Virus record (IMG/VR): IMGVR_UViG_3300045988_061988
Coordinates: 1-38,333 of that record
Direction: 5' to 3' (one strand)
Source: a virus
DNA: 38,333 nucleotides
Shown in pieces: positions 1-38,333 of the stretch. Numbering within the stretch: position 1 is the first letter of the stretch; each line of letters starts with the position of its first letter. The notes below the pieces were generated by a model. That model was not told the DNA's origin and searched no databases. It was given only the letters and a program-made list of their open reading frames with translations. The position numbers and the translations under genes are program-made.

Positions 1-55
1 ACATTACAAGATTTACAAAGGCAGTTCGGATATGGATTCAAAAGAGTTCTCCATC
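1..55. repeat. Terminal direct repeat, identical to 38279-38333 (circular-assembly overlap)
   Basis: The first 55 nt (acattacaagatttacaaaggcag...ctccatc) recur exactly as the last 55 nt of the window. Confidence 0.95.
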
Positions 56-157
56 CTTCTTGATGGATTGATTAGAGACTGCGAAGAACAGGGAATACCT
101 GTACTTACACCGGATGAGGTTGCAAAACTGAAGTACATAGAAATGAGGAAAAAATGA
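1..157 (+). CDS. 3' end of the wrap-around gene that starts at 37980; NinB/Orf-like recombination mediator (tentative)
   Basis: The reading frame of 37980..38333 continues through the repeat (codons phased from nt 2) to TGA at 155-157. The stop overlaps the next ATG (ATGA). Confidence 0.6.
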   Translation, partial: HYKIYKGSSDMDSKEFSILLDGLIRDCEEQGIPVLTPDEVAKLKYIEMRKK

Positions 158-471
158 CTGAGTATTGTATCATGCATGACGGCATGTTCTTCACGAATGA
201 ACACTGCTACAGATATTATTCAGAACGGGTATACGGAACGGTAAGACATGAAATTTTTTTTGGCACTGCCAACCGCAAAAAGTCAATCAAGTATGGTCTT
301 GTCGTATTCATCAAGCCTGAAGATCACAACATGAGCACATACGGTGTACATGGCAGCAAGGGCCACGAGTTCGACATGTATCTGAAAAAGCTTGGGCAGG
401 AAAGAGCGATGGACGAGTATGGATGGACTACAAGCGAGTTCATTGACATTTTCGGGAAAAACTATCTGTGA
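154..471 (+). CDS. Small His/Cys-containing protein, possibly a His-Me finger (HNH-like) nuclease of phage recombination modules
   Basis: ORF translationally coupled to the upstream gene. The motif HEIFFGTANRKKSIKYGLVVF...HN...GVHG...FGKNYL resembles a small family seen in Firmicutes phages; assignment is from memory only. Confidence 0.4.
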   Translation: MTEYCIMHDGMFFTNEHCYRYYSERVYGTVRHEIFFGTANRKKSIKYGLVVFIKPEDHNMSTYGVHGSKGHEFDMYLKKLGQERAMDEYGWTTSEFIDIFGKNYL

Positions 472-481
472 GGTGACTTAA

Positions 482-880
482 TTGTACAGAAAGTATCACA
501 ATACAAAGACGGTTGCTGACGGCATCAAGTTTGATTCAAAACTGGAAGCTGAACGGTATGCACAGCTAAAGATTCTGGAACGTGCGGGAGTTATAAGGGG
601 GTTGGAATTACAACCATCTTTTGAACTTTTGCCGTCATTCAGGAAGAATGGCAAGACATGGCGTAAAACCGTGTATAAAGCCGATTTCAGGTACATCTTG
701 TGTGAGGATGATATAACTATCATTGAAGACGTTAAAGGCTCTACAGCGGTAATTACGGACGTATTTCGGTTAAAGCAAAAATTGTTCGAATACAAATATC
801 CAGAGTACACAATCAGCATCGTTACGAGTAAAGACATCAAGAAGTTTCAAATAGAAACGAAAGTCGTCAAAATGTGTTGA
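482..880 (+). CDS. DUF1064-family protein (putative Holliday-junction resolvase/endonuclease)
   Basis: TTG start 6 nt after a GAGGTG RBS. The N-terminus KYHNTKTVADGIKFDSKLEAERYAQLK...ELQPSFEL...YKADF is the characteristic DUF1064 signature. Confidence 0.75.
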   Translation: MYRKYHNTKTVADGIKFDSKLEAERYAQLKILERAGVIRGLELQPSFELLPSFRKNGKTWRKTVYKADFRYILCEDDITIIEDVKGSTAVITDVFRLKQKLFEYKYPEYTISIVTSKDIKKFQIETKVVKMC

Positions 881-905
881 CTTAATCACGTTTTGATGAT
901 AATAT
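844..905 (+). promoter_or_regulatory. Early promoter cassette 1: dyad GTTTCAAATAGAAAC, -35 TTGACT, 17-nt spacer, TGa-TAATAT extended -10
   Basis: Dyad at 844-858, TTGACT at 877-882, TAATAT at 900-905 preceded by TGa. Same architecture as the cassettes at 1809, 3387 and 4972. Confidence 0.65.
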
Positions 906-930
906 TAGAGAGTAGTAATAAACTATAATG

Positions 931-1033
931 TCTGTTCAGTAGTTCGCACCTGCTGAGTGGGTAAACAACTGAATAGATACGAGAACTGTATGGCTTGATA
1001 GGGTGCGAAACTATTAAAGCTGTGCAGTTTTTT
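931..1033 (+). promoter_or_regulatory. Structured 5' leader ending in an intrinsic terminator-like hairpin upstream of the replication genes (attenuator or small RNA candidate)
   Basis: TCTGTTCAGT (931-940) pairs with ACTGAATAGA (968-977). AGTTCGCACC (941-950) is complementary to GGTGCGAAACT (1002-1012). AACTGTATGGCTT (984-996) pairs with AAGCTGTGCAGTT (1017-1029, three G-U wobbles) and runs into a T6 run ending at 1033. Confidence 0.5.
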
Positions 1034-1051
1034 CGTTAGAAAGGCAATCAC

Positions 1052-1807
1052 ATGATTGAAGATACAGAAAAGAAAGGAAGGAAAAACATGAACGAAAGCA
1101 GAGACTTCAAGGGCGTATGGATTCCAAAGAAAGTGTGGCTAGACACTAGGCTTAATGCACTTGATAAAGTTATTCTTATGGAAATTGACAGCTTAGACCA
1201 AGGTGAAAAGGGATGCTATGCAAGTAACGAGCATCTTGCAGAGTTCTGTCAATGCAGTAAAACGAAGGTATCGACTGCAATTTCAAAACTTATTGAATGT
1301 GGATACTTATACATTCAAAATTTTGATGGAAGAAAGCGAGAACTGAAAAGCAGACTTTCAAATTTTGAAAGGCAGAATATCAAAAAATGTAATGCTGATA
1401 TTCAAAATCTGAAAGAAAGTAATACAGTTAATAATACAGTTAATAATACAGTAAGTAATAAGAAAGAAAGAAAGAGCAAATCGAAATCGTATGATGAACA
1501 GATTGAAGAGTATACAGAAAATGAAGATTTACAGAATGCGTTGAAAGCATTCTTACAGATGAGGTCATTCATCAAGAAGCCTATGACAGAGTATGCTCTT
1601 AAACTTATGTTAAAGAAACTTGATGAAATAGGAAATACAGACGATGCAAAGATCGCTATTCTAAATCAGTCAATCACTAATAACTGGCAAGGTATCTTCC
1701 CATTGAAGGATGGAAATACAAAGCAGGAGAAACAACCAGAAAAGAAATACGACCAGAACGGTTATGAGTCTGAAGAAGAACTTATGAAAATGTTCTACGG
1801 TAAATAA
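1052..1807 (+). CDS. Replication initiator/organiser: N-terminal winged-helix HTH plus C-terminal DnaD-like domain
   Basis: WIPKKVWLDTRLNALDKVILMEIDSL...GCYASNEHLAEFCQCSKTKVSTAISKLIECGYLYI is HTH_36-like. The C-terminus LQNALKAFLQMR...MLKKLDEIG...AILNQSITNNWQGIF is DnaD-like. An alternative start is at 1088 (better RBS). Confidence 0.7.
   Translation: MIEDTEKKGRKNMNESRDFKGVWIPKKVWLDTRLNALDKVILMEIDSLDQGEKGCYASNEHLAEFCQCSKTKVSTAISKLIECGYLYIQNFDGRKRELKSRLSNFERQNIKKCNADIQNLKESNTVNNTVNNTVSNKKERKSKSKSYDEQIEEYTENEDLQNALKAFLQMRSFIKKPMTEYALKLMLKKLDEIGNTDDAKIAILNQSITNNWQGIFPLKDGNTKQEKQPEKKYDQNGYESEEELMKMFYGK
1420..1455. repeat. Tandem 12-bp repeats TAATACAGTTAA (about 3 copies), iteron-like, inside the initiator gene
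   Basis: taatacagttaa taatacagttaa taatacagtaag read directly. They encode the NTVNNTVNNTVSN linker. Confidence 0.8.
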
Positions 1808-1808
1808 T

Positions 1809-1869
1809 GTTTCAAAGAGAAACAAAATACGAAAAAAGTATCGAAATTACTTTCATGTTATGTTATTAT
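1809..1869 (+). promoter_or_regulatory. Early promoter cassette 2: dyad GTTTCAAAGAGAAAC, -35 TCGAAA, 17-nt spacer, TGt-TATTAT
   Basis: Dyad at 1809-1823, -35 at 1841-1846, -10 at 1864-1869. The A-rich AAAAAGTA precedes the -35 as in cassettes 3 and 4. Confidence 0.5.
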
Positions 1870-1902
1870 AACAATGCAAAGAGGAAAGGAAGACAAAAGA
1901 AC

Positions 1903-2139
1903 ATGAAAAGAAAAGAATGCGAGAAACAAATCAGAGACTTGATGGTTCAGATTCATGACGTTTACAGGAAGTACAATGCAGACGGAAAATATCTCAGCCT
2001 TGCCATCATGGGCGACACCTTAATGGCAAATAATATGGAATATACAGACGATGCAGATCATCCGTTGGACATATACTATGTTATCGAGCAGAGGGAAGAA
2101 GAAGCATGGATGACAACACAGAAGGAGACGACAATATGA
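1903..2139 (+). CDS. Hypothetical early protein (78 aa)
   Basis: ATG 1903 is preceded by the RBS agaggaaaggaag. The track start at 1807 lies inside the promoter cassette and is unlikely. Confidence 0.55.
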   Translation: MKRKECEKQIRDLMVQIHDVYRKYNADGKYLSLAIMGDTLMANNMEYTDDADHPLDIYYVIEQREEEAWMTTQKETTI

Positions 2140-2297
2140 AAACATTTTTCGAAGTGGCGTTTGAAGTTTTGGGATGCGCAGTATTGGTAATTGGAATGAT
2201 CACAATATTTGTTGGTGCGGTATTGCAGGAAAGCTACCGTCATTTGATTGATAAGGAGAAAGAAAATGACATTAGAAGAATTGTTAAAAATGTCTAA
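2136..2297 (+). CDS. Small membrane protein (one TM helix)
   Basis: RBS gaaggag precedes ATG 2136. The hydrophobic segment is FEVLGCAVLVIGMITIFVGAVL. Confidence 0.5.
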   Translation: MKTFFEVAFEVLGCAVLVIGMITIFVGAVLQESYRHLIDKEKENDIRRIVKNV

Positions 2298-2517
2298 ATT
2301 CATGGATATTGAAGAATTCAACAAGCTTTTAAAAAAGCAAAATAGAATTAGGAATCGTTTAACAAAAGTAAGCAATCTTATTGATGATGAAATAGATAGT
2401 CTAGAAGCACTAAGCGATGAGATTGGAAGCGACCGTTATAACAGACATCTAGAAAAGTTACAAGAACTTGAGAATGAACAAGTGAAATTATTGGAGAAAT
2501 TCAAAGCCACCATATAA
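2266..2517 (+). CDS. Hypothetical coiled-coil protein
   Basis: RBS aaggagaaag precedes ATG 2266. The sequence has heptad-like charged composition. Confidence 0.55.
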   Translation: MTLEELLKMSKFMDIEEFNKLLKKQNRIRNRLTKVSNLIDDEIDSLEALSDEIGSDRYNRHLEKLQELENEQVKLLEKFKATI

Positions 2518-2528
2518 AGAGTGGCTTT
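2503..2528 (+). promoter_or_regulatory. Conserved intercistronic hairpin (AAAGCCAC-N10-GTGGCTTT), copy 1
   Basis: An 8-bp stem enclosing the stop codon of the upstream ORF. The core CCACC..ATAAAGAGTGG is shared with 3828-3850. Confidence 0.5.
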
Positions 2529-2547
2529 TGCAGGAAGGACTGACAAC

Positions 2548-3384
2548 ATGAATATTTTTAAGAACGAAGAGCGGCCAACAGAAGAAGCAATCCAGAGGAT
2601 GTTAGAACATTGCGATGAAAGTGCTGAATACATCAAAGACAATATGATATACTGCAAAAAATGCAACGAGCCACGAAGAAAATGGTTGTCGGCAGTCGGG
2701 ATATATGTTCCTGTAATGTGTTCATGCTTGATTGCTGAAAATGACAGGAAGGAAGCAGAGAAAAAGAAGCAGGACAGACTGGCACGAATTGAAGGATATA
2801 GGAACACAGGCTTTCCTGACAGAGAACTTCAGAAATGCAGATTTGATCACGATGATCAGAAATCAAAGAAGGCTAGCGACATGTGCAGAAATTATGCCAG
2901 ACGGTTTGAGGACTTCAATAAAGCAGGAAAAGGGCTTATTCTTTTTGGCGGAGTTGGAACAGGCAAGACGTTTCTTGCTTCATGCATCGCAAATGAGTTG
3001 ATTGACAATGATGTGCCGTGTCTTGTAACGAATTTTGCACGAATCATCAATACCCTTCAGGGAATGTATGAAGGAAAGCAGAAATATCTGGACAGCCTGA
3101 ACGAGTTTGACCTTCTGGTGATTGATGATCTAGGGATTGAACGAAACACTGAATATGTTAACGAACTTGTGTATAATATCATTGATGCGAGATACAGAAG
3201 CGGAAAGCCAATGATTATCACAACGAATTTAAAATATTCGGACTTATACCATACAGAAGATACAAGCAAAGCCCGAATATACAGCCGTATTATTGAAATG
3301 TGCCTTCCTGTATTGGTAAGCGGTGAAGACAGACGAAAGAACAAAGCGCAGGATTCAAGGCTCATGGATATTTTGAACGGTTAA
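2548..3384 (+). CDS. DnaC/IstB-like AAA+ ATPase (helicase loader)
   Basis: Walker A LFGGVGTGKTFLASCIANEL, Walker B LLVIDDLGIE, and sensor region KPMIITTNL. Confidence 0.85.
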   Translation: MNIFKNEERPTEEAIQRMLEHCDESAEYIKDNMIYCKKCNEPRRKWLSAVGIYVPVMCSCLIAENDRKEAEKKKQDRLARIEGYRNTGFPDRELQKCRFDHDDQKSKKASDMCRNYARRFEDFNKAGKGLILFGGVGTGKTFLASCIANELIDNDVPCLVTNFARIINTLQGMYEGKQKYLDSLNEFDLLVIDDLGIERNTEYVNELVYNIIDARYRSGKPMIITTNLKYSDLYHTEDTSKARIYSRIIEMCLPVLVSGEDRRKNKAQDSRLMDILNG

Positions 3385-3386
3385 AT

Positions 3387-3448
3387 GTTTCAAAAAGAAA
3401 CAAAAAGCGCTAAAAAGTATTGTAATTATATACATATTATGATATTAT
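3387..3448 (+). promoter_or_regulatory. Early promoter cassette 3: dyad GTTTCAAAAAGAAAC, -35 TTGTAA, 17-nt spacer, TGa-TATTAT
   Basis: Dyad at 3387-3401, -35 at 3420-3425, -10 at 3443-3448. Confidence 0.6.
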
Positions 3449-3486
3449 AATAATGCAAAAGGAAAAAAGAAAGGAAAAAAAAGAAC

Positions 3487-3813
3487 ATGACAAACGAACA
3501 AATTATTTTCAACGAAGCAGTTGAACTTATGAAAAACGGAAAGATCGGAACCACAGGCAGACAGTTTGAGGTTGAGGATGAAAACGGCAACAAAACAATG
3601 CTCGATGAACCGGAAGACATTCATACATTCCAAGCATGGAAAAAGCTCGGCTATTGTGTTAAGAAAGGCGAGAAAGCTGTTGCACAGTTCCACATCTGGA
3701 AATGCGTATCAAAGGAAACTGAAAATAGCGAGGGAATGACCGAAGAACAGAAAAGAATGTTCATGAAAAAAGCAAGCTTCTTCAGCGCAAGCCAAGTGCA
3801 GGCAATGAATTAA
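3487..3813 (+). CDS. Small protein with an ArdC-N (DUF1738)-like ssDNA-binding motif (tentative)
   Basis: HTFQAWKKLGYCVKKGEKAVAQFHIW resembles the TFxQ(A/W)xxLGGxV(K/R)KGEKG core of the ArdC N-terminal domain. No protease domain is present. Confidence 0.35.
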   Translation: MTNEQIIFNEAVELMKNGKIGTTGRQFEVEDENGNKTMLDEPEDIHTFQAWKKLGYCVKKGEKAVAQFHIWKCVSKETENSEGMTEEQKRMFMKKASFFSASQVQAMN

Positions 3814-3827
3814 TGATATAAAGGCAA

Positions 3828-3850
3828 GCCCACCGCCATAAAGAGTGGGC
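3828..3850 (+). promoter_or_regulatory. Conserved intercistronic hairpin (GCCCAC-N11-GTGGGC), copy 2
   Basis: A 6-bp GC stem. The loop and 3' flank resemble copy 1 (..ATAAAGAGTGG...CAGnAAGGA). Confidence 0.45.
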
Positions 3851-3873
3851 ATTACAGAAAGGAAAGAAAAAAC

Positions 3874-4212
3874 ATGATAAACATTGGAACAATTAAAATT
3901 AAAACGTGGAATATTGAAGCAATGACAGGATATAAGCCACGCACAACATTCTATGAGGACTTCAGCATTGCAGACCATTTCGGAGGTCCTGCAATTCGAG
4001 ACACATATTGCAGAGCGTTCAACGCATGGCAGAACAATATTGAATACATGACAGAGCTTGTGATGGTCCTTAACTGGAAGATCGCAGAGCACTACAGAAA
4101 GAATGACAGACTTGCTGAAATGTATGACGAGCTTTGGCGCAAGGCTGACGAGTGGATGTATGACCATTTCGATGGTGAGGACTTACAGTATTTTATGAGA
4201 ACAACTGACTAG
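3874..4212 (+). CDS. Hypothetical protein (112 aa)
   Basis: RBS aaaggaaag precedes the ATG, and a terminator follows immediately. Confidence 0.6.
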   Translation: MINIGTIKIKTWNIEAMTGYKPRTTFYEDFSIADHFGGPAIRDTYCRAFNAWQNNIEYMTELVMVLNWKIAEHYRKNDRLAEMYDELWRKADEWMYDHFDGEDLQYFMRTTD

Positions 4213-4231
4213 GAAAGCCTAGTCTTTTTTT
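4207..4231 (+). terminator. Rho-independent terminator
   Basis: GACTAGG-aaag-CCTAGTC followed by T7. Confidence 0.8.
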
Positions 4232-4266
4232 ATCGAAAAAATTGCCAAAAAATGTCATGAAAACGT

Positions 4267-4295
4267 TTGACTTTTATATATTATAGTATTATAAT
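4267..4295 (+). promoter_or_regulatory. Sigma-A-type promoter (TTGACT, 17-nt spacer, TATAAT)
   Basis: Consensus-like hexamers at 4267-4272 and 4290-4295. The downstream leader resembles that of cassette 4. Confidence 0.7.
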
Positions 4296-4326
4296 ATAGA
4301 TGTAAAAAGAAAGAGAGATAAAAAAC

Positions 4327-4464
4327 ATGACAACAAAAGAAATCAAAGAATTAGCATTACAGATTCTAAACAGAAATGGTGAAACTGGAATTAAAAAGTC
4401 AGACTTTACAGTTAGACAGGCAAAGCAGTTGATCAAGGAATATAACTTAGGTTGGATGAAATAG
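4327..4464 (+). CDS. Small hypothetical protein (45 aa), not in the ORF track
   Basis: ATG 4327 after the RBS agagagat. Translation is MTTKEIKELALQILNRNGETGIKKSDFTVRQAKQLIKEYNLGWMK. It lies between a promoter and the next RBS. Confidence 0.5.
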   Translation: MTTKEIKELALQILNRNGETGIKKSDFTVRQAKQLIKEYNLGWMK

Positions 4465-4479
4465 AAAGGAAAAAAGAAC

Positions 4480-4626
4480 ATGACTGAAATTGTATGGCAA
4501 GAAATTAAGAAGAACGGAGAAATTGTTACAAAACAGAGAACATTCAAGACAGAGAAAGCCGCAGAAAAGTTCATTGAAAAATTGTATGATAAGGATAACT
4601 TTTACAATATTTTAGCTACAAGATAA
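4480..4626 (+). CDS. Small hypothetical protein (48 aa), not in the ORF track
   Basis: ATG 4480 after the RBS aaaggaaaa. Translation is MTEIVWQEIKKNGEIVTKQRTFKTEKAAEKFIEKLYDKDNFYNILATR. Confidence 0.5.
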   Translation: MTEIVWQEIKKNGEIVTKQRTFKTEKAAEKFIEKLYDKDNFYNILATR

Positions 4627-4642
4627 TAGGGAGGACAAGAAA

Positions 4643-4969
4643 ATGACAAACATGAACAACAGAGAATATTCAGCACTTATGAGTGCAGTAAATGAAATTA
4701 TGGAAGGCAGAACAGTTAATATTTATGAAAATTCAAGCTTTGGTGCAGAAGTAATAACATTCGGTGTGAACTGGTCAGCTTGTGGGACGCAGAACATCGA
4801 AGAAACAAAGAAATTTGTTGAGAAAATCAACAAGGCTTGTAAGATCGTGGAAAAGCTGAATGCAATGCAGATCATTGTAAACTATAAAGATGAAGAAAAG
4901 CCAGACAGAGAATCATACATGGCATTGATCACAAAGTATATGGAAGAATTACAGGCGATATTATATTAA
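4643..4969 (+). CDS. Hypothetical protein (108 aa)
   Basis: RBS tagggagga precedes the ATG. Confidence 0.6.
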   Translation: MTNMNNREYSALMSAVNEIMEGRTVNIYENSSFGAEVITFGVNWSACGTQNIEETKKFVEKINKACKIVEKLNAMQIIVNYKDEEKPDRESYMALITKYMEELQAILY

Positions 4970-4971
4970 AG

Positions 4972-5032
4972 GTTTCAAATAGAAACAAAAACTTACAAAA
5001 AGTATTGACATATTATTATAATATGGTAATAT
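4972..5032 (+). promoter_or_regulatory. Early promoter cassette 4: dyad GTTTCAAATAGAAAC, -35 TTGACA, 16-nt spacer, TGg-TAATAT
   Basis: Dyad at 4972-4986, TTGACA at 5005-5010, TAATAT at 5027-5032. Confidence 0.7.
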
Positions 5033-5062
5033 ATGGATGTAAAGAAAAGGAGATAAAAAAAT

Positions 5063-5659
5063 ATGAAAACAAGTAAAATTAGAGAACAATTATCTTATAG
5101 ACAATATAGAACTTATCATTATGTTGAAGAAATGCCTTCAAAAGAAAAATGGATGGTTGAACATGTGTCAGGTAGTTACGAAATTGAATCGTTAAGAAAG
5201 CCGATTGCATTTGAAGAAGTCGGGAAACCGAACTATGATGATATAGAATGGTATGACAAATTCGGAGTAAAATCATCAAATGTTGATTATACTTATGATC
5301 CAGATGATTATAAGTATTACAAAGTGACTTATGAAATTATCAATATTGATGATGAATACAATGATATGATTGAATCTTTTGAGGATTATGAATATGTTTA
5401 TACAGATAAGTATGTTGAGTATGATGTTTATAAATTCGAGCAAGACATCGCAGAAATGGCTGTTGACATCAAACATGTTTGGAGTTTTGATGATTATGAA
5501 GAATACTATGGCGACTGTTATCCTGATGAAGTAGAAAAAATTAAAACATCAATTGAAGCGGACAGTTTAAACCGCGAATTAAAAGCTGAAGAATACAGAG
5601 ATTATTTAGCTGATATTAGAGAGGTTTTTGATAGCTATGCTAGAAGCTATAAAGAATAA
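5063..5659 (+). CDS. Highly acidic Asp/Glu/Tyr-rich protein (198 aa); DNA-mimic-like composition
   Basis: RBS aaaggagat. Long D/E/Y-rich tracts (DYTYDPDDYKYY..., DDEYNDMIESFEDYEYVY...). Confidence 0.6.
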   Translation: MKTSKIREQLSYRQYRTYHYVEEMPSKEKWMVEHVSGSYEIESLRKPIAFEEVGKPNYDDIEWYDKFGVKSSNVDYTYDPDDYKYYKVTYEIINIDDEYNDMIESFEDYEYVYTDKYVEYDVYKFEQDIAEMAVDIKHVWSFDDYEEYYGDCYPDEVEKIKTSIEADSLNRELKAEEYRDYLADIREVFDSYARSYKE

Positions 5660-5681
5660 ATAAAATGGGAAGGCAAAAAAA

Positions 5682-5888
5682 ATGGAATATAACAAAGAAA
5701 ATTACAAAGGAAGAAGAATCAGGTTGTATCCAAATGATACATACATGAAAAAAGGAATTATCACAAATGTGGATGATTTAGGATTTACAATATTGATCAC
5801 AGAAGCTGATGAGCGGTCAGTCTACAGAGTAGGCAATGCTTGTTTCTTCAATCATGCAACAAATCTCACATTCTTATTTCTAGATTAG
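5682..5888 (+). CDS. Hypothetical protein (68 aa)
   Basis: ORF with an upstream gggaagg RBS, in a tightly packed operon. Confidence 0.5.
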   Translation: MEYNKENYKGRRIRLYPNDTYMKKGIITNVDDLGFTILITEADERSVYRVGNACFFNHATNLTFLFLD

Positions 5889-5906
5889 CGAAGGGGGTAC
5901 TAGCGT

Positions 5907-6146
5907 ATGTGGATTAGAAGCCAGCACGGAAAGTTTTTTACAGATTGCGACTATTTCGAAGTTGAAAGATTTCATGGACAATATGGTGTGATTACTTTAA
6001 ATAATAGAAGTGACATTAGTGTTGCCTTGGGTATATATTCCAGTGAAAAAAAAGCTTTAAAGGTATTAGATGAAATTCAAAAGCGAACAGAATATATATA
6101 CCCTAAAGCATTCCAAATGCCACAAGATGAGGAGGTAGAAGTATGA
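5907..6146 (+). CDS. Hypothetical protein (79 aa)
   Basis: RBS gaaggggg precedes the ATG. Confidence 0.55.
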   Translation: MWIRSQHGKFFTDCDYFEVERFHGQYGVITLNNRSDISVALGIYSSEKKALKVLDEIQKRTEYIYPKAFQMPQDEEVEV

Positions 6147-6439
6147 AACTAATAGAATTACTTCCATTGATTGTATGTAATACAGTAAACATTTACGAAA
6201 AAAGAAAATATAAACCATCTAGGTTTATCTTATCAATTAATCCCAAAACGAATAAAGGATGTATTTCAGATGATTTATTAGACAGAGAAATTTATTCAAT
6301 ATCAGTAGCTTATGGTGGTAGATTTATCATTTACGTTTGCAATAAGAAAGACGATGAAGAATTAGTTAAAAAAGCGGCTTCAATTGGATTAATTGAAAAT
6401 GTTAACAATGATAATTCAAATGAGGAGGATGATTTTTAA
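6143..6439 (+). CDS. Hypothetical protein (98 aa)
   Basis: ATGA start/stop overlap with the upstream ORF. RBS gaggagg. Confidence 0.55.
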   Translation: MKLIELLPLIVCNTVNIYEKRKYKPSRFILSINPKTNKGCISDDLLDREIYSISVAYGGRFIIYVCNKKDDEELVKKAASIGLIENVNNDNSNEEDDF

Positions 6440-6816
6440 TGAAAGAGTTTGTTCAAATATCACTAGAAACATATAATGAGTTAAAGTCTAATAACGAGAA
6501 TTTAAAAAGAATGTTAAAAAAGGAACAAGCATCACATAAAGGAGATGTTGTGCGAGCCAAAGAAGAAATAAATGATTTGGTCGAAAAAATAGATCAGTAT
6601 AAGCAATACATTCTAGAACGTAATTGTAAATTGGCAAACACTGTGACCTATTCACTAGAGCAATATTTGGATGTAGATTCATGGACCTATGGAATGTATT
6701 ACAAAGATGAATTATTAAGCCTAGGAATCACAAAACAAGAAATGGATGAATTTATAGTAGATAAATATGAGAAATATGTAAAAGAGAAAGAAGAAGAAGA
6801 TGAAGATGATGATTAA
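6439..6816 (+). CDS. Hypothetical coiled-coil protein with an acidic tail
   Basis: TAATG overlap, RBS gaggagg, C-terminus EEEDEDDD. Confidence 0.55.
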   Translation: MKEFVQISLETYNELKSNNENLKRMLKKEQASHKGDVVRAKEEINDLVEKIDQYKQYILERNCKLANTVTYSLEQYLDVDSWTYGMYYKDELLSLGITKQEMDEFIVDKYEKYVKEKEEEDEDDD

Positions 6817-7150
6817 ATTTTGTCCTGACTTAACTTCAAAAGAAGATGTGCCAATCACCATTGGCACAGTAACATTTACAGGACCAGTACTCCATAAATG
6901 CTTACAAAATAAATGTGTAGCGTATAAGTTTGGCAAGTGTTTAAAATACAATAACTATACGGAATATGGAGATAAATTTGAGCCAAAAGAAGTAATTGAA
7001 CATAATGGATGTATGGGATGTGTATACGAAGATTTTGAAGAGTTTGAAGAACCTTGTGCATATTGTAAAGGAACATATAAATACAATACTATGGCATATT
7101 TAAAAGCAAAAGATTGTTACGTGCGTAAAGTTGATAAAAGAAAGGAATGA
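6800..7150 (+). CDS. Cys-rich hypothetical protein (possible zinc-binding)
   Basis: Cys pairs CMGC and CAYC plus further Cys residues. The start could be 6800, 6806 or 6809. Confidence 0.5.
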   Translation: MKMMIKFCPDLTSKEDVPITIGTVTFTGPVLHKCLQNKCVAYKFGKCLKYNNYTEYGDKFEPKEVIEHNGCMGCVYEDFEEFEEPCAYCKGTYKYNTMAYLKAKDCYVRKVDKRKE

Positions 7151-7155
7151 TTTAA

Positions 7156-7452
7156 ATGGCTAAATTAACACAAGCACAGAAAGATGCGTATATAAAAGAG
7201 TTAGAAGAAAAGCTGGAAGAAGCTGATAAAATTCAGAATGATCAGTTGAACATTCTGAATATCAATCAGAAGAAAAAAAAGAAACATAAGAAAATCACAC
7301 AGAGAACAGCCCAAGCATGGTTACTAGTTGCGTTGGTGATCACTCTTCTATTGTCAATTATGAATATTTGCATGTTAAGTATGTACATGGATATGTTTGA
7401 ACAAGTTGGGGGATATCAATACGAAACATTCAGAGAGAATAAAGGAGAATGA
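7156..7452 (+). CDS. Hypothetical membrane-anchored protein (coiled coil, Lys-rich tract, TM helix)
   Basis: KKKKKHKK followed by the hydrophobic segment AWLLVALVITLLLSIMNICMLSM. Confidence 0.55.
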   Translation: MAKLTQAQKDAYIKELEEKLEEADKIQNDQLNILNINQKKKKKHKKITQRTAQAWLLVALVITLLLSIMNICMLSMYMDMFEQVGGYQYETFRENKGE

Positions 7453-7715
7453 AAATGATTAAGTTAAAAAACGGTTATGAAATTGAATCAGACGGAAAAA
7501 GCTTCACGTTGTTTAAATATGTAATTCAAGAAAGAAAAGATGGGAGTATAACGGAAGCCAAGAAACAGATTTCCTTTCACTCTACATTATCAAGTGCGTT
7601 ACAAGGCTATTCTAATTGCGTGATGGCAGATTTAGTTTCTAACGTATATTTAGACTTGAAACAAGTTAAAGAAGCTATTGACGATTTAAAAAGGGAGATA
7701 AGGACATATGAATAA
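7449..7715 (+). CDS. Hypothetical protein (88 aa)
   Basis: ATGA overlap with the upstream ORF. RBS aaaggaga. Confidence 0.55.
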   Translation: MKMIKLKNGYEIESDGKSFTLFKYVIQERKDGSITEAKKQISFHSTLSSALQGYSNCVMADLVSNVYLDLKQVKEAIDDLKREIRTYE

Positions 7716-8064
7716 ATATCAAGAAGCAATGAACTATTTATGGAATGCATATGATGAAAATAAAATATATGGCATTGCAAGTAGAGGACATCTAGAAACA
7801 TTACAGGAGTTAGTTGATAAAGCAGATTCATTTGAGTGGATTCCTGTTTCTGAAAGACTACCTGAACCACCAATGGAAAACCCAGTACTCGATTACAAAC
7901 CATTAGAAGTTTATTTAGTATCAGTAAGTGATGAAGGCTATCCAATCAGAGCGTTTTGGGATGGAAAAAACTTTGGTATAGGAATGTTTAAATTGGATGT
8001 CAAAGCTTGGATGCCACTGCCAAAGCCATATAAGGAGAAAGAAAATGAAAATGACATTAGATGA
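7708..8064 (+). CDS. DUF551-like phage protein
   Basis: The EWIPVSERLPEP motif is typical of the DUF551 domain. Start overlaps the upstream stop. Confidence 0.5.
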   Translation: MNKYQEAMNYLWNAYDENKIYGIASRGHLETLQELVDKADSFEWIPVSERLPEPPMENPVLDYKPLEVYLVSVSDEGYPIRAFWDGKNFGIGMFKLDVKAWMPLPKPYKEKENENDIR

Positions 8065-8554
8065 AGCGATTGTTCATGCGAAAGAATTATCTGAAAATCA
8101 ATCAGTGTGTGTAGACTGTAGAGAAGAACATAAGCAACTTGCAGCGTGGCTGGATGAATTGAAACAGTATAAAGAAGAAAAGCCAGAAATAAAGCAAGAA
8201 ACTAATTACGAACATTACAAGGATGAAATCATAGAAAATTGTGGTTTTACTTTTGCACTAGTCGGCGGAAAGCCTCATAAATGCGCTTGTGTTAATTGTA
8301 ATGATTGTGGATTCAGTACAGGACATGGATGTACCGAAAAGATTAAAGAATGGTTAAAGAAACCGCACGAAAAGCCAGCATCAGTATACAAATTAACTAA
8401 ATTTGAAAAAGAATTATTACAATGCTATCCAGATATATACAGTTTTAAAGTATTTAATTCTTTAAATGGGATGAAGGAAAAAGGATATTTTAAAGGAATT
8501 GATGATAATGAAATAATTGGAGAAATTCTAGCAAATTGTGAGGTAATCAAATAA
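8045..8554 (+). CDS. Cys-rich hypothetical protein
   Basis: ATG 8045 after the RBS aaggagaaag. Cys clusters are CVDC and CACVNCNDCGFSTGHGC. Confidence 0.55.
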   Translation: MKMTLDEAIVHAKELSENQSVCVDCREEHKQLAAWLDELKQYKEEKPEIKQETNYEHYKDEIIENCGFTFALVGGKPHKCACVNCNDCGFSTGHGCTEKIKEWLKKPHEKPASVYKLTKFEKELLQCYPDIYSFKVFNSLNGMKEKGYFKGIDDNEIIGEILANCEVIK

Positions 8555-8787
8555 TGCTTAAAGCTAGATTGTTGTGCTTAACTGATAAGTATGAAGATGA
8601 TTTAATCAGTAGTACTGGTAAACACAAAGAAGATTATATCGGTCAAGTTGGTAATATTGTGCATCAGCAAAATATCTGTGTACTTGTTGGCACAAATAAA
8701 TATTTATACGACATCGAATTTAATGATGGCGCAAGATTTTGTGTAGAAAGAGAACAAATTGAATTCGTGGAGGGAAAAAATGATTGA
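8554..8787 (+). CDS. Hypothetical protein (77 aa)
   Basis: TAATG overlap with the upstream ORF. RBS gaggtaa. Confidence 0.5.
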   Translation: MLKARLLCLTDKYEDDLISSTGKHKEDYIGQVGNIVHQQNICVLVGTNKYLYDIEFNDGARFCVEREQIEFVEGKND

Positions 8788-9034
8788 TATTATTTGCGGG
8801 TTTATATATGGAAGTGGTGCAACACTTCTTATATATAGCCTAATGGTAGGAAAAAGGATTCAAGAAGAACAAGAAAAAGCTACAAAATGTATCTTCAAGT
8901 ATGAAGGATACAGAAGAAGAATCAGAACGCTTGAATATCAGAAGCATGAACTAGAAAAGAAACTTGAATCAATTGAAAGAGAGGAAAAAAATGGCGAAAC
9001 TTGCAAAAATGAAATACAGAACTGTTGGCGGTGA
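8780..9034 (+). CDS. Small membrane protein (N-terminal TM plus coiled coil)
   Basis: RBS ggaggga precedes ATG 8780. The hydrophobic segment is IICGFIYGSGATLLIYSLMV. Confidence 0.5.
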   Translation: MIDIICGFIYGSGATLLIYSLMVGKRIQEEQEKATKCIFKYEGYRRRIRTLEYQKHELEKKLESIEREEKNGETCKNEIQNCWR

Positions 9035-9161
9035 TTTAAAGGTCAACACGTACACTACTACAATATCAAAAAAGATTGTGAAGGAATCTGGAATTGATCC
9101 AGAAAAAGAAATCACGGTGAAGGCAGAAAAAGGCAAAATCATTATCGAGCAAAAAAGATAA
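8991..9161 (+). CDS. AbrB/MazE/SpoVT-like swapped-hairpin DNA-binding protein (tentative)
   Basis: RBS gagagga precedes ATG 8991. TISKKIVKESGIDPEKEITVKAEKGKIIIEQ fits the SpoVT-AbrB pattern. Confidence 0.4.
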   Translation: MAKLAKMKYRTVGGDLKVNTYTTTISKKIVKESGIDPEKEITVKAEKGKIIIEQKR

Positions 9162-9176
9162 AAGAAAGGAAAAAAT

Positions 9177-9533
9177 ATGAGTGGTGGAAGTCATAACTAT
9201 ATAGCAGATGCGATAAACGAAGCGTTGTTTGAAGGTCGTATATGGAGTCGTTACACAAATGTTTGTGATGCAAAAAACGCTAGAATTGCAAGAAACTTGA
9301 ATCCGATGCATGACAGAGAACTATCTGAACTTATGACGGATGTAATATGCTTGCTATACGGTTTGGAATGGTTCGATTCATGCGATATTGGAGAAGGAAC
9401 ATACAAAGAGTGCGTGGACAAATTCAAATCAAAGTGGTTTACGAGAACAGAAAAAGATAGATTGAATAGCTATCTTGAAGATTTAAAAAGCTATTATGAA
9501 GAGTTAGCGGAAGAATTAAAAGAAAATGATTAG
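9177..9533 (+). CDS. Hypothetical protein (118 aa)
   Basis: RBS aaaggaaaa precedes the ATG. Last gene of the AT-rich early block. Confidence 0.55.
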   Translation: MSGGSHNYIADAINEALFEGRIWSRYTNVCDAKNARIARNLNPMHDRELSELMTDVICLLYGLEWFDSCDIGEGTYKECVDKFKSKWFTRTEKDRLNSYLEDLKSYYEELAEELKEND

Positions 9534-9563
9534 CAGAGCAAAAAAGATAAAATAAAGGCAAAG

Positions 9564-9591
9564 AAAAAAGGGCATAAAGTCCCTTTTTTTT
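9564..9591. terminator. Weak A/T-flanked hairpin (possible bidirectional terminator) ending the early block
   Basis: AAAAAAGGG-cataaagt-CCCTTTTTT. Confidence 0.4.
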
Positions 9592-9634
9592 GGCAATAAT
9601 TATAGTATAATAAGTTTGAGAAAGAAGGCAAAAT

Positions 9635-9850
9635 ATGGGGAAAAAAATGGTATTTTCTAATAAAACATATGACACTCTGAAGTGGGTTGCACTTGTTGGA
9701 ACGAACGCATTTTCAGCGTTAATTATCACGCTCGGCAAAATCTGGGGATGGGATAATGCAGAAGCGATTGCAGGAACTATTTCGGCAGTCGGAACTTGCA
9801 TTGGTGCATGCTTACAAATTAGTTCGGCGAATTATAAAAAGGTGGAATAA
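9635..9850 (+). CDS. Holin, SPP1/XhlB family
   Basis: KTYDTLKWVALVGTNAFSALIITLGKIWGW...AIAGTISAVGTCIGACLQIS matches the two-TM SPP1-type holin signature. An alternative start is at 9647. Confidence 0.8.
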   Translation: MGKKMVFSNKTYDTLKWVALVGTNAFSALIITLGKIWGWDNAEAIAGTISAVGTCIGACLQISSANYKKVE

Positions 9851-10198
9851 ATGACTCCTGAAGCAAGTGTAAGCATTGCATTACTTATTTCCTTGACATC
9901 ACTGGCATGTACGTTAATCAACACCTTTGCAGGTGGCAAAAAACGTCAGGAAGAACAGGCAGAGCGAGAAAAGAATCGTCAAATGGACATCGAAAAGAAT
10001 TTTGTAAAAATCAACGTAAAGCTTGATGAATTCTATGATACATCAAAGAAAATGATGGCAGATAACGGCGAAAAGACTGAGCAGCTGAAAAAGGTATCAG
10101 AGCAACTAATTCTTGTTACGGAACGTGTAAATACGTTGTTTAAATACAAGGATGATCATGAGCAAAGAATAAAAGGACTAGAGGACAAAATAAAATAA
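9851..10198 (+). CDS. XhlA-like membrane protein (holin-associated)
   Basis: N-terminal TM (VSIALLISLTSLACTLINTF) followed by a coiled coil. Its position between holin and endolysin mirrors PBSX xhlA/xhlB/xlyA. Confidence 0.55.
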   Translation: MTPEASVSIALLISLTSLACTLINTFAGGKKRQEEQAEREKNRQMDIEKNFVKINVKLDEFYDTSKKMMADNGEKTEQLKKVSEQLILVTERVNTLFKYKDDHEQRIKGLEDKIK

Positions 10199-10213
10199 AA
10201 GGAGGAATAAAGA

Positions 10214-11245
10214 ATGTACGGTATTGATATTTCAGAACACAATGGCAATATTAATTTAGAGCCATATAAAGGACAATTTGTCATTATTAGAGTTGGATAT
10301 GGTCATTTTCAATTAGACGAAAAATTTGAAAGAAACGTTAACGAGTGCAAAAGGCTAGGCATTCCGTTTGGGGTTTATCATTATTCATATGCATTGAATG
10401 AGGCAGAAGCAGAAGCAGAAGCAAGAGGAGTTCTTAATGCAATCGCAAAGTATAAGAACGATATCAGAGTTGGTGTATGGTTTGATATGGAAGACGCAGA
10501 CGGTTATAAGAGAAATCACGGCTTCAAGTTCTCAAATGCAACCATTGCTCCAATCTGCTACAAGTTCTGCAAAATGATTGAAGACGCAGGATATTATGCA
10601 GGCATTTACGCTTCTAGCTCATGGCTTCAATATGTAAATGGTTTAAATGACAGATTCGACAAATGGGTGGCTAATTGGGGAATGAATGATGGAACACAGC
10701 ACACAAACACTTCTCAATATGGAACAATTCAGCAATACACTTCTAAGCCATTAGACAAGAATGTAATGTATGCAGACCTTTCAAGATATTCAAGAGGTAA
10801 CACAACAGAACCTGTCAGAAAGAGTAACGAGCAGATTGCAGACGAAGTAATTTCAGGAGCTTGGGGAAATGGTGAAGATCGCAAGAACAGACTTACACAG
10901 GCAGGATATGACTACAATGTGATTCAGGACATTGTGAACAAGAAGGTTGCGCCTGTTAGAAAGTCAAATGATCAGATTGCAAGCGAGGTAATTGCTGGAC
11001 AGTGGGGAAATGGTCAGGACAGAGTGAACAGACTGAATGCAGCAGGATATGATGCTAATGCGATTCAGAATATCGTAAATGGCAAGATGGGTGCAACACA
11101 GGCACAGTATTACACTGTACAGAGTGGAGATACATTATCAGGCATTGCATCCAGATATGGAACAACATGGCAGAAGCTACAGGCTATGAATGGTATCAGT
11201 AATCCTAATCTAATCTATGCTGGACAGCGTATCAGAGTTAAGTAA
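10214..11245 (+). CDS. Endolysin: GH25 muramidase, two Cpl-7 (CW_7) repeats and a LysM domain
   Basis: N-terminus [10 protein letters not shown]...FVIIRVGYG (GH25). Duplicated RKSN(E/D)QIA(D/S)EVI(S/A)G(A/Q)WGNG(E/Q)DR(K/V)NRL..AGYD repeats. C-terminus [44 protein letters not shown] (LysM). Confidence 0.9.
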
Positions 11246-11625
11246 TGGCACAAGGCTATTATTCTTGTAGCAAGTGTGGGAAGATACATCCGAAAGGTTA
11301 TGTATGCCATGTACAAAAGAAGCACTACAAGTACAGCTATAAAGAGTCGAGGATGAGAAGCAAGGGTGCATGGACAGAGAAGAGCAAACAGATTAGAGAG
11401 GATGCTAACTATCTATGTGAAGTATGCAAGGACAAAGGTATATATAACTACCGTAATATAGGAGTGCATCACATAGAGAAGCTGAAGGATAAGCCAGAGC
11501 TATGGTTGGATGATGATAACCTTATATGCTTATGCAAAGACTGTCACAGGTTAGCTGATGCAGGAATGGTTGATAAAGAATATCTAAAGAAGTTAGCTAT
11601 GCAGAGAATCGACAGGTTGAAGTAA
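11245..11625 (+). CDS. HNH endonuclease (packaging-associated type)
   Basis: CSKCGK...CEVCKDKG...HHIEKL...NLICLCKDCH. Start overlaps the endolysin stop (TAATG). Confidence 0.85.
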   Translation: MAQGYYSCSKCGKIHPKGYVCHVQKKHYKYSYKESRMRSKGAWTEKSKQIREDANYLCEVCKDKGIYNYRNIGVHHIEKLKDKPELWLDDDNLICLCKDCHRLADAGMVDKEYLKKLAMQRIDRLK

Positions 11626-11714
11626 TCCCCCGTGGTAACAGGCATTGTCTGATGTGACACCAAGATGAAACGTCCATACAACTGATCACAAAAATTATAA
11701 AATACTAAGATTTT

Positions 11715-11744
11715 TTGGATAAACGGCCAAAATCACGCTATAAT
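11715..11744 (+). promoter_or_regulatory. Candidate promoter (TTGGAT, 18-nt spacer, TATAAT) in front of the AT-rich operon
   Basis: Hexamers at 11715-11720 and 11739-11744. Confidence 0.45.
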
Positions 11745-11795
11745 GTGAGTATAAGCCGTTTTTTGTTTCAAAAAGAATCAAAAACTAGCTTAATG

Positions 11796-11811
11796 TGTTC
11801 CACGTGGAACA
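11796..11811. promoter_or_regulatory. Perfect 16-bp palindrome TGTTCCACGTGGAACA (operator or RNA hairpin candidate)
   Basis: Read directly. It lies 29 nt upstream of the permease start codon, downstream of the candidate promoter. Confidence 0.6.
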
Positions 11812-11839
11812 TGAGCGGGCAATATAAGAAAGGTAGTGA

Positions 11840-12937
11840 ATGAAAATGGGAAATGAGAAACTAAGTTTTAAAAAAATAGGTGCTTCAAGTGCTGCAAGCT
11901 GGGCATGGGGAACATCTTTAATCATGGGACAACAAATAGCTCAAGAGAAAGGTATAATCGCTTGGGTCATATGGGCTGTTTGTAATACCTTAACGCTTGC
12001 ATTATTTGGATGGCTATATAACAATAAAAAAATTAGTCCAGAAACTTATAATAGAAAAGAAGTAAAAGTAATAGCATTAATAATTCAATTATTTAGCTTG
12101 TTAGTTCAGTTGAATTTTATAAATCAACAATTTTTAATTATTACAGGTAGTACAATTGCAGCATATTTGATAACAATAGCATTAGGATTTTTCTTTACTT
12201 TAATTGTTTACAAAAAAGGACTACCAACATCAGTTAAAACAGATGTATACCAATGGATCATGGCTATTGTATCAATTATAGCAGTTATATTAGTTGGAAT
12301 ATTTACAAAAGCCCCATTACAAGTATTTGCACCAACTAGCATGAGTGGTGTGTTATGGGGAATATGGTCTGGACTTATTTTGTTTGCTGGACCTATTGGA
12401 GATGTACAACATTGGCAAAGAGCAGAAGCAGATGAAAGTAAAAAAGGTTATTATTTAGGAGCATTTTTATTTGGACTTTATATGTTATTAATATTAGGAA
12501 TGGCTTTCTTTAAATTTACACTACCAATGCATATTATTTTATTAGTAGCAGTTCTTGGAGTAACTACATCGACTATAGATAGTATTGCAGTAGCACTTCA
12601 TGGAGTAGGGAATAAGAAAATAGGAACAGGACTTTCACTATTATTATGTATTGCATTTGGAGTATTTGTTAAAATGGGAATGCTTCAGTTATGGAGTTCA
12701 TTTGGAGTTATTAGATTTGCATTTGCAGTTGGTATTTTGTTATTACCGTTAGCATTAAAGAAAAAAACAAGTATAGTAATTCCAGTATCAGCAATAACGT
12801 TTGGAATAATGGTATTATTTGCTACTTTAGGACAAATAACAATTAATTCAATTGTTGGAGTTATAAGTTTTATAGTAGCAACAATAATACTTGGCTATGT
12901 ATCAGTAAAATCATTAGAAAGTAGGAAAATGAGATGA
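11840..12937 (+). CDS. Polytopic membrane protein (about 10-11 TM helices); permease, possibly sodium:solute-symporter-like
   Basis: Hydrophobic helices throughout. N-terminus IGASSAASWAWGTSLIMGQQIAQEKG and mid-protein GPIGDVQHWQRAEADESKKGYYLGAF resemble SSS-family TM1 and the (D)QxxxQR loop. Family call is tentative. Confidence 0.45.
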   Translation: MKMGNEKLSFKKIGASSAASWAWGTSLIMGQQIAQEKGIIAWVIWAVCNTLTLALFGWLYNNKKISPETYNRKEVKVIALIIQLFSLLVQLNFINQQFLIITGSTIAAYLITIALGFFFTLIVYKKGLPTSVKTDVYQWIMAIVSIIAVILVGIFTKAPLQVFAPTSMSGVLWGIWSGLILFAGPIGDVQHWQRAEADESKKGYYLGAFLFGLYMLLILGMAFFKFTLPMHIILLVAVLGVTTSTIDSIAVALHGVGNKKIGTGLSLLLCIAFGVFVKMGMLQLWSSFGVIRFAFAVGILLLPLALKKKTSIVIPVSAITFGIMVLFATLGQITINSIVGVISFIVATIILGYVSVKSLESRKMR

Positions 12938-13557
12938 AATTAGAAGTAGTAAAATTAAGTGATTTAAAACCATTGGAGAAGAATGTTAGAAAACATAATG
13001 ATAAACAAATTGATGAATTAATTAAAAGTGTAGAACAATTCGGACAAACTAGAGCAATGGTTATTGATGAATATAATAATATTTTAATTGGTAATGGTTT
13101 ATATTTTGCTTTAGTAAAAATGAATAGAGAAGAAGTTCAATGTTATAGAAAGACAGGACTATCAGAAACTGAAAAGAAAAAATTAATTTTAAGTGATAAT
13201 AAAATTTATGGCTTAGGTTCAGATGATTACGAAGAAATAAATAATTATATTCAAGAGATAACTGGAATGGGAGATTTTGAAATCGCTGGTTATGACAAGT
13301 TTATTTTGGAGCAAATGACTGCAACAGATGAACAAGTTGAAGAAGCAATAAAAAATTATGGTACTATAACAGATACTAAATTTATTCAAGAAGAACCAAA
13401 ACAAGAAACAAGTTATAAAGAACCAGAAATTAAAAATGAACCAGAAATTAAAAATGAACAAGTAACAATGGTAACGGAAACAAAAGTCGGCGCTGAAAAA
13501 AATGAGAAGAAATATATTATATGTCCTTCTTGTGGGGAGATGATCTATCTTGATTAA
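12934..13557 (+). CDS. ParB N-terminal-domain-like protein (degenerate catalytic box) with a tandem PEIKNE repeat and C-terminal CxxC
   Basis: VVKLSDLKPLEKNVRKH...QIDELIKSVEQFGQTRAMVIDEYNNILIGNGLYFAL is a ParBc-like layout, but GNGLY replaces the usual GxHR. C-terminus CPSCGEMIYLD. ATGA overlap with the permease. Confidence 0.6.
   Translation: MKLEVVKLSDLKPLEKNVRKHNDKQIDELIKSVEQFGQTRAMVIDEYNNILIGNGLYFALVKMNREEVQCYRKTGLSETEKKKLILSDNKIYGLGSDDYEEINNYIQEITGMGDFEIAGYDKFILEQMTATDEQVEEAIKNYGTITDTKFIQEEPKQETSYKEPEIKNEPEIKNEQVTMVTETKVGAEKNEKKYIICPSCGEMIYLD
13420..13455 (+). repeat. Perfect tandem duplication of an 18-bp unit (GAACCAGAAATTAAAAAT x2) inside the ParB-like gene
   Basis: Read directly. 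It encodes EPEIKN EPEIKN. Confidence 0.9.
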
Positions 13558-14644
13558 AAAACAATACTCAAACATTGATGTCGTAACAATGGCTAAGACA
13601 AGAATAAAAAATATATTTAAAACTGCTAGTAGAATTGAATTATCAGTAAGTGGTGGTAAAGATAGCATTTGCTTAAATGATTTAATATTTAAAATGTGTC
13701 AAAGTGGAGAAATAGACAAATCAAAATTAAAAGTTGATTTTATAGATGAAGAAGCAATATTTCCATGTATAGAAAAACAAGTTAAAAGCATGAGATTACA
13801 ATGGTTGAGTATTGGAGTACCTTTTAATTGGTGGTGTATTCAGGTAAAGCATTATAATTGCTTTAATCAATTAACAAATGATGAAAGTTTTATTTGTTGG
13901 GATGAAACTAAAAAAGATGTATGGATAAGACAAAAGCCAAAATTTGCAATTACAAATGATCCATTACTTGATGAAAGACATGACACCTATCAAAGTTTTA
14001 TGAATAAAAAAAATAAAAATTGTGTATCAGTAATTGGCGTTAGAGCAAGTGAAAGTATTCAAAGATTAACGAATTTAGCAAATAGAAAATTACAAGAAAA
14101 AATGTTTCCTATCTATGATTGGACCGATAAAGATGTATGGATGTATATAAGAGATAATAACTTAGAATTCCCAGATGCTTATAAATTTATGTATCAAGTA
14201 GGAGTTCCAATTAACAGATTAAGAATAAGTCAATTTTTTAGTATAGATACTGCTAGAAGTTTAACTCAGATGTGCGAATTTTATCCAGAACTATTTGATA
14301 AGATTTGTAAAAGAGAGCCAAATGCTTATATGGCAATGCTTTATTATGATACTGAATTATTTAGAAGACAAAAGAAAAATAAACAAGCAAAGAAAGATGA
14401 AGAAGTTGATTATAAGAATAAATTCTTTGAGATGTTAAAAGAAGAATGGAGATTTGATAATAAACCTATGCAGAGGGTAAAAAGACTAATTAATAGAATA
14501 TTAATTAAATATGGACCATTTTTAAATCAAAAACATTACAAAGAGTTATGTAATATAGTAATTGGTGGAGACCCCAAATTAAGAGCATTAAGAGCTTTAA
14601 TAATGGATTTAGATATTTATGTAAATAAGGAGAGTTACATATGA
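13550..14644 (+). CDS. PP-loop ATP pyrophosphatase of the PAPS-reductase family with a C-terminal extension (IbrA-like)
   Basis: PP-loop SVSGGKDS (nt 13643-13666), GVRASESIQR and PIYDWTDKDVWMYI motifs. A roughly 150-aa helical C-terminal region fits DUF3440-type proteins. The start is uncertain (TTG 13550 or ATG 13589). Confidence 0.75.
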   Translation: MIKKQYSNIDVVTMAKTRIKNIFKTASRIELSVSGGKDSICLNDLIFKMCQSGEIDKSKLKVDFIDEEAIFPCIEKQVKSMRLQWLSIGVPFNWWCIQVKHYNCFNQLTNDESFICWDETKKDVWIRQKPKFAITNDPLLDERHDTYQSFMNKKNKNCVSVIGVRASESIQRLTNLANRKLQEKMFPIYDWTDKDVWMYIRDNNLEFPDAYKFMYQVGVPINRLRISQFFSIDTARSLTQMCEFYPELFDKICKREPNAYMAMLYYDTELFRRQKKNKQAKKDEEVDYKNKFFEMLKEEWRFDNKPMQRVKRLINRILIKYGPFLNQKHYKELCNIVIGGDPKLRALRALIMDLDIYVNKESYI

Positions 14645-15189
14645 AAGAAAATGAAATAAAAAAATATGAAAATAAAAATATATTAGAACCTTTAGAAAAT
14701 GTTAAATTTGTTGATAGAGATTTATTAAAACCAAATAATTATAACCCAAATAAAGTATCAGAACAAAATCTTGAATTATTAGTTCAGTCTATATTAGTAA
14801 ATGGTTGGACTATGCCAATAGTTATAAGACCGGATTATACAATTATAGATGGTTTTCATAGATGGACTGTATCAGGTAGAGAACCATTGAAAACATTATT
14901 AAAAAATAAAGTTCCAGTTGTTATTGTAGATCATAAAGACCATGCAGAAGATGTCTATGGTACTATCACACATAATAGAGCAAGGGGAACTCATTTATTA
15001 GAACCAATGAAAGCAATAGTAAAAGAATTATTGGATGCAGGAAAAACAACAAAAGAAATATGTAAAGAATTAGGAATGAAACCAGAAGAAGTATTTAGAT
15101 TATCTGATTTCACAAGAGAAGATTTTTTAAGAATGATGATTAAGGACCAAAAGACTTATAATAAATCATATCAAGTAAAAAAATTTTAG
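14641..15189 (+). CDS. ParB/Srx-fold protein with a canonical DGxHR box (IbrB-like)
   Basis: LLKPNNYNPNKV...PIVIRPDYTIIDGFHRWTV...THNRARGTH, followed by an HTH-like KTTKEICKELGMKPEEVFRL. ATGA overlap with the upstream gene. Confidence 0.7.
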   Translation: MKENEIKKYENKNILEPLENVKFVDRDLLKPNNYNPNKVSEQNLELLVQSILVNGWTMPIVIRPDYTIIDGFHRWTVSGREPLKTLLKNKVPVVIVDHKDHAEDVYGTITHNRARGTHLLEPMKAIVKELLDAGKTTKEICKELGMKPEEVFRLSDFTREDFLRMMIKDQKTYNKSYQVKKF

Positions 15190-15200
15190 GAGGTGATAAT

Positions 15201-15572
15201 ATGGCGAAAATGACTTTAACCGAACAAGCACAAGAAATTTTAAGAATTGCAGAAGAAAGTGGAGTACAAAGTAATTATTTTTTTATAACCACTTTCAAAA
15301 GATATCAAATGCAATTAGTTATGTTATATGAATTAGAAAAATCTATAAAAGAGGATGGAATATTAGTTGAAAAAGAATATGTTAAAGGCAGAAAAAATTT
15401 ATATTCTAGTCCAGCAGTAAAAGATTATAATGCAACAACAGACAGTGCGAATAGAACAGTCGCAACTCTTATGAAGATTATTAAGAATTATAACGTAAGT
15501 GATACAACCGAGGATGCAGACCCGCTTATGAAGATCATTAATGGTGGTGAAGATGATGGCGGTGACGAGTAG
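15201..15572 (+). CDS. terS: Terminase small subunit, P27 family
   Basis: Strong RBS taggaggtga. ...KRYQMQLVMLYELEKSIKEDGILVEKEYVKGRKNLYSSPAVKDYNATTDSANRTVATLMKII is a typical P27/Terminase_4 pattern. Confidence 0.8.
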   Translation: MAKMTLTEQAQEILRIAEESGVQSNYFFITTFKRYQMQLVMLYELEKSIKEDGILVEKEYVKGRKNLYSSPAVKDYNATTDSANRTVATLMKIIKNYNVSDTTEDADPLMKIINGGEDDGGDE

Positions 15573-17244
15573 TAAGGCTTACGAATATTGCAAAAAATCT
15601 ATTAGAAAGAAAACCACTCCGAAGTACGTTAAGTTACAAATGAAAGCATGGATGAGGATTGCTGAAGGAAAAGACAGAAAGTATTTCATATCCGAAAAGA
15701 AAGTACAGCAGATTGAGAACATCCTGAAACTGTTGATTATGCCGAAAGGCCTCAAGGCCGGACAGTCTATGTATAAGTGCGCCACTGGTTATCAGTGGCT
15801 TATTTATATCGCAATGCTAGGCACGGTGTATCGGGAGAATCCGAAAAAACGCAGATACGAAACAGGTCTGTTGGAGATTTGCAGAAAGAATTTTAAGACG
15901 TACACGGTCGGAACGATTTTTATTATTTTGTTTTTGACAGAGCCAAAGTTCTCAAAATTCTTTTCAGTTGCACCAGATGGTTCTTTGTCGAAAGAAATCA
16001 AAGAAGCAATTTCAGATACAATCAAAAGCAGTCCGCTGATATATGAGTACAAAGGAACGAAGCGTTTCAAGCTGTTAAGGGACTACATCAAGTTTAAGCC
16101 AAACGAAAACACGTTAATTCCGTTGGCATATAGTAATAACCGTATGGACGGACGTATGCCGAATGCGTTCATCGCAGATGAGGTTGGAGCATTGCCAAAT
16201 AAATATCCTGTCGATGCAATGAGGTCAGGGCAGCTTAACGTCTTTAATAAACTTGGGTTCGTAATCAGTACAAAATATCCGACAATCGACAATCCATTCG
16301 AGGATGAGGTTGCATATGCCAAAAAGATTCTTGACGGCATTGAGAAAGACGAAACAGTATTTGCACTGTTGTATGAGCCTGACAAAACGTCTGATTGGGA
16401 AACAGACGATCTTATTCTGAAACAGGCAAATCCGTCGGCACTTGAAATACCTGAAATTTGGGATGATCTTATCAAGAAGCGTGCCAGAGCCATTGCTATT
16501 GAGAACGAGCGAGAGAACTTTGTTACAAAGCACTGCAATATCATTTATCAAGGTCAGGGAACAGAAACGTTTATTGATGTTAAGGATGTTCAGGCGTGCA
16601 AGGTTGCAGATATTGATTGGAACGGCAGAGTTGTATATTTAGGTGTTGACCTTTCAGAATCAAACGATAATACATCTGTTGCCATGGTTTCTGTAGATGA
16701 TGATGATAACATTCTTGCAGAAAGTTTTGCGTTTATTCCGGCAGACAGAATCACGGAGAAAACAGTCTCAGAGCGTGTAAACTATCAAGAACTATTGAAG
16801 AGTGGGAAGGTATTTGCATGCGGTGACAGAGTTATCTCATATGCGTTTGTTGAGCAATTAATCTTGAGCGTTGAAAGCCGTTATAACGTGCAAATTCAGG
16901 CGATTGGCTATGATAGGTGGAATGCATTAAGCACAGCGCAGAAATTGGCTAATGAGGGTTATAACACGGTTCAAATCAAGCAGTATTCAAGCGTGCTACA
17001 TTCTCCGACAAAGAGGATGAAAGAAGCAATCCTTACGCAGAAATTCAAATACACAGAAAATAAATTGCTAGAGATAAACTTTCAGAATGCAAAATGTGCA
17101 TACGATACAAACAAAAATATGTACGTGAGTAAGAAAAAGAGCAACGGAAAAGTTGATATGGTGGTATCACTTATCAATGCAATTTACCTTCTTGAGCAGG
17201 ATTATTTCCTGAATGAGGGTGACTTTACATTCCAGATGATTTAA
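15541..17244 (+). CDS. terL: Terminase large subunit (HK97/Terminase_1 type)
   Basis: Size, its position between terS and portal, and the pattern of conserved acidic motifs (FIADEVG, VYLGVDLS). The start is uncertain (15541, 15553 or 15556). Confidence 0.85.
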   Translation: MVVKMMAVTSSKAYEYCKKSIRKKTTPKYVKLQMKAWMRIAEGKDRKYFISEKKVQQIENILKLLIMPKGLKAGQSMYKCATGYQWLIYIAMLGTVYRENPKKRRYETGLLEICRKNFKTYTVGTIFIILFLTEPKFSKFFSVAPDGSLSKEIKEAISDTIKSSPLIYEYKGTKRFKLLRDYIKFKPNENTLIPLAYSNNRMDGRMPNAFIADEVGALPNKYPVDAMRSGQLNVFNKLGFVISTKYPTIDNPFEDEVAYAKKILDGIEKDETVFALLYEPDKTSDWETDDLILKQANPSALEIPEIWDDLIKKRARAIAIENERENFVTKHCNIIYQGQGTETFIDVKDVQACKVADIDWNGRVVYLGVDLSESNDNTSVAMVSVDDDDNILAESFAFIPADRITEKTVSERVNYQELLKSGKVFACGDRVISYAFVEQLILSVESRYNVQIQAIGYDRWNALSTAQKLANEGYNTVQIKQYSSVLHSPTKRMKEAILTQKFKYTENKLLEINFQNAKCAYDTNKNMYVSKKKSNGKVDMVVSLINAIYLLEQDYFLNEGDFTFQMI

Positions 17245-17273
17245 TTGTAAAAAATGTGCATTTATGCTAATAT
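17245..17273 (+). promoter_or_regulatory. Internal promoter candidate (TTGTAA, 17-nt spacer, TGc-TAATAT) between terL and portal
   Basis: Hexamers at 17245-17250 and 17268-17273 with TG at -15/-14. A dyad-motif copy GTTTCAAAAAGAAAA follows at 17288-17302. Confidence 0.45.
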
Positions 17274-17325
17274 ATTTGCGTAAAAATGTTTCAAAAAGAA
17301 AATACTAACAAAGGGCGGTAACGAG

Positions 17326-18582
17326 ATGGCACTATTCAGAAAAAGAATCAAGAATAAAATTAATCTTAACGATCAAAGTGTTCAGCTTGACGATGTGCTG
17401 TTATCGGCATTGCTCAACAATGAAAAGATTACGAGAGAGAAAGCATTGACTCTTCCCGCCATATCAGGTGCCGTGGATTTTATCAGCGGTTCAATTGCGT
17501 CAATGCCTGTTAAACTGTACAAGTACAAAGACGGCAAGGTTGAAGAAGTGCAGAAAGACAACCGTGTGCGAATGCTGAATGGCGATACTGGAAACACGCT
17601 TGACGGTTTCCAAACAAAAAAGGCCATGGTCGAGGATTATCTGCTTGGCAAGGGTGGATATTGTTACATCCAGAGAGACAGACAGAACAACGTAACGGCG
17701 TTGAAATATATTCAAGATATGAACGTTACTGTGTGGTCAAATTCCGACCCGATGAACCGTTTCGTACAGTTCTATGTTGGCACAAATAAAATATATCCGT
17801 GGAACATGGTAAAGCTGTTGAGAAATACCAAAGACGGAGCAAGTGGAAAGGGATTGACAGGAGAAATCTCGAAGGCCCTTGAAGTGGCATACAGCACATT
17901 AGTGTATCAGCTTGGATTAGTCAAGACAGGCGGTAACAAAAAAGGCTTCTTACAGGCAGAACGTAGAATTGGGCAAGAAGAAATCAATAAGCTGAAGGAA
18001 GCGTGGAAGCGGCTGTATACCAACAATACCGATAATGTAATGGTTTTGAATAACGGCATCAAGTTTCAGGAGTCGTCAAACAGTTCCGTTGAAATGCAGC
18101 TAAATGAGAGTAAGAAGACTTTGCAGGATGAAATAAATGGAGTATTCCATATTCACAGTGACTTCAATCTGACTTTCAAAGAAGCAATCTATCCAATTGT
18201 TAAAGCATTTGAGACAGCACTCAACAGCACGTTACTGTTAGAAAAAGAAAAGAAAAACTTCTTCTTTGAATTTGATACGAAAGAAATTGTGAAAGCAAGC
18301 ATCAAAGAAAGATTCGATGCTTACAAGGTTGCAAAAGACACAGGACTTATGACTATCAATGAGTTGCGCCGCATGGAAAATCTCAATTACATTGAGGGTA
18401 TGGACGTGATCAATGTTGGACTTGGAGCAGTTCTGTATGATATTGAAACCGGAACGTATTACACTCCAAACACCGGACAGGTGACAGGTGGAGATGAAGA
18501 AGAAGCGACTGATAAAGTGGAAGAAACTGAACAGGGGGCAGATGATGAATTACAAGTACCTGAAGAATCTGACGAAAAATAG
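17326..18582 (+). CDS. Portal protein, HK97 family
   Basis: Size and position between terL and the ClpP-type protease, plus an acidic C-terminal tail. Confidence 0.85.
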   Translation: MALFRKRIKNKINLNDQSVQLDDVLLSALLNNEKITREKALTLPAISGAVDFISGSIASMPVKLYKYKDGKVEEVQKDNRVRMLNGDTGNTLDGFQTKKAMVEDYLLGKGGYCYIQRDRQNNVTALKYIQDMNVTVWSNSDPMNRFVQFYVGTNKIYPWNMVKLLRNTKDGASGKGLTGEISKALEVAYSTLVYQLGLVKTGGNKKGFLQAERRIGQEEINKLKEAWKRLYTNNTDNVMVLNNGIKFQESSNSSVEMQLNESKKTLQDEINGVFHIHSDFNLTFKEAIYPIVKAFETALNSTLLLEKEKKNFFFEFDTKEIVKASIKERFDAYKVAKDTGLMTINELRRMENLNYIEGMDVINVGLGAVLYDIETGTYYTPNTGQVTGGDEEEATDKVEETEQGADDELQVPEESDEK

Positions 18583-19315
18583 TGCAGACTTTTATGTATA
18601 TGGAGATATCGTTGATGAAAACGTACCGGACTGGTGGACTGGTGAAAAGTCCGAAACAGCAGTTGATACGAATGCATTCAAGACAGAGCTTGAAAGTTTG
18701 AATGGTGTGACAGATTTTAATATTTACATCAATTCAGGCGGTGGCTCAGTGTTTGCAAGCTCTGCAATGGTTAGTATGTTGAAGAGATTCAGACAGAACA
18801 CAGGAGCAACGATTCATGCATATATTGATGGATTGTGTGCAAGTGCCGCAACGTATCTTGCCATGGTTGCAGACGATATAAACATTTACAAAAATTCTGT
18901 GCTGATGATCCACAAGCCAATGACGTTTGCATACGGAAATGCTAACGAGCTACAACATGATATTGATACATTAAATCTGATTGAAAGCGGAACAATGTTG
19001 CCGATGTATGAAGCAAAGGCAAAAGAAGGAATCACAGCAGAAAAGATTGCAGAGCTGGTGGAAAACGAAACGTGGTTCAGCGGCAATGCAGATGATGATA
19101 TGTACATCGGAAATTATTTCAATGTAAACGCACTTGAAACAGTGAAGGATGTACAGGCATGTGCAACTGACTTGTTCAGGAATTACAAGCATGTGCCAGA
19201 TAAACTGAAAAGACCAAAACAGACTAAAAAGCCTGTCGAGGATCGTGTGCTTGATTATTCAGCATACGAGAATATTATTAGTTCATTAAAGAAAGACGGA
19301 GGGGCGAAAAAATGA
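18542..19315 (+). CDS. Head maturation protease, ClpP-like (S14)
   Basis: INSGGGSVFASSAMVSMLK...IDGLCASAATYLAMVAD...VLMIHKP is a ClpP-fold Ser/His region. ATG 18542 after gggggcag. Confidence 0.85.
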   Translation: MMNYKYLKNLTKNSADFYVYGDIVDENVPDWWTGEKSETAVDTNAFKTELESLNGVTDFNIYINSGGGSVFASSAMVSMLKRFRQNTGATIHAYIDGLCASAATYLAMVADDINIYKNSVLMIHKPMTFAYGNANELQHDIDTLNLIESGTMLPMYEAKAKEGITAEKIAELVENETWFSGNADDDMYIGNYFNVNALETVKDVQACATDLFRNYKHVPDKLKRPKQTKKPVEDRVLDYSAYENIISSLKKDGGAKK

Positions 19316-20451
19316 ACGTAAAAGAACTCATCGAAAATCGAAATTCAAAAGTCGCTCAGATGGAGAGCTTGTTGACAACTGCAAAGGCAGAAAACAGATT
19401 ACCGTCTGAAGATGAAAAGAATCAGTTCGCAGACCTTGAAAAGGAAGTCAAGGACATTGATGCGGCTATTGCTATGTATGACCAGATGGCCAACATGACC
19501 ATGAAGAAGGTACCGAGTACACCTATTGAAATGACAGATGCAGAAAAAGATCACAAGGCATTCGAGAATGCAATTCGTGGTATTGTGAATACTGACACAC
19601 CGACAATGCCGGCTGATGCAAAAACACTTATTCCGACAACTGTTTGGAATGAAATCATTTCACAGGTAATTGAAATTTCACCTGTATTCTCTATGGCAGA
19701 CCGCTATAACATCACTGGCAATTTAGTATTACCAAAGTATGATGCGGAGAACAGTTCTATCGTGATGCAATATGCAGATGAAGGAACAACAGCAGAGTCT
19801 GGAAAAGTTGTTATCGGCCAGATTACACTTGGTGGATTCCTTGCGCGTTGCCTTGCTAAAATTTCAAAAAGCTTGATTAACAATTCCAACTTTGACATCG
19901 TTGGTTTTGTTGAAGCAAAAATGGCACAAGCAATCGCATTGTATTTCGAACATGAGATTTTGTTCGGTACAGAAGGCAAGGTTGATGGTTTGAAGGGCAT
20001 TGCGGCAGACATGATCGTTACAACAGCCGCAGCCACAAAGATTACATCAGACGAGTTGATGGATTTACAAGACAAGGTGATTGACAACTATCAGGGTAAT
20101 TCTATTTGGATTATGAACCGTGAAACTCGAAATGCAATCAGAAAGTTGAAGGATAATGAAGGCGATTACTTATTGAACCGTGATTTTACAGCAAAATGGG
20201 GATATACACTTCTAGGCAAGGATGTTTATTGTTCTGATGCTATGGACAAAATGCTTGCAGGAAAGACAACTATCTACTATGGTGACTTATCTGGTTTAGC
20301 TGTGAAAGTTTCAGAAGAAGCTAACATGCAGGTGTTGCAAGAAAGATATGCAGAAGAACATTTACTTGGAATTCTAGCTTTCGTTGAGTGGGATGCAAAA
20401 GTTGCAGACACTCAGAAGCTTGCAAAACTTGTGATGGCAGCAGGCAAATAA
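19312..20451 (+). CDS. Major capsid protein, HK97 family
   Basis: N-terminal coiled-coil delta-like region followed by an HK97-fold-sized body. Directly follows the protease (ATGA overlap). Confidence 0.85.
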   Translation: MNVKELIENRNSKVAQMESLLTTAKAENRLPSEDEKNQFADLEKEVKDIDAAIAMYDQMANMTMKKVPSTPIEMTDAEKDHKAFENAIRGIVNTDTPTMPADAKTLIPTTVWNEIISQVIEISPVFSMADRYNITGNLVLPKYDAENSSIVMQYADEGTTAESGKVVIGQITLGGFLARCLAKISKSLINNSNFDIVGFVEAKMAQAIALYFEHEILFGTEGKVDGLKGIAADMIVTTAAATKITSDELMDLQDKVIDNYQGNSIWIMNRETRNAIRKLKDNEGDYLLNRDFTAKWGYTLLGKDVYCSDAMDKMLAGKTTIYYGDLSGLAVKVSEEANMQVLQERYAEEHLLGILAFVEWDAKVADTQKLAKLVMAAGK

Positions 20452-20467
20452 AAAGGGGTGAAACGTT

Positions 20468-20761
20468 ATGGAAGTAAGCAAAGTCAGTGATATTACAGTA
20501 GATTGCGTTGCAGATTATTTGAGACTGGATGAATTAACATACAAGGAAATCAATACATTGACAATGCTTATTTCTATTGCAACCTCATATATCGAAAACT
20601 ATACAGGGCTTGATAATCTGGACAAATATCCTGAGTTCGTTATCGTTGTGTTGATTTTGTGTCAAGATATGTGGGACAACCGCACGATGTATGTTGACAG
20701 CAAGGATTTGAACAACACTGTTCAGAGCATTCTTGCGATGCATAGCGTCAATCTATTGTGA
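20468..20761 (+). CDS. Head-tail connector (gp6-like)
   Basis: ADYLRLDE...LISIATSYIENYTG is a pattern typical of the Phage_connect_1 family. Confidence 0.7.
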   Translation: MEVSKVSDITVDCVADYLRLDELTYKEINTLTMLISIATSYIENYTGLDNLDKYPEFVIVVLILCQDMWDNRTMYVDSKDLNNTVQSILAMHSVNLL

Positions 20762-20771
20762 GGTGTTAGAC

Positions 20772-21098
20772 ATGTTAAATGCAGGAAAGTATTCAAAGCG
20801 TATCACAATTTACAAAACGGTGATTGTGACAGACGAGGATGGTTTTCAGACAGAACAAAAGCAGGTGATACTACAGCCGTATGCATACGTGAGAACGACA
20901 AAAGGCTTTACGCTGATTGCTAACAATTCTGATTTTGAGAAAGCATACACCAACTTCACAATTCGGTTTCCAAAAACAGAGATCACAAGGGATATGCTGA
21001 TTGAGTTTCACGGCAAGACATATACGATTGAGTATCTGAACAATGTTGATGAAAACAGTGTAGAATTGGAAATTCAGGCAAAGGAAGTGACTCACTGA
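20772..21098 (+). CDS. Head closure / head-tail adaptor protein
   Basis: LNAGKYSKRITIY...DEDGFQTE...YAYVRT...TIRF...HGKTYTIEYLNNVDE is characteristic of the head-closure family. RBS gaggtg. Confidence 0.75.
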   Translation: MLNAGKYSKRITIYKTVIVTDEDGFQTEQKQVILQPYAYVRTTKGFTLIANNSDFEKAYTNFTIRFPKTEITRDMLIEFHGKTYTIEYLNNVDENSVELEIQAKEVTH

Positions 21099-21526
21099 TG
21101 GCAAAAATTATTGTTGATATTGATGATAGCGTGCTGAAGGATATATCTTACATCGACAAGCAGTTTGATCACATCTTTGGTGGCATGACCAAAGCAGGGG
21201 CAGAGGTCGTTTACAAGAACGTTATTTCGGCACTTCCAGAGTCGCTGAGAAGTTCAGGCTTTAGCAGCCATGTGAAACTGTCACGTGTGTATAAAACACC
21301 TTCAGATGATGGTATCAACACAAAAGTCATGATCACTGGATATTTCATCAACAAAGATGGAAGAAAGACTCCTGCACCACTTGTTGCGAATATGTTTGAG
21401 TATGGAAGTACGAAAAAGAAATATCCAAAGCAACCGTTCTTCCGAAAGTCTTTCAAAAAGTCACAAATCATGAAAGCCATGGAAGAAGCACAGAAGAAGT
21501 TAAGCGGGGGACTGTTGGATGAATAA
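21098..21526 (+). CDS. HK97 gp10-like tail-completion component
   Basis: Position and size, with family-typical features. TGATG overlap with the upstream gene. Confidence 0.6.
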   Translation: MAKIIVDIDDSVLKDISYIDKQFDHIFGGMTKAGAEVVYKNVISALPESLRSSGFSSHVKLSRVYKTPSDDGINTKVMITGYFINKDGRKTPAPLVANMFEYGSTKKKYPKQPFFRKSFKKSQIMKAMEEAQKKLSGGLLDE

Positions 21527-21872
21527 CCTCATCGAAAAAACATTGAGTGACTTCACTGTCAACGGAAAAAAAATTCCAGTCAAGTTCTTGCGGTATAATG
21601 GCAACGAAGAAACGTACATCACGTATATGGAAACAGATGCAGAGAGTGTGTTACATGGTGATGATGAACTGCTGAACTACGTTGAATATTATGATTTTGA
21701 TATTTACACAAAAAGCAATTACAAGCCGATTATTAAGGCTCTAAAGGGATTGCTTACGGGTGTTGGGTTTATGTGGGAACCTGACAGATCATCCGCAGAT
21801 ATGTATGAGGATGATACGAAGTACTACCACAAGACATTATGTTTTTCAATCGAAAGGAGCAACGATGGCTAA
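21519..21872 (+). CDS. Tail terminator/neck protein (hypothetical)
   Basis: Position immediately before the major tail gene. Confidence 0.5.
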   Translation: MNNLIEKTLSDFTVNGKKIPVKFLRYNGNEETYITYMETDAESVLHGDDELLNYVEYYDFDIYTKSNYKPIIKALKGLLTGVGFMWEPDRSSADMYEDDTKYYHKTLCFSIERSNDG

Positions 21873-22428
21873 AATTGGTTTAAATAACTTCCGATATTCA
21901 AAACTTACGGAATCGGAAGAAGGTAAAGCAACTTATGATGGTGCGAAAAAGCCAGCCAAGGCTATTTCATGCAAAGTGGATATCAGTAACAATGATGCGT
22001 CTTTGTATGCAGATGATGCATTGGCTGAGAGTGATACATCTTTCCAGAAAGGTTCTGTAACAGCAGGAATCGACAATGAGGATGTGCAGATCATGGCAGA
22101 CCTTCTGGGACATACGGTTTCAGAAGATGGGAAAGAGCTTGTCAGAAATGCAAACGATGTTGCACCATATGTAGGCTTCGGAAGAATCGTTACAAAGATG
22201 GTGAACGGTGCTTACAAGTACACAGTGGAATTCCTATGCAAGGTTAAGTTCTCAGAACCGTCACAAGATGATTCAACCAAGGGCGAAAGCGTATCATTCA
22301 GCACAACTGAACTTAATGGAGTTGTTGCAACATTGGCTGATGGCACATGGTCAAAGACAAAGACGTTTGATACAAAGACTGAAGCTGTCACATATCTTGA
22401 AGGACTGATGGCAAAGACTTCAGTTTAA
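21865..22428 (+). CDS. Major tail protein (phi13 family-like)
   Basis: ATG 21865 after aaaggagc. MAKIGLNNFRYSKLTE...ATYDGAKKPAKAIS...DISNNDASLYADD is the typical N-terminus of this family. Confidence 0.8.
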   Translation: MAKIGLNNFRYSKLTESEEGKATYDGAKKPAKAISCKVDISNNDASLYADDALAESDTSFQKGSVTAGIDNEDVQIMADLLGHTVSEDGKELVRNANDVAPYVGFGRIVTKMVNGAYKYTVEFLCKVKFSEPSQDDSTKGESVSFSTTELNGVVATLADGTWSKTKTFDTKTEAVTYLEGLMAKTSV

Positions 22429-22440
22429 AAGAATATTAAA

Positions 22441-22469
22441 GGCAGGGTTCGTCCCTGTCTTATTTTTTA
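22441..22469 (+). terminator. Hairpin plus T-tract after the major tail gene (partial terminator)
   Basis: GGCAGGG-ttcgt-CCCTGTC followed by ttatttttt. Confidence 0.6.
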
Positions 22470-22479
22470 GGAGGTAAAC

Positions 22480-22833
22480 ATGAAGGAAATTTCTAAAGAA
22501 TTTGAATACAAAGGCAAGAATTACAAGTTAGTTTTCAATTTGAATGTGATGGAAGTTATTCAGGAGAAGTATGGAACACTTGAAAACTGGGGAAAGCTTA
22601 CAGACGGCACAGAAAATGATGGTGAGCCAAATGCAAAGGCTGTTATCTTTGGTATCACGGCAATGTTGAATGAAGGAATTGACATCGAAAACGAGGAAAA
22701 CGGCACAAAAGAAAAGATGCTTACACGCAAGCAGGTCGGAAGAATGATCACAGATATTGGCTTGCAATCATCTGCACAGTTGATGAATGGCGTTGTCATT
22801 GACAGCACGCAGAGTTCAGAAAAAAACGTATAA
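22480..22833 (+). CDS. Tail assembly chaperone (gpG-like)
   Basis: Position between the major tail and TMP genes. Contains the slippery site near its 3' end. Confidence 0.8.
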   Translation: MKEISKEFEYKGKNYKLVFNLNVMEVIQEKYGTLENWGKLTDGTENDGEPNAKAVIFGITAMLNEGIDIENEENGTKEKMLTRKQVGRMITDIGLQSSAQLMNGVVIDSTQSSEKNV

Positions 22834-23063
22834 TCCCCGATGAGGATGAACCAGAGCCGATAGACTTTACATGGTTCTACTTTATCGGGCGTAACAAACT
22901 TGGTTTTACATTTCATGAAGTTGGAAGATTGACACTGACAACTTTCAACCTGTTTTACAAACATTACAAGAACGATTTTGATTTTGAGCTGATGCTTGAA
23001 AAGACAGGAACAACATATGCGAATGCATATGAAAAATCACAGCATGAGGACGATTGGTTCTAA
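22480..23063 (+). CDS. Tail assembly chaperone frameshift product (gpGT-like), -1 shift at 22821-22827
   Basis: The -1 frame extension ...KKRIIPDEDEPEPIDFTWFYFIGRNKLGFTFHEVGRLTLTTFNLFYKHYKND... ends just before the TMP start. No independent start or RBS is present. Confidence 0.75.
22821..22827 (+). promoter_or_regulatory. -1 programmed ribosomal frameshift site A_AAA_AAC
   Basis: Zero-frame codons are gaa aaa aac. The -1 frame is open from 22803 to TAA at 23061-23063. Confidence 0.8.
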
Positions 23064-23075
23064 GGGGGTGAGTGC

Positions 23076-25505
23076 ATGGCATTAGGTGGTACCATTAAGC
23101 TGAAAGGCGAGAGCGAATACAGGAGAGCGTTAAGCCAAATCACACAGAGCTTGCGTGAAGTATCTTCTGAAATGAAGGTTGTCACGAGTACATATGACAA
23201 GAACGACACAAGCACCGAAGCATTGACAGCCAAGAGTGACGTGCTGAACAAGCGCCTTGAAGAACAGAAATCGAAGCTGAAACTTGTTTCTGACCAGTAC
23301 AAGGCATATCAGGATGCTGTTAAACAGTCAGCAGATGAGCATGCGCAACTCGGTGAAAAGCTCGAAAATGCAAAGGGAAAGCTTGCGAGTATTGAAGCGC
23401 AGCTTGGAAAGAACAGTCAAGAGTACAAAAATCAAGAAAAAGTTGTTAACGAGTTGCAGAAGCAGTATGACGAAAGCACCGCAGCGCAGGACAAGAACAA
23501 GAAATCACTGTCACAGCTTGCAGTGCAGATGAACAATGCTCAAGCGGACGTTAACAAGACAGCGAAAGAGATTGATAATCTTGGAAAAGAGTCTGACGGC
23601 AGTTCAAAACAGGTAAAGAATCTGTCTAACAATATGAATGATGCTGATGGCGCATCAAAAAAACTTGGTGATGGTTTCACAGTGCTCAAGGGTACAATGG
23701 CTAATCTTGCGTCACAGGCAATCAGCAAGGTTGTTGATGGTTTCAAGTCGCTTGTAAGTGGTGCTGTTGACTATCAGAAATCCATGGAGTATTACACGAC
23801 ATCGTTTACGGTCATGACAGGTTCAGCAGACAAGGCAAGCGAGACGGTTCAGAAACTTGCTGAAATTGGAGCAGCAACTCCATTTGATATGCCACAACTT
23901 GCAGATGCAACATCGTTGCTGATGAACTTTGGATTTAGTGCTGATGATGCGGTTGACAGTATGATGATGCTTGGCGATATCTCGCAGGGAAATGCAGACA
24001 AGCTAAATTCCATTGCAAGAGCGTATGGAAAAATGAACTCAGCGCAGAAAGTATCACTTGAAGACATCAACATGATGATTGATGCAGGATTCAACCCTCT
24101 ACAGGAAATCTCAGAGAAAACAGGAGAAAGCATGCAAAGCTTGTATGACAGAATATCAAAAGGTACAATGTCGGTTGATGAGATCACAGAGTCAATGAAG
24201 CGGTCAACGTCTGAAGGTGGTAAATATTTTCAGTCAATGGATGCACAGTCTCAGACTTTGGATGGCAGACTTTCGACATTGAGTGATACGATAAATTCAA
24301 AACTTGGCGAAGCATTACAGCCTATTTTACAAAAGGCTGCTGATGAGTGGATTCCAAACATCACAAATGCAATCGACAATATGGATGTTGATTCTGTCGT
24401 TTCTGTCATTGATGATATTGTTTCTGGTGTTGGTGATTTATTCGGATTCATCATGGATAATGGCGGTACGATCATTTCACTTGTTGCTGGCATTGGTACC
24501 GCTATGTTAACGTGGAACGTTGCAAGCATGATTAACGGTGTGGTTGGGGCTGTTAAAGCATTTCAGGCTGCTAATGAAGGTGCATCTATTGCACAGGCAT
24601 TGCTTAATGGTGTAATGAATGCCAATCCGATTATGCTCGTTGTAACGTTGCTTGCAGGACTTGTAGCCACAATCATCACGTTGTGGAACACAAACGAGGG
24701 ATTCCGAAATGCTGTTATAAACGTGTGGAATGCATTCAAAGACACGGTCGGAAATGTAATTACATCGGTTGGTGGATTCATAGACAACCTTATATCATGG
24801 TTTCAGGCTCTTCCAGGGCGTATTGGCGCATTCCTTGGTAATGTTATAAGCAACGTACAGAACTGGGCATCTAACATGGTTTCTAGGGCTTCTGAAGCAG
24901 GTTCTAACTTTGTCAATGGTGTTGTGTCATTTATCAGTGGACTTCCGTCTGCTGTATGGAATTGGCTGTCAAGTGCATTGAATAACGCATGGAACTTCGC
25001 AGGACAGTTGGCACAAGCAGGAGCAAATGCCGCATCTGGGCTTGTAAATAACATTATCGGGACAATCAGCAGTCTTCCGAGTCGGTTGTATAACTGGGGC
25101 GTTGATATGGTTCAAGGTATCGCAAATGGAATCAGAAGTGCAATCCATCATGTAACAAGTGCAGTTAGTTCAGTTGCAGACAAAATAAAGTCGTTTCTTC
25201 ATTTCTCAAGACCTGACGAAGGGCCATTGACTGAATACGAAAGTTGGATGCCTGACATGGTTGAAGGATTGAGCGATTCTTTAAGGAAGGCAAGTCCAGA
25301 GCTTATCAGCCAGACAGAAGCATTGGCGAGTGGAATGTCTGACGCATTCAATGCTAATGGTGGTGTTTCTGTAAGTGGTGGAAGAAGCTATGACTCTATG
25401 GTTGAAGCATTCAAGGATGCACTGTCACAGGTCAAAATCGAGATGGACGATGAAGAAATGGGACATTTCGTTGATAAAACTGTTACGAAATTGATATACA
25501 ATTAA
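23076..25505 (+). CDS. Tape measure protein
   Basis: 809 aa with an N-terminal coiled coil, central hydrophobic segments and canonical position. Confidence 0.9.
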   Translation: MALGGTIKLKGESEYRRALSQITQSLREVSSEMKVVTSTYDKNDTSTEALTAKSDVLNKRLEEQKSKLKLVSDQYKAYQDAVKQSADEHAQLGEKLENAKGKLASIEAQLGKNSQEYKNQEKVVNELQKQYDESTAAQDKNKKSLSQLAVQMNNAQADVNKTAKEIDNLGKESDGSSKQVKNLSNNMNDADGASKKLGDGFTVLKGTMANLASQAISKVVDGFKSLVSGAVDYQKSMEYYTTSFTVMTGSADKASETVQKLAEIGAATPFDMPQLADATSLLMNFGFSADDAVDSMMMLGDISQGNADKLNSIARAYGKMNSAQKVSLEDINMMIDAGFNPLQEISEKTGESMQSLYDRISKGTMSVDEITESMKRSTSEGGKYFQSMDAQSQTLDGRLSTLSDTINSKLGEALQPILQKAADEWIPNITNAIDNMDVDSVVSVIDDIVSGVGDLFGFIMDNGGTIISLVAGIGTAMLTWNVASMINGVVGAVKAFQAANEGASIAQALLNGVMNANPIMLVVTLLAGLVATIITLWNTNEGFRNAVINVWNAFKDTVGNVITSVGGFIDNLISWFQALPGRIGAFLGNVISNVQNWASNMVSRASEAGSNFVNGVVSFISGLPSAVWNWLSSALNNAWNFAGQLAQAGANAASGLVNNIIGTISSLPSRLYNWGVDMVQGIANGIRSAIHHVTSAVSSVADKIKSFLHFSRPDEGPLTEYESWMPDMVEGLSDSLRKASPELISQTEALASGMSDAFNANGGVSVSGGRSYDSMVEAFKDALSQVKIEMDDEEMGHFVDKTVTKLIYN

Positions 25506-25506
25506 G

Positions 25507-26220
25507 GTGGTGAAAGATGTGCGAAACTATGTAATTCAAAATGGACTTGACAGCAAATATATCAGCGGATTACTGATTCAGGAATTGCCGTCAATTAGTA
25601 AGCCTTTGATGCGTACAAGCATTGAACAGATAGATGGCCGTGATGGTGACGTTATCACAAGGCTTGGCTATTCAGGCTACGATAAAAAAATGAAAATCGG
25701 TCTATTTGGAGATTATGACATTGACGAAATCATTTCGTTCTTTAATACGAGCGGAATAGTCACGTTTTCAAATGAACCAGAAAGATATTACAAATATGAC
25801 ATTCTTGATGCTGTCGATTATGAACGCCTTATGAGGTTCAGAACGGCTGAGATCACGTATCATGTACAACCTTTCAAGTACAGCACGATGGAAAAAATGA
25901 AGGTGTTTGACAATCCAACCGGAGCTATTACCGTTAGAAATAACGGCAATTATGTTTCCAAACCGATTATTCATATCAAGGGTTCAGGTATTATCAACCT
26001 GTCATTGAATGGCGTGCAGTTGTTCCGTATTGATTTGAGCACGACAAATTCTATCACCATAGACACAGAAAGGCTTGAGGCGTATAATGATGATGCATTG
26101 ATGAACCGATACGTTGTCGGAAATTACGACAAATTTGTGTTGAAAGTTGGGTCTAATTCCGTGTTATGGGATGGACAGCTGACATATATTGCATTTGAAA
26201 ATGCATCGAGGTGGATTTAA
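25507..26220 (+). CDS. Distal tail protein (Dit, siphovirus tail component)
   Basis: GTG start directly after TMP. ...IEQIDGRDGDVITRLGYSGYDKKMKIGLFG... fits the Sipho_tail family pattern. Confidence 0.75.
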   Translation: MVKDVRNYVIQNGLDSKYISGLLIQELPSISKPLMRTSIEQIDGRDGDVITRLGYSGYDKKMKIGLFGDYDIDEIISFFNTSGIVTFSNEPERYYKYDILDAVDYERLMRFRTAEITYHVQPFKYSTMEKMKVFDNPTGAITVRNNGNYVSKPIIHIKGSGIINLSLNGVQLFRIDLSTTNSITIDTERLEAYNDDALMNRYVVGNYDKFVLKVGSNSVLWDGQLTYIAFENASRWI

Positions 26221-26558
26221 TGGAAAAGACGAATCTTGAAATGATCAAGGGTGACACATTGAGTTTTGCGGTTGAGATTGAATTCGATGACAAACCGCAG
26301 GAGCTTGAAAAGGCGTTCTTCACGTGCAAAAAGAATCTTGATGATGGCGATGCCTTATTCCAGAAAACGCTTGAAGATGGTATCTCATTCAGGAAGCAGG
26401 AGCGCAACAAGATGTATTACGTGGTGCGAATCGCGCCTGAAGATACAAATGATATTGAAGCAGGACATTATTTTTACGACATGCAAATTGAACTTAACAA
26501 TGATGTGTTTACTATCCTGACAGGTACATTGAAAATACGATATGGAATCACGGATTAG
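26220..26558 (+). CDS. Small beta-rich structural protein, paralog A1 (baseplate/fibre-associated)
   Basis: TAATG overlap with Dit. Shares the pattern GD...F.....K...L.DG......Y...I.PEDT..I..G.Y.YD with 26849..27202. Confidence 0.6.
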   Translation: MEKTNLEMIKGDTLSFAVEIEFDDKPQELEKAFFTCKKNLDDGDALFQKTLEDGISFRKQERNKMYYVVRIAPEDTNDIEAGHYFYDMQIELNNDVFTILTGTLKIRYGITD

Positions 26559-26570
26559 GGGGTGCATAAA

Positions 26571-26840
26571 ATGGGCGAATACTTTACAAAACCTGTATGC
26601 AAAATCTTGATGTTGAAAGGTGAAAATGGCCAAAAAGGCGAAAGAGGCCCGAAAGGTGAAAATGGCCTGAATGGTAAAGATGGCCTTAACGGCGAAAAAG
26701 GGGAAGGCATTCCAACAGGGGGGACAACAGGACAGTTTTTGAAAAAGAAAAGCAACACCGATTATGAATATGAGTGGGCTGATATTACTCCAACCTCATT
26801 TATTTCAAACGATGAAATCGATGCTATCATGAAAGAGTAG
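26571..26840 (+). CDS. Collagen-like tail fibre protein
   Basis: Thirteen consecutive Gly-X-Y triplets (GENGQKGERGPKGENGLNGKDGLNGEKGEG...) followed by GGTTGQFLKKKSNTDYEYEW. Confidence 0.75.
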   Translation: MGEYFTKPVCKILMLKGENGQKGERGPKGENGLNGKDGLNGEKGEGIPTGGTTGQFLKKKSNTDYEYEWADITPTSFISNDEIDAIMKE

Positions 26841-26848
26841 GTGATGAC

Positions 26849-27202
26849 ATGGAACACATTACAATGCCGAGAGGTGACTTGCGAAATATTCATTTTACCG
26901 TTCACGATGCAAACGATGCAGAGGTAAGCCAAGGATTCACTCAAATTACTTTTACAGTAAAAGCAAATACGTTGGCTCGAAAAGTTATCATCCAGAAAAA
27001 GCTTACTGATGGAACGATAACTAAAGATGGAAATGTATATTCATTCTCAATAATGCCGGAAGATACAGACAAAATTAATTTTGGCACTTATTATTATGAT
27101 ATCGAGCTTATTAGAGGTGACAAGATACATCAGACGTTTGTAGGAAAACTAATTATCACGGAAGAAGTCACGTTCGCATGTGATACCGAAAAAGGGGTGT
27201 AA
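26849..27202 (+). CDS. Small beta-rich structural protein, paralog A2
   Basis: Paralog of 26220..26558 (see the shared pattern there). Confidence 0.6.
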   Translation: MEHITMPRGDLRNIHFTVHDANDAEVSQGFTQITFTVKANTLARKVIIQKKLTDGTITKDGNVYSFSIMPEDTDKINFGTYYYDIELIRGDKIHQTFVGKLIITEEVTFACDTEKGV

Positions 27203-27205
27203 AGC

Positions 27206-27541
27206 ATGGATGATTACAAGATTATCATGCTTGCGGACGATGATCATTTAACTTTGAAAATGGATACCGTTTCAGTTGTCGGGACAGACGATTATAACGA
27301 ATTAGCAAATATTCCTAAAATCAACAATGTTGAAGTAAAAGGAATCAAAACGCTTGCAGATTATGATATTGAGAGCGCAAGCGAAGCAAAAAAAGAACAT
27401 GAAACATTGAATAGCAAAATTGATAAACATGCAAGCAGCAGCGATATGCATGTTACACTAACAGATAGGTTGAAATGGGATAGCGGTACGACGTATACTG
27501 TTAGCGAAGGAAATCTGATTATAGGAGGAAAAAAACAATGA
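27206..27541 (+). CDS. Tail fibre/baseplate component
   Basis: DDYNELANIPKINNVEVKG...H.TLTDRLKW motifs are common in Firmicutes phage fibre proteins. Confidence 0.55.
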   Translation: MDDYKIIMLADDDHLTLKMDTVSVVGTDDYNELANIPKINNVEVKGIKTLADYDIESASEAKKEHETLNSKIDKHASSSDMHVTLTDRLKWDSGTTYTVSEGNLIIGGKKQ

Positions 27542-28116
27542 CAGCAATTTCAGAAATCACATTACCTAATGGAGCGACTTACGACATCAAAGATGCAACA
27601 GCAAGAAATGAAATCAGTATGCTAAAGGGCTCTAATACAGGCGCTATGCATTACGCAGGAGTTACAGAAACGGCACTTGCAGATGGCTCTAGCACATCAC
27701 CAATTAAGATCAATAAGGTAGATTATACGCCATCAAACGGTGACGTTGTAATTTACGGAACGCTTGAATTTGTATGGTCTACATCTGATAACAAGTGGCA
27801 CGAGTTTGGTAGTACGGGCAGTCTTAAGGGACTAGCATTCAAGGATTCTGCGAGTGTATCCTATACACCGGCAGGTTCAGTTTCAGCACCAACTGTTTCG
27901 GTTGCTGTAAACACAGCGAGTGTTACGCCTATGAGTGATGTAGGCACATTGCCAAGTTTCACGGCATCGGTTGCAAATGAGACTCTAACACTTGGATTCT
28001 CAGCAGGTTCTTTGCCAACAAAAGGAACAGCAGTAGAGGTTGCCACAGGAATTAAGTCTGCTAGTGCATCCGCACCAAAATTCACAGGTGGTGCTTCAAC
28101 AATTACAGTGAAATAA
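27538..28116 (+). CDS. Tail fibre protein (Ser/Thr/Ala/Val-rich beta repeats)
   Basis: N-terminus ISEITLPNGATYDIKDATAR is shared with the next gene. The C-terminal half is low-complexity beta-strand sequence. Confidence 0.65.
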   Translation: MTAISEITLPNGATYDIKDATARNEISMLKGSNTGAMHYAGVTETALADGSSTSPIKINKVDYTPSNGDVVIYGTLEFVWSTSDNKWHEFGSTGSLKGLAFKDSASVSYTPAGSVSAPTVSVAVNTASVTPMSDVGTLPSFTASVANETLTLGFSAGSLPTKGTAVEVATGIKSASASAPKFTGGASTITVK

Positions 28117-28130
28117 GGAGGGTGGCTTGA

Positions 28131-28427
28131 ATGGCTGATATATCAAGTATCGAACTTCCAAACGGCACAACATACGTTGTCAAGGATGCTACAGCCAGAA
28201 GCCATATAGGAGATAAAAGCAATCCTCATAGAGTGACTAAAGAACAAGTTGGACTAAGCAACGTTGCAAACTATGATCAATCAAAAGCAATCAAAAGCAT
28301 TACAAGGTCAGGAACAACATTTACAGCAACGGCATTGGATGGAACAACTACTACATTTACTCAGCAAGACAACAACACTACATATTCAGCAATTACTAAC
28401 GAAAAGATTGATTCTATATGTGTATAG
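28131..28427 (+). CDS. Tail fibre protein
   Basis: N-terminus ISSIELPNGTTYVVKDATAR. The motif NPHRVTKEQVGLSNVANYDQS is typical of fibre proteins. Confidence 0.65.
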   Translation: MADISSIELPNGTTYVVKDATARSHIGDKSNPHRVTKEQVGLSNVANYDQSKAIKSITRSGTTFTATALDGTTTTFTQQDNNTTYSAITNEKIDSICV

Positions 28428-28444
28428 AAAGGGGAAACTGAAAA

Positions 28445-28930
28445 ATGGCTTTTTTAGATGAAAAGGGCTTGACGTATTTTTGGGGTAAGGTTAAGGAAGT
28501 CTTTTGTAAAAAAAGTGACGTTCTCAGCTATTCTGGTATCAATTCTAGCTCGAACCTAACTGATAAAATTGCAGGAGCAAGCGCTCTGAAGGATGTGTTT
28601 ACTCCAAAACTTATATGGTCAAATGCAGCACCAAGTGCAGAATTTGAAAGTCAGACTATTACTCTAAGTAGCAACTACGATGCGATACTGATTGTATACA
28701 AAACATGGAGCGGCGAAAACAATATGTCCATTAGAATGGTATTCAACAACAACACCAATGCAGAATTACTTTCTGCCGACACTCACATAGCTTACCGAAG
28801 ATGCAAACTGAACGGTAATGCTCTGCTTTTTGAAAAAGGGAAACATATCCTAGACTATGGAAGTGAGCGAGTACATAATGGACTAATAGTGCCAACACAT
28901 GTATATAGCTTAAGCTTAAAGAGAGGTTGA
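28445..28930 (+). CDS. Tail fibre tip / receptor-binding candidate
   Basis: N-terminus LDEKGLTYFWGKVKE is typical of fibre proteins. Last large gene of the fibre cluster. Confidence 0.5.
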   Translation: MAFLDEKGLTYFWGKVKEVFCKKSDVLSYSGINSSSNLTDKIAGASALKDVFTPKLIWSNAAPSAEFESQTITLSSNYDAILIVYKTWSGENNMSIRMVFNNNTNAELLSADTHIAYRRCKLNGNALLFEKGKHILDYGSERVHNGLIVPTHVYSLSLKRG

Positions 28931-28931
28931 C

Positions 28932-29207
28932 ATGAGATACACAATTAATACTGATGAAAATGGTTATATTCTATCAATTGCAAATACAGAAAATGACAAA
29001 GATGAAATTGATTTAGACGCACTAGATTTAAACTTTCTAAACTGCTACAAGTATGAAAGCGGAAAAACATTCCTAGATGATACAAAAAAGCAGAAAATGA
29101 TGGAAGAAGAAAAAAACAAACCATATGTTGCAACCTATGGTGAAAGACTGGATGCTATTGATTCAGCAATTGAAGCTCTTGCTGAAATGATAGGAGGAAG
29201 CGAATAA
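28932..29207 (+). CDS. XkdW-like small protein (tentative)
   Basis: Size and position after the fibre genes, and before an XkdX-like micro-ORF. Confidence 0.35.
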   Translation: MRYTINTDENGYILSIANTENDKDEIDLDALDLNFLNCYKYESGKTFLDDTKKQKMMEEEKNKPYVATYGERLDAIDSAIEALAEMIGGSE

Positions 29208-29317
29208 TGGTCAAATGGTATTTATTACAAATTCATATGAACCGTATGACATTGGAAGAAGTGCCTAAGAGATGGCATGATGCAGTGGCAGAAGCATTGA
29301 AGAAGACAAACAGTTAA
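29207..29317 (+). CDS. XkdX-like micro-protein (36 aa), not in the ORF track
   Basis: TAATG overlap with the upstream gene. Translation is MVKWYLLQIHMNRMTLEEVPKRWHDAVAEALKKTNS. Such small proteins typically close tail-fibre clusters. Confidence 0.45.
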   Translation: MVKWYLLQIHMNRMTLEEVPKRWHDAVAEALKKTNS

Positions 29318-29347
29318 CTCAAGCTGAGGTAAAAGGTTTAACAATAC

Positions 29348-29368
29348 AGGCGCATTGAGCGCCTTTTT
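29348..29368 (+). terminator. Rho-independent terminator closing the fibre cluster
   Basis: AGGCGC-attga-GCGCCT followed by TTTT. Confidence 0.7.
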
Positions 29369-29396
29369 AGTATAATAAATATAAGCGAGGTGTAAG

Positions 29397-31058
29397 ATGA
29401 TAAAGCTATTTGGAACAACAGACAAGGATTTTTCAAGCAATGGCGATGCAGTAATTCAGCCATTCAAAGCAAAAGTCCATAAAGAGGACAACGGAAAATT
29501 CTATATTAATATTGAAACAGACATATCATATGTTGACATTTTGACAGAAAATAGAATTATCGTTGCAGATACTCCACAAGGCGCACAGGCATTTCGTATT
29601 AAGAATCCAGAAAAGACAAAAAACAAAATCACAATCAAGGCACCGCATATTTCATATGATGCAGAAAACTATGTGATTGCAGACAGTTATGTTGTTGATA
29701 AAAGTTGCAACGATGCGATGGATCATTTGAACAGCGCCACTGATAATCCTAGCCCGTTTCAGACGGTGTCTGATATTGCAGAGGTAAATTCATATAGATG
29801 TGTGAGAACATCGCTGTATGACGCTTTTAGCACGGTTCTGGAGCGTTGGGGCGGACACTTTGTGCGTGACAATTACAGGTTTGGTATCATGAGTACTATC
29901 GGACGTGACAACGGTGTGACTGTACGATACAAAAAGAATCTGAAGGAAATGACTTGCACGGCGAACTGGGATAATGTTGTTACAAAACTAATGCCAGTTG
30001 GTAAAGATGGCTTGCTTTTGGATGAGGTCTATCTTTATAGCAAGACACAGTATGATATTCCTTTTACAAAAGTGGTATCTTTCAATCAGAATGTAGATCA
30101 AGACCTATACAAGGATGCGGAAGGGCATCTTGATGAGACGGCATATAACAATGCACTTATTGATGATTTGAGAAAGCAGGGGCAGGAATATGTTGATGCT
30201 AATTGCGTGCCGAAAGTGAATTACACACTAAAAGCAAACGTAGAAAAATTGACAGACATTGGAGATACAATCGAAGTCGTTGACGAGCCGATGGGTGTGG
30301 ATATTACAACACATGTTATTTCGTACGACTATGATTGCATTCTGGGGAAGTATACGGAGCTTGAGTTTGGGAACTTTCAACAAAAAGTTTCTGACCTTAT
30401 GGGAACAGTAAACTCAACAATTCAGCAGAGTGTTGAGAAGAACAATTCTGCTTTACAGGTTGTGTTTTCCGATGCAATTCAACATGCTCAGGAAACAATT
30501 CTAGGCATGCTTGGCAATTCGTATGTTGTGTATGAAGGAGACAAAATTCTTGTGGTTGATGCATTACCAAAGGAAGAAGCACACCACGTTATTATGATCA
30601 ACAGCGGTGGGATTGCTTTTTCAAGCACTGGCATCAATGGAGCGTTCGAGAGTGCATGGACGATTGACAATGTGCTGAATATGCAACATATTAATGTTAT
30701 CAATTTAGTTGCGGATATGATTAAAGGCGGAACATTGAAGCTTGGCTCTAACCTTAACCAGAATGGACAAATTGAAGTCTACGACGAAGCAAACAATCTG
30801 ATTGCAAAACTGGACAAAAACGGGCTTATTATGTATGGACTTGATGGCTCATATCTGGTTGTCAATAATTATGTAGGTTTTGCAGGATATGACCGCACGG
30901 GCGCTAAAACATTCTGGGTTTCAGGTGACGAGTTTCATCAAAAAAAATCGGTAATTGAAGAAGAGATCACGTTATGTAACAGGGCAAGGTTTATTCCGAT
31001 AACTGTTAAGGATGGCGATACTGTTACAAATGACGGTATCGGTATAGTAGGAGTATGA
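29397..31058 (+). CDS. Tail-associated lysin / minor structural protein (Tal, prophage-tail endopeptidase family)
   Basis: N-terminus MIKLFGTTDKDFSSNGDAVIQPFKAKVHKEDNGKFYINIETD is typical of the minor-structural-protein N-terminal region. C-terminus VADMIKGGTLKLGSNLNQNGQIEVYDEANNLIAKLDKNGLIMYG. Confidence 0.7.
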   Translation: MIKLFGTTDKDFSSNGDAVIQPFKAKVHKEDNGKFYINIETDISYVDILTENRIIVADTPQGAQAFRIKNPEKTKNKITIKAPHISYDAENYVIADSYVVDKSCNDAMDHLNSATDNPSPFQTVSDIAEVNSYRCVRTSLYDAFSTVLERWGGHFVRDNYRFGIMSTIGRDNGVTVRYKKNLKEMTCTANWDNVVTKLMPVGKDGLLLDEVYLYSKTQYDIPFTKVVSFNQNVDQDLYKDAEGHLDETAYNNALIDDLRKQGQEYVDANCVPKVNYTLKANVEKLTDIGDTIEVVDEPMGVDITTHVISYDYDCILGKYTELEFGNFQQKVSDLMGTVNSTIQQSVEKNNSALQVVFSDAIQHAQETILGMLGNSYVVYEGDKILVVDALPKEEAHHVIMINSGGIAFSSTGINGAFESAWTIDNVLNMQHINVINLVADMIKGGTLKLGSNLNQNGQIEVYDEANNLIAKLDKNGLIMYGLDGSYLVVNNYVGFAGYDRTGAKTFWVSGDEFHQKKSVIEEEITLCNRARFIPITVKDGDTVTNDGIGIVGV

Positions 31059-31059
31059 T

Positions 31060-32778
31060 ATGGCGACATCAGGAACATTCAAAACATCAGCTTATGATGG
31101 TGCATGCTTACAATTCGATTGGTCATTAAAAAGCCAAAGCACCGTAAACAATCAGTCCGTCATTTCATGGACATTAAAAGGTGCAGGGATTAAGTCTGGC
31201 TATTGGTACATGGCAGGACCTTTCAAATGCACTGTAAACGGCACTGTTGTTTATCAATCAAACACTAGAATTAAGTTATATACAGGTACGGTTGTTGCAT
31301 CTGGTGAGCTTGCAATCGGTCACGATACCAATGGTTCAAAGAGTTTCAGCGCATATGCAGAATGTGCAATTTATGTTACGAGCGTAAACTGCAAAGGTTC
31401 TGGAAGTTGGAACCTTCCCGATATTGGCAGAGCATCACAGCCAAGTTTGAACACATGGCCTAACAATTCTCCAGACTTTAATATCGGAGATACTATTGTT
31501 GTGCATATGAACCGAAAGTCAACAGTATTCACGCATACAGTGGTGTTGAAATTGGGTTCATATAGTTATACTATCGGCACTGGCGTAACGGATAACATTT
31601 CATTGGATACGGACAAGATTGCATCAAGTCTGTATGCACAAATACCAAACAGCAATTCGATGACTGGCGAAATTGTGGTAACAACGTATAGTGGCAGCAC
31701 GGTTATAGGAACATCAAGCTGTGCCATTATTGCACACGTTGTAAATTCTAATCCGACACTTGATGCTTCATATGAGGATTCAAATTCGGCAACTGTTGCA
31801 ATCACTGGTGATAATCAGTACATTATCAGGAATAACTCGACATTGAAAATCAGCGTAAGCAATGTGCAGGCATTAAACAGTGCCACGCTGAAAACATTGA
31901 CAGCGGTTGTAAATGGTAATGCGTATACAGGCACGTTAAAAGGCTCTACAGGCGTTATAAATGTTGGTGTGGTAAATGTATCATACGACACGGAAGTGAC
32001 CGTCAAAATCGTTGATTCAAGGGGAAATGTGGGCCAGAAAAAGATCACGGTTCTTGTGTATGATTGGAGCTTGCCGAGTGCGATTATCAAACTGAACCGA
32101 AAGAGCAACTATTATTCAGAAAGTGTATTAAACGTAAATGCAAACTATGCGTCAATAGGCGGAAAGAATACAGTCACAATCAGGTATCGAACAAAGAAGG
32201 TTTCTGACAGCTCATATGGAAGTTATGCAACAATCCAGAATAACACCGATACGAATTTTACTGCTGATAACGAGTACGAGTGGAACGTACAGGTTGAGGT
32301 TTCCGACAGGATAGGAAAGACAACCTACAATCTGATTCTTCCGAAGGGGATTCCGGTCGCATATGTTGACATCAAGAAATACAGCTTCGGTGTGAATTGT
32401 TTCCCGAAACACGATAAAAGCCTTGAAGTCAATGGTGTGTGTATTAGTGGTAATGTGCTTTACAACAACGCAAGTGGAACAGCAGGAACTGTCACATTGT
32501 CAGACAGTGCGGAAAATTATACTTATCTTGAAATCTTTTATAGATCGTCTGGCGATAATGCTTGTGGCAGCGTTAAGGTGTTCAGCCCGAACGGAAAACT
32601 TGTGCATTTAGGAACGATTCATTATATTGCGGATTATGACTATGCAAAGTTTGCTCTTGTAAGTGTTGCGGGGTCAATGATCACATTCAACCAGAATTAT
32701 CAGATTATTCTGAAAAACAACGGTTCAACATATTCAGCAGAAAATGCAATTTTTATAACTAGAGTGGTTGGATATTAA
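31060..32778 (+). CDS. DUF859-like siphovirus structural protein (host-specificity candidate)
   Basis: N-terminus SGTFKTSAYDGACLQFDWSLKSQSTVNNQSVISWTLKG is typical of this family. Directly follows Tal. Confidence 0.6.
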   Translation: MATSGTFKTSAYDGACLQFDWSLKSQSTVNNQSVISWTLKGAGIKSGYWYMAGPFKCTVNGTVVYQSNTRIKLYTGTVVASGELAIGHDTNGSKSFSAYAECAIYVTSVNCKGSGSWNLPDIGRASQPSLNTWPNNSPDFNIGDTIVVHMNRKSTVFTHTVVLKLGSYSYTIGTGVTDNISLDTDKIASSLYAQIPNSNSMTGEIVVTTYSGSTVIGTSSCAIIAHVVNSNPTLDASYEDSNSATVAITGDNQYIIRNNSTLKISVSNVQALNSATLKTLTAVVNGNAYTGTLKGSTGVINVGVVNVSYDTEVTVKIVDSRGNVGQKKITVLVYDWSLPSAIIKLNRKSNYYSESVLNVNANYASIGGKNTVTIRYRTKKVSDSSYGSYATIQNNTDTNFTADNEYEWNVQVEVSDRIGKTTYNLILPKGIPVAYVDIKKYSFGVNCFPKHDKSLEVNGVCISGNVLYNNASGTAGTVTLSDSAENYTYLEIFYRSSGDNACGSVKVFSPNGKLVHLGTIHYIADYDYAKFALVSVAGSMITFNQNYQIILKNNGSTYSAENAIFITRVVGY

Positions 32779-32834
32779 ACAAAATCATGGTATACTATGA
32801 ATGCAGTGTTTTCATGTTCACTGCATTCCTTTCT

Positions 32835-32872
32835 CAGCCTGTCGGGGGTATTCGGCGGGCTGTTTTTTTTTT
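32835..32872 (+). terminator. Strong rho-independent terminator ending the late operon
   Basis: CAGCCTGTCG-ggggtatt-CGGCGGGCTG (two G-U pairs) followed by T10. A perfect 10-bp hairpin precedes it at 32799-32828. Confidence 0.85.
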
Positions 32873-32882
32873 ATGCAAAATT

Positions 32883-32928
32883 CTATACTAACTTGTCATA
32901 GCCTACAGGTCACATAATGTTAGTAAAG
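32883..32928. other. Candidate attP core (imperfect dyad CTATACTAACTT...AATGTTAGTAAAG)
   Basis: The arms at 32883-32894 and 32916-32928 are reverse-complementary at 11 of 13 positions, spanning about 46 bp between the late-operon terminator and the int terminator. Confidence 0.3.
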
Positions 32929-32957
32929 AAAAAAATCACCGTTTGCATTCGGTGATT
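32929..32957 (-). terminator. Terminator for the integrase transcript (minus strand)
   Basis: On the minus strand, AATCACCG-aatgcaaa-CGGTGATT followed by T7. Confidence 0.65.
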
Positions 32958-33019
32958 GATTGATGTATATTATAGGTGGGTTTAGTTGACATTATGGCAT
33001 GAAATTCTCCTAGTAAATG

Positions 33020-33042
33020 GCAGACAGAAATGTCTGCTTTTT
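33020..33042 (+). terminator. Plus-strand hairpin plus T5 abutting the integrase stop codon
   Basis: GCAGACA-gaaa-TGTCTGC followed by TTTTT. Confidence 0.5.
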
Positions 33043-34375
33043 ACTTGAAGAAAACTTCTATTCCATCAGGTGAAACATGGACAGAATCAAGAACATTTCG
33101 CCACAGTGTGCGCTTGTTCTCACGTGTGAGGTTCTCATATATTGAGCGCCAACCGCTGCTTAAAAATTGGTTAAGATGGTCCGTGCTTTGAGGTTTGAAA
33201 GATTCAAGCCTTTTTATTTTGTCTTCCGTTTCCGCATAAAGACGTTCATAGGTACTTACAGGCATACGCTTCTTGATGAATATATAATTCAGATTATCAA
33301 GCTCTTTTCTTAATTCTTTTAATTCCTTTTCGGTTGTGTCTTTTGTTTCAGACGTGATGCTTGATATTGTGGCTATATGATCTTTAAGCAGCGTATCAAG
33401 ATTAGAAAGCAAATATTTCTCCGTTGCAAGTTCCGCATAGTGCTTTTTGTGGGAGCATGTATGCACCGAGTGTGCATTGTTACATCGGTAATAATAATAT
33501 CGCTTGCCACCTTTTGGATGGCTCACTCCAACAAGTTTAGAACGACATTCTGGGCATCTTAAAAGCCCAGTGAATAAATATACATGTCGTTGTATTCCTG
33601 TGCGTATATTGGCCTGTAATGCGGTCTGAACGGCATTATATGTTTCTTTCGTGATGTATGGTTCGGCATAGTTGGGGTTTCCACGGTATGAGCCGGCATA
33701 AAATTCATTCTTTAATATGTGCATATATGACATATAAGGTCTAGACAGTCCGTATTTCTGGTTGACGTATTCTACAGTGTAATGGACTGATTGATGCAGT
33801 AGAAATGATGCGAAAATGTCTTTCACGATTGGTGCCTTTGATTCATCAATTACAATGCGTTTATTTCCGTTTTCTGTGGCAATCCTGTAGCCAAAAGGAA
33901 CGTTGCCAGTGATAGGTTGTCCTTGTGCAATCTTGTACTCAAATACGGCTTTAATGCGTTCAGAACCTTTTTTTAATTCATGTTCTGCAAGGTTGACTTT
34001 AAGGTTGAACATGAACAATCCGTTCGCAGTGGATGTGTTTATATCGTCCTCGCATATGGAAATCATGGCAACATTGTTCTGTTGAAGAAGTTCAAGCATT
34101 TTATTAGCTTCAAGGACGTTACGTGAAAGACGGTCAAGACGAGTAAAGGCTATTGCATCTAGATCGCGAAGGTTTGACAGCATAGCTTGAAGCTGCGGGC
34201 GTTTCATGTTGCTTGCTGAGTATCCTTCGTCAATGTAGATATGTTGCAGGGCATGACCATTGTCGTTGCACCATTGCGTTATTTCTTCAGTCTGGGCCTG
34301 TATTGAATAGCCATATTTCTTTTGTTCATCAGTGGAAACACGAGCGTATCCTGCCACTCGCAGATTTTTTCTCAT
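33041..34375 (-). CDS. int: Large serine recombinase (integrase)
   Basis: N-terminus RVAGYARVSTDEQ...GYSIQAQ (resolvase catalytic domain), recombinase domain, and zinc ribbon CPECRSKL...YYYYRC. ATG 34375 lies 8 nt after GGAGG, and the track start 34417 lacks an RBS. Confidence 0.9.
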   Translation of the reverse strand: MRKNLRVAGYARVSTDEQKKYGYSIQAQTEEITQWCNDNGHALQHIYIDEGYSASNMKRPQLQAMLSNLRDLDAIAFTRLDRLSRNVLEANKMLELLQQNNVAMISICEDDINTSTANGLFMFNLKVNLAEHELKKGSERIKAVFEYKIAQGQPITGNVPFGYRIATENGNKRIVIDESKAPIVKDIFASFLLHQSVHYTVEYVNQKYGLSRPYMSYMHILKNEFYAGSYRGNPNYAEPYITKETYNAVQTALQANIRTGIQRHVYLFTGLLRCPECRSKLVGVSHPKGGKRYYYYRCNNAHSVHTCSHKKHYAELATEKYLLSNLDTLLKDHIATISSITSETKDTTEKELKELRKELDNLNYIFIKKRMPVSTYERLYAETEDKIKRLESFKPQSTDHLNQFLSSGWRSIYENLTRENKRTLWRNVLDSVHVSPDGIEVFFK

Positions 34376-34549
34376 AAAAATACCTCCGATTGTTTGAAAA
34401 TAAAAAAAGCAGTCCATACTAGCCGATGAGAGGCGGTGAAAATATGGACGCGGAAAAAATATATTCGTTGCTGTTTAATCTTTATGCTGAACAGGAGAAT
34501 CTAAAAATTGATTATGAGTTAGACAACTCTTTTTTTTCGACAGATGGTT

Positions 34550-34891
34550 TCAATCAGAAACATTCTTGCTGTCTAGGTACAGTTTCATTATCTTCAGATA
34601 CAGCTCATCCTTCTCAGGTTCAGGAAGATCGTGAAACAGAGACTCGATGCGCAGTGTGAGGTCTGTCGCTTCATCATAGGTTGACGTATCAATTCCAAAG
34701 TAAGATATATCAATGCCGTAAACCTCACAAAAACGTTTCAGCGTTGAAAGAGTTAAGGAACGTTTTCCAGACTCAATATTTGATATGGCAGGACGAGAAA
34801 GCCCGACCATTTCAGCAAGCTCAGACTGTTTGAGATCACGTGAGTTGCGTAGTTCTTTGAGTTTCCTTCCAATCGATTTATTGTTAATCAT
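34550..34891 (-). CDS. XRE-family HTH repressor (CI-like)
   Basis: IGRKLKELRNSRDLKQSELAEMVGLSRPAISNIESGKRSLTLSTLKRFCEVYG. Divergent from the Cro-like gene and adjacent to int. Confidence 0.85.
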   Translation of the reverse strand: MINNKSIGRKLKELRNSRDLKQSELAEMVGLSRPAISNIESGKRSLTLSTLKRFCEVYGIDISYFGIDTSTYDEATDLTLRIESLFHDLPEPEKDELYLKIMKLYLDSKNVSD

Positions 34892-34986
34892 TATTTTTAC
34901 ACCACCTAAAAAAGTTTATATTTCGATGATAACACACCGTAGCTATTTGAAACAATAACAAATAATCGTCTTTTGATTAAAAGTAG

Positions 34987-35014
34987 TTGCAATTTGATGA
35001 GTCAGTGGTATTAT
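34987..35014 (+). promoter_or_regulatory. Early rightward promoter (TTGCAA, 16-nt spacer, TGg-TATTAT)
   Basis: Hexamers at 34987-34992 and 35009-35014 in the divergent repressor/cro intergenic region. Confidence 0.55.
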
Positions 35015-35038
35015 ATGTATGCAGAAAGGGGGCACGAA

Positions 35039-35233
35039 ATGAAAAGAGCAGAACTGAAAGCATTCAGAATATCAAAGGGATATACTCAGAAAGATGTAGC
35101 AGAAATGCTTGGAGTATCGACTAGCCATTATGCTTGTATTGAGCAAGGAACGCACAATCCTTCTACAAAGCTTGTCAAAGTGTTCTGCAATGTATTTGGT
35201 AAGGAAAATGCAAGTTTAATAATTGGGAGCTGA
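35039..35233 (+). CDS. XRE-family HTH protein (Cro-like)
   Basis: ATG 35039 after the RBS gaaaggggg. LKAFRISKGYTQKDVAEMLGVSTSHYACIEQGTHNPS. Confidence 0.8.
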   Translation: MKRAELKAFRISKGYTQKDVAEMLGVSTSHYACIEQGTHNPSTKLVKVFCNVFGKENASLIIGS

Positions 35234-35238
35234 AAAAA

Positions 35239-35361
35239 ATGTATAAAATCGTAGCAGAAATCGTAAAAAGCGGTAACGCAGAAGAATTAATCAAAATTAT
35301 TAAACAATACGAAATTGATGTTTCAAAAAGAAAGGAAAACAAGAAAAATGATAGGATTTGA
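35239..35361 (+). CDS. Small hypothetical protein (40 aa), not in the ORF track
   Basis: ATG 35239 lies 8 nt after GGGAG. Translation is MYKIVAEIVKSGNAEELIKIIKQYEIDVSKRKENKKNDRI. Confidence 0.4.
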   Translation: MYKIVAEIVKSGNAEELIKIIKQYEIDVSKRKENKKNDRI

Positions 35362-35965
35362 AAACATTACAAAAGAAGTAGCAGCTGATTTAATCGAGCT
35401 AGTAAATCAGTTAAGAGGACTTGAAAAGTCCGCACAGGTAAACTATTCTGTGCAAAATCGAAAAACAGGGGAATGGATGCACAAGGCATTTGATTATGTA
35501 CCACTTGATAATATCTTAAACAAGATTAAAGAAAATAATAATTTTGCCTTGTTACAGCCGATTGGAGTTGATGAGAACGGCATAAACGGTGTTCGCTGTA
35601 TTCTGGTACACAAGAGCGGGCATGTATTTGAAACAAACACTTATCCGTTTGCAGTAAAGGAAGGCGCAAAGCTTCAGGATGAGGGAGCAGAGATCACATA
35701 CCGCAAGCGTTATTCATTAGGTGCATTCCTTGGCATGGCAACCGAAGAAGATACAGACGGAAACGATGATGAAGCAACGAACAGCACGGAGCGCAAGGCA
35801 TCACCAAGACAGATTGAGGTATTGAGCAAGAATTACACAGGCGAGAATCTTGAAAAGCTGTTAAAGATGAACAAGATTGAAAAGTTGGAAGATATGCCAA
35901 TGTCGAAGGCAAGCGAGTTAATCGGAAAGATTATGAAGCAGAGAAAGGAGAATAATCATGAGTAG
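35348..35965 (+). CDS. erf: ERF-family single-strand annealing protein
   Basis: FDYVPLDNILNKIKE...LLQPIG...ILVHKSGHVFETNTYPF...QDEGAEITYRKRYSLGAFLGMATEEDTDGNDD matches the Erf signature. ATG 35348 after aaaggaaaac. Confidence 0.8.
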   Translation: MIGFENITKEVAADLIELVNQLRGLEKSAQVNYSVQNRKTGEWMHKAFDYVPLDNILNKIKENNNFALLQPIGVDENGINGVRCILVHKSGHVFETNTYPFAVKEGAKLQDEGAEITYRKRYSLGAFLGMATEEDTDGNDDEATNSTERKASPRQIEVLSKNYTGENLEKLLKMNKIEKLEDMPMSKASELIGKIMKQRKENNHE

Positions 35966-36245
35966 ATTCGTACAATTTGTAGTATGCCAGCACACTGGCG
36001 ATAGTAAAAAATACCTGTTCTATGCACCTGCTTTTTCAGATATCAAGAAAGGTGACGAAGTTCTGGTTGATACGCAGTTCGGAGAAAGAAAGGCAACCGT
36101 GCTTGCAACTTGCATTTCATCTAGTGATGATGTGGAAAGAGCATTGTGCGTTCTTGCAGGTGCAGAAGGCAAGCAGGTAAAAAGAGTTATCGGCAAATAT
36201 CTATTTGCTAAAATTAACTACAGTGGGGATTTAAAAAATGACTAA
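35958..36245 (+). CDS. Hypothetical protein (95 aa)
   Basis: Start overlaps the erf stop. RBS aaaggaga. Confidence 0.55.
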   Translation: MSRFVQFVVCQHTGDSKKYLFYAPAFSDIKKGDEVLVDTQFGERKATVLATCISSSDDVERALCVLAGAEGKQVKRVIGKYLFAKINYSGDLKND

Positions 36246-36552
36246 TATTATTGAAAGAACAGGCTCAGACATTACGGTTTCTGAAGAAGTATGCGAGAGA
36301 ATTATAAGCCTTGAAAAACAGGCGAAAGAAATCAAGAAACAGCAGGACAGCATGAAAGCTGAAATTCTTGATGCTATGCAGAAGTACGGAGTATTAAAGT
36401 TAGACAACGAATTTCTGAAGATTGCATTTATTCCAGAGCATGATGCAGAAAGGTTTGACAGCAAGAAATTCAAGGAAGAGAATCCTGATGTATACGACTT
36501 GTACGCCAAAATCTCAAAAGTGAAACCGTCCATCCGCATAACTGTTAAGTGA
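36238..36552 (+). CDS. Hypothetical protein (104 aa)
   Basis: Translationally coupled ORF within the recombination module. Confidence 0.55.
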   Translation: MTNIIERTGSDITVSEEVCERIISLEKQAKEIKKQQDSMKAEILDAMQKYGVLKLDNEFLKIAFIPEHDAERFDSKKFKEENPDVYDLYAKISKVKPSIRITVK

Positions 36553-37157
36553 TGGAAACATTCAGCATTAAAGGCGGTACGCTTGAATATTTTGATGAAA
36601 CGCATACATATCTGTATGATGGGCTTATGTTGCCAAGTGTCTCGCAGATTCTTGGTTCAAAGTTTAGAAACGAATATGCAAGCGTGCCTCCTGCCGTGTT
36701 GAATAATGCGGCTCAAAGAGGTACGGCAGTACATAAGGCAATCGAAAACTTTAATGTTTCGGGCTATGATGATAGAAGCGAAGCAGTGCGGAATTTTAGG
36801 TTTTTGCAGAAGCAATACGGATTCGAGGTTCTGGACAGTGAGTTGCCGATTGTGATTTTCAAGGATGATATGCCGATTGCATGCGGACGGCTTGACATGA
36901 CAATGCTGATGGATGGACAGACAGGGATTGCGGACATTAAAACCGTCAGTGCATTAAACAAGGAAAAGATCGCATATCAGCTGAACTTATACAGAATTGG
37001 ATTGATGCAAAGCTATGGAGTTGATGCGAAATTTCTGAAGATCATACATATCAGGGATGGCATCAGGAAATTTATTGACAGCCCTGTGAACGAGGGCATG
37101 ACATGGGAGTTAATCGAAAAATTTTTAGAGGAAAAAGAAAATGAGAAAAAGAGATAA
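36549..37157 (+). CDS. PD-(D/E)XK nuclease (RecB/Cas4-like phage exonuclease)
   Basis: GTAVHKAIE, GRLDM...IADIKT (D...D-x-K) and the QLNLY (QxxxY) motif. Confidence 0.6.
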   Translation: MMETFSIKGGTLEYFDETHTYLYDGLMLPSVSQILGSKFRNEYASVPPAVLNNAAQRGTAVHKAIENFNVSGYDDRSEAVRNFRFLQKQYGFEVLDSELPIVIFKDDMPIACGRLDMTMLMDGQTGIADIKTVSALNKEKIAYQLNLYRIGLMQSYGVDAKFLKIIHIRDGIRKFIDSPVNEGMTWELIEKFLEEKENEKKR

Positions 37158-37545
37158 CAGCATTATAAAAAACGTAGATTTTACTAAACTTAATAAAATA
37201 TTAAATGAAAAAGGCATTAGAAGAGCAGAACTTTCTAGAAGATGTGGTTATTATTCGTACTATGTTAAAGATCATGTATTCAAAGAAAAAAAGCTTAATT
37301 GGACAGTAGCAAATATGTTAGAAAAAGTATATGGCATTTCGCCAGAACAATATTGTTATGAAAAAGAAGAGAAAAGCACTAGCAACAATGATACTGCGAA
37401 GACAACAGCTAGTGACGATGACACTTACAAATTTATAGTTTCGATTAATGGGGAATTTTTGAAAAGGCTGGCAATGGCATCATTAAATGAACATATGAGT
37501 ATTGAAGATTTTATTTTTGACTGTATTTTGAAAAGTGTAAATTAA
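37141..37545 (+). CDS. Putative DNA-binding protein (N-terminal HTH-like, C-terminal ribbon-helix-helix-like)
   Basis: KGIRRAELSRRCGYYSYYV is HTH-like. The C-terminus KFIVSINGEFLKRLAMASLNEHMSIEDFIFDCIL has an RHH-like beta-alpha-alpha pattern. The gene is AT-richer than its neighbours by eye. Confidence 0.4.
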   Translation: MRKRDNSIIKNVDFTKLNKILNEKGIRRAELSRRCGYYSYYVKDHVFKEKKLNWTVANMLEKVYGISPEQYCYEKEEKSTSNNDTAKTTASDDDTYKFIVSINGEFLKRLAMASLNEHMSIEDFIFDCILKSVN

Positions 37546-37560
37546 AAATGGAGGAAAAAA

Positions 37561-37965
37561 ATGAATAACGTTAGTTTGATAGGAAGGCTTACGAAGGATG
37601 TGCAGGAACGCAGAACGCAGAGCGGAACACCAGTTGTTTCCTTCACATTGGCAGTTGACAGGAGAAAAAAGGAAGACGGCGCAGACTTCATTCCTTGTAT
37701 TGCGTGGGACAAAGCAGCCGAGACAATCGCGAAATATGTTCACAAAGGCGACTTGTTTGGCGTAACTGGATATATTCAGACAAGAAGCTACGAGAAGGAC
37801 GGCAGAATGAATTATTTTACAGAAGTAGTTACGACAAGCTTTCAGTTCTTGGAGCGTAAGCGTGAAATGAGTTCTGATAGCCCTAGCGGTCAAAATAATA
37901 GCAATCTTGATTATGGTTGGGGGAATACAGGATTTGACATGAATTCGTCTGATTTGCCATTCTAA
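37561..37965 (+). CDS. ssb: Single-stranded DNA-binding protein
   Basis: MNNVSLIGRLTKDV...SGTPVVSFTLAV...FIPCIAWDKAAE...KGDLFGVTGYIQTRSYE (OB fold), with the C-terminal tip SSDLPF. Confidence 0.9.
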   Translation: MNNVSLIGRLTKDVQERRTQSGTPVVSFTLAVDRRKKEDGADFIPCIAWDKAAETIAKYVHKGDLFGVTGYIQTRSYEKDGRMNYFTEVVTTSFQFLERKREMSSDSPSGQNNSNLDYGWGNTGFDMNSSDLPF

Positions 37966-37979
37966 GGCGGTAATACGGC

Positions 37980-38333
37980 ATGATAGGAAATGCAAAAGCT
38001 ATCATCCAATGGTTGTTCGACCAGCAGGACGCAGAAAAGCTGTACGAGATAAAAGAGAAGAAATCGAAAAGATCACTCACAGCAAACGCTTACTACTGGT
38101 CTTTACTCAACCAGTTGGCTAGCGTTATGAGGTTTAGCAGCGAAGAAGTACATTTCATGATGCTCAAGCGGTACAGCACGTGTGAGGTTGTGTCGGTTAG
38201 GTCAGACATAAAAGTTGATGGCTATTTTCGATATTATGAAGCAATCGGGCAAAGTGATCTTGACGGAAAAGAGTTCACACATTACAAGATTTACAAAGGC
38301 AGTTCGGATATGGATTCAAAAGAGTTCTCCATC
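37980..38333 (+). CDS. 5' part of the NinB/Orf-like gene that continues at nt 56-157 across the circular junction
   Basis: The ATG 37980 frame is open to the window end. KRSLTANAYYWSLLNQLA resembles the RSLxQNxxxW core of the NinB family. Joined length is 151 aa. Confidence 0.5.
   Translation, partial: MIGNAKAIIQWLFDQQDAEKLYEIKEKKSKRSLTANAYYWSLLNQLASVMRFSSEEVHFMMLKRYSTCEVVSVRSDIKVDGYFRYYEAIGQSDLDGKEFTHYKIYKGSSDMDSKEFSI

Follow-up and report, generated by a model that had tools for sequence, protein, structure and literature searches.

Why would a temperate phage place the same short palindrome in front of one early promoter after another? The question is raised by a 38,333-nt contig (the window, by which we mean the whole stretch analysed), whose source is a gut/rumen-type temperate phage. 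The initial annotation had described four near-identical promoter cassettes at 844-5032, each carrying a GTTTC-N5-GAAAC dyad, and had offered a class-I-type activator site or an operator of a phage regulator as its function.

Distribution of the dyad in the window

The coordinates and layout of the four cassettes were confirmed: GTTTCAAANAGAAAC occurs exactly four times, at 844, 1809, 3387 and 4972, with the dyad 17-18 nt 5' of each -35 hexamer. Across the window, GTTTC-N5-GAAAC was counted 5 times against 0.04 expected, and the core GTTTCAAANAGAAA with at most one mismatch gave 8 matches against 0.33 expected. With up to two mismatches, GTTTCAAANAGAAAC gave 9 matches against 1.0 expected, and none of 100 shuffled sequences, the comparison proposed at the outset, reached 9. 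"Near-identical" was too strong a term, as similarity outside the dyad is 65-84%, whilst the pairwise likeness of the leaders was recovered as repeat families D4, D7 and D8. The early-region features, all on the plus strand, are as follows.

844-858: dyad copy 1 (GTTTCAAATAGAAAC), within the last codons of a DUF1064 gene (482-880)
877-905: predicted promoter of cassette 1, TTGACT, 17 nt, TGaTAATAT; -35 begins 18 nt past the dyad
912-1040: structured RNA from the cassette 1 promoter, two long hairpins, with a U-run after the second (intrinsic terminator)
1809-1823: dyad copy 2 (GTTTCAAAGAGAAAC), 1 nt past the stop codon of a DnaD-like gene
1841-1869: predicted promoter of cassette 2, TCGAAA, 17 nt, TGtTATTAT; -35 begins 17 nt past the dyad
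3387-3401: dyad copy 3 (GTTTCAAAAAGAAAC), 2 nt past the stop codon of a DnaC-like gene
3420-3448: predicted promoter of cassette 3, TTGTAA, 17 nt, TGaTATTAT; -35 begins 18 nt past the dyad
4207-4295: terminator hairpin (4207-4224) and T-run, then a promoter (4267-4295), TTGACT-17-TATAAT
4972-4986: dyad copy 4 (GTTTCAAATAGAAAC), 2 nt past the stop codon of ORF 4643-4969
5005-5032: predicted promoter of cassette 4, TTGACA, 16 nt, TGgTAATAT; -35 begins 18 nt past the dyad

All four cassette promoters are predicted to be of the sigma-A type. In cassette 1 the dyad and promoter stood as annotated, but the cassette overlaps the 3' end of the DUF1064 gene, a position kept in about 30 relatives, and its "leader" is a conserved structured RNA (folding z = -5.6; 29 consensus pairs, 8 of them with compensatory changes among 14 variants) upstream of the DnaD-like gene (ATG 1088). 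The weak -35 of cassette 2, TCGAAA in the window, is TTGAAA or TTGCAA in relatives, and cassette 3 precedes an ArdC-N-like gene (ATG 3487). No dyad is present at the terminator-promoter element 4207-4295 in the window; in relatives, cassettes after the same terminator have a dyad and their own promoter (e.g. 033662@8214, 051851@4425, 055718@30424).

The range 844-5032 does hold the four cassettes, but the family is wider, with five more copies outside it, some of them weaker:

11716-11744, plus strand: putative late-operon promoter, TGGATA-17-TATAAT, followed by a degenerate dyad GTTTCAAAAAGAATC at 11765-11779
17245-17273, plus strand: promoter-like TTGTAA-17-TAATAT at the terL-portal junction, followed by motif copy GTTTCAAAAAGAAAA at 17288-17302
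34547-34561, plus strand: dyad GTTTCAATCAGAAAC with perfect arms, which overlaps the stop codon of cI (the cI-downstream site)
34550-34891, minus strand: cI-like repressor gene, 113 aa, XRE helix-turn-helix and two C-terminal helices, no peptidase domain
34939-34953, minus strand: switch copy GTTTCAAATAGCTAC, two mismatches, in the cI-cro intergenic region
34987-34992 and 35009-35014, plus strand: putative promoter PR of cro, TTGCAA and TATTAT
35039-35233, plus strand: cro-like gene, 64 aa, HTH_3
35320-35334, plus strand: motif copy GTTTCAAAAAGAAAG, immediately 5' of the erf ribosome-binding site, without a promoter

The late-leader dyad begins 20 nt 3' of the -10 and is perfect in most relatives shown (GAAGC in two), and the terL-portal copy lies 14 nt past the -10, with GAAAA in all six relatives covering that junction. 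Around the immunity genes, sites homologous to the 34547 copy directly follow cI in four other lineages (L200, L203, L204 and L206), the switch copy, which reads GCAAC in four relatives, appears to overlap a putative cI promoter, and the erf-side position is kept across the family and in L200, L203 and L204. The PR core of the window holds no convincing operator, just a 10/15 match at 34986-35000. The motif is reiterated 8-9 times per genome, nearly always in one orientation (8 of the 9 window copies are on the sense strand) and in very short intergenic gaps.

Conservation, promoter spacing and module junctions

At homologous junctions, the motif is retained in some 44 related IMG/VR contigs. 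The dyad is asymmetric, with a loop AAAWA and a 3' end that varies more than its 5' end. Among 132 non-redundant copies picked by their arms only, the loop, AAA[A/T/G]A, varies no more than the arms do, and G1, C5, G11 and the T-run do not vary. In the final position of the motif, A, G or T is found at conserved sites and across entire lineages. A GCTTC half-site is allowed on either side, as L200 and L204 have GCTTC..GAAAC and several others have GTTTC..GAAGC; the former would give a C-A mismatch in RNA. Recognition looks symmetric and at the level of DNA.

Of 110 promoter-linked copies, 94 stand exactly 18 nt from the -35, and other lineages keep 17-19 nt despite unrelated spacer sequence. 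The real exceptions, 8 nt (four copies) and 28 nt (one copy), differ by one helical turn either way; these could be a by-product of mutation in 10-bp periodic A-tracts and not of selection. Such tracts, at motif positions 6-10, 16-19 and 26-30, keep a 10-bp phase with the -35. Other copies of the motif have no promoter, lie 3' of one in late leaders, or sit across the putative cI promoter.

Genome comparison bore out the proposal that the cassettes mark gene-module boundaries: one left flank is joined via the dyad to as many as eight right flanks, and vice versa. Homology to an outside phage (L120) breaks off precisely at the stop codon of DnaC, the point at which the dyad would start. The shared 15-19 bp at every boundary may let the sites double as module-exchange junctions. 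Repeated early-promoter cassettes at boundaries that differ between close relatives recall the PeSLs of strictly lytic T4-type phages, composites of a promoter and a terminator-like stem-loop (PMC2839356, PMC4122927). That analogy holds for the junction behaviour only; the dyad here lies 5' of the promoter, forms a weak hairpin (-3.6 to -4.6 kcal/mol in isolation) without a U-run, so is not a terminator-type stem-loop, and is apparently a protein site tied to immunity.

The cI-like protein as candidate reader

Of the four helix-turn-helix proteins initially named as candidates, the cI-like protein alone co-occurs and co-varies with the motif, and it is the most likely reader of the dyad on comparative grounds. 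Five other lineages, retrieved via cI homologues only (58-77% identity), contain 3.0 copies of the motif per 10 kb. In 1.25 Mb of other Clostridia prophage DNA the motif occurs at 0.13 per 10 kb, with no GTTTC-N5-GAAAC and no cI homologue above 34% identity. Just four proteins within 10 kb of cI are common to all lineages (cI itself, integrase, cro and ORF 154-471), and cI is the most highly conserved. Its recognition helix, SRxAISNIE, is invariant in the six motif-sharing lineages, as are helix-3 residues S32, R33, A35, N38, I39 and E40 across 25 homologues, whilst Cro is 21-39% identical among the same lineages and its helix 3 is not conserved.

The motif also changes with the helix. In a sister clade with the cI helix [ST]RGQISNLE, GCTTCAAAT.. 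replaces GTTTCAAA.. in the same kinds of places, 16 to 1 on the sense strand, and lineages with still other cI helices hold the window motif at background level only. Among cultured phages, the nearest relatives of the cI protein (41% identity) belong to the Butyrivibrio phages Bo-Finn and Arian (MN882552, MN882551; PMC7372960), whose helix reads KRSTISNYE; in their published description this protein is annotated as hypothetical and no immunity repressor is reported. Their early region has terminator-dyad-dyad-promoter cassettes of the same 5+5/N5 geometry, with motifs GTTGC-N5-GCAAC and GTAAC-N5-GCAAC, one dyad ending 17 nt upstream of the -35. They differ from the window in the GTTGC/GCAAC arms and in a second dyad that overlaps the -35. 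These results agree with the earlier suggestion of a phage regulator's operator, in that the dyad is a conserved and specific recognition element linked to the phage's regulatory circuit. The link between cI and the motif is nonetheless correlative, drawn from few clades that differ in many respects at once, and the reader may instead be a protein of the host, or one of the phage whose gene lies beyond the 20-kb loci examined.

As modelled, five helices of the helix-turn-helix domain and a helical C-terminal hairpin, cI looks like a dimeric repressor. Its best structural and sequence matches, at only ~30% identity, are the dimeric phage phi106 repressor AimC (PDB 9sf2) and SinR-type proteins (1b0n). 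Proteins of this type combine a helix-turn-helix with a small helical oligomerisation domain and form dimers inactivated by a small antirepressor (bioRxiv 10.1101/2025.11.23.689978); their operators are unrelated to the window dyad.

Proposed dispersed operators and competing readings

We lean, with restrained confidence, towards the dyad being the operator of the phage's own cI immunity repressor in a dispersed network, and infer that cI binds the motif and represses from it. The operator, GTTTCAAAWAGAAA(C), would be read by the 113-aa XRE-type cI as a dimer, one helix-turn-helix per 5-bp arm, with arm centres 10 bp apart. Operators would lie 18 nt 5' of the -35 at each internal early promoter (centre about -61), in the leaders after the putative late-operon promoter and the terL-portal promoter-like site, and singly on the flanks of cI and cro (34547, 34939, 35320). 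In the lysogen, bound cI may block transcription reading in from upstream, a roadblock like the stoperators of mycobacteriophages, and may also shut the adjacent promoter, either by occupying its UP-like upstream A-tract or by touching the alpha subunit C-terminal domain from a fixed helical face. Loss of repressor activity, presumably through an antirepressor because cI lacks an autocleavage domain, would let all cassettes fire at once; no antirepressor was identified and no arbitrium genes were seen in the window. Three points count against an operator: a centre near -61 is the textbook place of a class-I activator and not of a classical repressor, the PR core shows no convincing site through which PR itself would be repressed, and neither the asymmetry nor the sense-strand bias of the motif is required by a simple symmetric dimer site.

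The class I activator CRP is centred at -61.5, and GalR at OE at -60.5; the dyad resembles these as a dimer-type site near -61 on a fixed helix face. An early phage protein, Cro or another, could recruit RNA polymerase there via the alpha C-terminal domain, turning on internal "delayed-early" promoters and shutting off cI from the switch copy. The 8/18/28-nt spacings, which preserve the helical face, the poor -35 of window cassette 2 and a switch copy whose place over the putative cI promoter would suit a Cro-like role all fit. We nevertheless hold this part of the initial proposal to be rather unlikely: most cassettes have TTGACA/TTGCAA-like -35 hexamers, extended -10s and upstream A-tracts, so look strong alone and should need no help, the motif also stands without any promoter and 3' of promoters, the Cro recognition helix varies among lineages with an identical motif, and the Bo-Finn sister motif overlaps the -35, a repressor position. 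A passive role, in which no protein is dedicated to binding and a duplicated, UP-like region of phased A-tracts is kept as microhomology for the exchange of modules, would account for the 10-bp phasing with the -35, the many flank combinations that meet at the dyad and the precise stop of L120 homology. Curvature alone cannot explain the invariant G1, C5, G11 and T-run, however, and the motif is also found apart from promoters, on either side of cI among other places, is retained between unrelated flanks and changes along with the cI clade; we regard this role as improbable.

Slightly less probable again is an RNA element, a small hairpin (5-bp stem, A-rich pentaloop) in polycistronic early and late transcripts acting as a boxB-like protein-binding site or as an RNA-processing or stability signal at gene junctions. 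The sense-strand bias in the window and sister clade, the copies directly after stop codons and in leaders, the formation of the isolated hairpin and the conserved loop speak for it. Against it, the stem is weak, A, G or T as last base leaves four pairs, the GCTTC..GAAAC variant introduces its mismatch, the window switch copy is inverted relative to that of L200, the post-cI copy keeps its DNA orientation though at a minus-strand stop codon, and Rfam gave no match. Least plausible of all is a host-protein or ParB-type site. The arms, as we read them, match Bacillus-type parS (GTTTC-ACGT-GAAAC), the dyad having one more base in the centre; the window does carry a published, canonical parS sequence as a 16-bp palindrome (11796-11811) and ParB-N-like genes at 12934-13557 and 14641-15189. 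The dyad, though, has N5 spacing where parS has N4 and is kept in relatives without the palindrome, the phage ParB-like proteins have the ParB N-terminal domain only, and the near-absence of the motif from other Clostridia prophages and its tie to the cI clade also argue against such a site.

A cI operator network would have precedents. In P1 (C1 operators) and Bacillus phage phi105 (O1-O6), one repressor controls many early promoters from operators scattered outside the immunity region; those operators lack symmetry and for the most part overlap the promoters under their control. One candidate repressor with operators dispersed beyond the immunity region is likewise proposed here, but the operator lies one to two helical turns 5' of the -35. 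Cluster A mycobacteriophage stoperators (L5 gp71 and relatives; PMC9283540, PMC6550527) are likewise many repressor sites in very short intergenic gaps, with orientation strongly following transcription, one copy at the immunity promoter and a motif that varies between immunity groups. A stoperator, however, is a 13-mer without symmetry, present in more than 20 copies per genome and read by a monomer with two DNA-binding domains, whereas the window phage has 8-9 sites of a 5+5 dyad, most of them a fixed 18 nt from the promoter that follows, and a candidate reader that is a short, unrelated XRE protein, predicted to be dimeric; a stoperator-like stop to elongation is putative here. The CI of TP901-1 (PMC7250872), a phage whose host (Lactococcus) is likewise Gram-positive, also lacks an autocleavage domain (180 aa against 113 aa here), forms hexamers and uses only three sites, OR, OL and OD; the single dyads in the switch and a few hundred bp to either side (34547, 34939, 35320) match this plan, and reiteration beside internal promoters is absent from TP901-1. 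If the operator reading is correct, one protein could silence the whole prophage via sites copied at gene junctions.

Distribution of the dyad in the window and its relatives

The window belongs to a temperate phage of siphovirus type whose host is a low-GC Firmicute (GC 37%), and bases 1-55 of the assembly exactly repeat 38279-38333, showing that it is circularly closed at ~38,278 bp (about 38.3 kb). Megablast of 12 kb of the window against INPHARED phages revealed no DNA-level similarity, and no Rfam family was found at gathering thresholds across the entire window. By cI protein, the nearest cultured phages are the Butyrivibrio phages Bo-Finn and Arian (41% identity), and a genome-contig scan gave the DnaC-like gene a single close genomic relative, L120, on a MAG labelled Anaerocolumna (a Lachnospiraceae genus), from which the dyad is absent.

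Gene order of the window
Immunity/recombination region
33041-34417, minus strand: serine integrase
34550-34891, minus strand: cI-like XRE protein
35039-35233: cro-like protein
then: Erf, exonuclease-like protein, SSB
Replication region
482-880: DUF1064 protein
1052/1088-1807: DnaD-like protein
2521-3384: DnaC-like protein
then: ArdC-N-like protein, followed by many small ORFs
Lysis genes and remaining regions
9635-11245: lysis genes, plus an HNH protein
then: ParB-like/PAPS-reductase-like block, followed by terminase, portal and structural genes

The initial annotation had described four near-identical promoter cassettes between 844 and 5032, each headed by a GTTTC-N5-GAAAC dyad. All four were recovered, with GTTTCAAANAGAAAC exact at 844, 1809, 3387 and 4972 and nowhere else in the window, followed by 17-18 nt, a -35-like hexamer, a 16-17-nt spacer and a TGn-extended -10; the leader similarities it had named likewise reappeared as repeat families. 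Outside the dyad, cassette likeness is only 65-84%, so that "near-identical" was too strong. The motif far exceeds chance, with nine matches at up to two mismatches against 1.0 expected, eight core matches against 0.33, and five copies of GTTTC-N5-GAAAC against 0.04. The set was real but incomplete, as five more copies lie elsewhere in the window.

Dyad copies in the window
844, 1809, 3387, 4972: cassettes 1 to 4, dyad upstream of a promoter; copy 1 falls within the final part of the DUF1064 coding sequence
11765-11779: late leader, 20 nt 3' of the -10 of the putative late-operon promoter
17288: terL-portal gap, 14 nt 3' of the -10 of a promoter-like site
34547: on the cI stop codon
34939-34953, minus strand: cI-cro intergenic region (the switch), two mismatches (one in four relatives)
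35320: before erf, without a promoter

Seven of the nine copies are intergenic and two straddle stop codons, and in eight of nine the A-rich strand is the sense strand, a pattern that holds across the family. We defined this family by pattern scan as about 44 IMG/VR contigs of 19-39 kb, all with sample prefix 3300045988; the same scan also found fragments from other samples, while matches to the 19-nt pattern outside the family were mostly set aside, by context only, as unrelated and probably protein-coding. Every family contig carries the motif several times, at the same junctions as the window, with 8-9 copies per genome and the A-rich strand sense in all save the switch copy. The late-leader dyad is perfect in most relatives shown (GAAGC in two). 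Relatives have one extra dyad junction, after a terminator hairpin, at the position of the window promoter at 4267. In the window this promoter is preceded by a terminator hairpin and T-run (junction 4225-4266) with no dyad; the same hairpin and T-run recur in relatives, there leading into the dyad and promoter of another cassette type.

Among 132 non-redundant copies, chosen by their arms only, the loop is AAA[A/T/G]A almost without exception and the next four bases are RAAA. A sigma-A-type promoter is recognisable downstream of 110 of 133 non-redundant copies, and the gap between dyad and promoter is exactly 18 nt in 94 of these 110; once mis-calls were removed, the true variants were 8 nt (four copies) and 28 nt (one copy). 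About two-thirds (roughly fifteen) of the 23 copies with no downstream promoter are late-leader copies, and most of the remainder lead directly into a ribosome-binding site. The dyad is a real, conserved regulatory element, more widespread than originally reported.

Two other elements lie beside dyad copies. Between the cassette 1 promoter and the DnaD-like gene lies window 912-1040, from which that promoter drives a strongly structured RNA of ~125 nt (z = -5.6). It has two long hairpins, of which the second is a terminator with a U-run, and its structure is conserved with compensatory changes across at least five sequence types in relatives. Within hairpin 1, the segment TTCGCACC is complementary to the terminator loop GGTGCGAA over 8 nt in the window type (1/200 shuffles) and over 6 nt in another type, which is not significant alone (four sequences compared); the pair seems to change together between types. 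This RNA matches no Rfam family; candidate roles are those of an attenuator, of a small RNA and of an RNA associated with an origin. Separate from the dyad, TGTTCCACGTGGAACA at 11796-11811 is a perfect 16-bp palindrome identical to a published chromosomal parS sequence, 17 nt after the late-leader dyad. Downstream, just before the terminase genes, lie a gene without assigned function, two ParB-N-like genes (12934-13557 and 14641-15189) and a PAPS-reductase-like gene (13550-14644). The palindrome is kept in most relatives and missing from a few. The dyad itself is not parS (TGTTNCACGTGAAACA, a 16-bp palindrome with arms 4 bp apart), its centre being 5 bp and A-rich.

The dyad as a probable protein-binding site and cI as its candidate reader

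We asked whether the dyad acts as DNA or as RNA. As a hairpin it is weak (-3.6 to -4.6 kcal/mol, without a U-run). The last motif base varies at conserved positions, being G before erf, A at terL-portal and A throughout lineages L202 and L206; a GCTTC half-site occurs in the left arm in L200 and L204 and in the right arm (as GAAGC) in L203 and several family members; and the switch copy has opposite orientations in the window and L200. We therefore take the dyad to be a DNA site, as judged from these sequence variants. GCTTC in either arm is the tolerance expected of a symmetric protein-DNA site, while one of the two variants would be a C-A mismatch in RNA. A boxB/nut-type RNA hairpin fits poorly, since the arms never co-vary, single-arm variants break pairing and the early-cassette site lies upstream of the promoter. 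The GTTTC and GAAAC arms form two-fold symmetric half-sites with centres 10 bp apart, as in a phage immunity operator; the centre and 3' end of the motif are asymmetric, and a plain symmetric site does not account for this asymmetric centre or for the sense-strand bias.

The candidate reader is the 113-aa XRE-type protein cI. An independent lineage (L036/L200), unrelated to the window in nucleotide sequence, has motif sites in the switch, immediately behind cI, ahead of erf and, at a distance of 18 nt, upstream of an internal promoter. Its cI shares 63% identity and an almost identical HTH with that of the window, its Cro only 30% identity. Searches for related loci with the L036 cI and P0168 returned only the query itself or nothing, and P0146 gave only weak partial matches against viral contigs; for P0146, homologues were then obtained by protein search and contig look-ups. 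Protein search found more than 300 cI homologues, many on 33-39-kb contigs. Four further lineages retrieved only through cI (L201/202, L203, L204/205 and L206/207) carry GTTTCAAAWAGAAA(N) in the same kinds of places as the window, among them positions immediately behind terminator T-runs and positions 17-19 nt ahead of an internal promoter's -35. Loci retrieved through cI have 3.0 motifs per 10 kb. A negative control made up of 1.25 Mb of other prophage DNA from Clostridia, which includes the 79 other loci of a genome-contig scan with the DnaC-like protein, has 0.13 per 10 kb; it contains no GTTTC-N5-GAAAC, and no homologue of cI in it exceeds 34% identity.

Within 10 kb of cI, the only proteins common to all lineages are cI (58-77%), integrase (43-52%), cro (31-43%) and ORF 154-471 (33-41%). 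The cI recognition helix SRxAISNIE is invariant across six lineages and 25 homologues, and helix 3 of Cro varies freely among lineages. ORF 154-471 (105 aa, phrog_7566, function unassigned) is thus one of four proteins shared near cI by all motif-bearing lineages, and there is a slight chance that it is a partner in motif recognition.

The AlphaFold model of cI (pLDDT 81) shows a five-helix HTH (residues 4-65) followed by two C-terminal helices, and its best matches are phage phi106 AimC (PDB 9sf2), restriction-system controller proteins, a C. difficile XRE protein, DdrO and SinR. AimC dimerises through its C-terminal domain and is inactivated by a small antirepressor (bioRxiv 10.1101/2025.11.23.689978). 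A domain search detected no peptidase domain in the window cI, and induction via an antirepressor is a reasonable guess. The switch copy recurs across lineages, as a perfect dyad in L200 and with one mismatch in L203, L204 and L206; in the window (34939-34953) it overlaps the putative cI promoter, assigned by reading of the sequence, as a switch operator would. In relative L020 (3300045988_088469), most of cI including the helix-turn-helix (homologous to window 34660-34945) is deleted between two short "cgtagct" repeats, fusing the cI 3' end to the switch dyad; this is probably a virulent (clear-plaque type) derivative.

As expected of a phage immunity operator, the site follows the recognition helix in three clades.

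Recognition helix of cI and associated dyad
SRxAISNIE, window family and L200-L207: GTTTCAAAWAGAAA(C), also written GTTTCAAA..
[ST]RGQISNLE, L217-L219: GCTTCAAAT..
KRSTISNYE, Bo-Finn/Arian (L220): GTTGC-AATAT-GCAAC and GTAAC-ATTGT-GCAAC
Other helices, L212-L216: window motif at background level only

In the sister clade L217-L219 the window motif is absent. Per 20 kb, the early-sense strand has 5-6 copies of GCTTCAAAT.. and the opposite strand 0-1 (orientation 16 to 1); the copies follow cI, directly follow stop codons, precede promoters or lie in the cro leader. The early region of Bo-Finn contains at least three terminator-dyad-dyad-promoter cassettes, whose dyads have the geometry of the window motif (5+5 arms, 5-bp AT-rich centre). 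GTAAC-ATTGT-GCAAC, their distal dyad, occupies the same place as the window dyad, its end being 17 nt ahead of the -35. The proximal one, GTTGC-AATAT-GCAAC, overlaps the -35 itself, where repressors classically bind, and the two start 31 bp apart. The Bo-Finn switch carries GTTGCATAATGAAAC, and the copy before terS is GTTTCAAAATGCAAC. The publication describing Bo-Finn and Arian annotated no immunity repressor or integration genes, left the cI homologue as a hypothetical protein and describes both as lytic in vitro (PMC7372960). The gene in question, MN882552 17239-17565, is a cI-type repressor homologue, and adjoins a 525-aa ORF in the integrase position. Across the P0207-type lineages, motif discovery de novo yielded no clear repeat of this kind outside L215; there a different site, TTACATWTTGAC, lies at the switch, after cI and in intergenic gaps, a finding that is suggestive only. 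This clade-level co-variation of motif and helix is supportive of cI as the reader, short of proof.

A proposed operator network and the rival activator site

The dyads are best read as a dispersed operator network of an XRE-type prophage repressor, an interpretation towards which we lean with modest confidence. In the lysogen, cI dimers would occupy all dyad copies. For those within operons and leaders (35320, 11765 and 17288, plus relatives' copies that lack a promoter) the proposed role is that of a roadblock. Copies at about -61 would also exclude RNA polymerase from the adjacent promoter, through occupancy of the distal A-tract region or contact with the alpha C-terminal domain. The sites at 34547, 34939 and 35320 bracket cI and cro, and the switch copy over the putative cI promoter would serve negative autoregulation or as a Cro target. 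The main rival, in keeping with the activator site proposed in the initial annotation, is that the dyad binds a class-I activator: the 18-nt gap puts its centre at about -61, and the 8- and 28-nt variants shift it by whole turns, as a class-I position (-61.5 +/- whole turns) would. Most cassettes have a combined promoter score, by sequence only, of 9.5-12 (12 hexamer positions plus bonuses) and a TG extension, and among the window cassettes only cassette 2 has a poor -35. Against the operator network, a position near -61 is non-classical for a repressor, and PR, the putative cro promoter, has no clear operator. The 18-nt rule and its +/-10-bp variants fit face-specific contact and equally fit slippage between 10-bp periodic A-tracts. 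We also looked in the window cassettes for a second, promoter-proximal operator like that of Bo-Finn, and rejected it, since the only similarity is accounted for by the -35 TTGCAA itself; a small ORF from the ATG preceding dyads 2 and 3 was likewise discarded, as it is not conserved at other copies.

In behaviour, the closest known sites are the operators/stoperators of cluster A mycobacteriophages, which are dispersed, intergenic, oriented and immunity-group-specific (PMC6550527). The dyads, 8-9 per genome, likewise lie in short intergenic gaps, with orientation tied to transcription direction. Stoperators, however, are asymmetric 13-mers read by the monomeric two-domain L5 gp71-family repressor, whereas the window has a dyad and a 113-aa XRE protein with dimeric best matches. 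With a dyadic site and an unrelated protein, the system would be stoperator-like in its working but is not a member of the stoperator family. The bracketing of the switch by 34547, 34939 and 35320 resembles OR, OL and OD of TP901-1 (PMC7250872). The dispersed operators of P1 C1 and of phi105 come close in behaviour as well. A literature search for the motif string returned nothing relevant.

Mosaic junctions and wider meaning

The initial annotation had also suggested that the cassettes serve as linkers for gene shuffling, by analogy with the PeSL elements of T4. We clustered the flanks (30 nt left and 60 nt right) of 158 dyad copies. Across the dyad, eight different right flanks are connected to the DnaC 3' flank and five to the DnaD 3' flank, and promoter cassette R6 has six different left flanks. 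Contigs 021502 and 050347 have another upstream gene, whose exact fusion point is the dyad's first base, and L120 homology to the window stops at the DnaC stop codon. These flank combinations, exact fusions and the homology end support the linker idea as a pattern, in which the dyad may promote exchange or may only mark gene ends. The PeSL analogy holds for the boundaries of gene replacements between close relatives and fails for composition, as the dyad is no promoter/terminator-like stem-loop composite: it lies upstream of the promoter, at only -3.6 to -4.6 kcal/mol and without a U-run.

A broader, more doubtful proposal joins these threads: temperate phages infecting Lachnospiraceae and related Clostridia might have evolved stoperator-like genome-wide silencing independently, from an ordinary dimeric XRE repressor and a pseudo-palindromic site, with each site serving as an oriented read-through roadblock and, from its upstream (-61) position, repressing the next promoter by contact, and the same sites the preferred crossover points behind module shuffling.

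If correct, this analysis predicts a repressor-operator pair for a large uncultured group of gut/rumen Clostridia phages, encompassing more than 300 cI homologues as well as Bo-Finn and Arian, reported without an immunity repressor. A rule relating helix 3 to arm sequence could then predict immunity groups straight from metagenomes, and compact repressible promoter cassettes might be of use in Lachnospiraceae genetics. It would also provide a concrete, testable tie between regulatory sites and mosaic junctions, and a second, unrelated case of prophage-wide silencing by dispersed oriented operators, so far best documented in mycobacteriophages.

Follow-up and report, generated by a model that had tools for sequence, protein, structure and literature searches.

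A transporter, ParB and PP-loop gene cassette beside phage terminase genes, with a possible role in DNA modification

Described systems and the locus layout

DndC, SspD and BrxP are DNA-modifying enzymes of the PAPS-reductase family; these phosphorothioation enzymes act on DNA, and in the DndB/DndC, SspD and BrxP systems, as in the locus described here, a PAPS-reductase-family PP-loop enzyme occurs together with a ParB-superfamily DGxHR partner (PMC10853773, PMC12839542). In 5mYOX176/ParB176 and DpdA/DpdB a small ParB homolog stands beside a DNA-modifying enzyme and is required, with cognate specificity, for the partner enzyme on dsDNA (PMC13229309, PMC12839542). For DNA thymine dioxygenases, it is a cognate ParB homolog of the phage that activates the enzyme on dsDNA (PMC13229309), and DpdB is a ParB-like ATPase required for preQ0 insertion into DNA (PMC12839542). 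CmoY, an asparagine-synthetase homolog, is an ATP-dependent, AMP-forming ligase that joins glycine to DNA 5-carboxymethylcytosine; the CmoX/CmoY modification genes are found together with ParBc genes (PMC12783734).

An adjacent PP-loop/ParB-N pair is also shared by our locus with IbrA/IbrB of the E. coli ECOR-9 island, Streptococcus phage CHPC877 (gp28-gp29) and Lactobacillus phage AQ113. In true IbrA/IbrB loci an SNF2 helicase precedes the pair; in phages the pair lies 3' of the lysis genes and this helicase, whereas our cassette lies 5' of terS and contains in addition a further ParB-like protein (ParB1) and a symporter, in many cases along with another PP-loop enzyme. An identical order of transporter, ParB-like, PAPS reductase and ParB-like genes is found in Faecalibacterium phage FP_Taranis (gp35-gp38; NC_047914), 3' of a RinA-like activator and 5' of terS/TerL. 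The paper describing FP_Taranis does not discuss gp35-gp38, and our literature search found no paper discussing a transporter-ParB-PAPS reductase-ParB layout. Nevertheless, "undescribed", the term used in an earlier sequence-only reading of this DNA, is too strong, since the core is standard in PHROGs annotation and FP_Taranis has the same layout.

In the window, i.e. the whole stretch of 38,333 nucleotides of viral DNA analysed here, the locus comprises the following features:

11245..11625, + strand: HNH endonuclease gene (PF01844, E 2.8e-7; phrog_144, 1.2e-19), left boundary of the cassette
11626..11839, + strand: non-coding leader with a candidate promoter-like site and a palindrome
11840..12937, + strand: permease, predicted LeuT-fold, SSS-type transporter of 365 aa (AF2 and Foldseek)
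12934..13557, + strand: ParB1, non-canonical ParB-N-like protein (phrog_620, E 2.7e-36)
13550..14644, + strand: PPloop, PP-loop enzyme (PF01507, E 5e-10; phrog_2302, 3.3e-79)
14641..15189, + strand: ParB2, IbrB-type protein (PF02195, E 1.1e-7; phrog_2159, 8.4e-70)
15201..15572, + strand: putative small terminase gene (terS), from its position before TerL; right boundary of the cassette

An ORF check placed the four genes between HNH and terS exactly where the sequence-only reading had them, and both the upstream HNH gene and the proposed fold families were borne out by profile searches, AF2 and Foldseek. The tight coupling it had claimed can be read from the sequence at all three junctions: ATGA overlaps at 12934 (permease/ParB1) and 14641 (PPloop/ParB2), and an 8-nt overlap, TTGATTAA, at 13550 (ParB1/PPloop). 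The ParB2 stop codon is followed by GGAGGTGA and then by the terS ATG at 15201. This gap of 11 nt contains a Shine-Dalgarno sequence, and its shortness suggests that the cassette is probably expressed late, jointly with the packaging genes. The gene 3' of ParB2 is a putative terS by position only: it overlaps the TerL gene, whose identity is upheld by profile search, and its counterpart in one related locus (L005) is Terminase_4; the profile search yielded no Pfam match for it, and its PHROG match is to a function-unknown family (phrog_13845, E 1.3e-49).

Windowed GC agrees with the claim of an AT-rich insert. The cassette (GC 0.278 versus 0.382 for the remainder of the window) is the window's lowest-GC 3.35-kb block; the AT-rich block extends over terS (0.317), the HNH gene has a GC of 0.396, and positions 5000-9000 are likewise moderately AT-rich. 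Within the leader lie a promoter-like site, TGGATA-17-TATAAT (11716-11744), and, at 11797-11810, the perfect 14-bp palindrome GTTCCACGTGGAAC. The palindrome core, about 30 nt 5' of the permease start, is also present in close relatives and only in those (20 locus records, some being duplicate fetches of one contig). Searches of the leader for Rfam families and riboswitches were negative. The leader and the first ~57-72 permease codons are kept in all natural deletion variants.

Properties of the encoded proteins

The permease of the window has no Pfam, NCBIfam or PHROG match. Its AF2 model (pLDDT 86.4, pTM 0.84) matched ApcT, CHT1, AdiC, LAT1, SiaT, Mhp1 and CodB in Foldseek (TMq 0.5-0.66), a LeuT/APC fold in line with the polytopic permease of about 10-11 helices proposed from sequence. 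The model thus predicts a shortened, divergent transporter of the sodium:solute-symporter type. It has the LeuT fold in common with SSS family members such as PutP, PanF, SiaT and CHT1 but is about 100 residues shorter, lacks a direct Pfam or NCBIfam match, and no equivalog can be assigned to it. By contrast, the long permeases of other modules (460-480 aa), which are homologous to it at 23-28% identity, match PF00474 (2e-20) and TIGR00813 (1e-33) and score closer to PanF than to PutP. The final six permease codons come from a lost gene (PP2, see below) and mark a fusion junction. The permease appears functional, given the confident LeuT fold, the invariance of polar transmembrane residues and a dN/dS of 0.18; a GDxxxWQR motif and a TSTIDS-type polar helix are invariant. 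Its closest cellular homologs, 61-67% identical, adjoin ProRS-like paralogs in three differing contexts (three MAG contigs, in which a search for a T-box found none). This adjacency to prolyl-tRNA-synthetase paralogs, the sole clue to the substrate, hints at proline or a proline-like amino acid, and the imported substrate is possibly proline-like; the negative T-box search and the PanF-leaning scores of the long permeases count against this reading. An SSS transporter within a phage late operon is unusual.

ParB1 carries the motifs NxRxH, GNGLY and KKKL..DN, conserved at ≥90% among 38 representatives, and a zinc-knuckle-like C-terminal tail with CPxCG. The phrog_620 match upholds its ParB-N-like nature; it also matches phrog_498 (ParB-DNA methyltransferase fusions; E 2.7e-25) and, via its ParB domain, PADLOC MTase_II (E 2.6e-12). 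It had been described as a degenerate ParB, a view that we abandon. The GNGLY box is kept across the family, with G53 and G55 at ≥90%, which speaks for a conserved variant and against decay; ParB1 resembles the ParB domain in phage DNA methyltransferase fusions.

PPloop starts with a TTG at 13550, and this start is supported by a MIKKxYS N-terminus conserved in aligned homologs. Its motifs are SGGKDS, H101-x2-C104...C116-W-D, RISQFFSxDT, REPNAY and GDPKxR; H101, C104 and C116 are kept in 36-37 of 38 representatives. Foldseek with the AF2 model (pLDDT 81.6) retrieved APS/PAPS reductase, TilS, GMP synthase, NcsA, LarE, CysD and FMNAT. All matches are confined to the N-terminal ~220 aa; the C-terminus is a unique helical domain, in keeping with the long extension noted earlier. 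The PF01507 and phrog_2302 matches and the intact SGGKDS likewise sustain the PAPS-reductase assignment, and PPloop is predicted to be an IbrA-related PP-loop ATP pyrophosphatase of this family. Its description as IbrA-like holds for relatedness and not for membership. BLASTP aligned residues 10-277 with the bona fide IbrA of CHPC877 (26% identity, E 7e-24), including the H-x-x-C and the start of DUF3440. However, C116 is not common to both, and DUF3440, which true phage IbrAs match with E values of 1e-86 and 3.5e-83, was found in none of 35 PPloop members searched, the different helical C-terminus with GDPKxR taking its place. By these sequence criteria PPloop is a sister of IbrA, outside IbrA proper. 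It scores far below the cut-offs of every curated family compared, which leaves more than one reaction type conceivable.

Fuller cassettes contain a fifth gene for PP2, another PP-loop enzyme of PAPS-reductase-like type. An in-frame deletion removed this gene from the window, whose operon therefore derives from a five-gene form and is not the complete four-gene operon first supposed.

ParB2 combines an IbrB-type ParB N-domain with an HTH and fits its earlier description as a canonical IbrB-like ParB, with DGFHRW intact beside HNRARGTH. It matches TIGR00180 (E 1.8e-9), and its profile matches ParB/Noc/Spo0J structures across N-domain and HTH (4umk, 3e-6). In alignments with annotated IbrB proteins it retains every motif (NPN, DGFHR and HNRA[RK]G being common to both). 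ParB2 is the most conserved cassette component (dN/dS 0.10), being 65-80% identical where PPloop is 45% identical. A search for a conserved ParB2 DNA site among modules found none.

Recurrence, dispensability and spread

Our survey yielded 43 locus clusters at ≤90% PP-loop identity, 37 of them with at least 3.5 kb of upstream flank. In these 37 non-redundant viral loci, the PPloop gene is accompanied by ParB1 and by ParB2 (36 each), by the permease (35) and by PP2 (24), and each of the other gene families occurs in at most 15. The four genes thus do co-occur elsewhere, and the proposed linkage of transporter and enzyme persists through deep divergence. On this comparative evidence we take them to be the conserved core of a cassette that moves among phages. 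The link to packaging genes also held in many phage backbones: the cassette lies directly 5' of terS/TerL of the PF03354/PF20441, GpA, Terminase_3 and Terminase_6 types, often 3' of a RinA-like or sigma-r4-like HTH activator, and in loci ranging in GC from 0.29 to 0.63. Three loci (L005-L007) have the order PP2-ParB1-PPloop-ParB2-permease-terS; three others (L041-L043) and the cultured FP_Taranis have the window's four-gene order in differing backbones. FP_Taranis, whose relatives are Pioen and the unannotated fecal phage contig MT836198, is a myovirus with a different terminase and has two small ORFs between ParB2 and terS. Its PPloop shows 37.5% identity to that of the window over 95% of the length; its permease is homologous (E 5e-11), yet just 21% identical and devoid of the GDxxxWQR motif. 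In addition, 223 phage records carry the annotations 'PAPS reductase-like' and 'ParB-like nuclease domain'.

The cassette is accessory, being dispensable and decaying in close relatives. In two related contigs of ~36-37 kb (L029, L030), ParB1 is absent and PPloop is wholly or partly missing, while the packaging and structural module is complete; a 30-kb contig (L020) retains ParB1, PPloop and ParB2 as fragments only. Sequence comparison shows the cassette to be under purifying selection, though relaxed, with PPloop the most relaxed gene (dN/dS 0.34). Synonymous divergence is 4-5 times below that of the flanking TerL and portal genes and about 3 times below that of HNH, which implies recent horizontal spread.

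Possible functions of the cassette

With slightly less than even confidence, we favour a model in which the cassette modifies phage DNA at a late stage, with the help of ParB proteins, at the expense of ATP and from a precursor that is imported. Once phage DNA has been replicated, late in the infection, ParB-type proteins would engage the double strand and recruit the PP-loop enzyme or activate it. Using ATP, this enzyme would adenylate a DNA oxygen (a base carbonyl or carboxyl, or a backbone phosphate), and a nucleophile, which the symporter would import as such or as a precursor, would displace AMP to leave a covalent genome modification prior to packaging. Sulfur transfer, as in DndC/SspD, would be an alternative chemistry. 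DNA as the target, the type of reaction, the substrate and the biological role are all inferred here.

The likeness of ParB1 to methyltransferase-fused ParB domains, the HTH of ParB2 and the SNF2 helicase ahead of true IbrA/IbrB pairs suggest a DNA context and favour this model. The best functional analogy for the ParB/PP-loop pairs is that with 5mYOX176/ParB176 and DpdA/DpdB, although the catalytic partner is a dioxygenase or TGT there and a PP-loop enzyme here, and although 5mYOX-associated ParBs lack the obvious DNA-binding domain that ParB2 has in its HTH. CmoX/CmoY of Synechococcus phage S-B43 (5-glycylcarboxymethylcytosine) and TilS (lysidine synthase), which is among the top structural matches of PPloop, exemplify ATP-dependent, AMP-forming reactions that join an amino acid to a base in nucleic acid. 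However, the cassette has no carboxymethyltransferase or other 'handle'-making enzyme, PPloop is of the PAPS-reductase type whereas CmoY is not, and only the cassette includes a transporter. Conserved cysteines near the active-site region are common to PPloop and Dnd/Ssp enzymes. By contrast, the DndC model gave no significant match (none for the window PPloop; 19.9 bits for L069 against a cut-off of 290), the cassette loci lack DndA, DndD, DndE, SspB/SspC and a restriction module, near-universal conservation in PPloop is limited to H101, C104 and C116, and no Dnd or Ssp system has a transporter. Counting against DNA modification are the dispensability of the cassette together with the relaxed dN/dS of PPloop, and the failure to find a conserved ParB2 site. 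Deploying a 10-11-helix transporter late in the lytic cycle would also be awkward. We know of no modified base in any cassette-bearing phage, including Taranis, PJN03 and the mycobacteriophages.

It is unlikely that the cassette instead regulates phage or prophage expression. In that role, its ParB/PP-loop proteins would turn late genes on, perhaps through modification of a regulator or of DNA close to the late promoter, and the transporter would serve to sense a signal or take it up. Databases and phage records label IbrA/IbrB 'co-activators of prophage gene expression', a label that reportedly derives from eib prophage gene activation in E. coli ECOR-9; the window enzyme, however, is not IbrA sensu stricto. 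A place at the head of the late operon, with a RinA-like or sigma-r4-like activator on one side and terS on the other, the HTH of ParB2 and the precedent of DndB, a ParB-family protein that can regulate transcription, would suit a regulator. Yet the cassette-poor L029 and L030 keep their full packaging/structural module, which argues that late gene organisation does not depend on the cassette; no DNA site is conserved among modules, and two ATP-pyrophosphatase-type enzymes and a symporter are left unexplained.

To a moron, i.e. a lysogen-expressed module for host benefit or defence, we assign the same low likelihood. It would modify host DNA, its ParB-like nucleases/NTPases would hit superinfecting phages, or the host would simply gain a new uptake capacity. 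This gut phage is temperate and encodes a serine integrase; the foreign AT-rich composition, the leader with its own promoter-like site and operator-like palindrome, and the low synonymous divergence are consistent with such a role, as are a permease homolog that stands alone in L001 between tail-fibre and lysis genes, a classic position for morons, and the part played by PAPS-reductase-family enzymes in Dnd, Ssp and BREX-4 defence. However, PADLOC matches are weak and generic (BrxP, 7e-7 over 58 residues; MTase_II via the ParB domain), no restriction or effector partner is conserved among the 37 representative loci, and a late-operon slot tight against terS differs from most prophage defence islands.

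Somewhat less likely still is an auxiliary metabolic cassette directed at a small molecule rather than DNA. The symporter would import a compound that the PAPS-reductase-like enzymes would adenylate or reduce, with ParB/Srx-fold proteins as kinases, boosting sulfur, cofactor or amino-acid supply. A transporter suits metabolism naturally, and phage PAPS reductases are usually interpreted as sulfur AMGs (PMC12323421). A purely metabolic pathway is conceivable because ParB/Srx-fold proteins may be small-molecule kinases, and ParB2 weakly matches SerK (E 3.5e-5; PDB 5x0b, E 0.11). The NCBIfam matches to CysD and CysH are weak, with CysH, CysD and APS-reductase scores 10-30 times under the curated cut-offs; moreover, the catalytic ECGLH motif of CysH is in neither PPloop nor PP2, the PP2 alignment has no conserved cysteine, and the CysN partner is absent. 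ParB2 retains its HTH and aligns over its full length with DNA-binding ParB/Noc, and ParB1 groups with ParB domains of DNA methyltransferases. A packaging accessory, whose ParB-like proteins mark or process the cos/pac region for terminase, would fit the slot 5' of packaging genes conserved over at least four terminase families and the triad adjoining terminase at the extreme left end of mycobacteriophage Phlyer, but is very improbable because the cassette moves among backbones with unrelated terminases and so cannot be terminase-specific, is missing in large part from L029, L030 and L020, and contains a transporter and PP-loop chemistry that this role would not explain.

Under the favoured model of DNA modification, the mark set before packaging would shield the phage genome against host restriction or defence.

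Layout and distribution of the cassette

The window is from a temperate siphophage whose gene content includes a serine integrase, Erf, an exonuclease, a replication initiator and a DnaC-like loader. Its holin-like and endolysin genes (9635–11245) lie directly upstream of the HNH and packaging genes and not behind the tail genes, an order that is uncommon among siphophages. The cassette between the HNH gene and terS consists of genes for a permease, a ParB-like protein (ParB1), a PP-loop enzyme and a second ParB-like protein (ParB2).

Features around the cassette (same strand = strand of the cassette run; source in brackets)
10214–11245, same strand, endolysin (ORF listing)
11245–11625, same strand, HNH endonuclease (ORF listing; Pfam)
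11626–11839, non-coding gap of 214 nt
11840–12937, same strand, permease, 365 aa (ORF listing)
12934–13557, same strand, ParB1, 207 aa (ORF listing)
13550–14644, same strand, PP-loop enzyme, 364 aa, TTG start (ORF listing)
14641–15189, same strand, ParB2, 182 aa (ORF listing)
15201–15572, same strand, 123-aa gene in terS position (ORF listing)
15541–17244, same strand, TerL (ORF listing; Pfam)
17326–18582, same strand, portal (ORF listing)

Direct reading of the DNA placed the junctions ATGA at 12934, TTGATTAA at 13550 and ATGA at 14641, where the ParB2 start overlaps the stop of the PP-loop gene; GGAGGTGA lies between the ParB2 stop and the ATG of terS. The TTG start of the PP-loop gene is credible because the N-terminus MIKKxYS is kept in aligned homologs. 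At a GC content of 0.278, compared with 0.382 in the remainder, the cassette is the lowest-GC 3.35-kb block of the window, and terS is likewise AT-rich (0.317).

Neither megablast of positions 11200–15600 nor tblastn with the permease gave a match among 50,697 phage records. The idea of an AT-rich insertion unique to this phage was rejected, as the cassette proved to be widespread. From 2264 relatives of the PP-loop family we retrieved 80 viral loci and located the cassette genes in them with queries taken from the window and from distant members; at no more than 90% PP-loop identity they formed 43 clusters, and the 37 with an upstream flank of 3.5 kb or more were counted. ParB1 and ParB2 were each present in 36/37 loci and the permease in 35/37, so that the co-occurrence of transporter and PP-loop/ParB pair predicted by the sequence-only reading was strongly borne out. 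The arrangement that this reading described was confirmed, and its gene-family assignments and the linkage of the four genes were also right; its interpretation of the function found support only in part. Distant loci were about 45% identical to the window in the PP-loop enzyme, 65–80% in ParB2 and only 23–28% in the permease. Locus GC ranged from 0.29 to 0.63, and the hosts must therefore be very different. When flanking ORFs were clustered all-against-all, no other family was common to more than 15 of the 37 loci, which marks the cassette as a self-contained unit that moves between backbones. A sixth conserved component was rejected, since only backbone-specific HTH activator and terS families were found besides. 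In three loci (L005–L007) the order is rearranged to PP2-ParB1-PPloop-ParB2-permease-terS with the genes still linked, PP2 being a gene for a second, PAPS-reductase-like PP-loop enzyme. Distant PP-loop/ParB triads that have no permease occur in mycobacteriophage Phlyer (gp1/gp4/gp5) and Riemerella phage PJN03. Conversely, members of the permease family are found apart from the enzymes, in L001 as a moron placed between the tail-fibre and lysis genes and elsewhere in Clostridia chromosomes.

Wherever downstream sequence sufficed, packaging genes of unrelated types followed the cassette: TerL_ATPase/TerL_nuclease in the window, GpA in locus L069 and its relatives, Terminase_3 in L057, Terminase_6 in L103, and in L117 a terS-like gene succeeded by a divergent ATPase of about 470 aa, whose family is also found behind the cassette in L071, L079, L053 and L101. 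An exception is L076, where the cassette abuts an integrase gene. Upstream, 15 loci encode a protein of about 195 aa with a sigma-70-region-4/SpoIIID-like HTH, and the equivalent gene of the cultured Faecalibacterium phage FP_Taranis is annotated as a RinA-like activator. Given the packaging genes downstream and the HTH activator upstream, the cassette holds the first positions of the late operon.

FP_Taranis has the same four-gene layout as the window, annotated as 'transporter membrane protein', ParB-like, PAPS reductase and ParB-like; the paper describing the phage does not mention these genes. The sequence-only reading had called the system undescribed, which needs qualification because the layout is already annotated in FP_Taranis. 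Full-text literature searches gave no paper on a transporter/PP-loop/ParB module and no functional study of phage IbrA/IbrB-like genes.

Selection, exchange and loss

Intact cassette genes are under purifying selection that is more relaxed than that on essential genes, with dN/dS values of 0.18 (permease), 0.24 (ParB1), 0.34 (PP-loop enzyme) and 0.10 (ParB2) compared with 0.04 for TerL and 0.07 for portal. Synonymous divergence from close relatives is 0.13–0.15 in the cassette, 0.21 in terS, 0.49 in HNH, 0.65 in portal and 0.73 in TerL, so that the cassette value is 4–5 times below those of TerL and portal and about 3 times below that of HNH. It follows that the cassette spread recently across diverged backbones, in keeping with its foreign composition; the comparison of 11840–15572 with 15541–18582 points to exchange of the AT-rich block, possibly including terS. 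Clean deletions in close relatives correspond to window positions 12011–13882 (L029), about 12057–14654 (L030) and 13662–14024 (L018), and in L020 several internal stretches are missing. Such frequent loss marks the cassette as accessory. In L022 the permease gene is interrupted by an IS-like 1.2-kb insertion (379–1584 of that locus) at window 12039–12056, flanked on both sides by an 18-bp target duplication; on the opposite strand it encodes a 357-aa protein with a CPxC...CxxC zinc ribbon that looks like an IS-type transposase. Another close relative, L009, has a TerL ORF of 931 aa into which about 360 aa are inserted in frame (4113–5202 of that locus, equivalent to window position ~15895); the insert contains a LAGLIDADG-like motif (LLGVWLGDGT), ends in HN and has the appearance of an intein that carries a homing endonuclease.

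Fuller versions of the cassette (L010, L012, L016, L017, L018, L024, L027 and L036) carry PP2, of about 270 aa, between permease and ParB1. PP2 matches PF01507 at E ~1e-9 and has a W-x-x-GKDS motif and GRRxxDGN and no conserved cysteine. The window permease ends in ...VSVKSL-ESRKMR, its last six codons and the ATGA overlap being the 3' end of PP2 in an in-frame fusion. Judging from this junction, the window operon arose by deletion from a five-gene cassette. In relatives of the L013 type PP2 was deleted independently, with a 62-nt remnant left. PP2 is an optional part (24/37 non-redundant loci), and the window thus retains the conserved core.

A perfect 14-bp palindrome, GTTCCACGTGGAAC, is located at 11797–11810, about 30 nt ahead of the permease gene; chance would predict 0.05 such occurrences. 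Only close relatives (20 locus records) have its core at that place, and this lineage-specific distribution led us to reject it as a ParB site. No non-coding k-mer or palindrome was common to the whole module family; the top k-mers shared across modules code for conserved peptides. Every natural deletion variant retains the leader, the palindrome and the first ~57–72 permease codons, and the region around 11626–12050 may therefore contain an essential cis element such as an operator, a late promoter or cos. Rfam gave no match in the window at gathering thresholds and only chance-level matches in 11500–12000 at E ≤ 10.

Properties of the four proteins

The window permease has no match in Pfam, NCBIfam or PHROG, including PF00474 and TIGR00813, and its profile matched no sequence of a solved structure. 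Its confident AlphaFold (AF2) model (pLDDT 86.4, pTM 0.84) and Foldseek assign it the LeuT/APC superfamily fold with the LeuT-type inverted repeat. The best Foldseek matches were ApcT, CHT1, AdiC, LAT1, SiaT, Mhp1 and CodB (TMq 0.5–0.66), with E values of 1e-5 to 1e-3 for the SSS members CHT1, SiaT and SGLT2 and the APC members ApcT and AdiC. The 296 relatives detected are essentially unannotated, with generic 'hypothetical protein' labels only, and share invariant polar intramembrane residues (GDVQHWQR, TSTIDS, N49, Q83, Q90, N92, D135 and H254). Distant modules encode longer permeases, 23–28% identical to that of the window by tblastn and with the GDxxxWQR motif in common. The one in L069 matches PF00474 at E 1.9e-20 and TIGR00813 at E 1.1e-33, so these proteins are predicted to be full-length sodium:solute symporters; their nearest SSS members by score are PanF and PutP, PanF being closer.

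The description of the 364-aa protein as PP-loop/PAPS-reductase-like is confirmed by PF01507 (E 5e-10), phrog_2302 (E 3e-79) and its predicted fold (pLDDT 81.6; Foldseek), and PF01507 was found in 35/35 members of the family. Foldseek matches to APS/PAPS reductases, TilS, GMP synthase, NcsA, LarE, CysD and FMN adenylyltransferase cover only the N-terminal ~220 residues; the helical C-terminal domain had no structural match, and sequences of solved structures matched the profile only at E > 0.05. Conserved features are SGGKDS, DEEA, H101-x2-C104...C116-W-D, RISQFFSxDT, REPNAY and GDPKxR. Among 38 representatives H101, C104 and C116 are kept in 36–37, C73 in 32 and C96 in 33.

The label IbrA-like was only partly appropriate. 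The enzyme is homologous to true phage IbrA (26% identity, E 7e-24), with which it shares the PP-loop N-domain with SGGKDS and an adjacent downstream gene for an IbrB-type ParB, and the alignment runs through the first ~60 residues of DUF3440. By contrast, the C-terminal DUF3440 (PF11922) of true phage IbrA was detected at E ≤ 1 in 0/35 members of the window's clade and was also missing from L041, L005 and Phlyer gp4, while the positive controls, IbrA of Streptococcus phage CHPC877 and its counterpart in Lactobacillus phage AQ113, scored E 1e-86 and 3.5e-83. We regard the two clades as sister subfamilies on the basis of these alignments. In the true DUF3440-type loci (CHPC877, L127 3773–6762; AQ113, L128) a 411-aa SNF2-family helicase precedes IbrA/IbrB, and the pair lies after the lysis genes and before cro, not beside the terminase.

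For DndC, CysH and CysD, model scores stayed well under the curated cut-offs. The DndC equivalog model TIGR03183 did not match the window protein and gave 19.9 bits with the L069 ortholog against a cut-off of 290; DndA (cysteine desulfurase), DndD (SMC-like ATPase), DndE and Ssp partners were absent among gene families conserved around the module. The Dnd enzyme features a three-cysteine [4Fe-4S] site plus a cysteine dyad; residues of the cassette enzyme that may form a comparable site are the near-universal H101, C104 and C116, with C73 and C96 kept less widely. CysH, CysD and APS/PAPS reductase models reached at best 18–29 bits against curated cut-offs of 154–413, and the catalytic C-terminal ECGLH motif of CysH is present in neither the PP-loop enzyme nor PP2.

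ParB1 matches phrog_620 (E 2.7e-36), phrog_498 (E 2.7e-25) and PADLOC MTase_II (2.6e-12), the latter two reflecting its resemblance to the N-terminal ParB domain of phage DNA-methyltransferase fusions; comparison of its profile with sequences of solved structures gave no useful match. Its GNGLY box, NxRxH, KKKL..DN and terminal CPxCG are at least 90% conserved among 38 diverse representatives, which makes it a conserved variant. Together with the dN/dS value this overturns the earlier description as a degenerate ParB, and a decayed pseudo-ParB was rejected.

ParB2 combines a ParB N-domain with an HTH (PF02195 at 1.1e-7, above its cut-off), and its profile matches ParB/Noc/Spo0J structures over residues 12–149. 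It has the motifs DGFHRW and HNRARGTH and aligns with proteins annotated as IbrB, namely Phlyer gp5 and CHPC877 IbrB, the DGxHR and HNRA[RK]G boxes being invariant in this alignment. Among the best 120 of 7193 homolog matches all were standalone, nearly all of about 175 aa, with no fusions and no names. Canonical partition ParB, a CTP clamp, is characterized by the GERRxRA CTP-binding box, a cognate parS-like site and a ParA partner. Here, GERRxRA is replaced by GNGLY in ParB1 and DGFHRW in ParB2, the conserved families around the module include no ParA-like gene, and no conserved palindrome or k-mer that might serve as a parS-like site is common to the modules. For an accessory protein of a phage, ParB2 shows unusually high conservation (window 14641–15189, orthologs in L046–L125): its high identity persists where the permease is at about 25%, and roughly 40% of its positions are at least 90% conserved across hosts of GC 0.29–0.63. 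No DNA site that might account for this was conserved across modules.

Possible function

We file the cassette with the IbrA/IbrB- and DndB/DndC-type PP-loop + ParB modules. It stands apart from them in that a predicted Na+/solute symporter is obligately linked, there are two ParBs, a further PP-loop enzyme may be present, and its place at the head of the packaging operon is fixed. Comparison with related sequences and analogous systems favours DNA as its target because ParB1 resembles ParB domains fused to DNA methyltransferases, ParB2 consists of a ParB N-domain and an HTH, an SNF2 helicase accompanies true IbrA/IbrB loci, and the cassette lies in the late operon against the packaging genes. 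Published examples lend support to this view: phage ParB homologs, as cognate activators, enable a DNA-modifying enzyme to work on dsDNA (PMC13229309), and DpdB assists DpdA. Likewise, the CmoX/CmoY pathway, in which glycine is joined to a DNA base by an ATP-dependent, AMP-forming ligase, is accompanied by ParBc genes (PMC12783734).

Alternatives to DNA modification have to be weighed. The cassette might regulate late genes, whose operon it heads and for which ParB2 offers an HTH; the modules share no candidate site. It might be a lysogenic-conversion or defence module of this temperate phage; a PADLOC defence-system search of the cassette gave weak generic matches only. It might act on a small molecule as an AMG, a role to which a transporter is well suited; ParB2, however, keeps its HTH. 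A role as packaging accessory is suggested by position, and the packaging genes concerned are of unrelated types.

For a modification of DNA, the PP-loop superfamily provides a chemistry in which an oxygen is adenylated and the AMP then displaced by sulfur or nitrogen. The cassette enzyme would be expected to proceed in this way, and the tight linkage of the symporter implies an imported reactant, which the symporter would bring in. Gene adjacency offers the sole clue to this solute. The closest cellular permease homologs (61–67% identity) adjoin prolyl-tRNA-synthetase (ProRS) paralogs in three contexts, with a bona fide LeuRS near in two: locus L002 (1885–7104) has three tandem ProRS paralogs beside the permease homolog, and L039 (4477–9541) and L044 (7001–12543) have a divergent archaeal-type ProRS-like gene of 458–459 aa directly beside it and LeuRS nearby. 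Such loci could be uptake-and-activation islands for an amino acid or analogue, or resistance islands. They hint at proline or an amino acid resembling it. This clue is weak, since Rfam detected no riboswitch or T-box in the six loci with cellular homologs and the long permeases score nearer PanF. We speculate, as an unlikely but specific proposal, that a hitherto unknown covalent DNA modification is made from a building block (for example proline or a similar amino acid) that neither phage nor host synthesizes; the phage Na+ symporter would import it from the environment, and the PP-loop enzyme would join it to ATP-adenylated DNA under the guidance of two dedicated ParBs. If true, this would be the first case of a phage DNA hypermodification that depends on a transporter, and it would provide a biochemistry for the IbrA/IbrB superfamily.

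IbrA/IbrB-like pairs are annotated in phage genomes by the hundred and in metagenomic proteins by the thousand, to our knowledge with no function assigned; virome annotation routinely labels them wrongly as 'PAPS reductases' of sulfur metabolism or as 'partition proteins'. One large clade of them is a self-contained, horizontally mobile cassette, joined to a predicted sodium-coupled importer and to the start of the packaging operon, in phages of very different hosts. The cassette is open to experiment: it occurs in cultured phages (Taranis and Pioen on Faecalibacterium), natural deletion variants can serve as controls, the minimal gene set is defined, and there are conserved residues to mutate and a class of candidate substrates. 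A phage-borne importer beside nucleic-acid-type enzymes is unusual and suggests modification chemistry on an environmental precursor, which would tie phage immunity evasion to nutrient availability in the gut.
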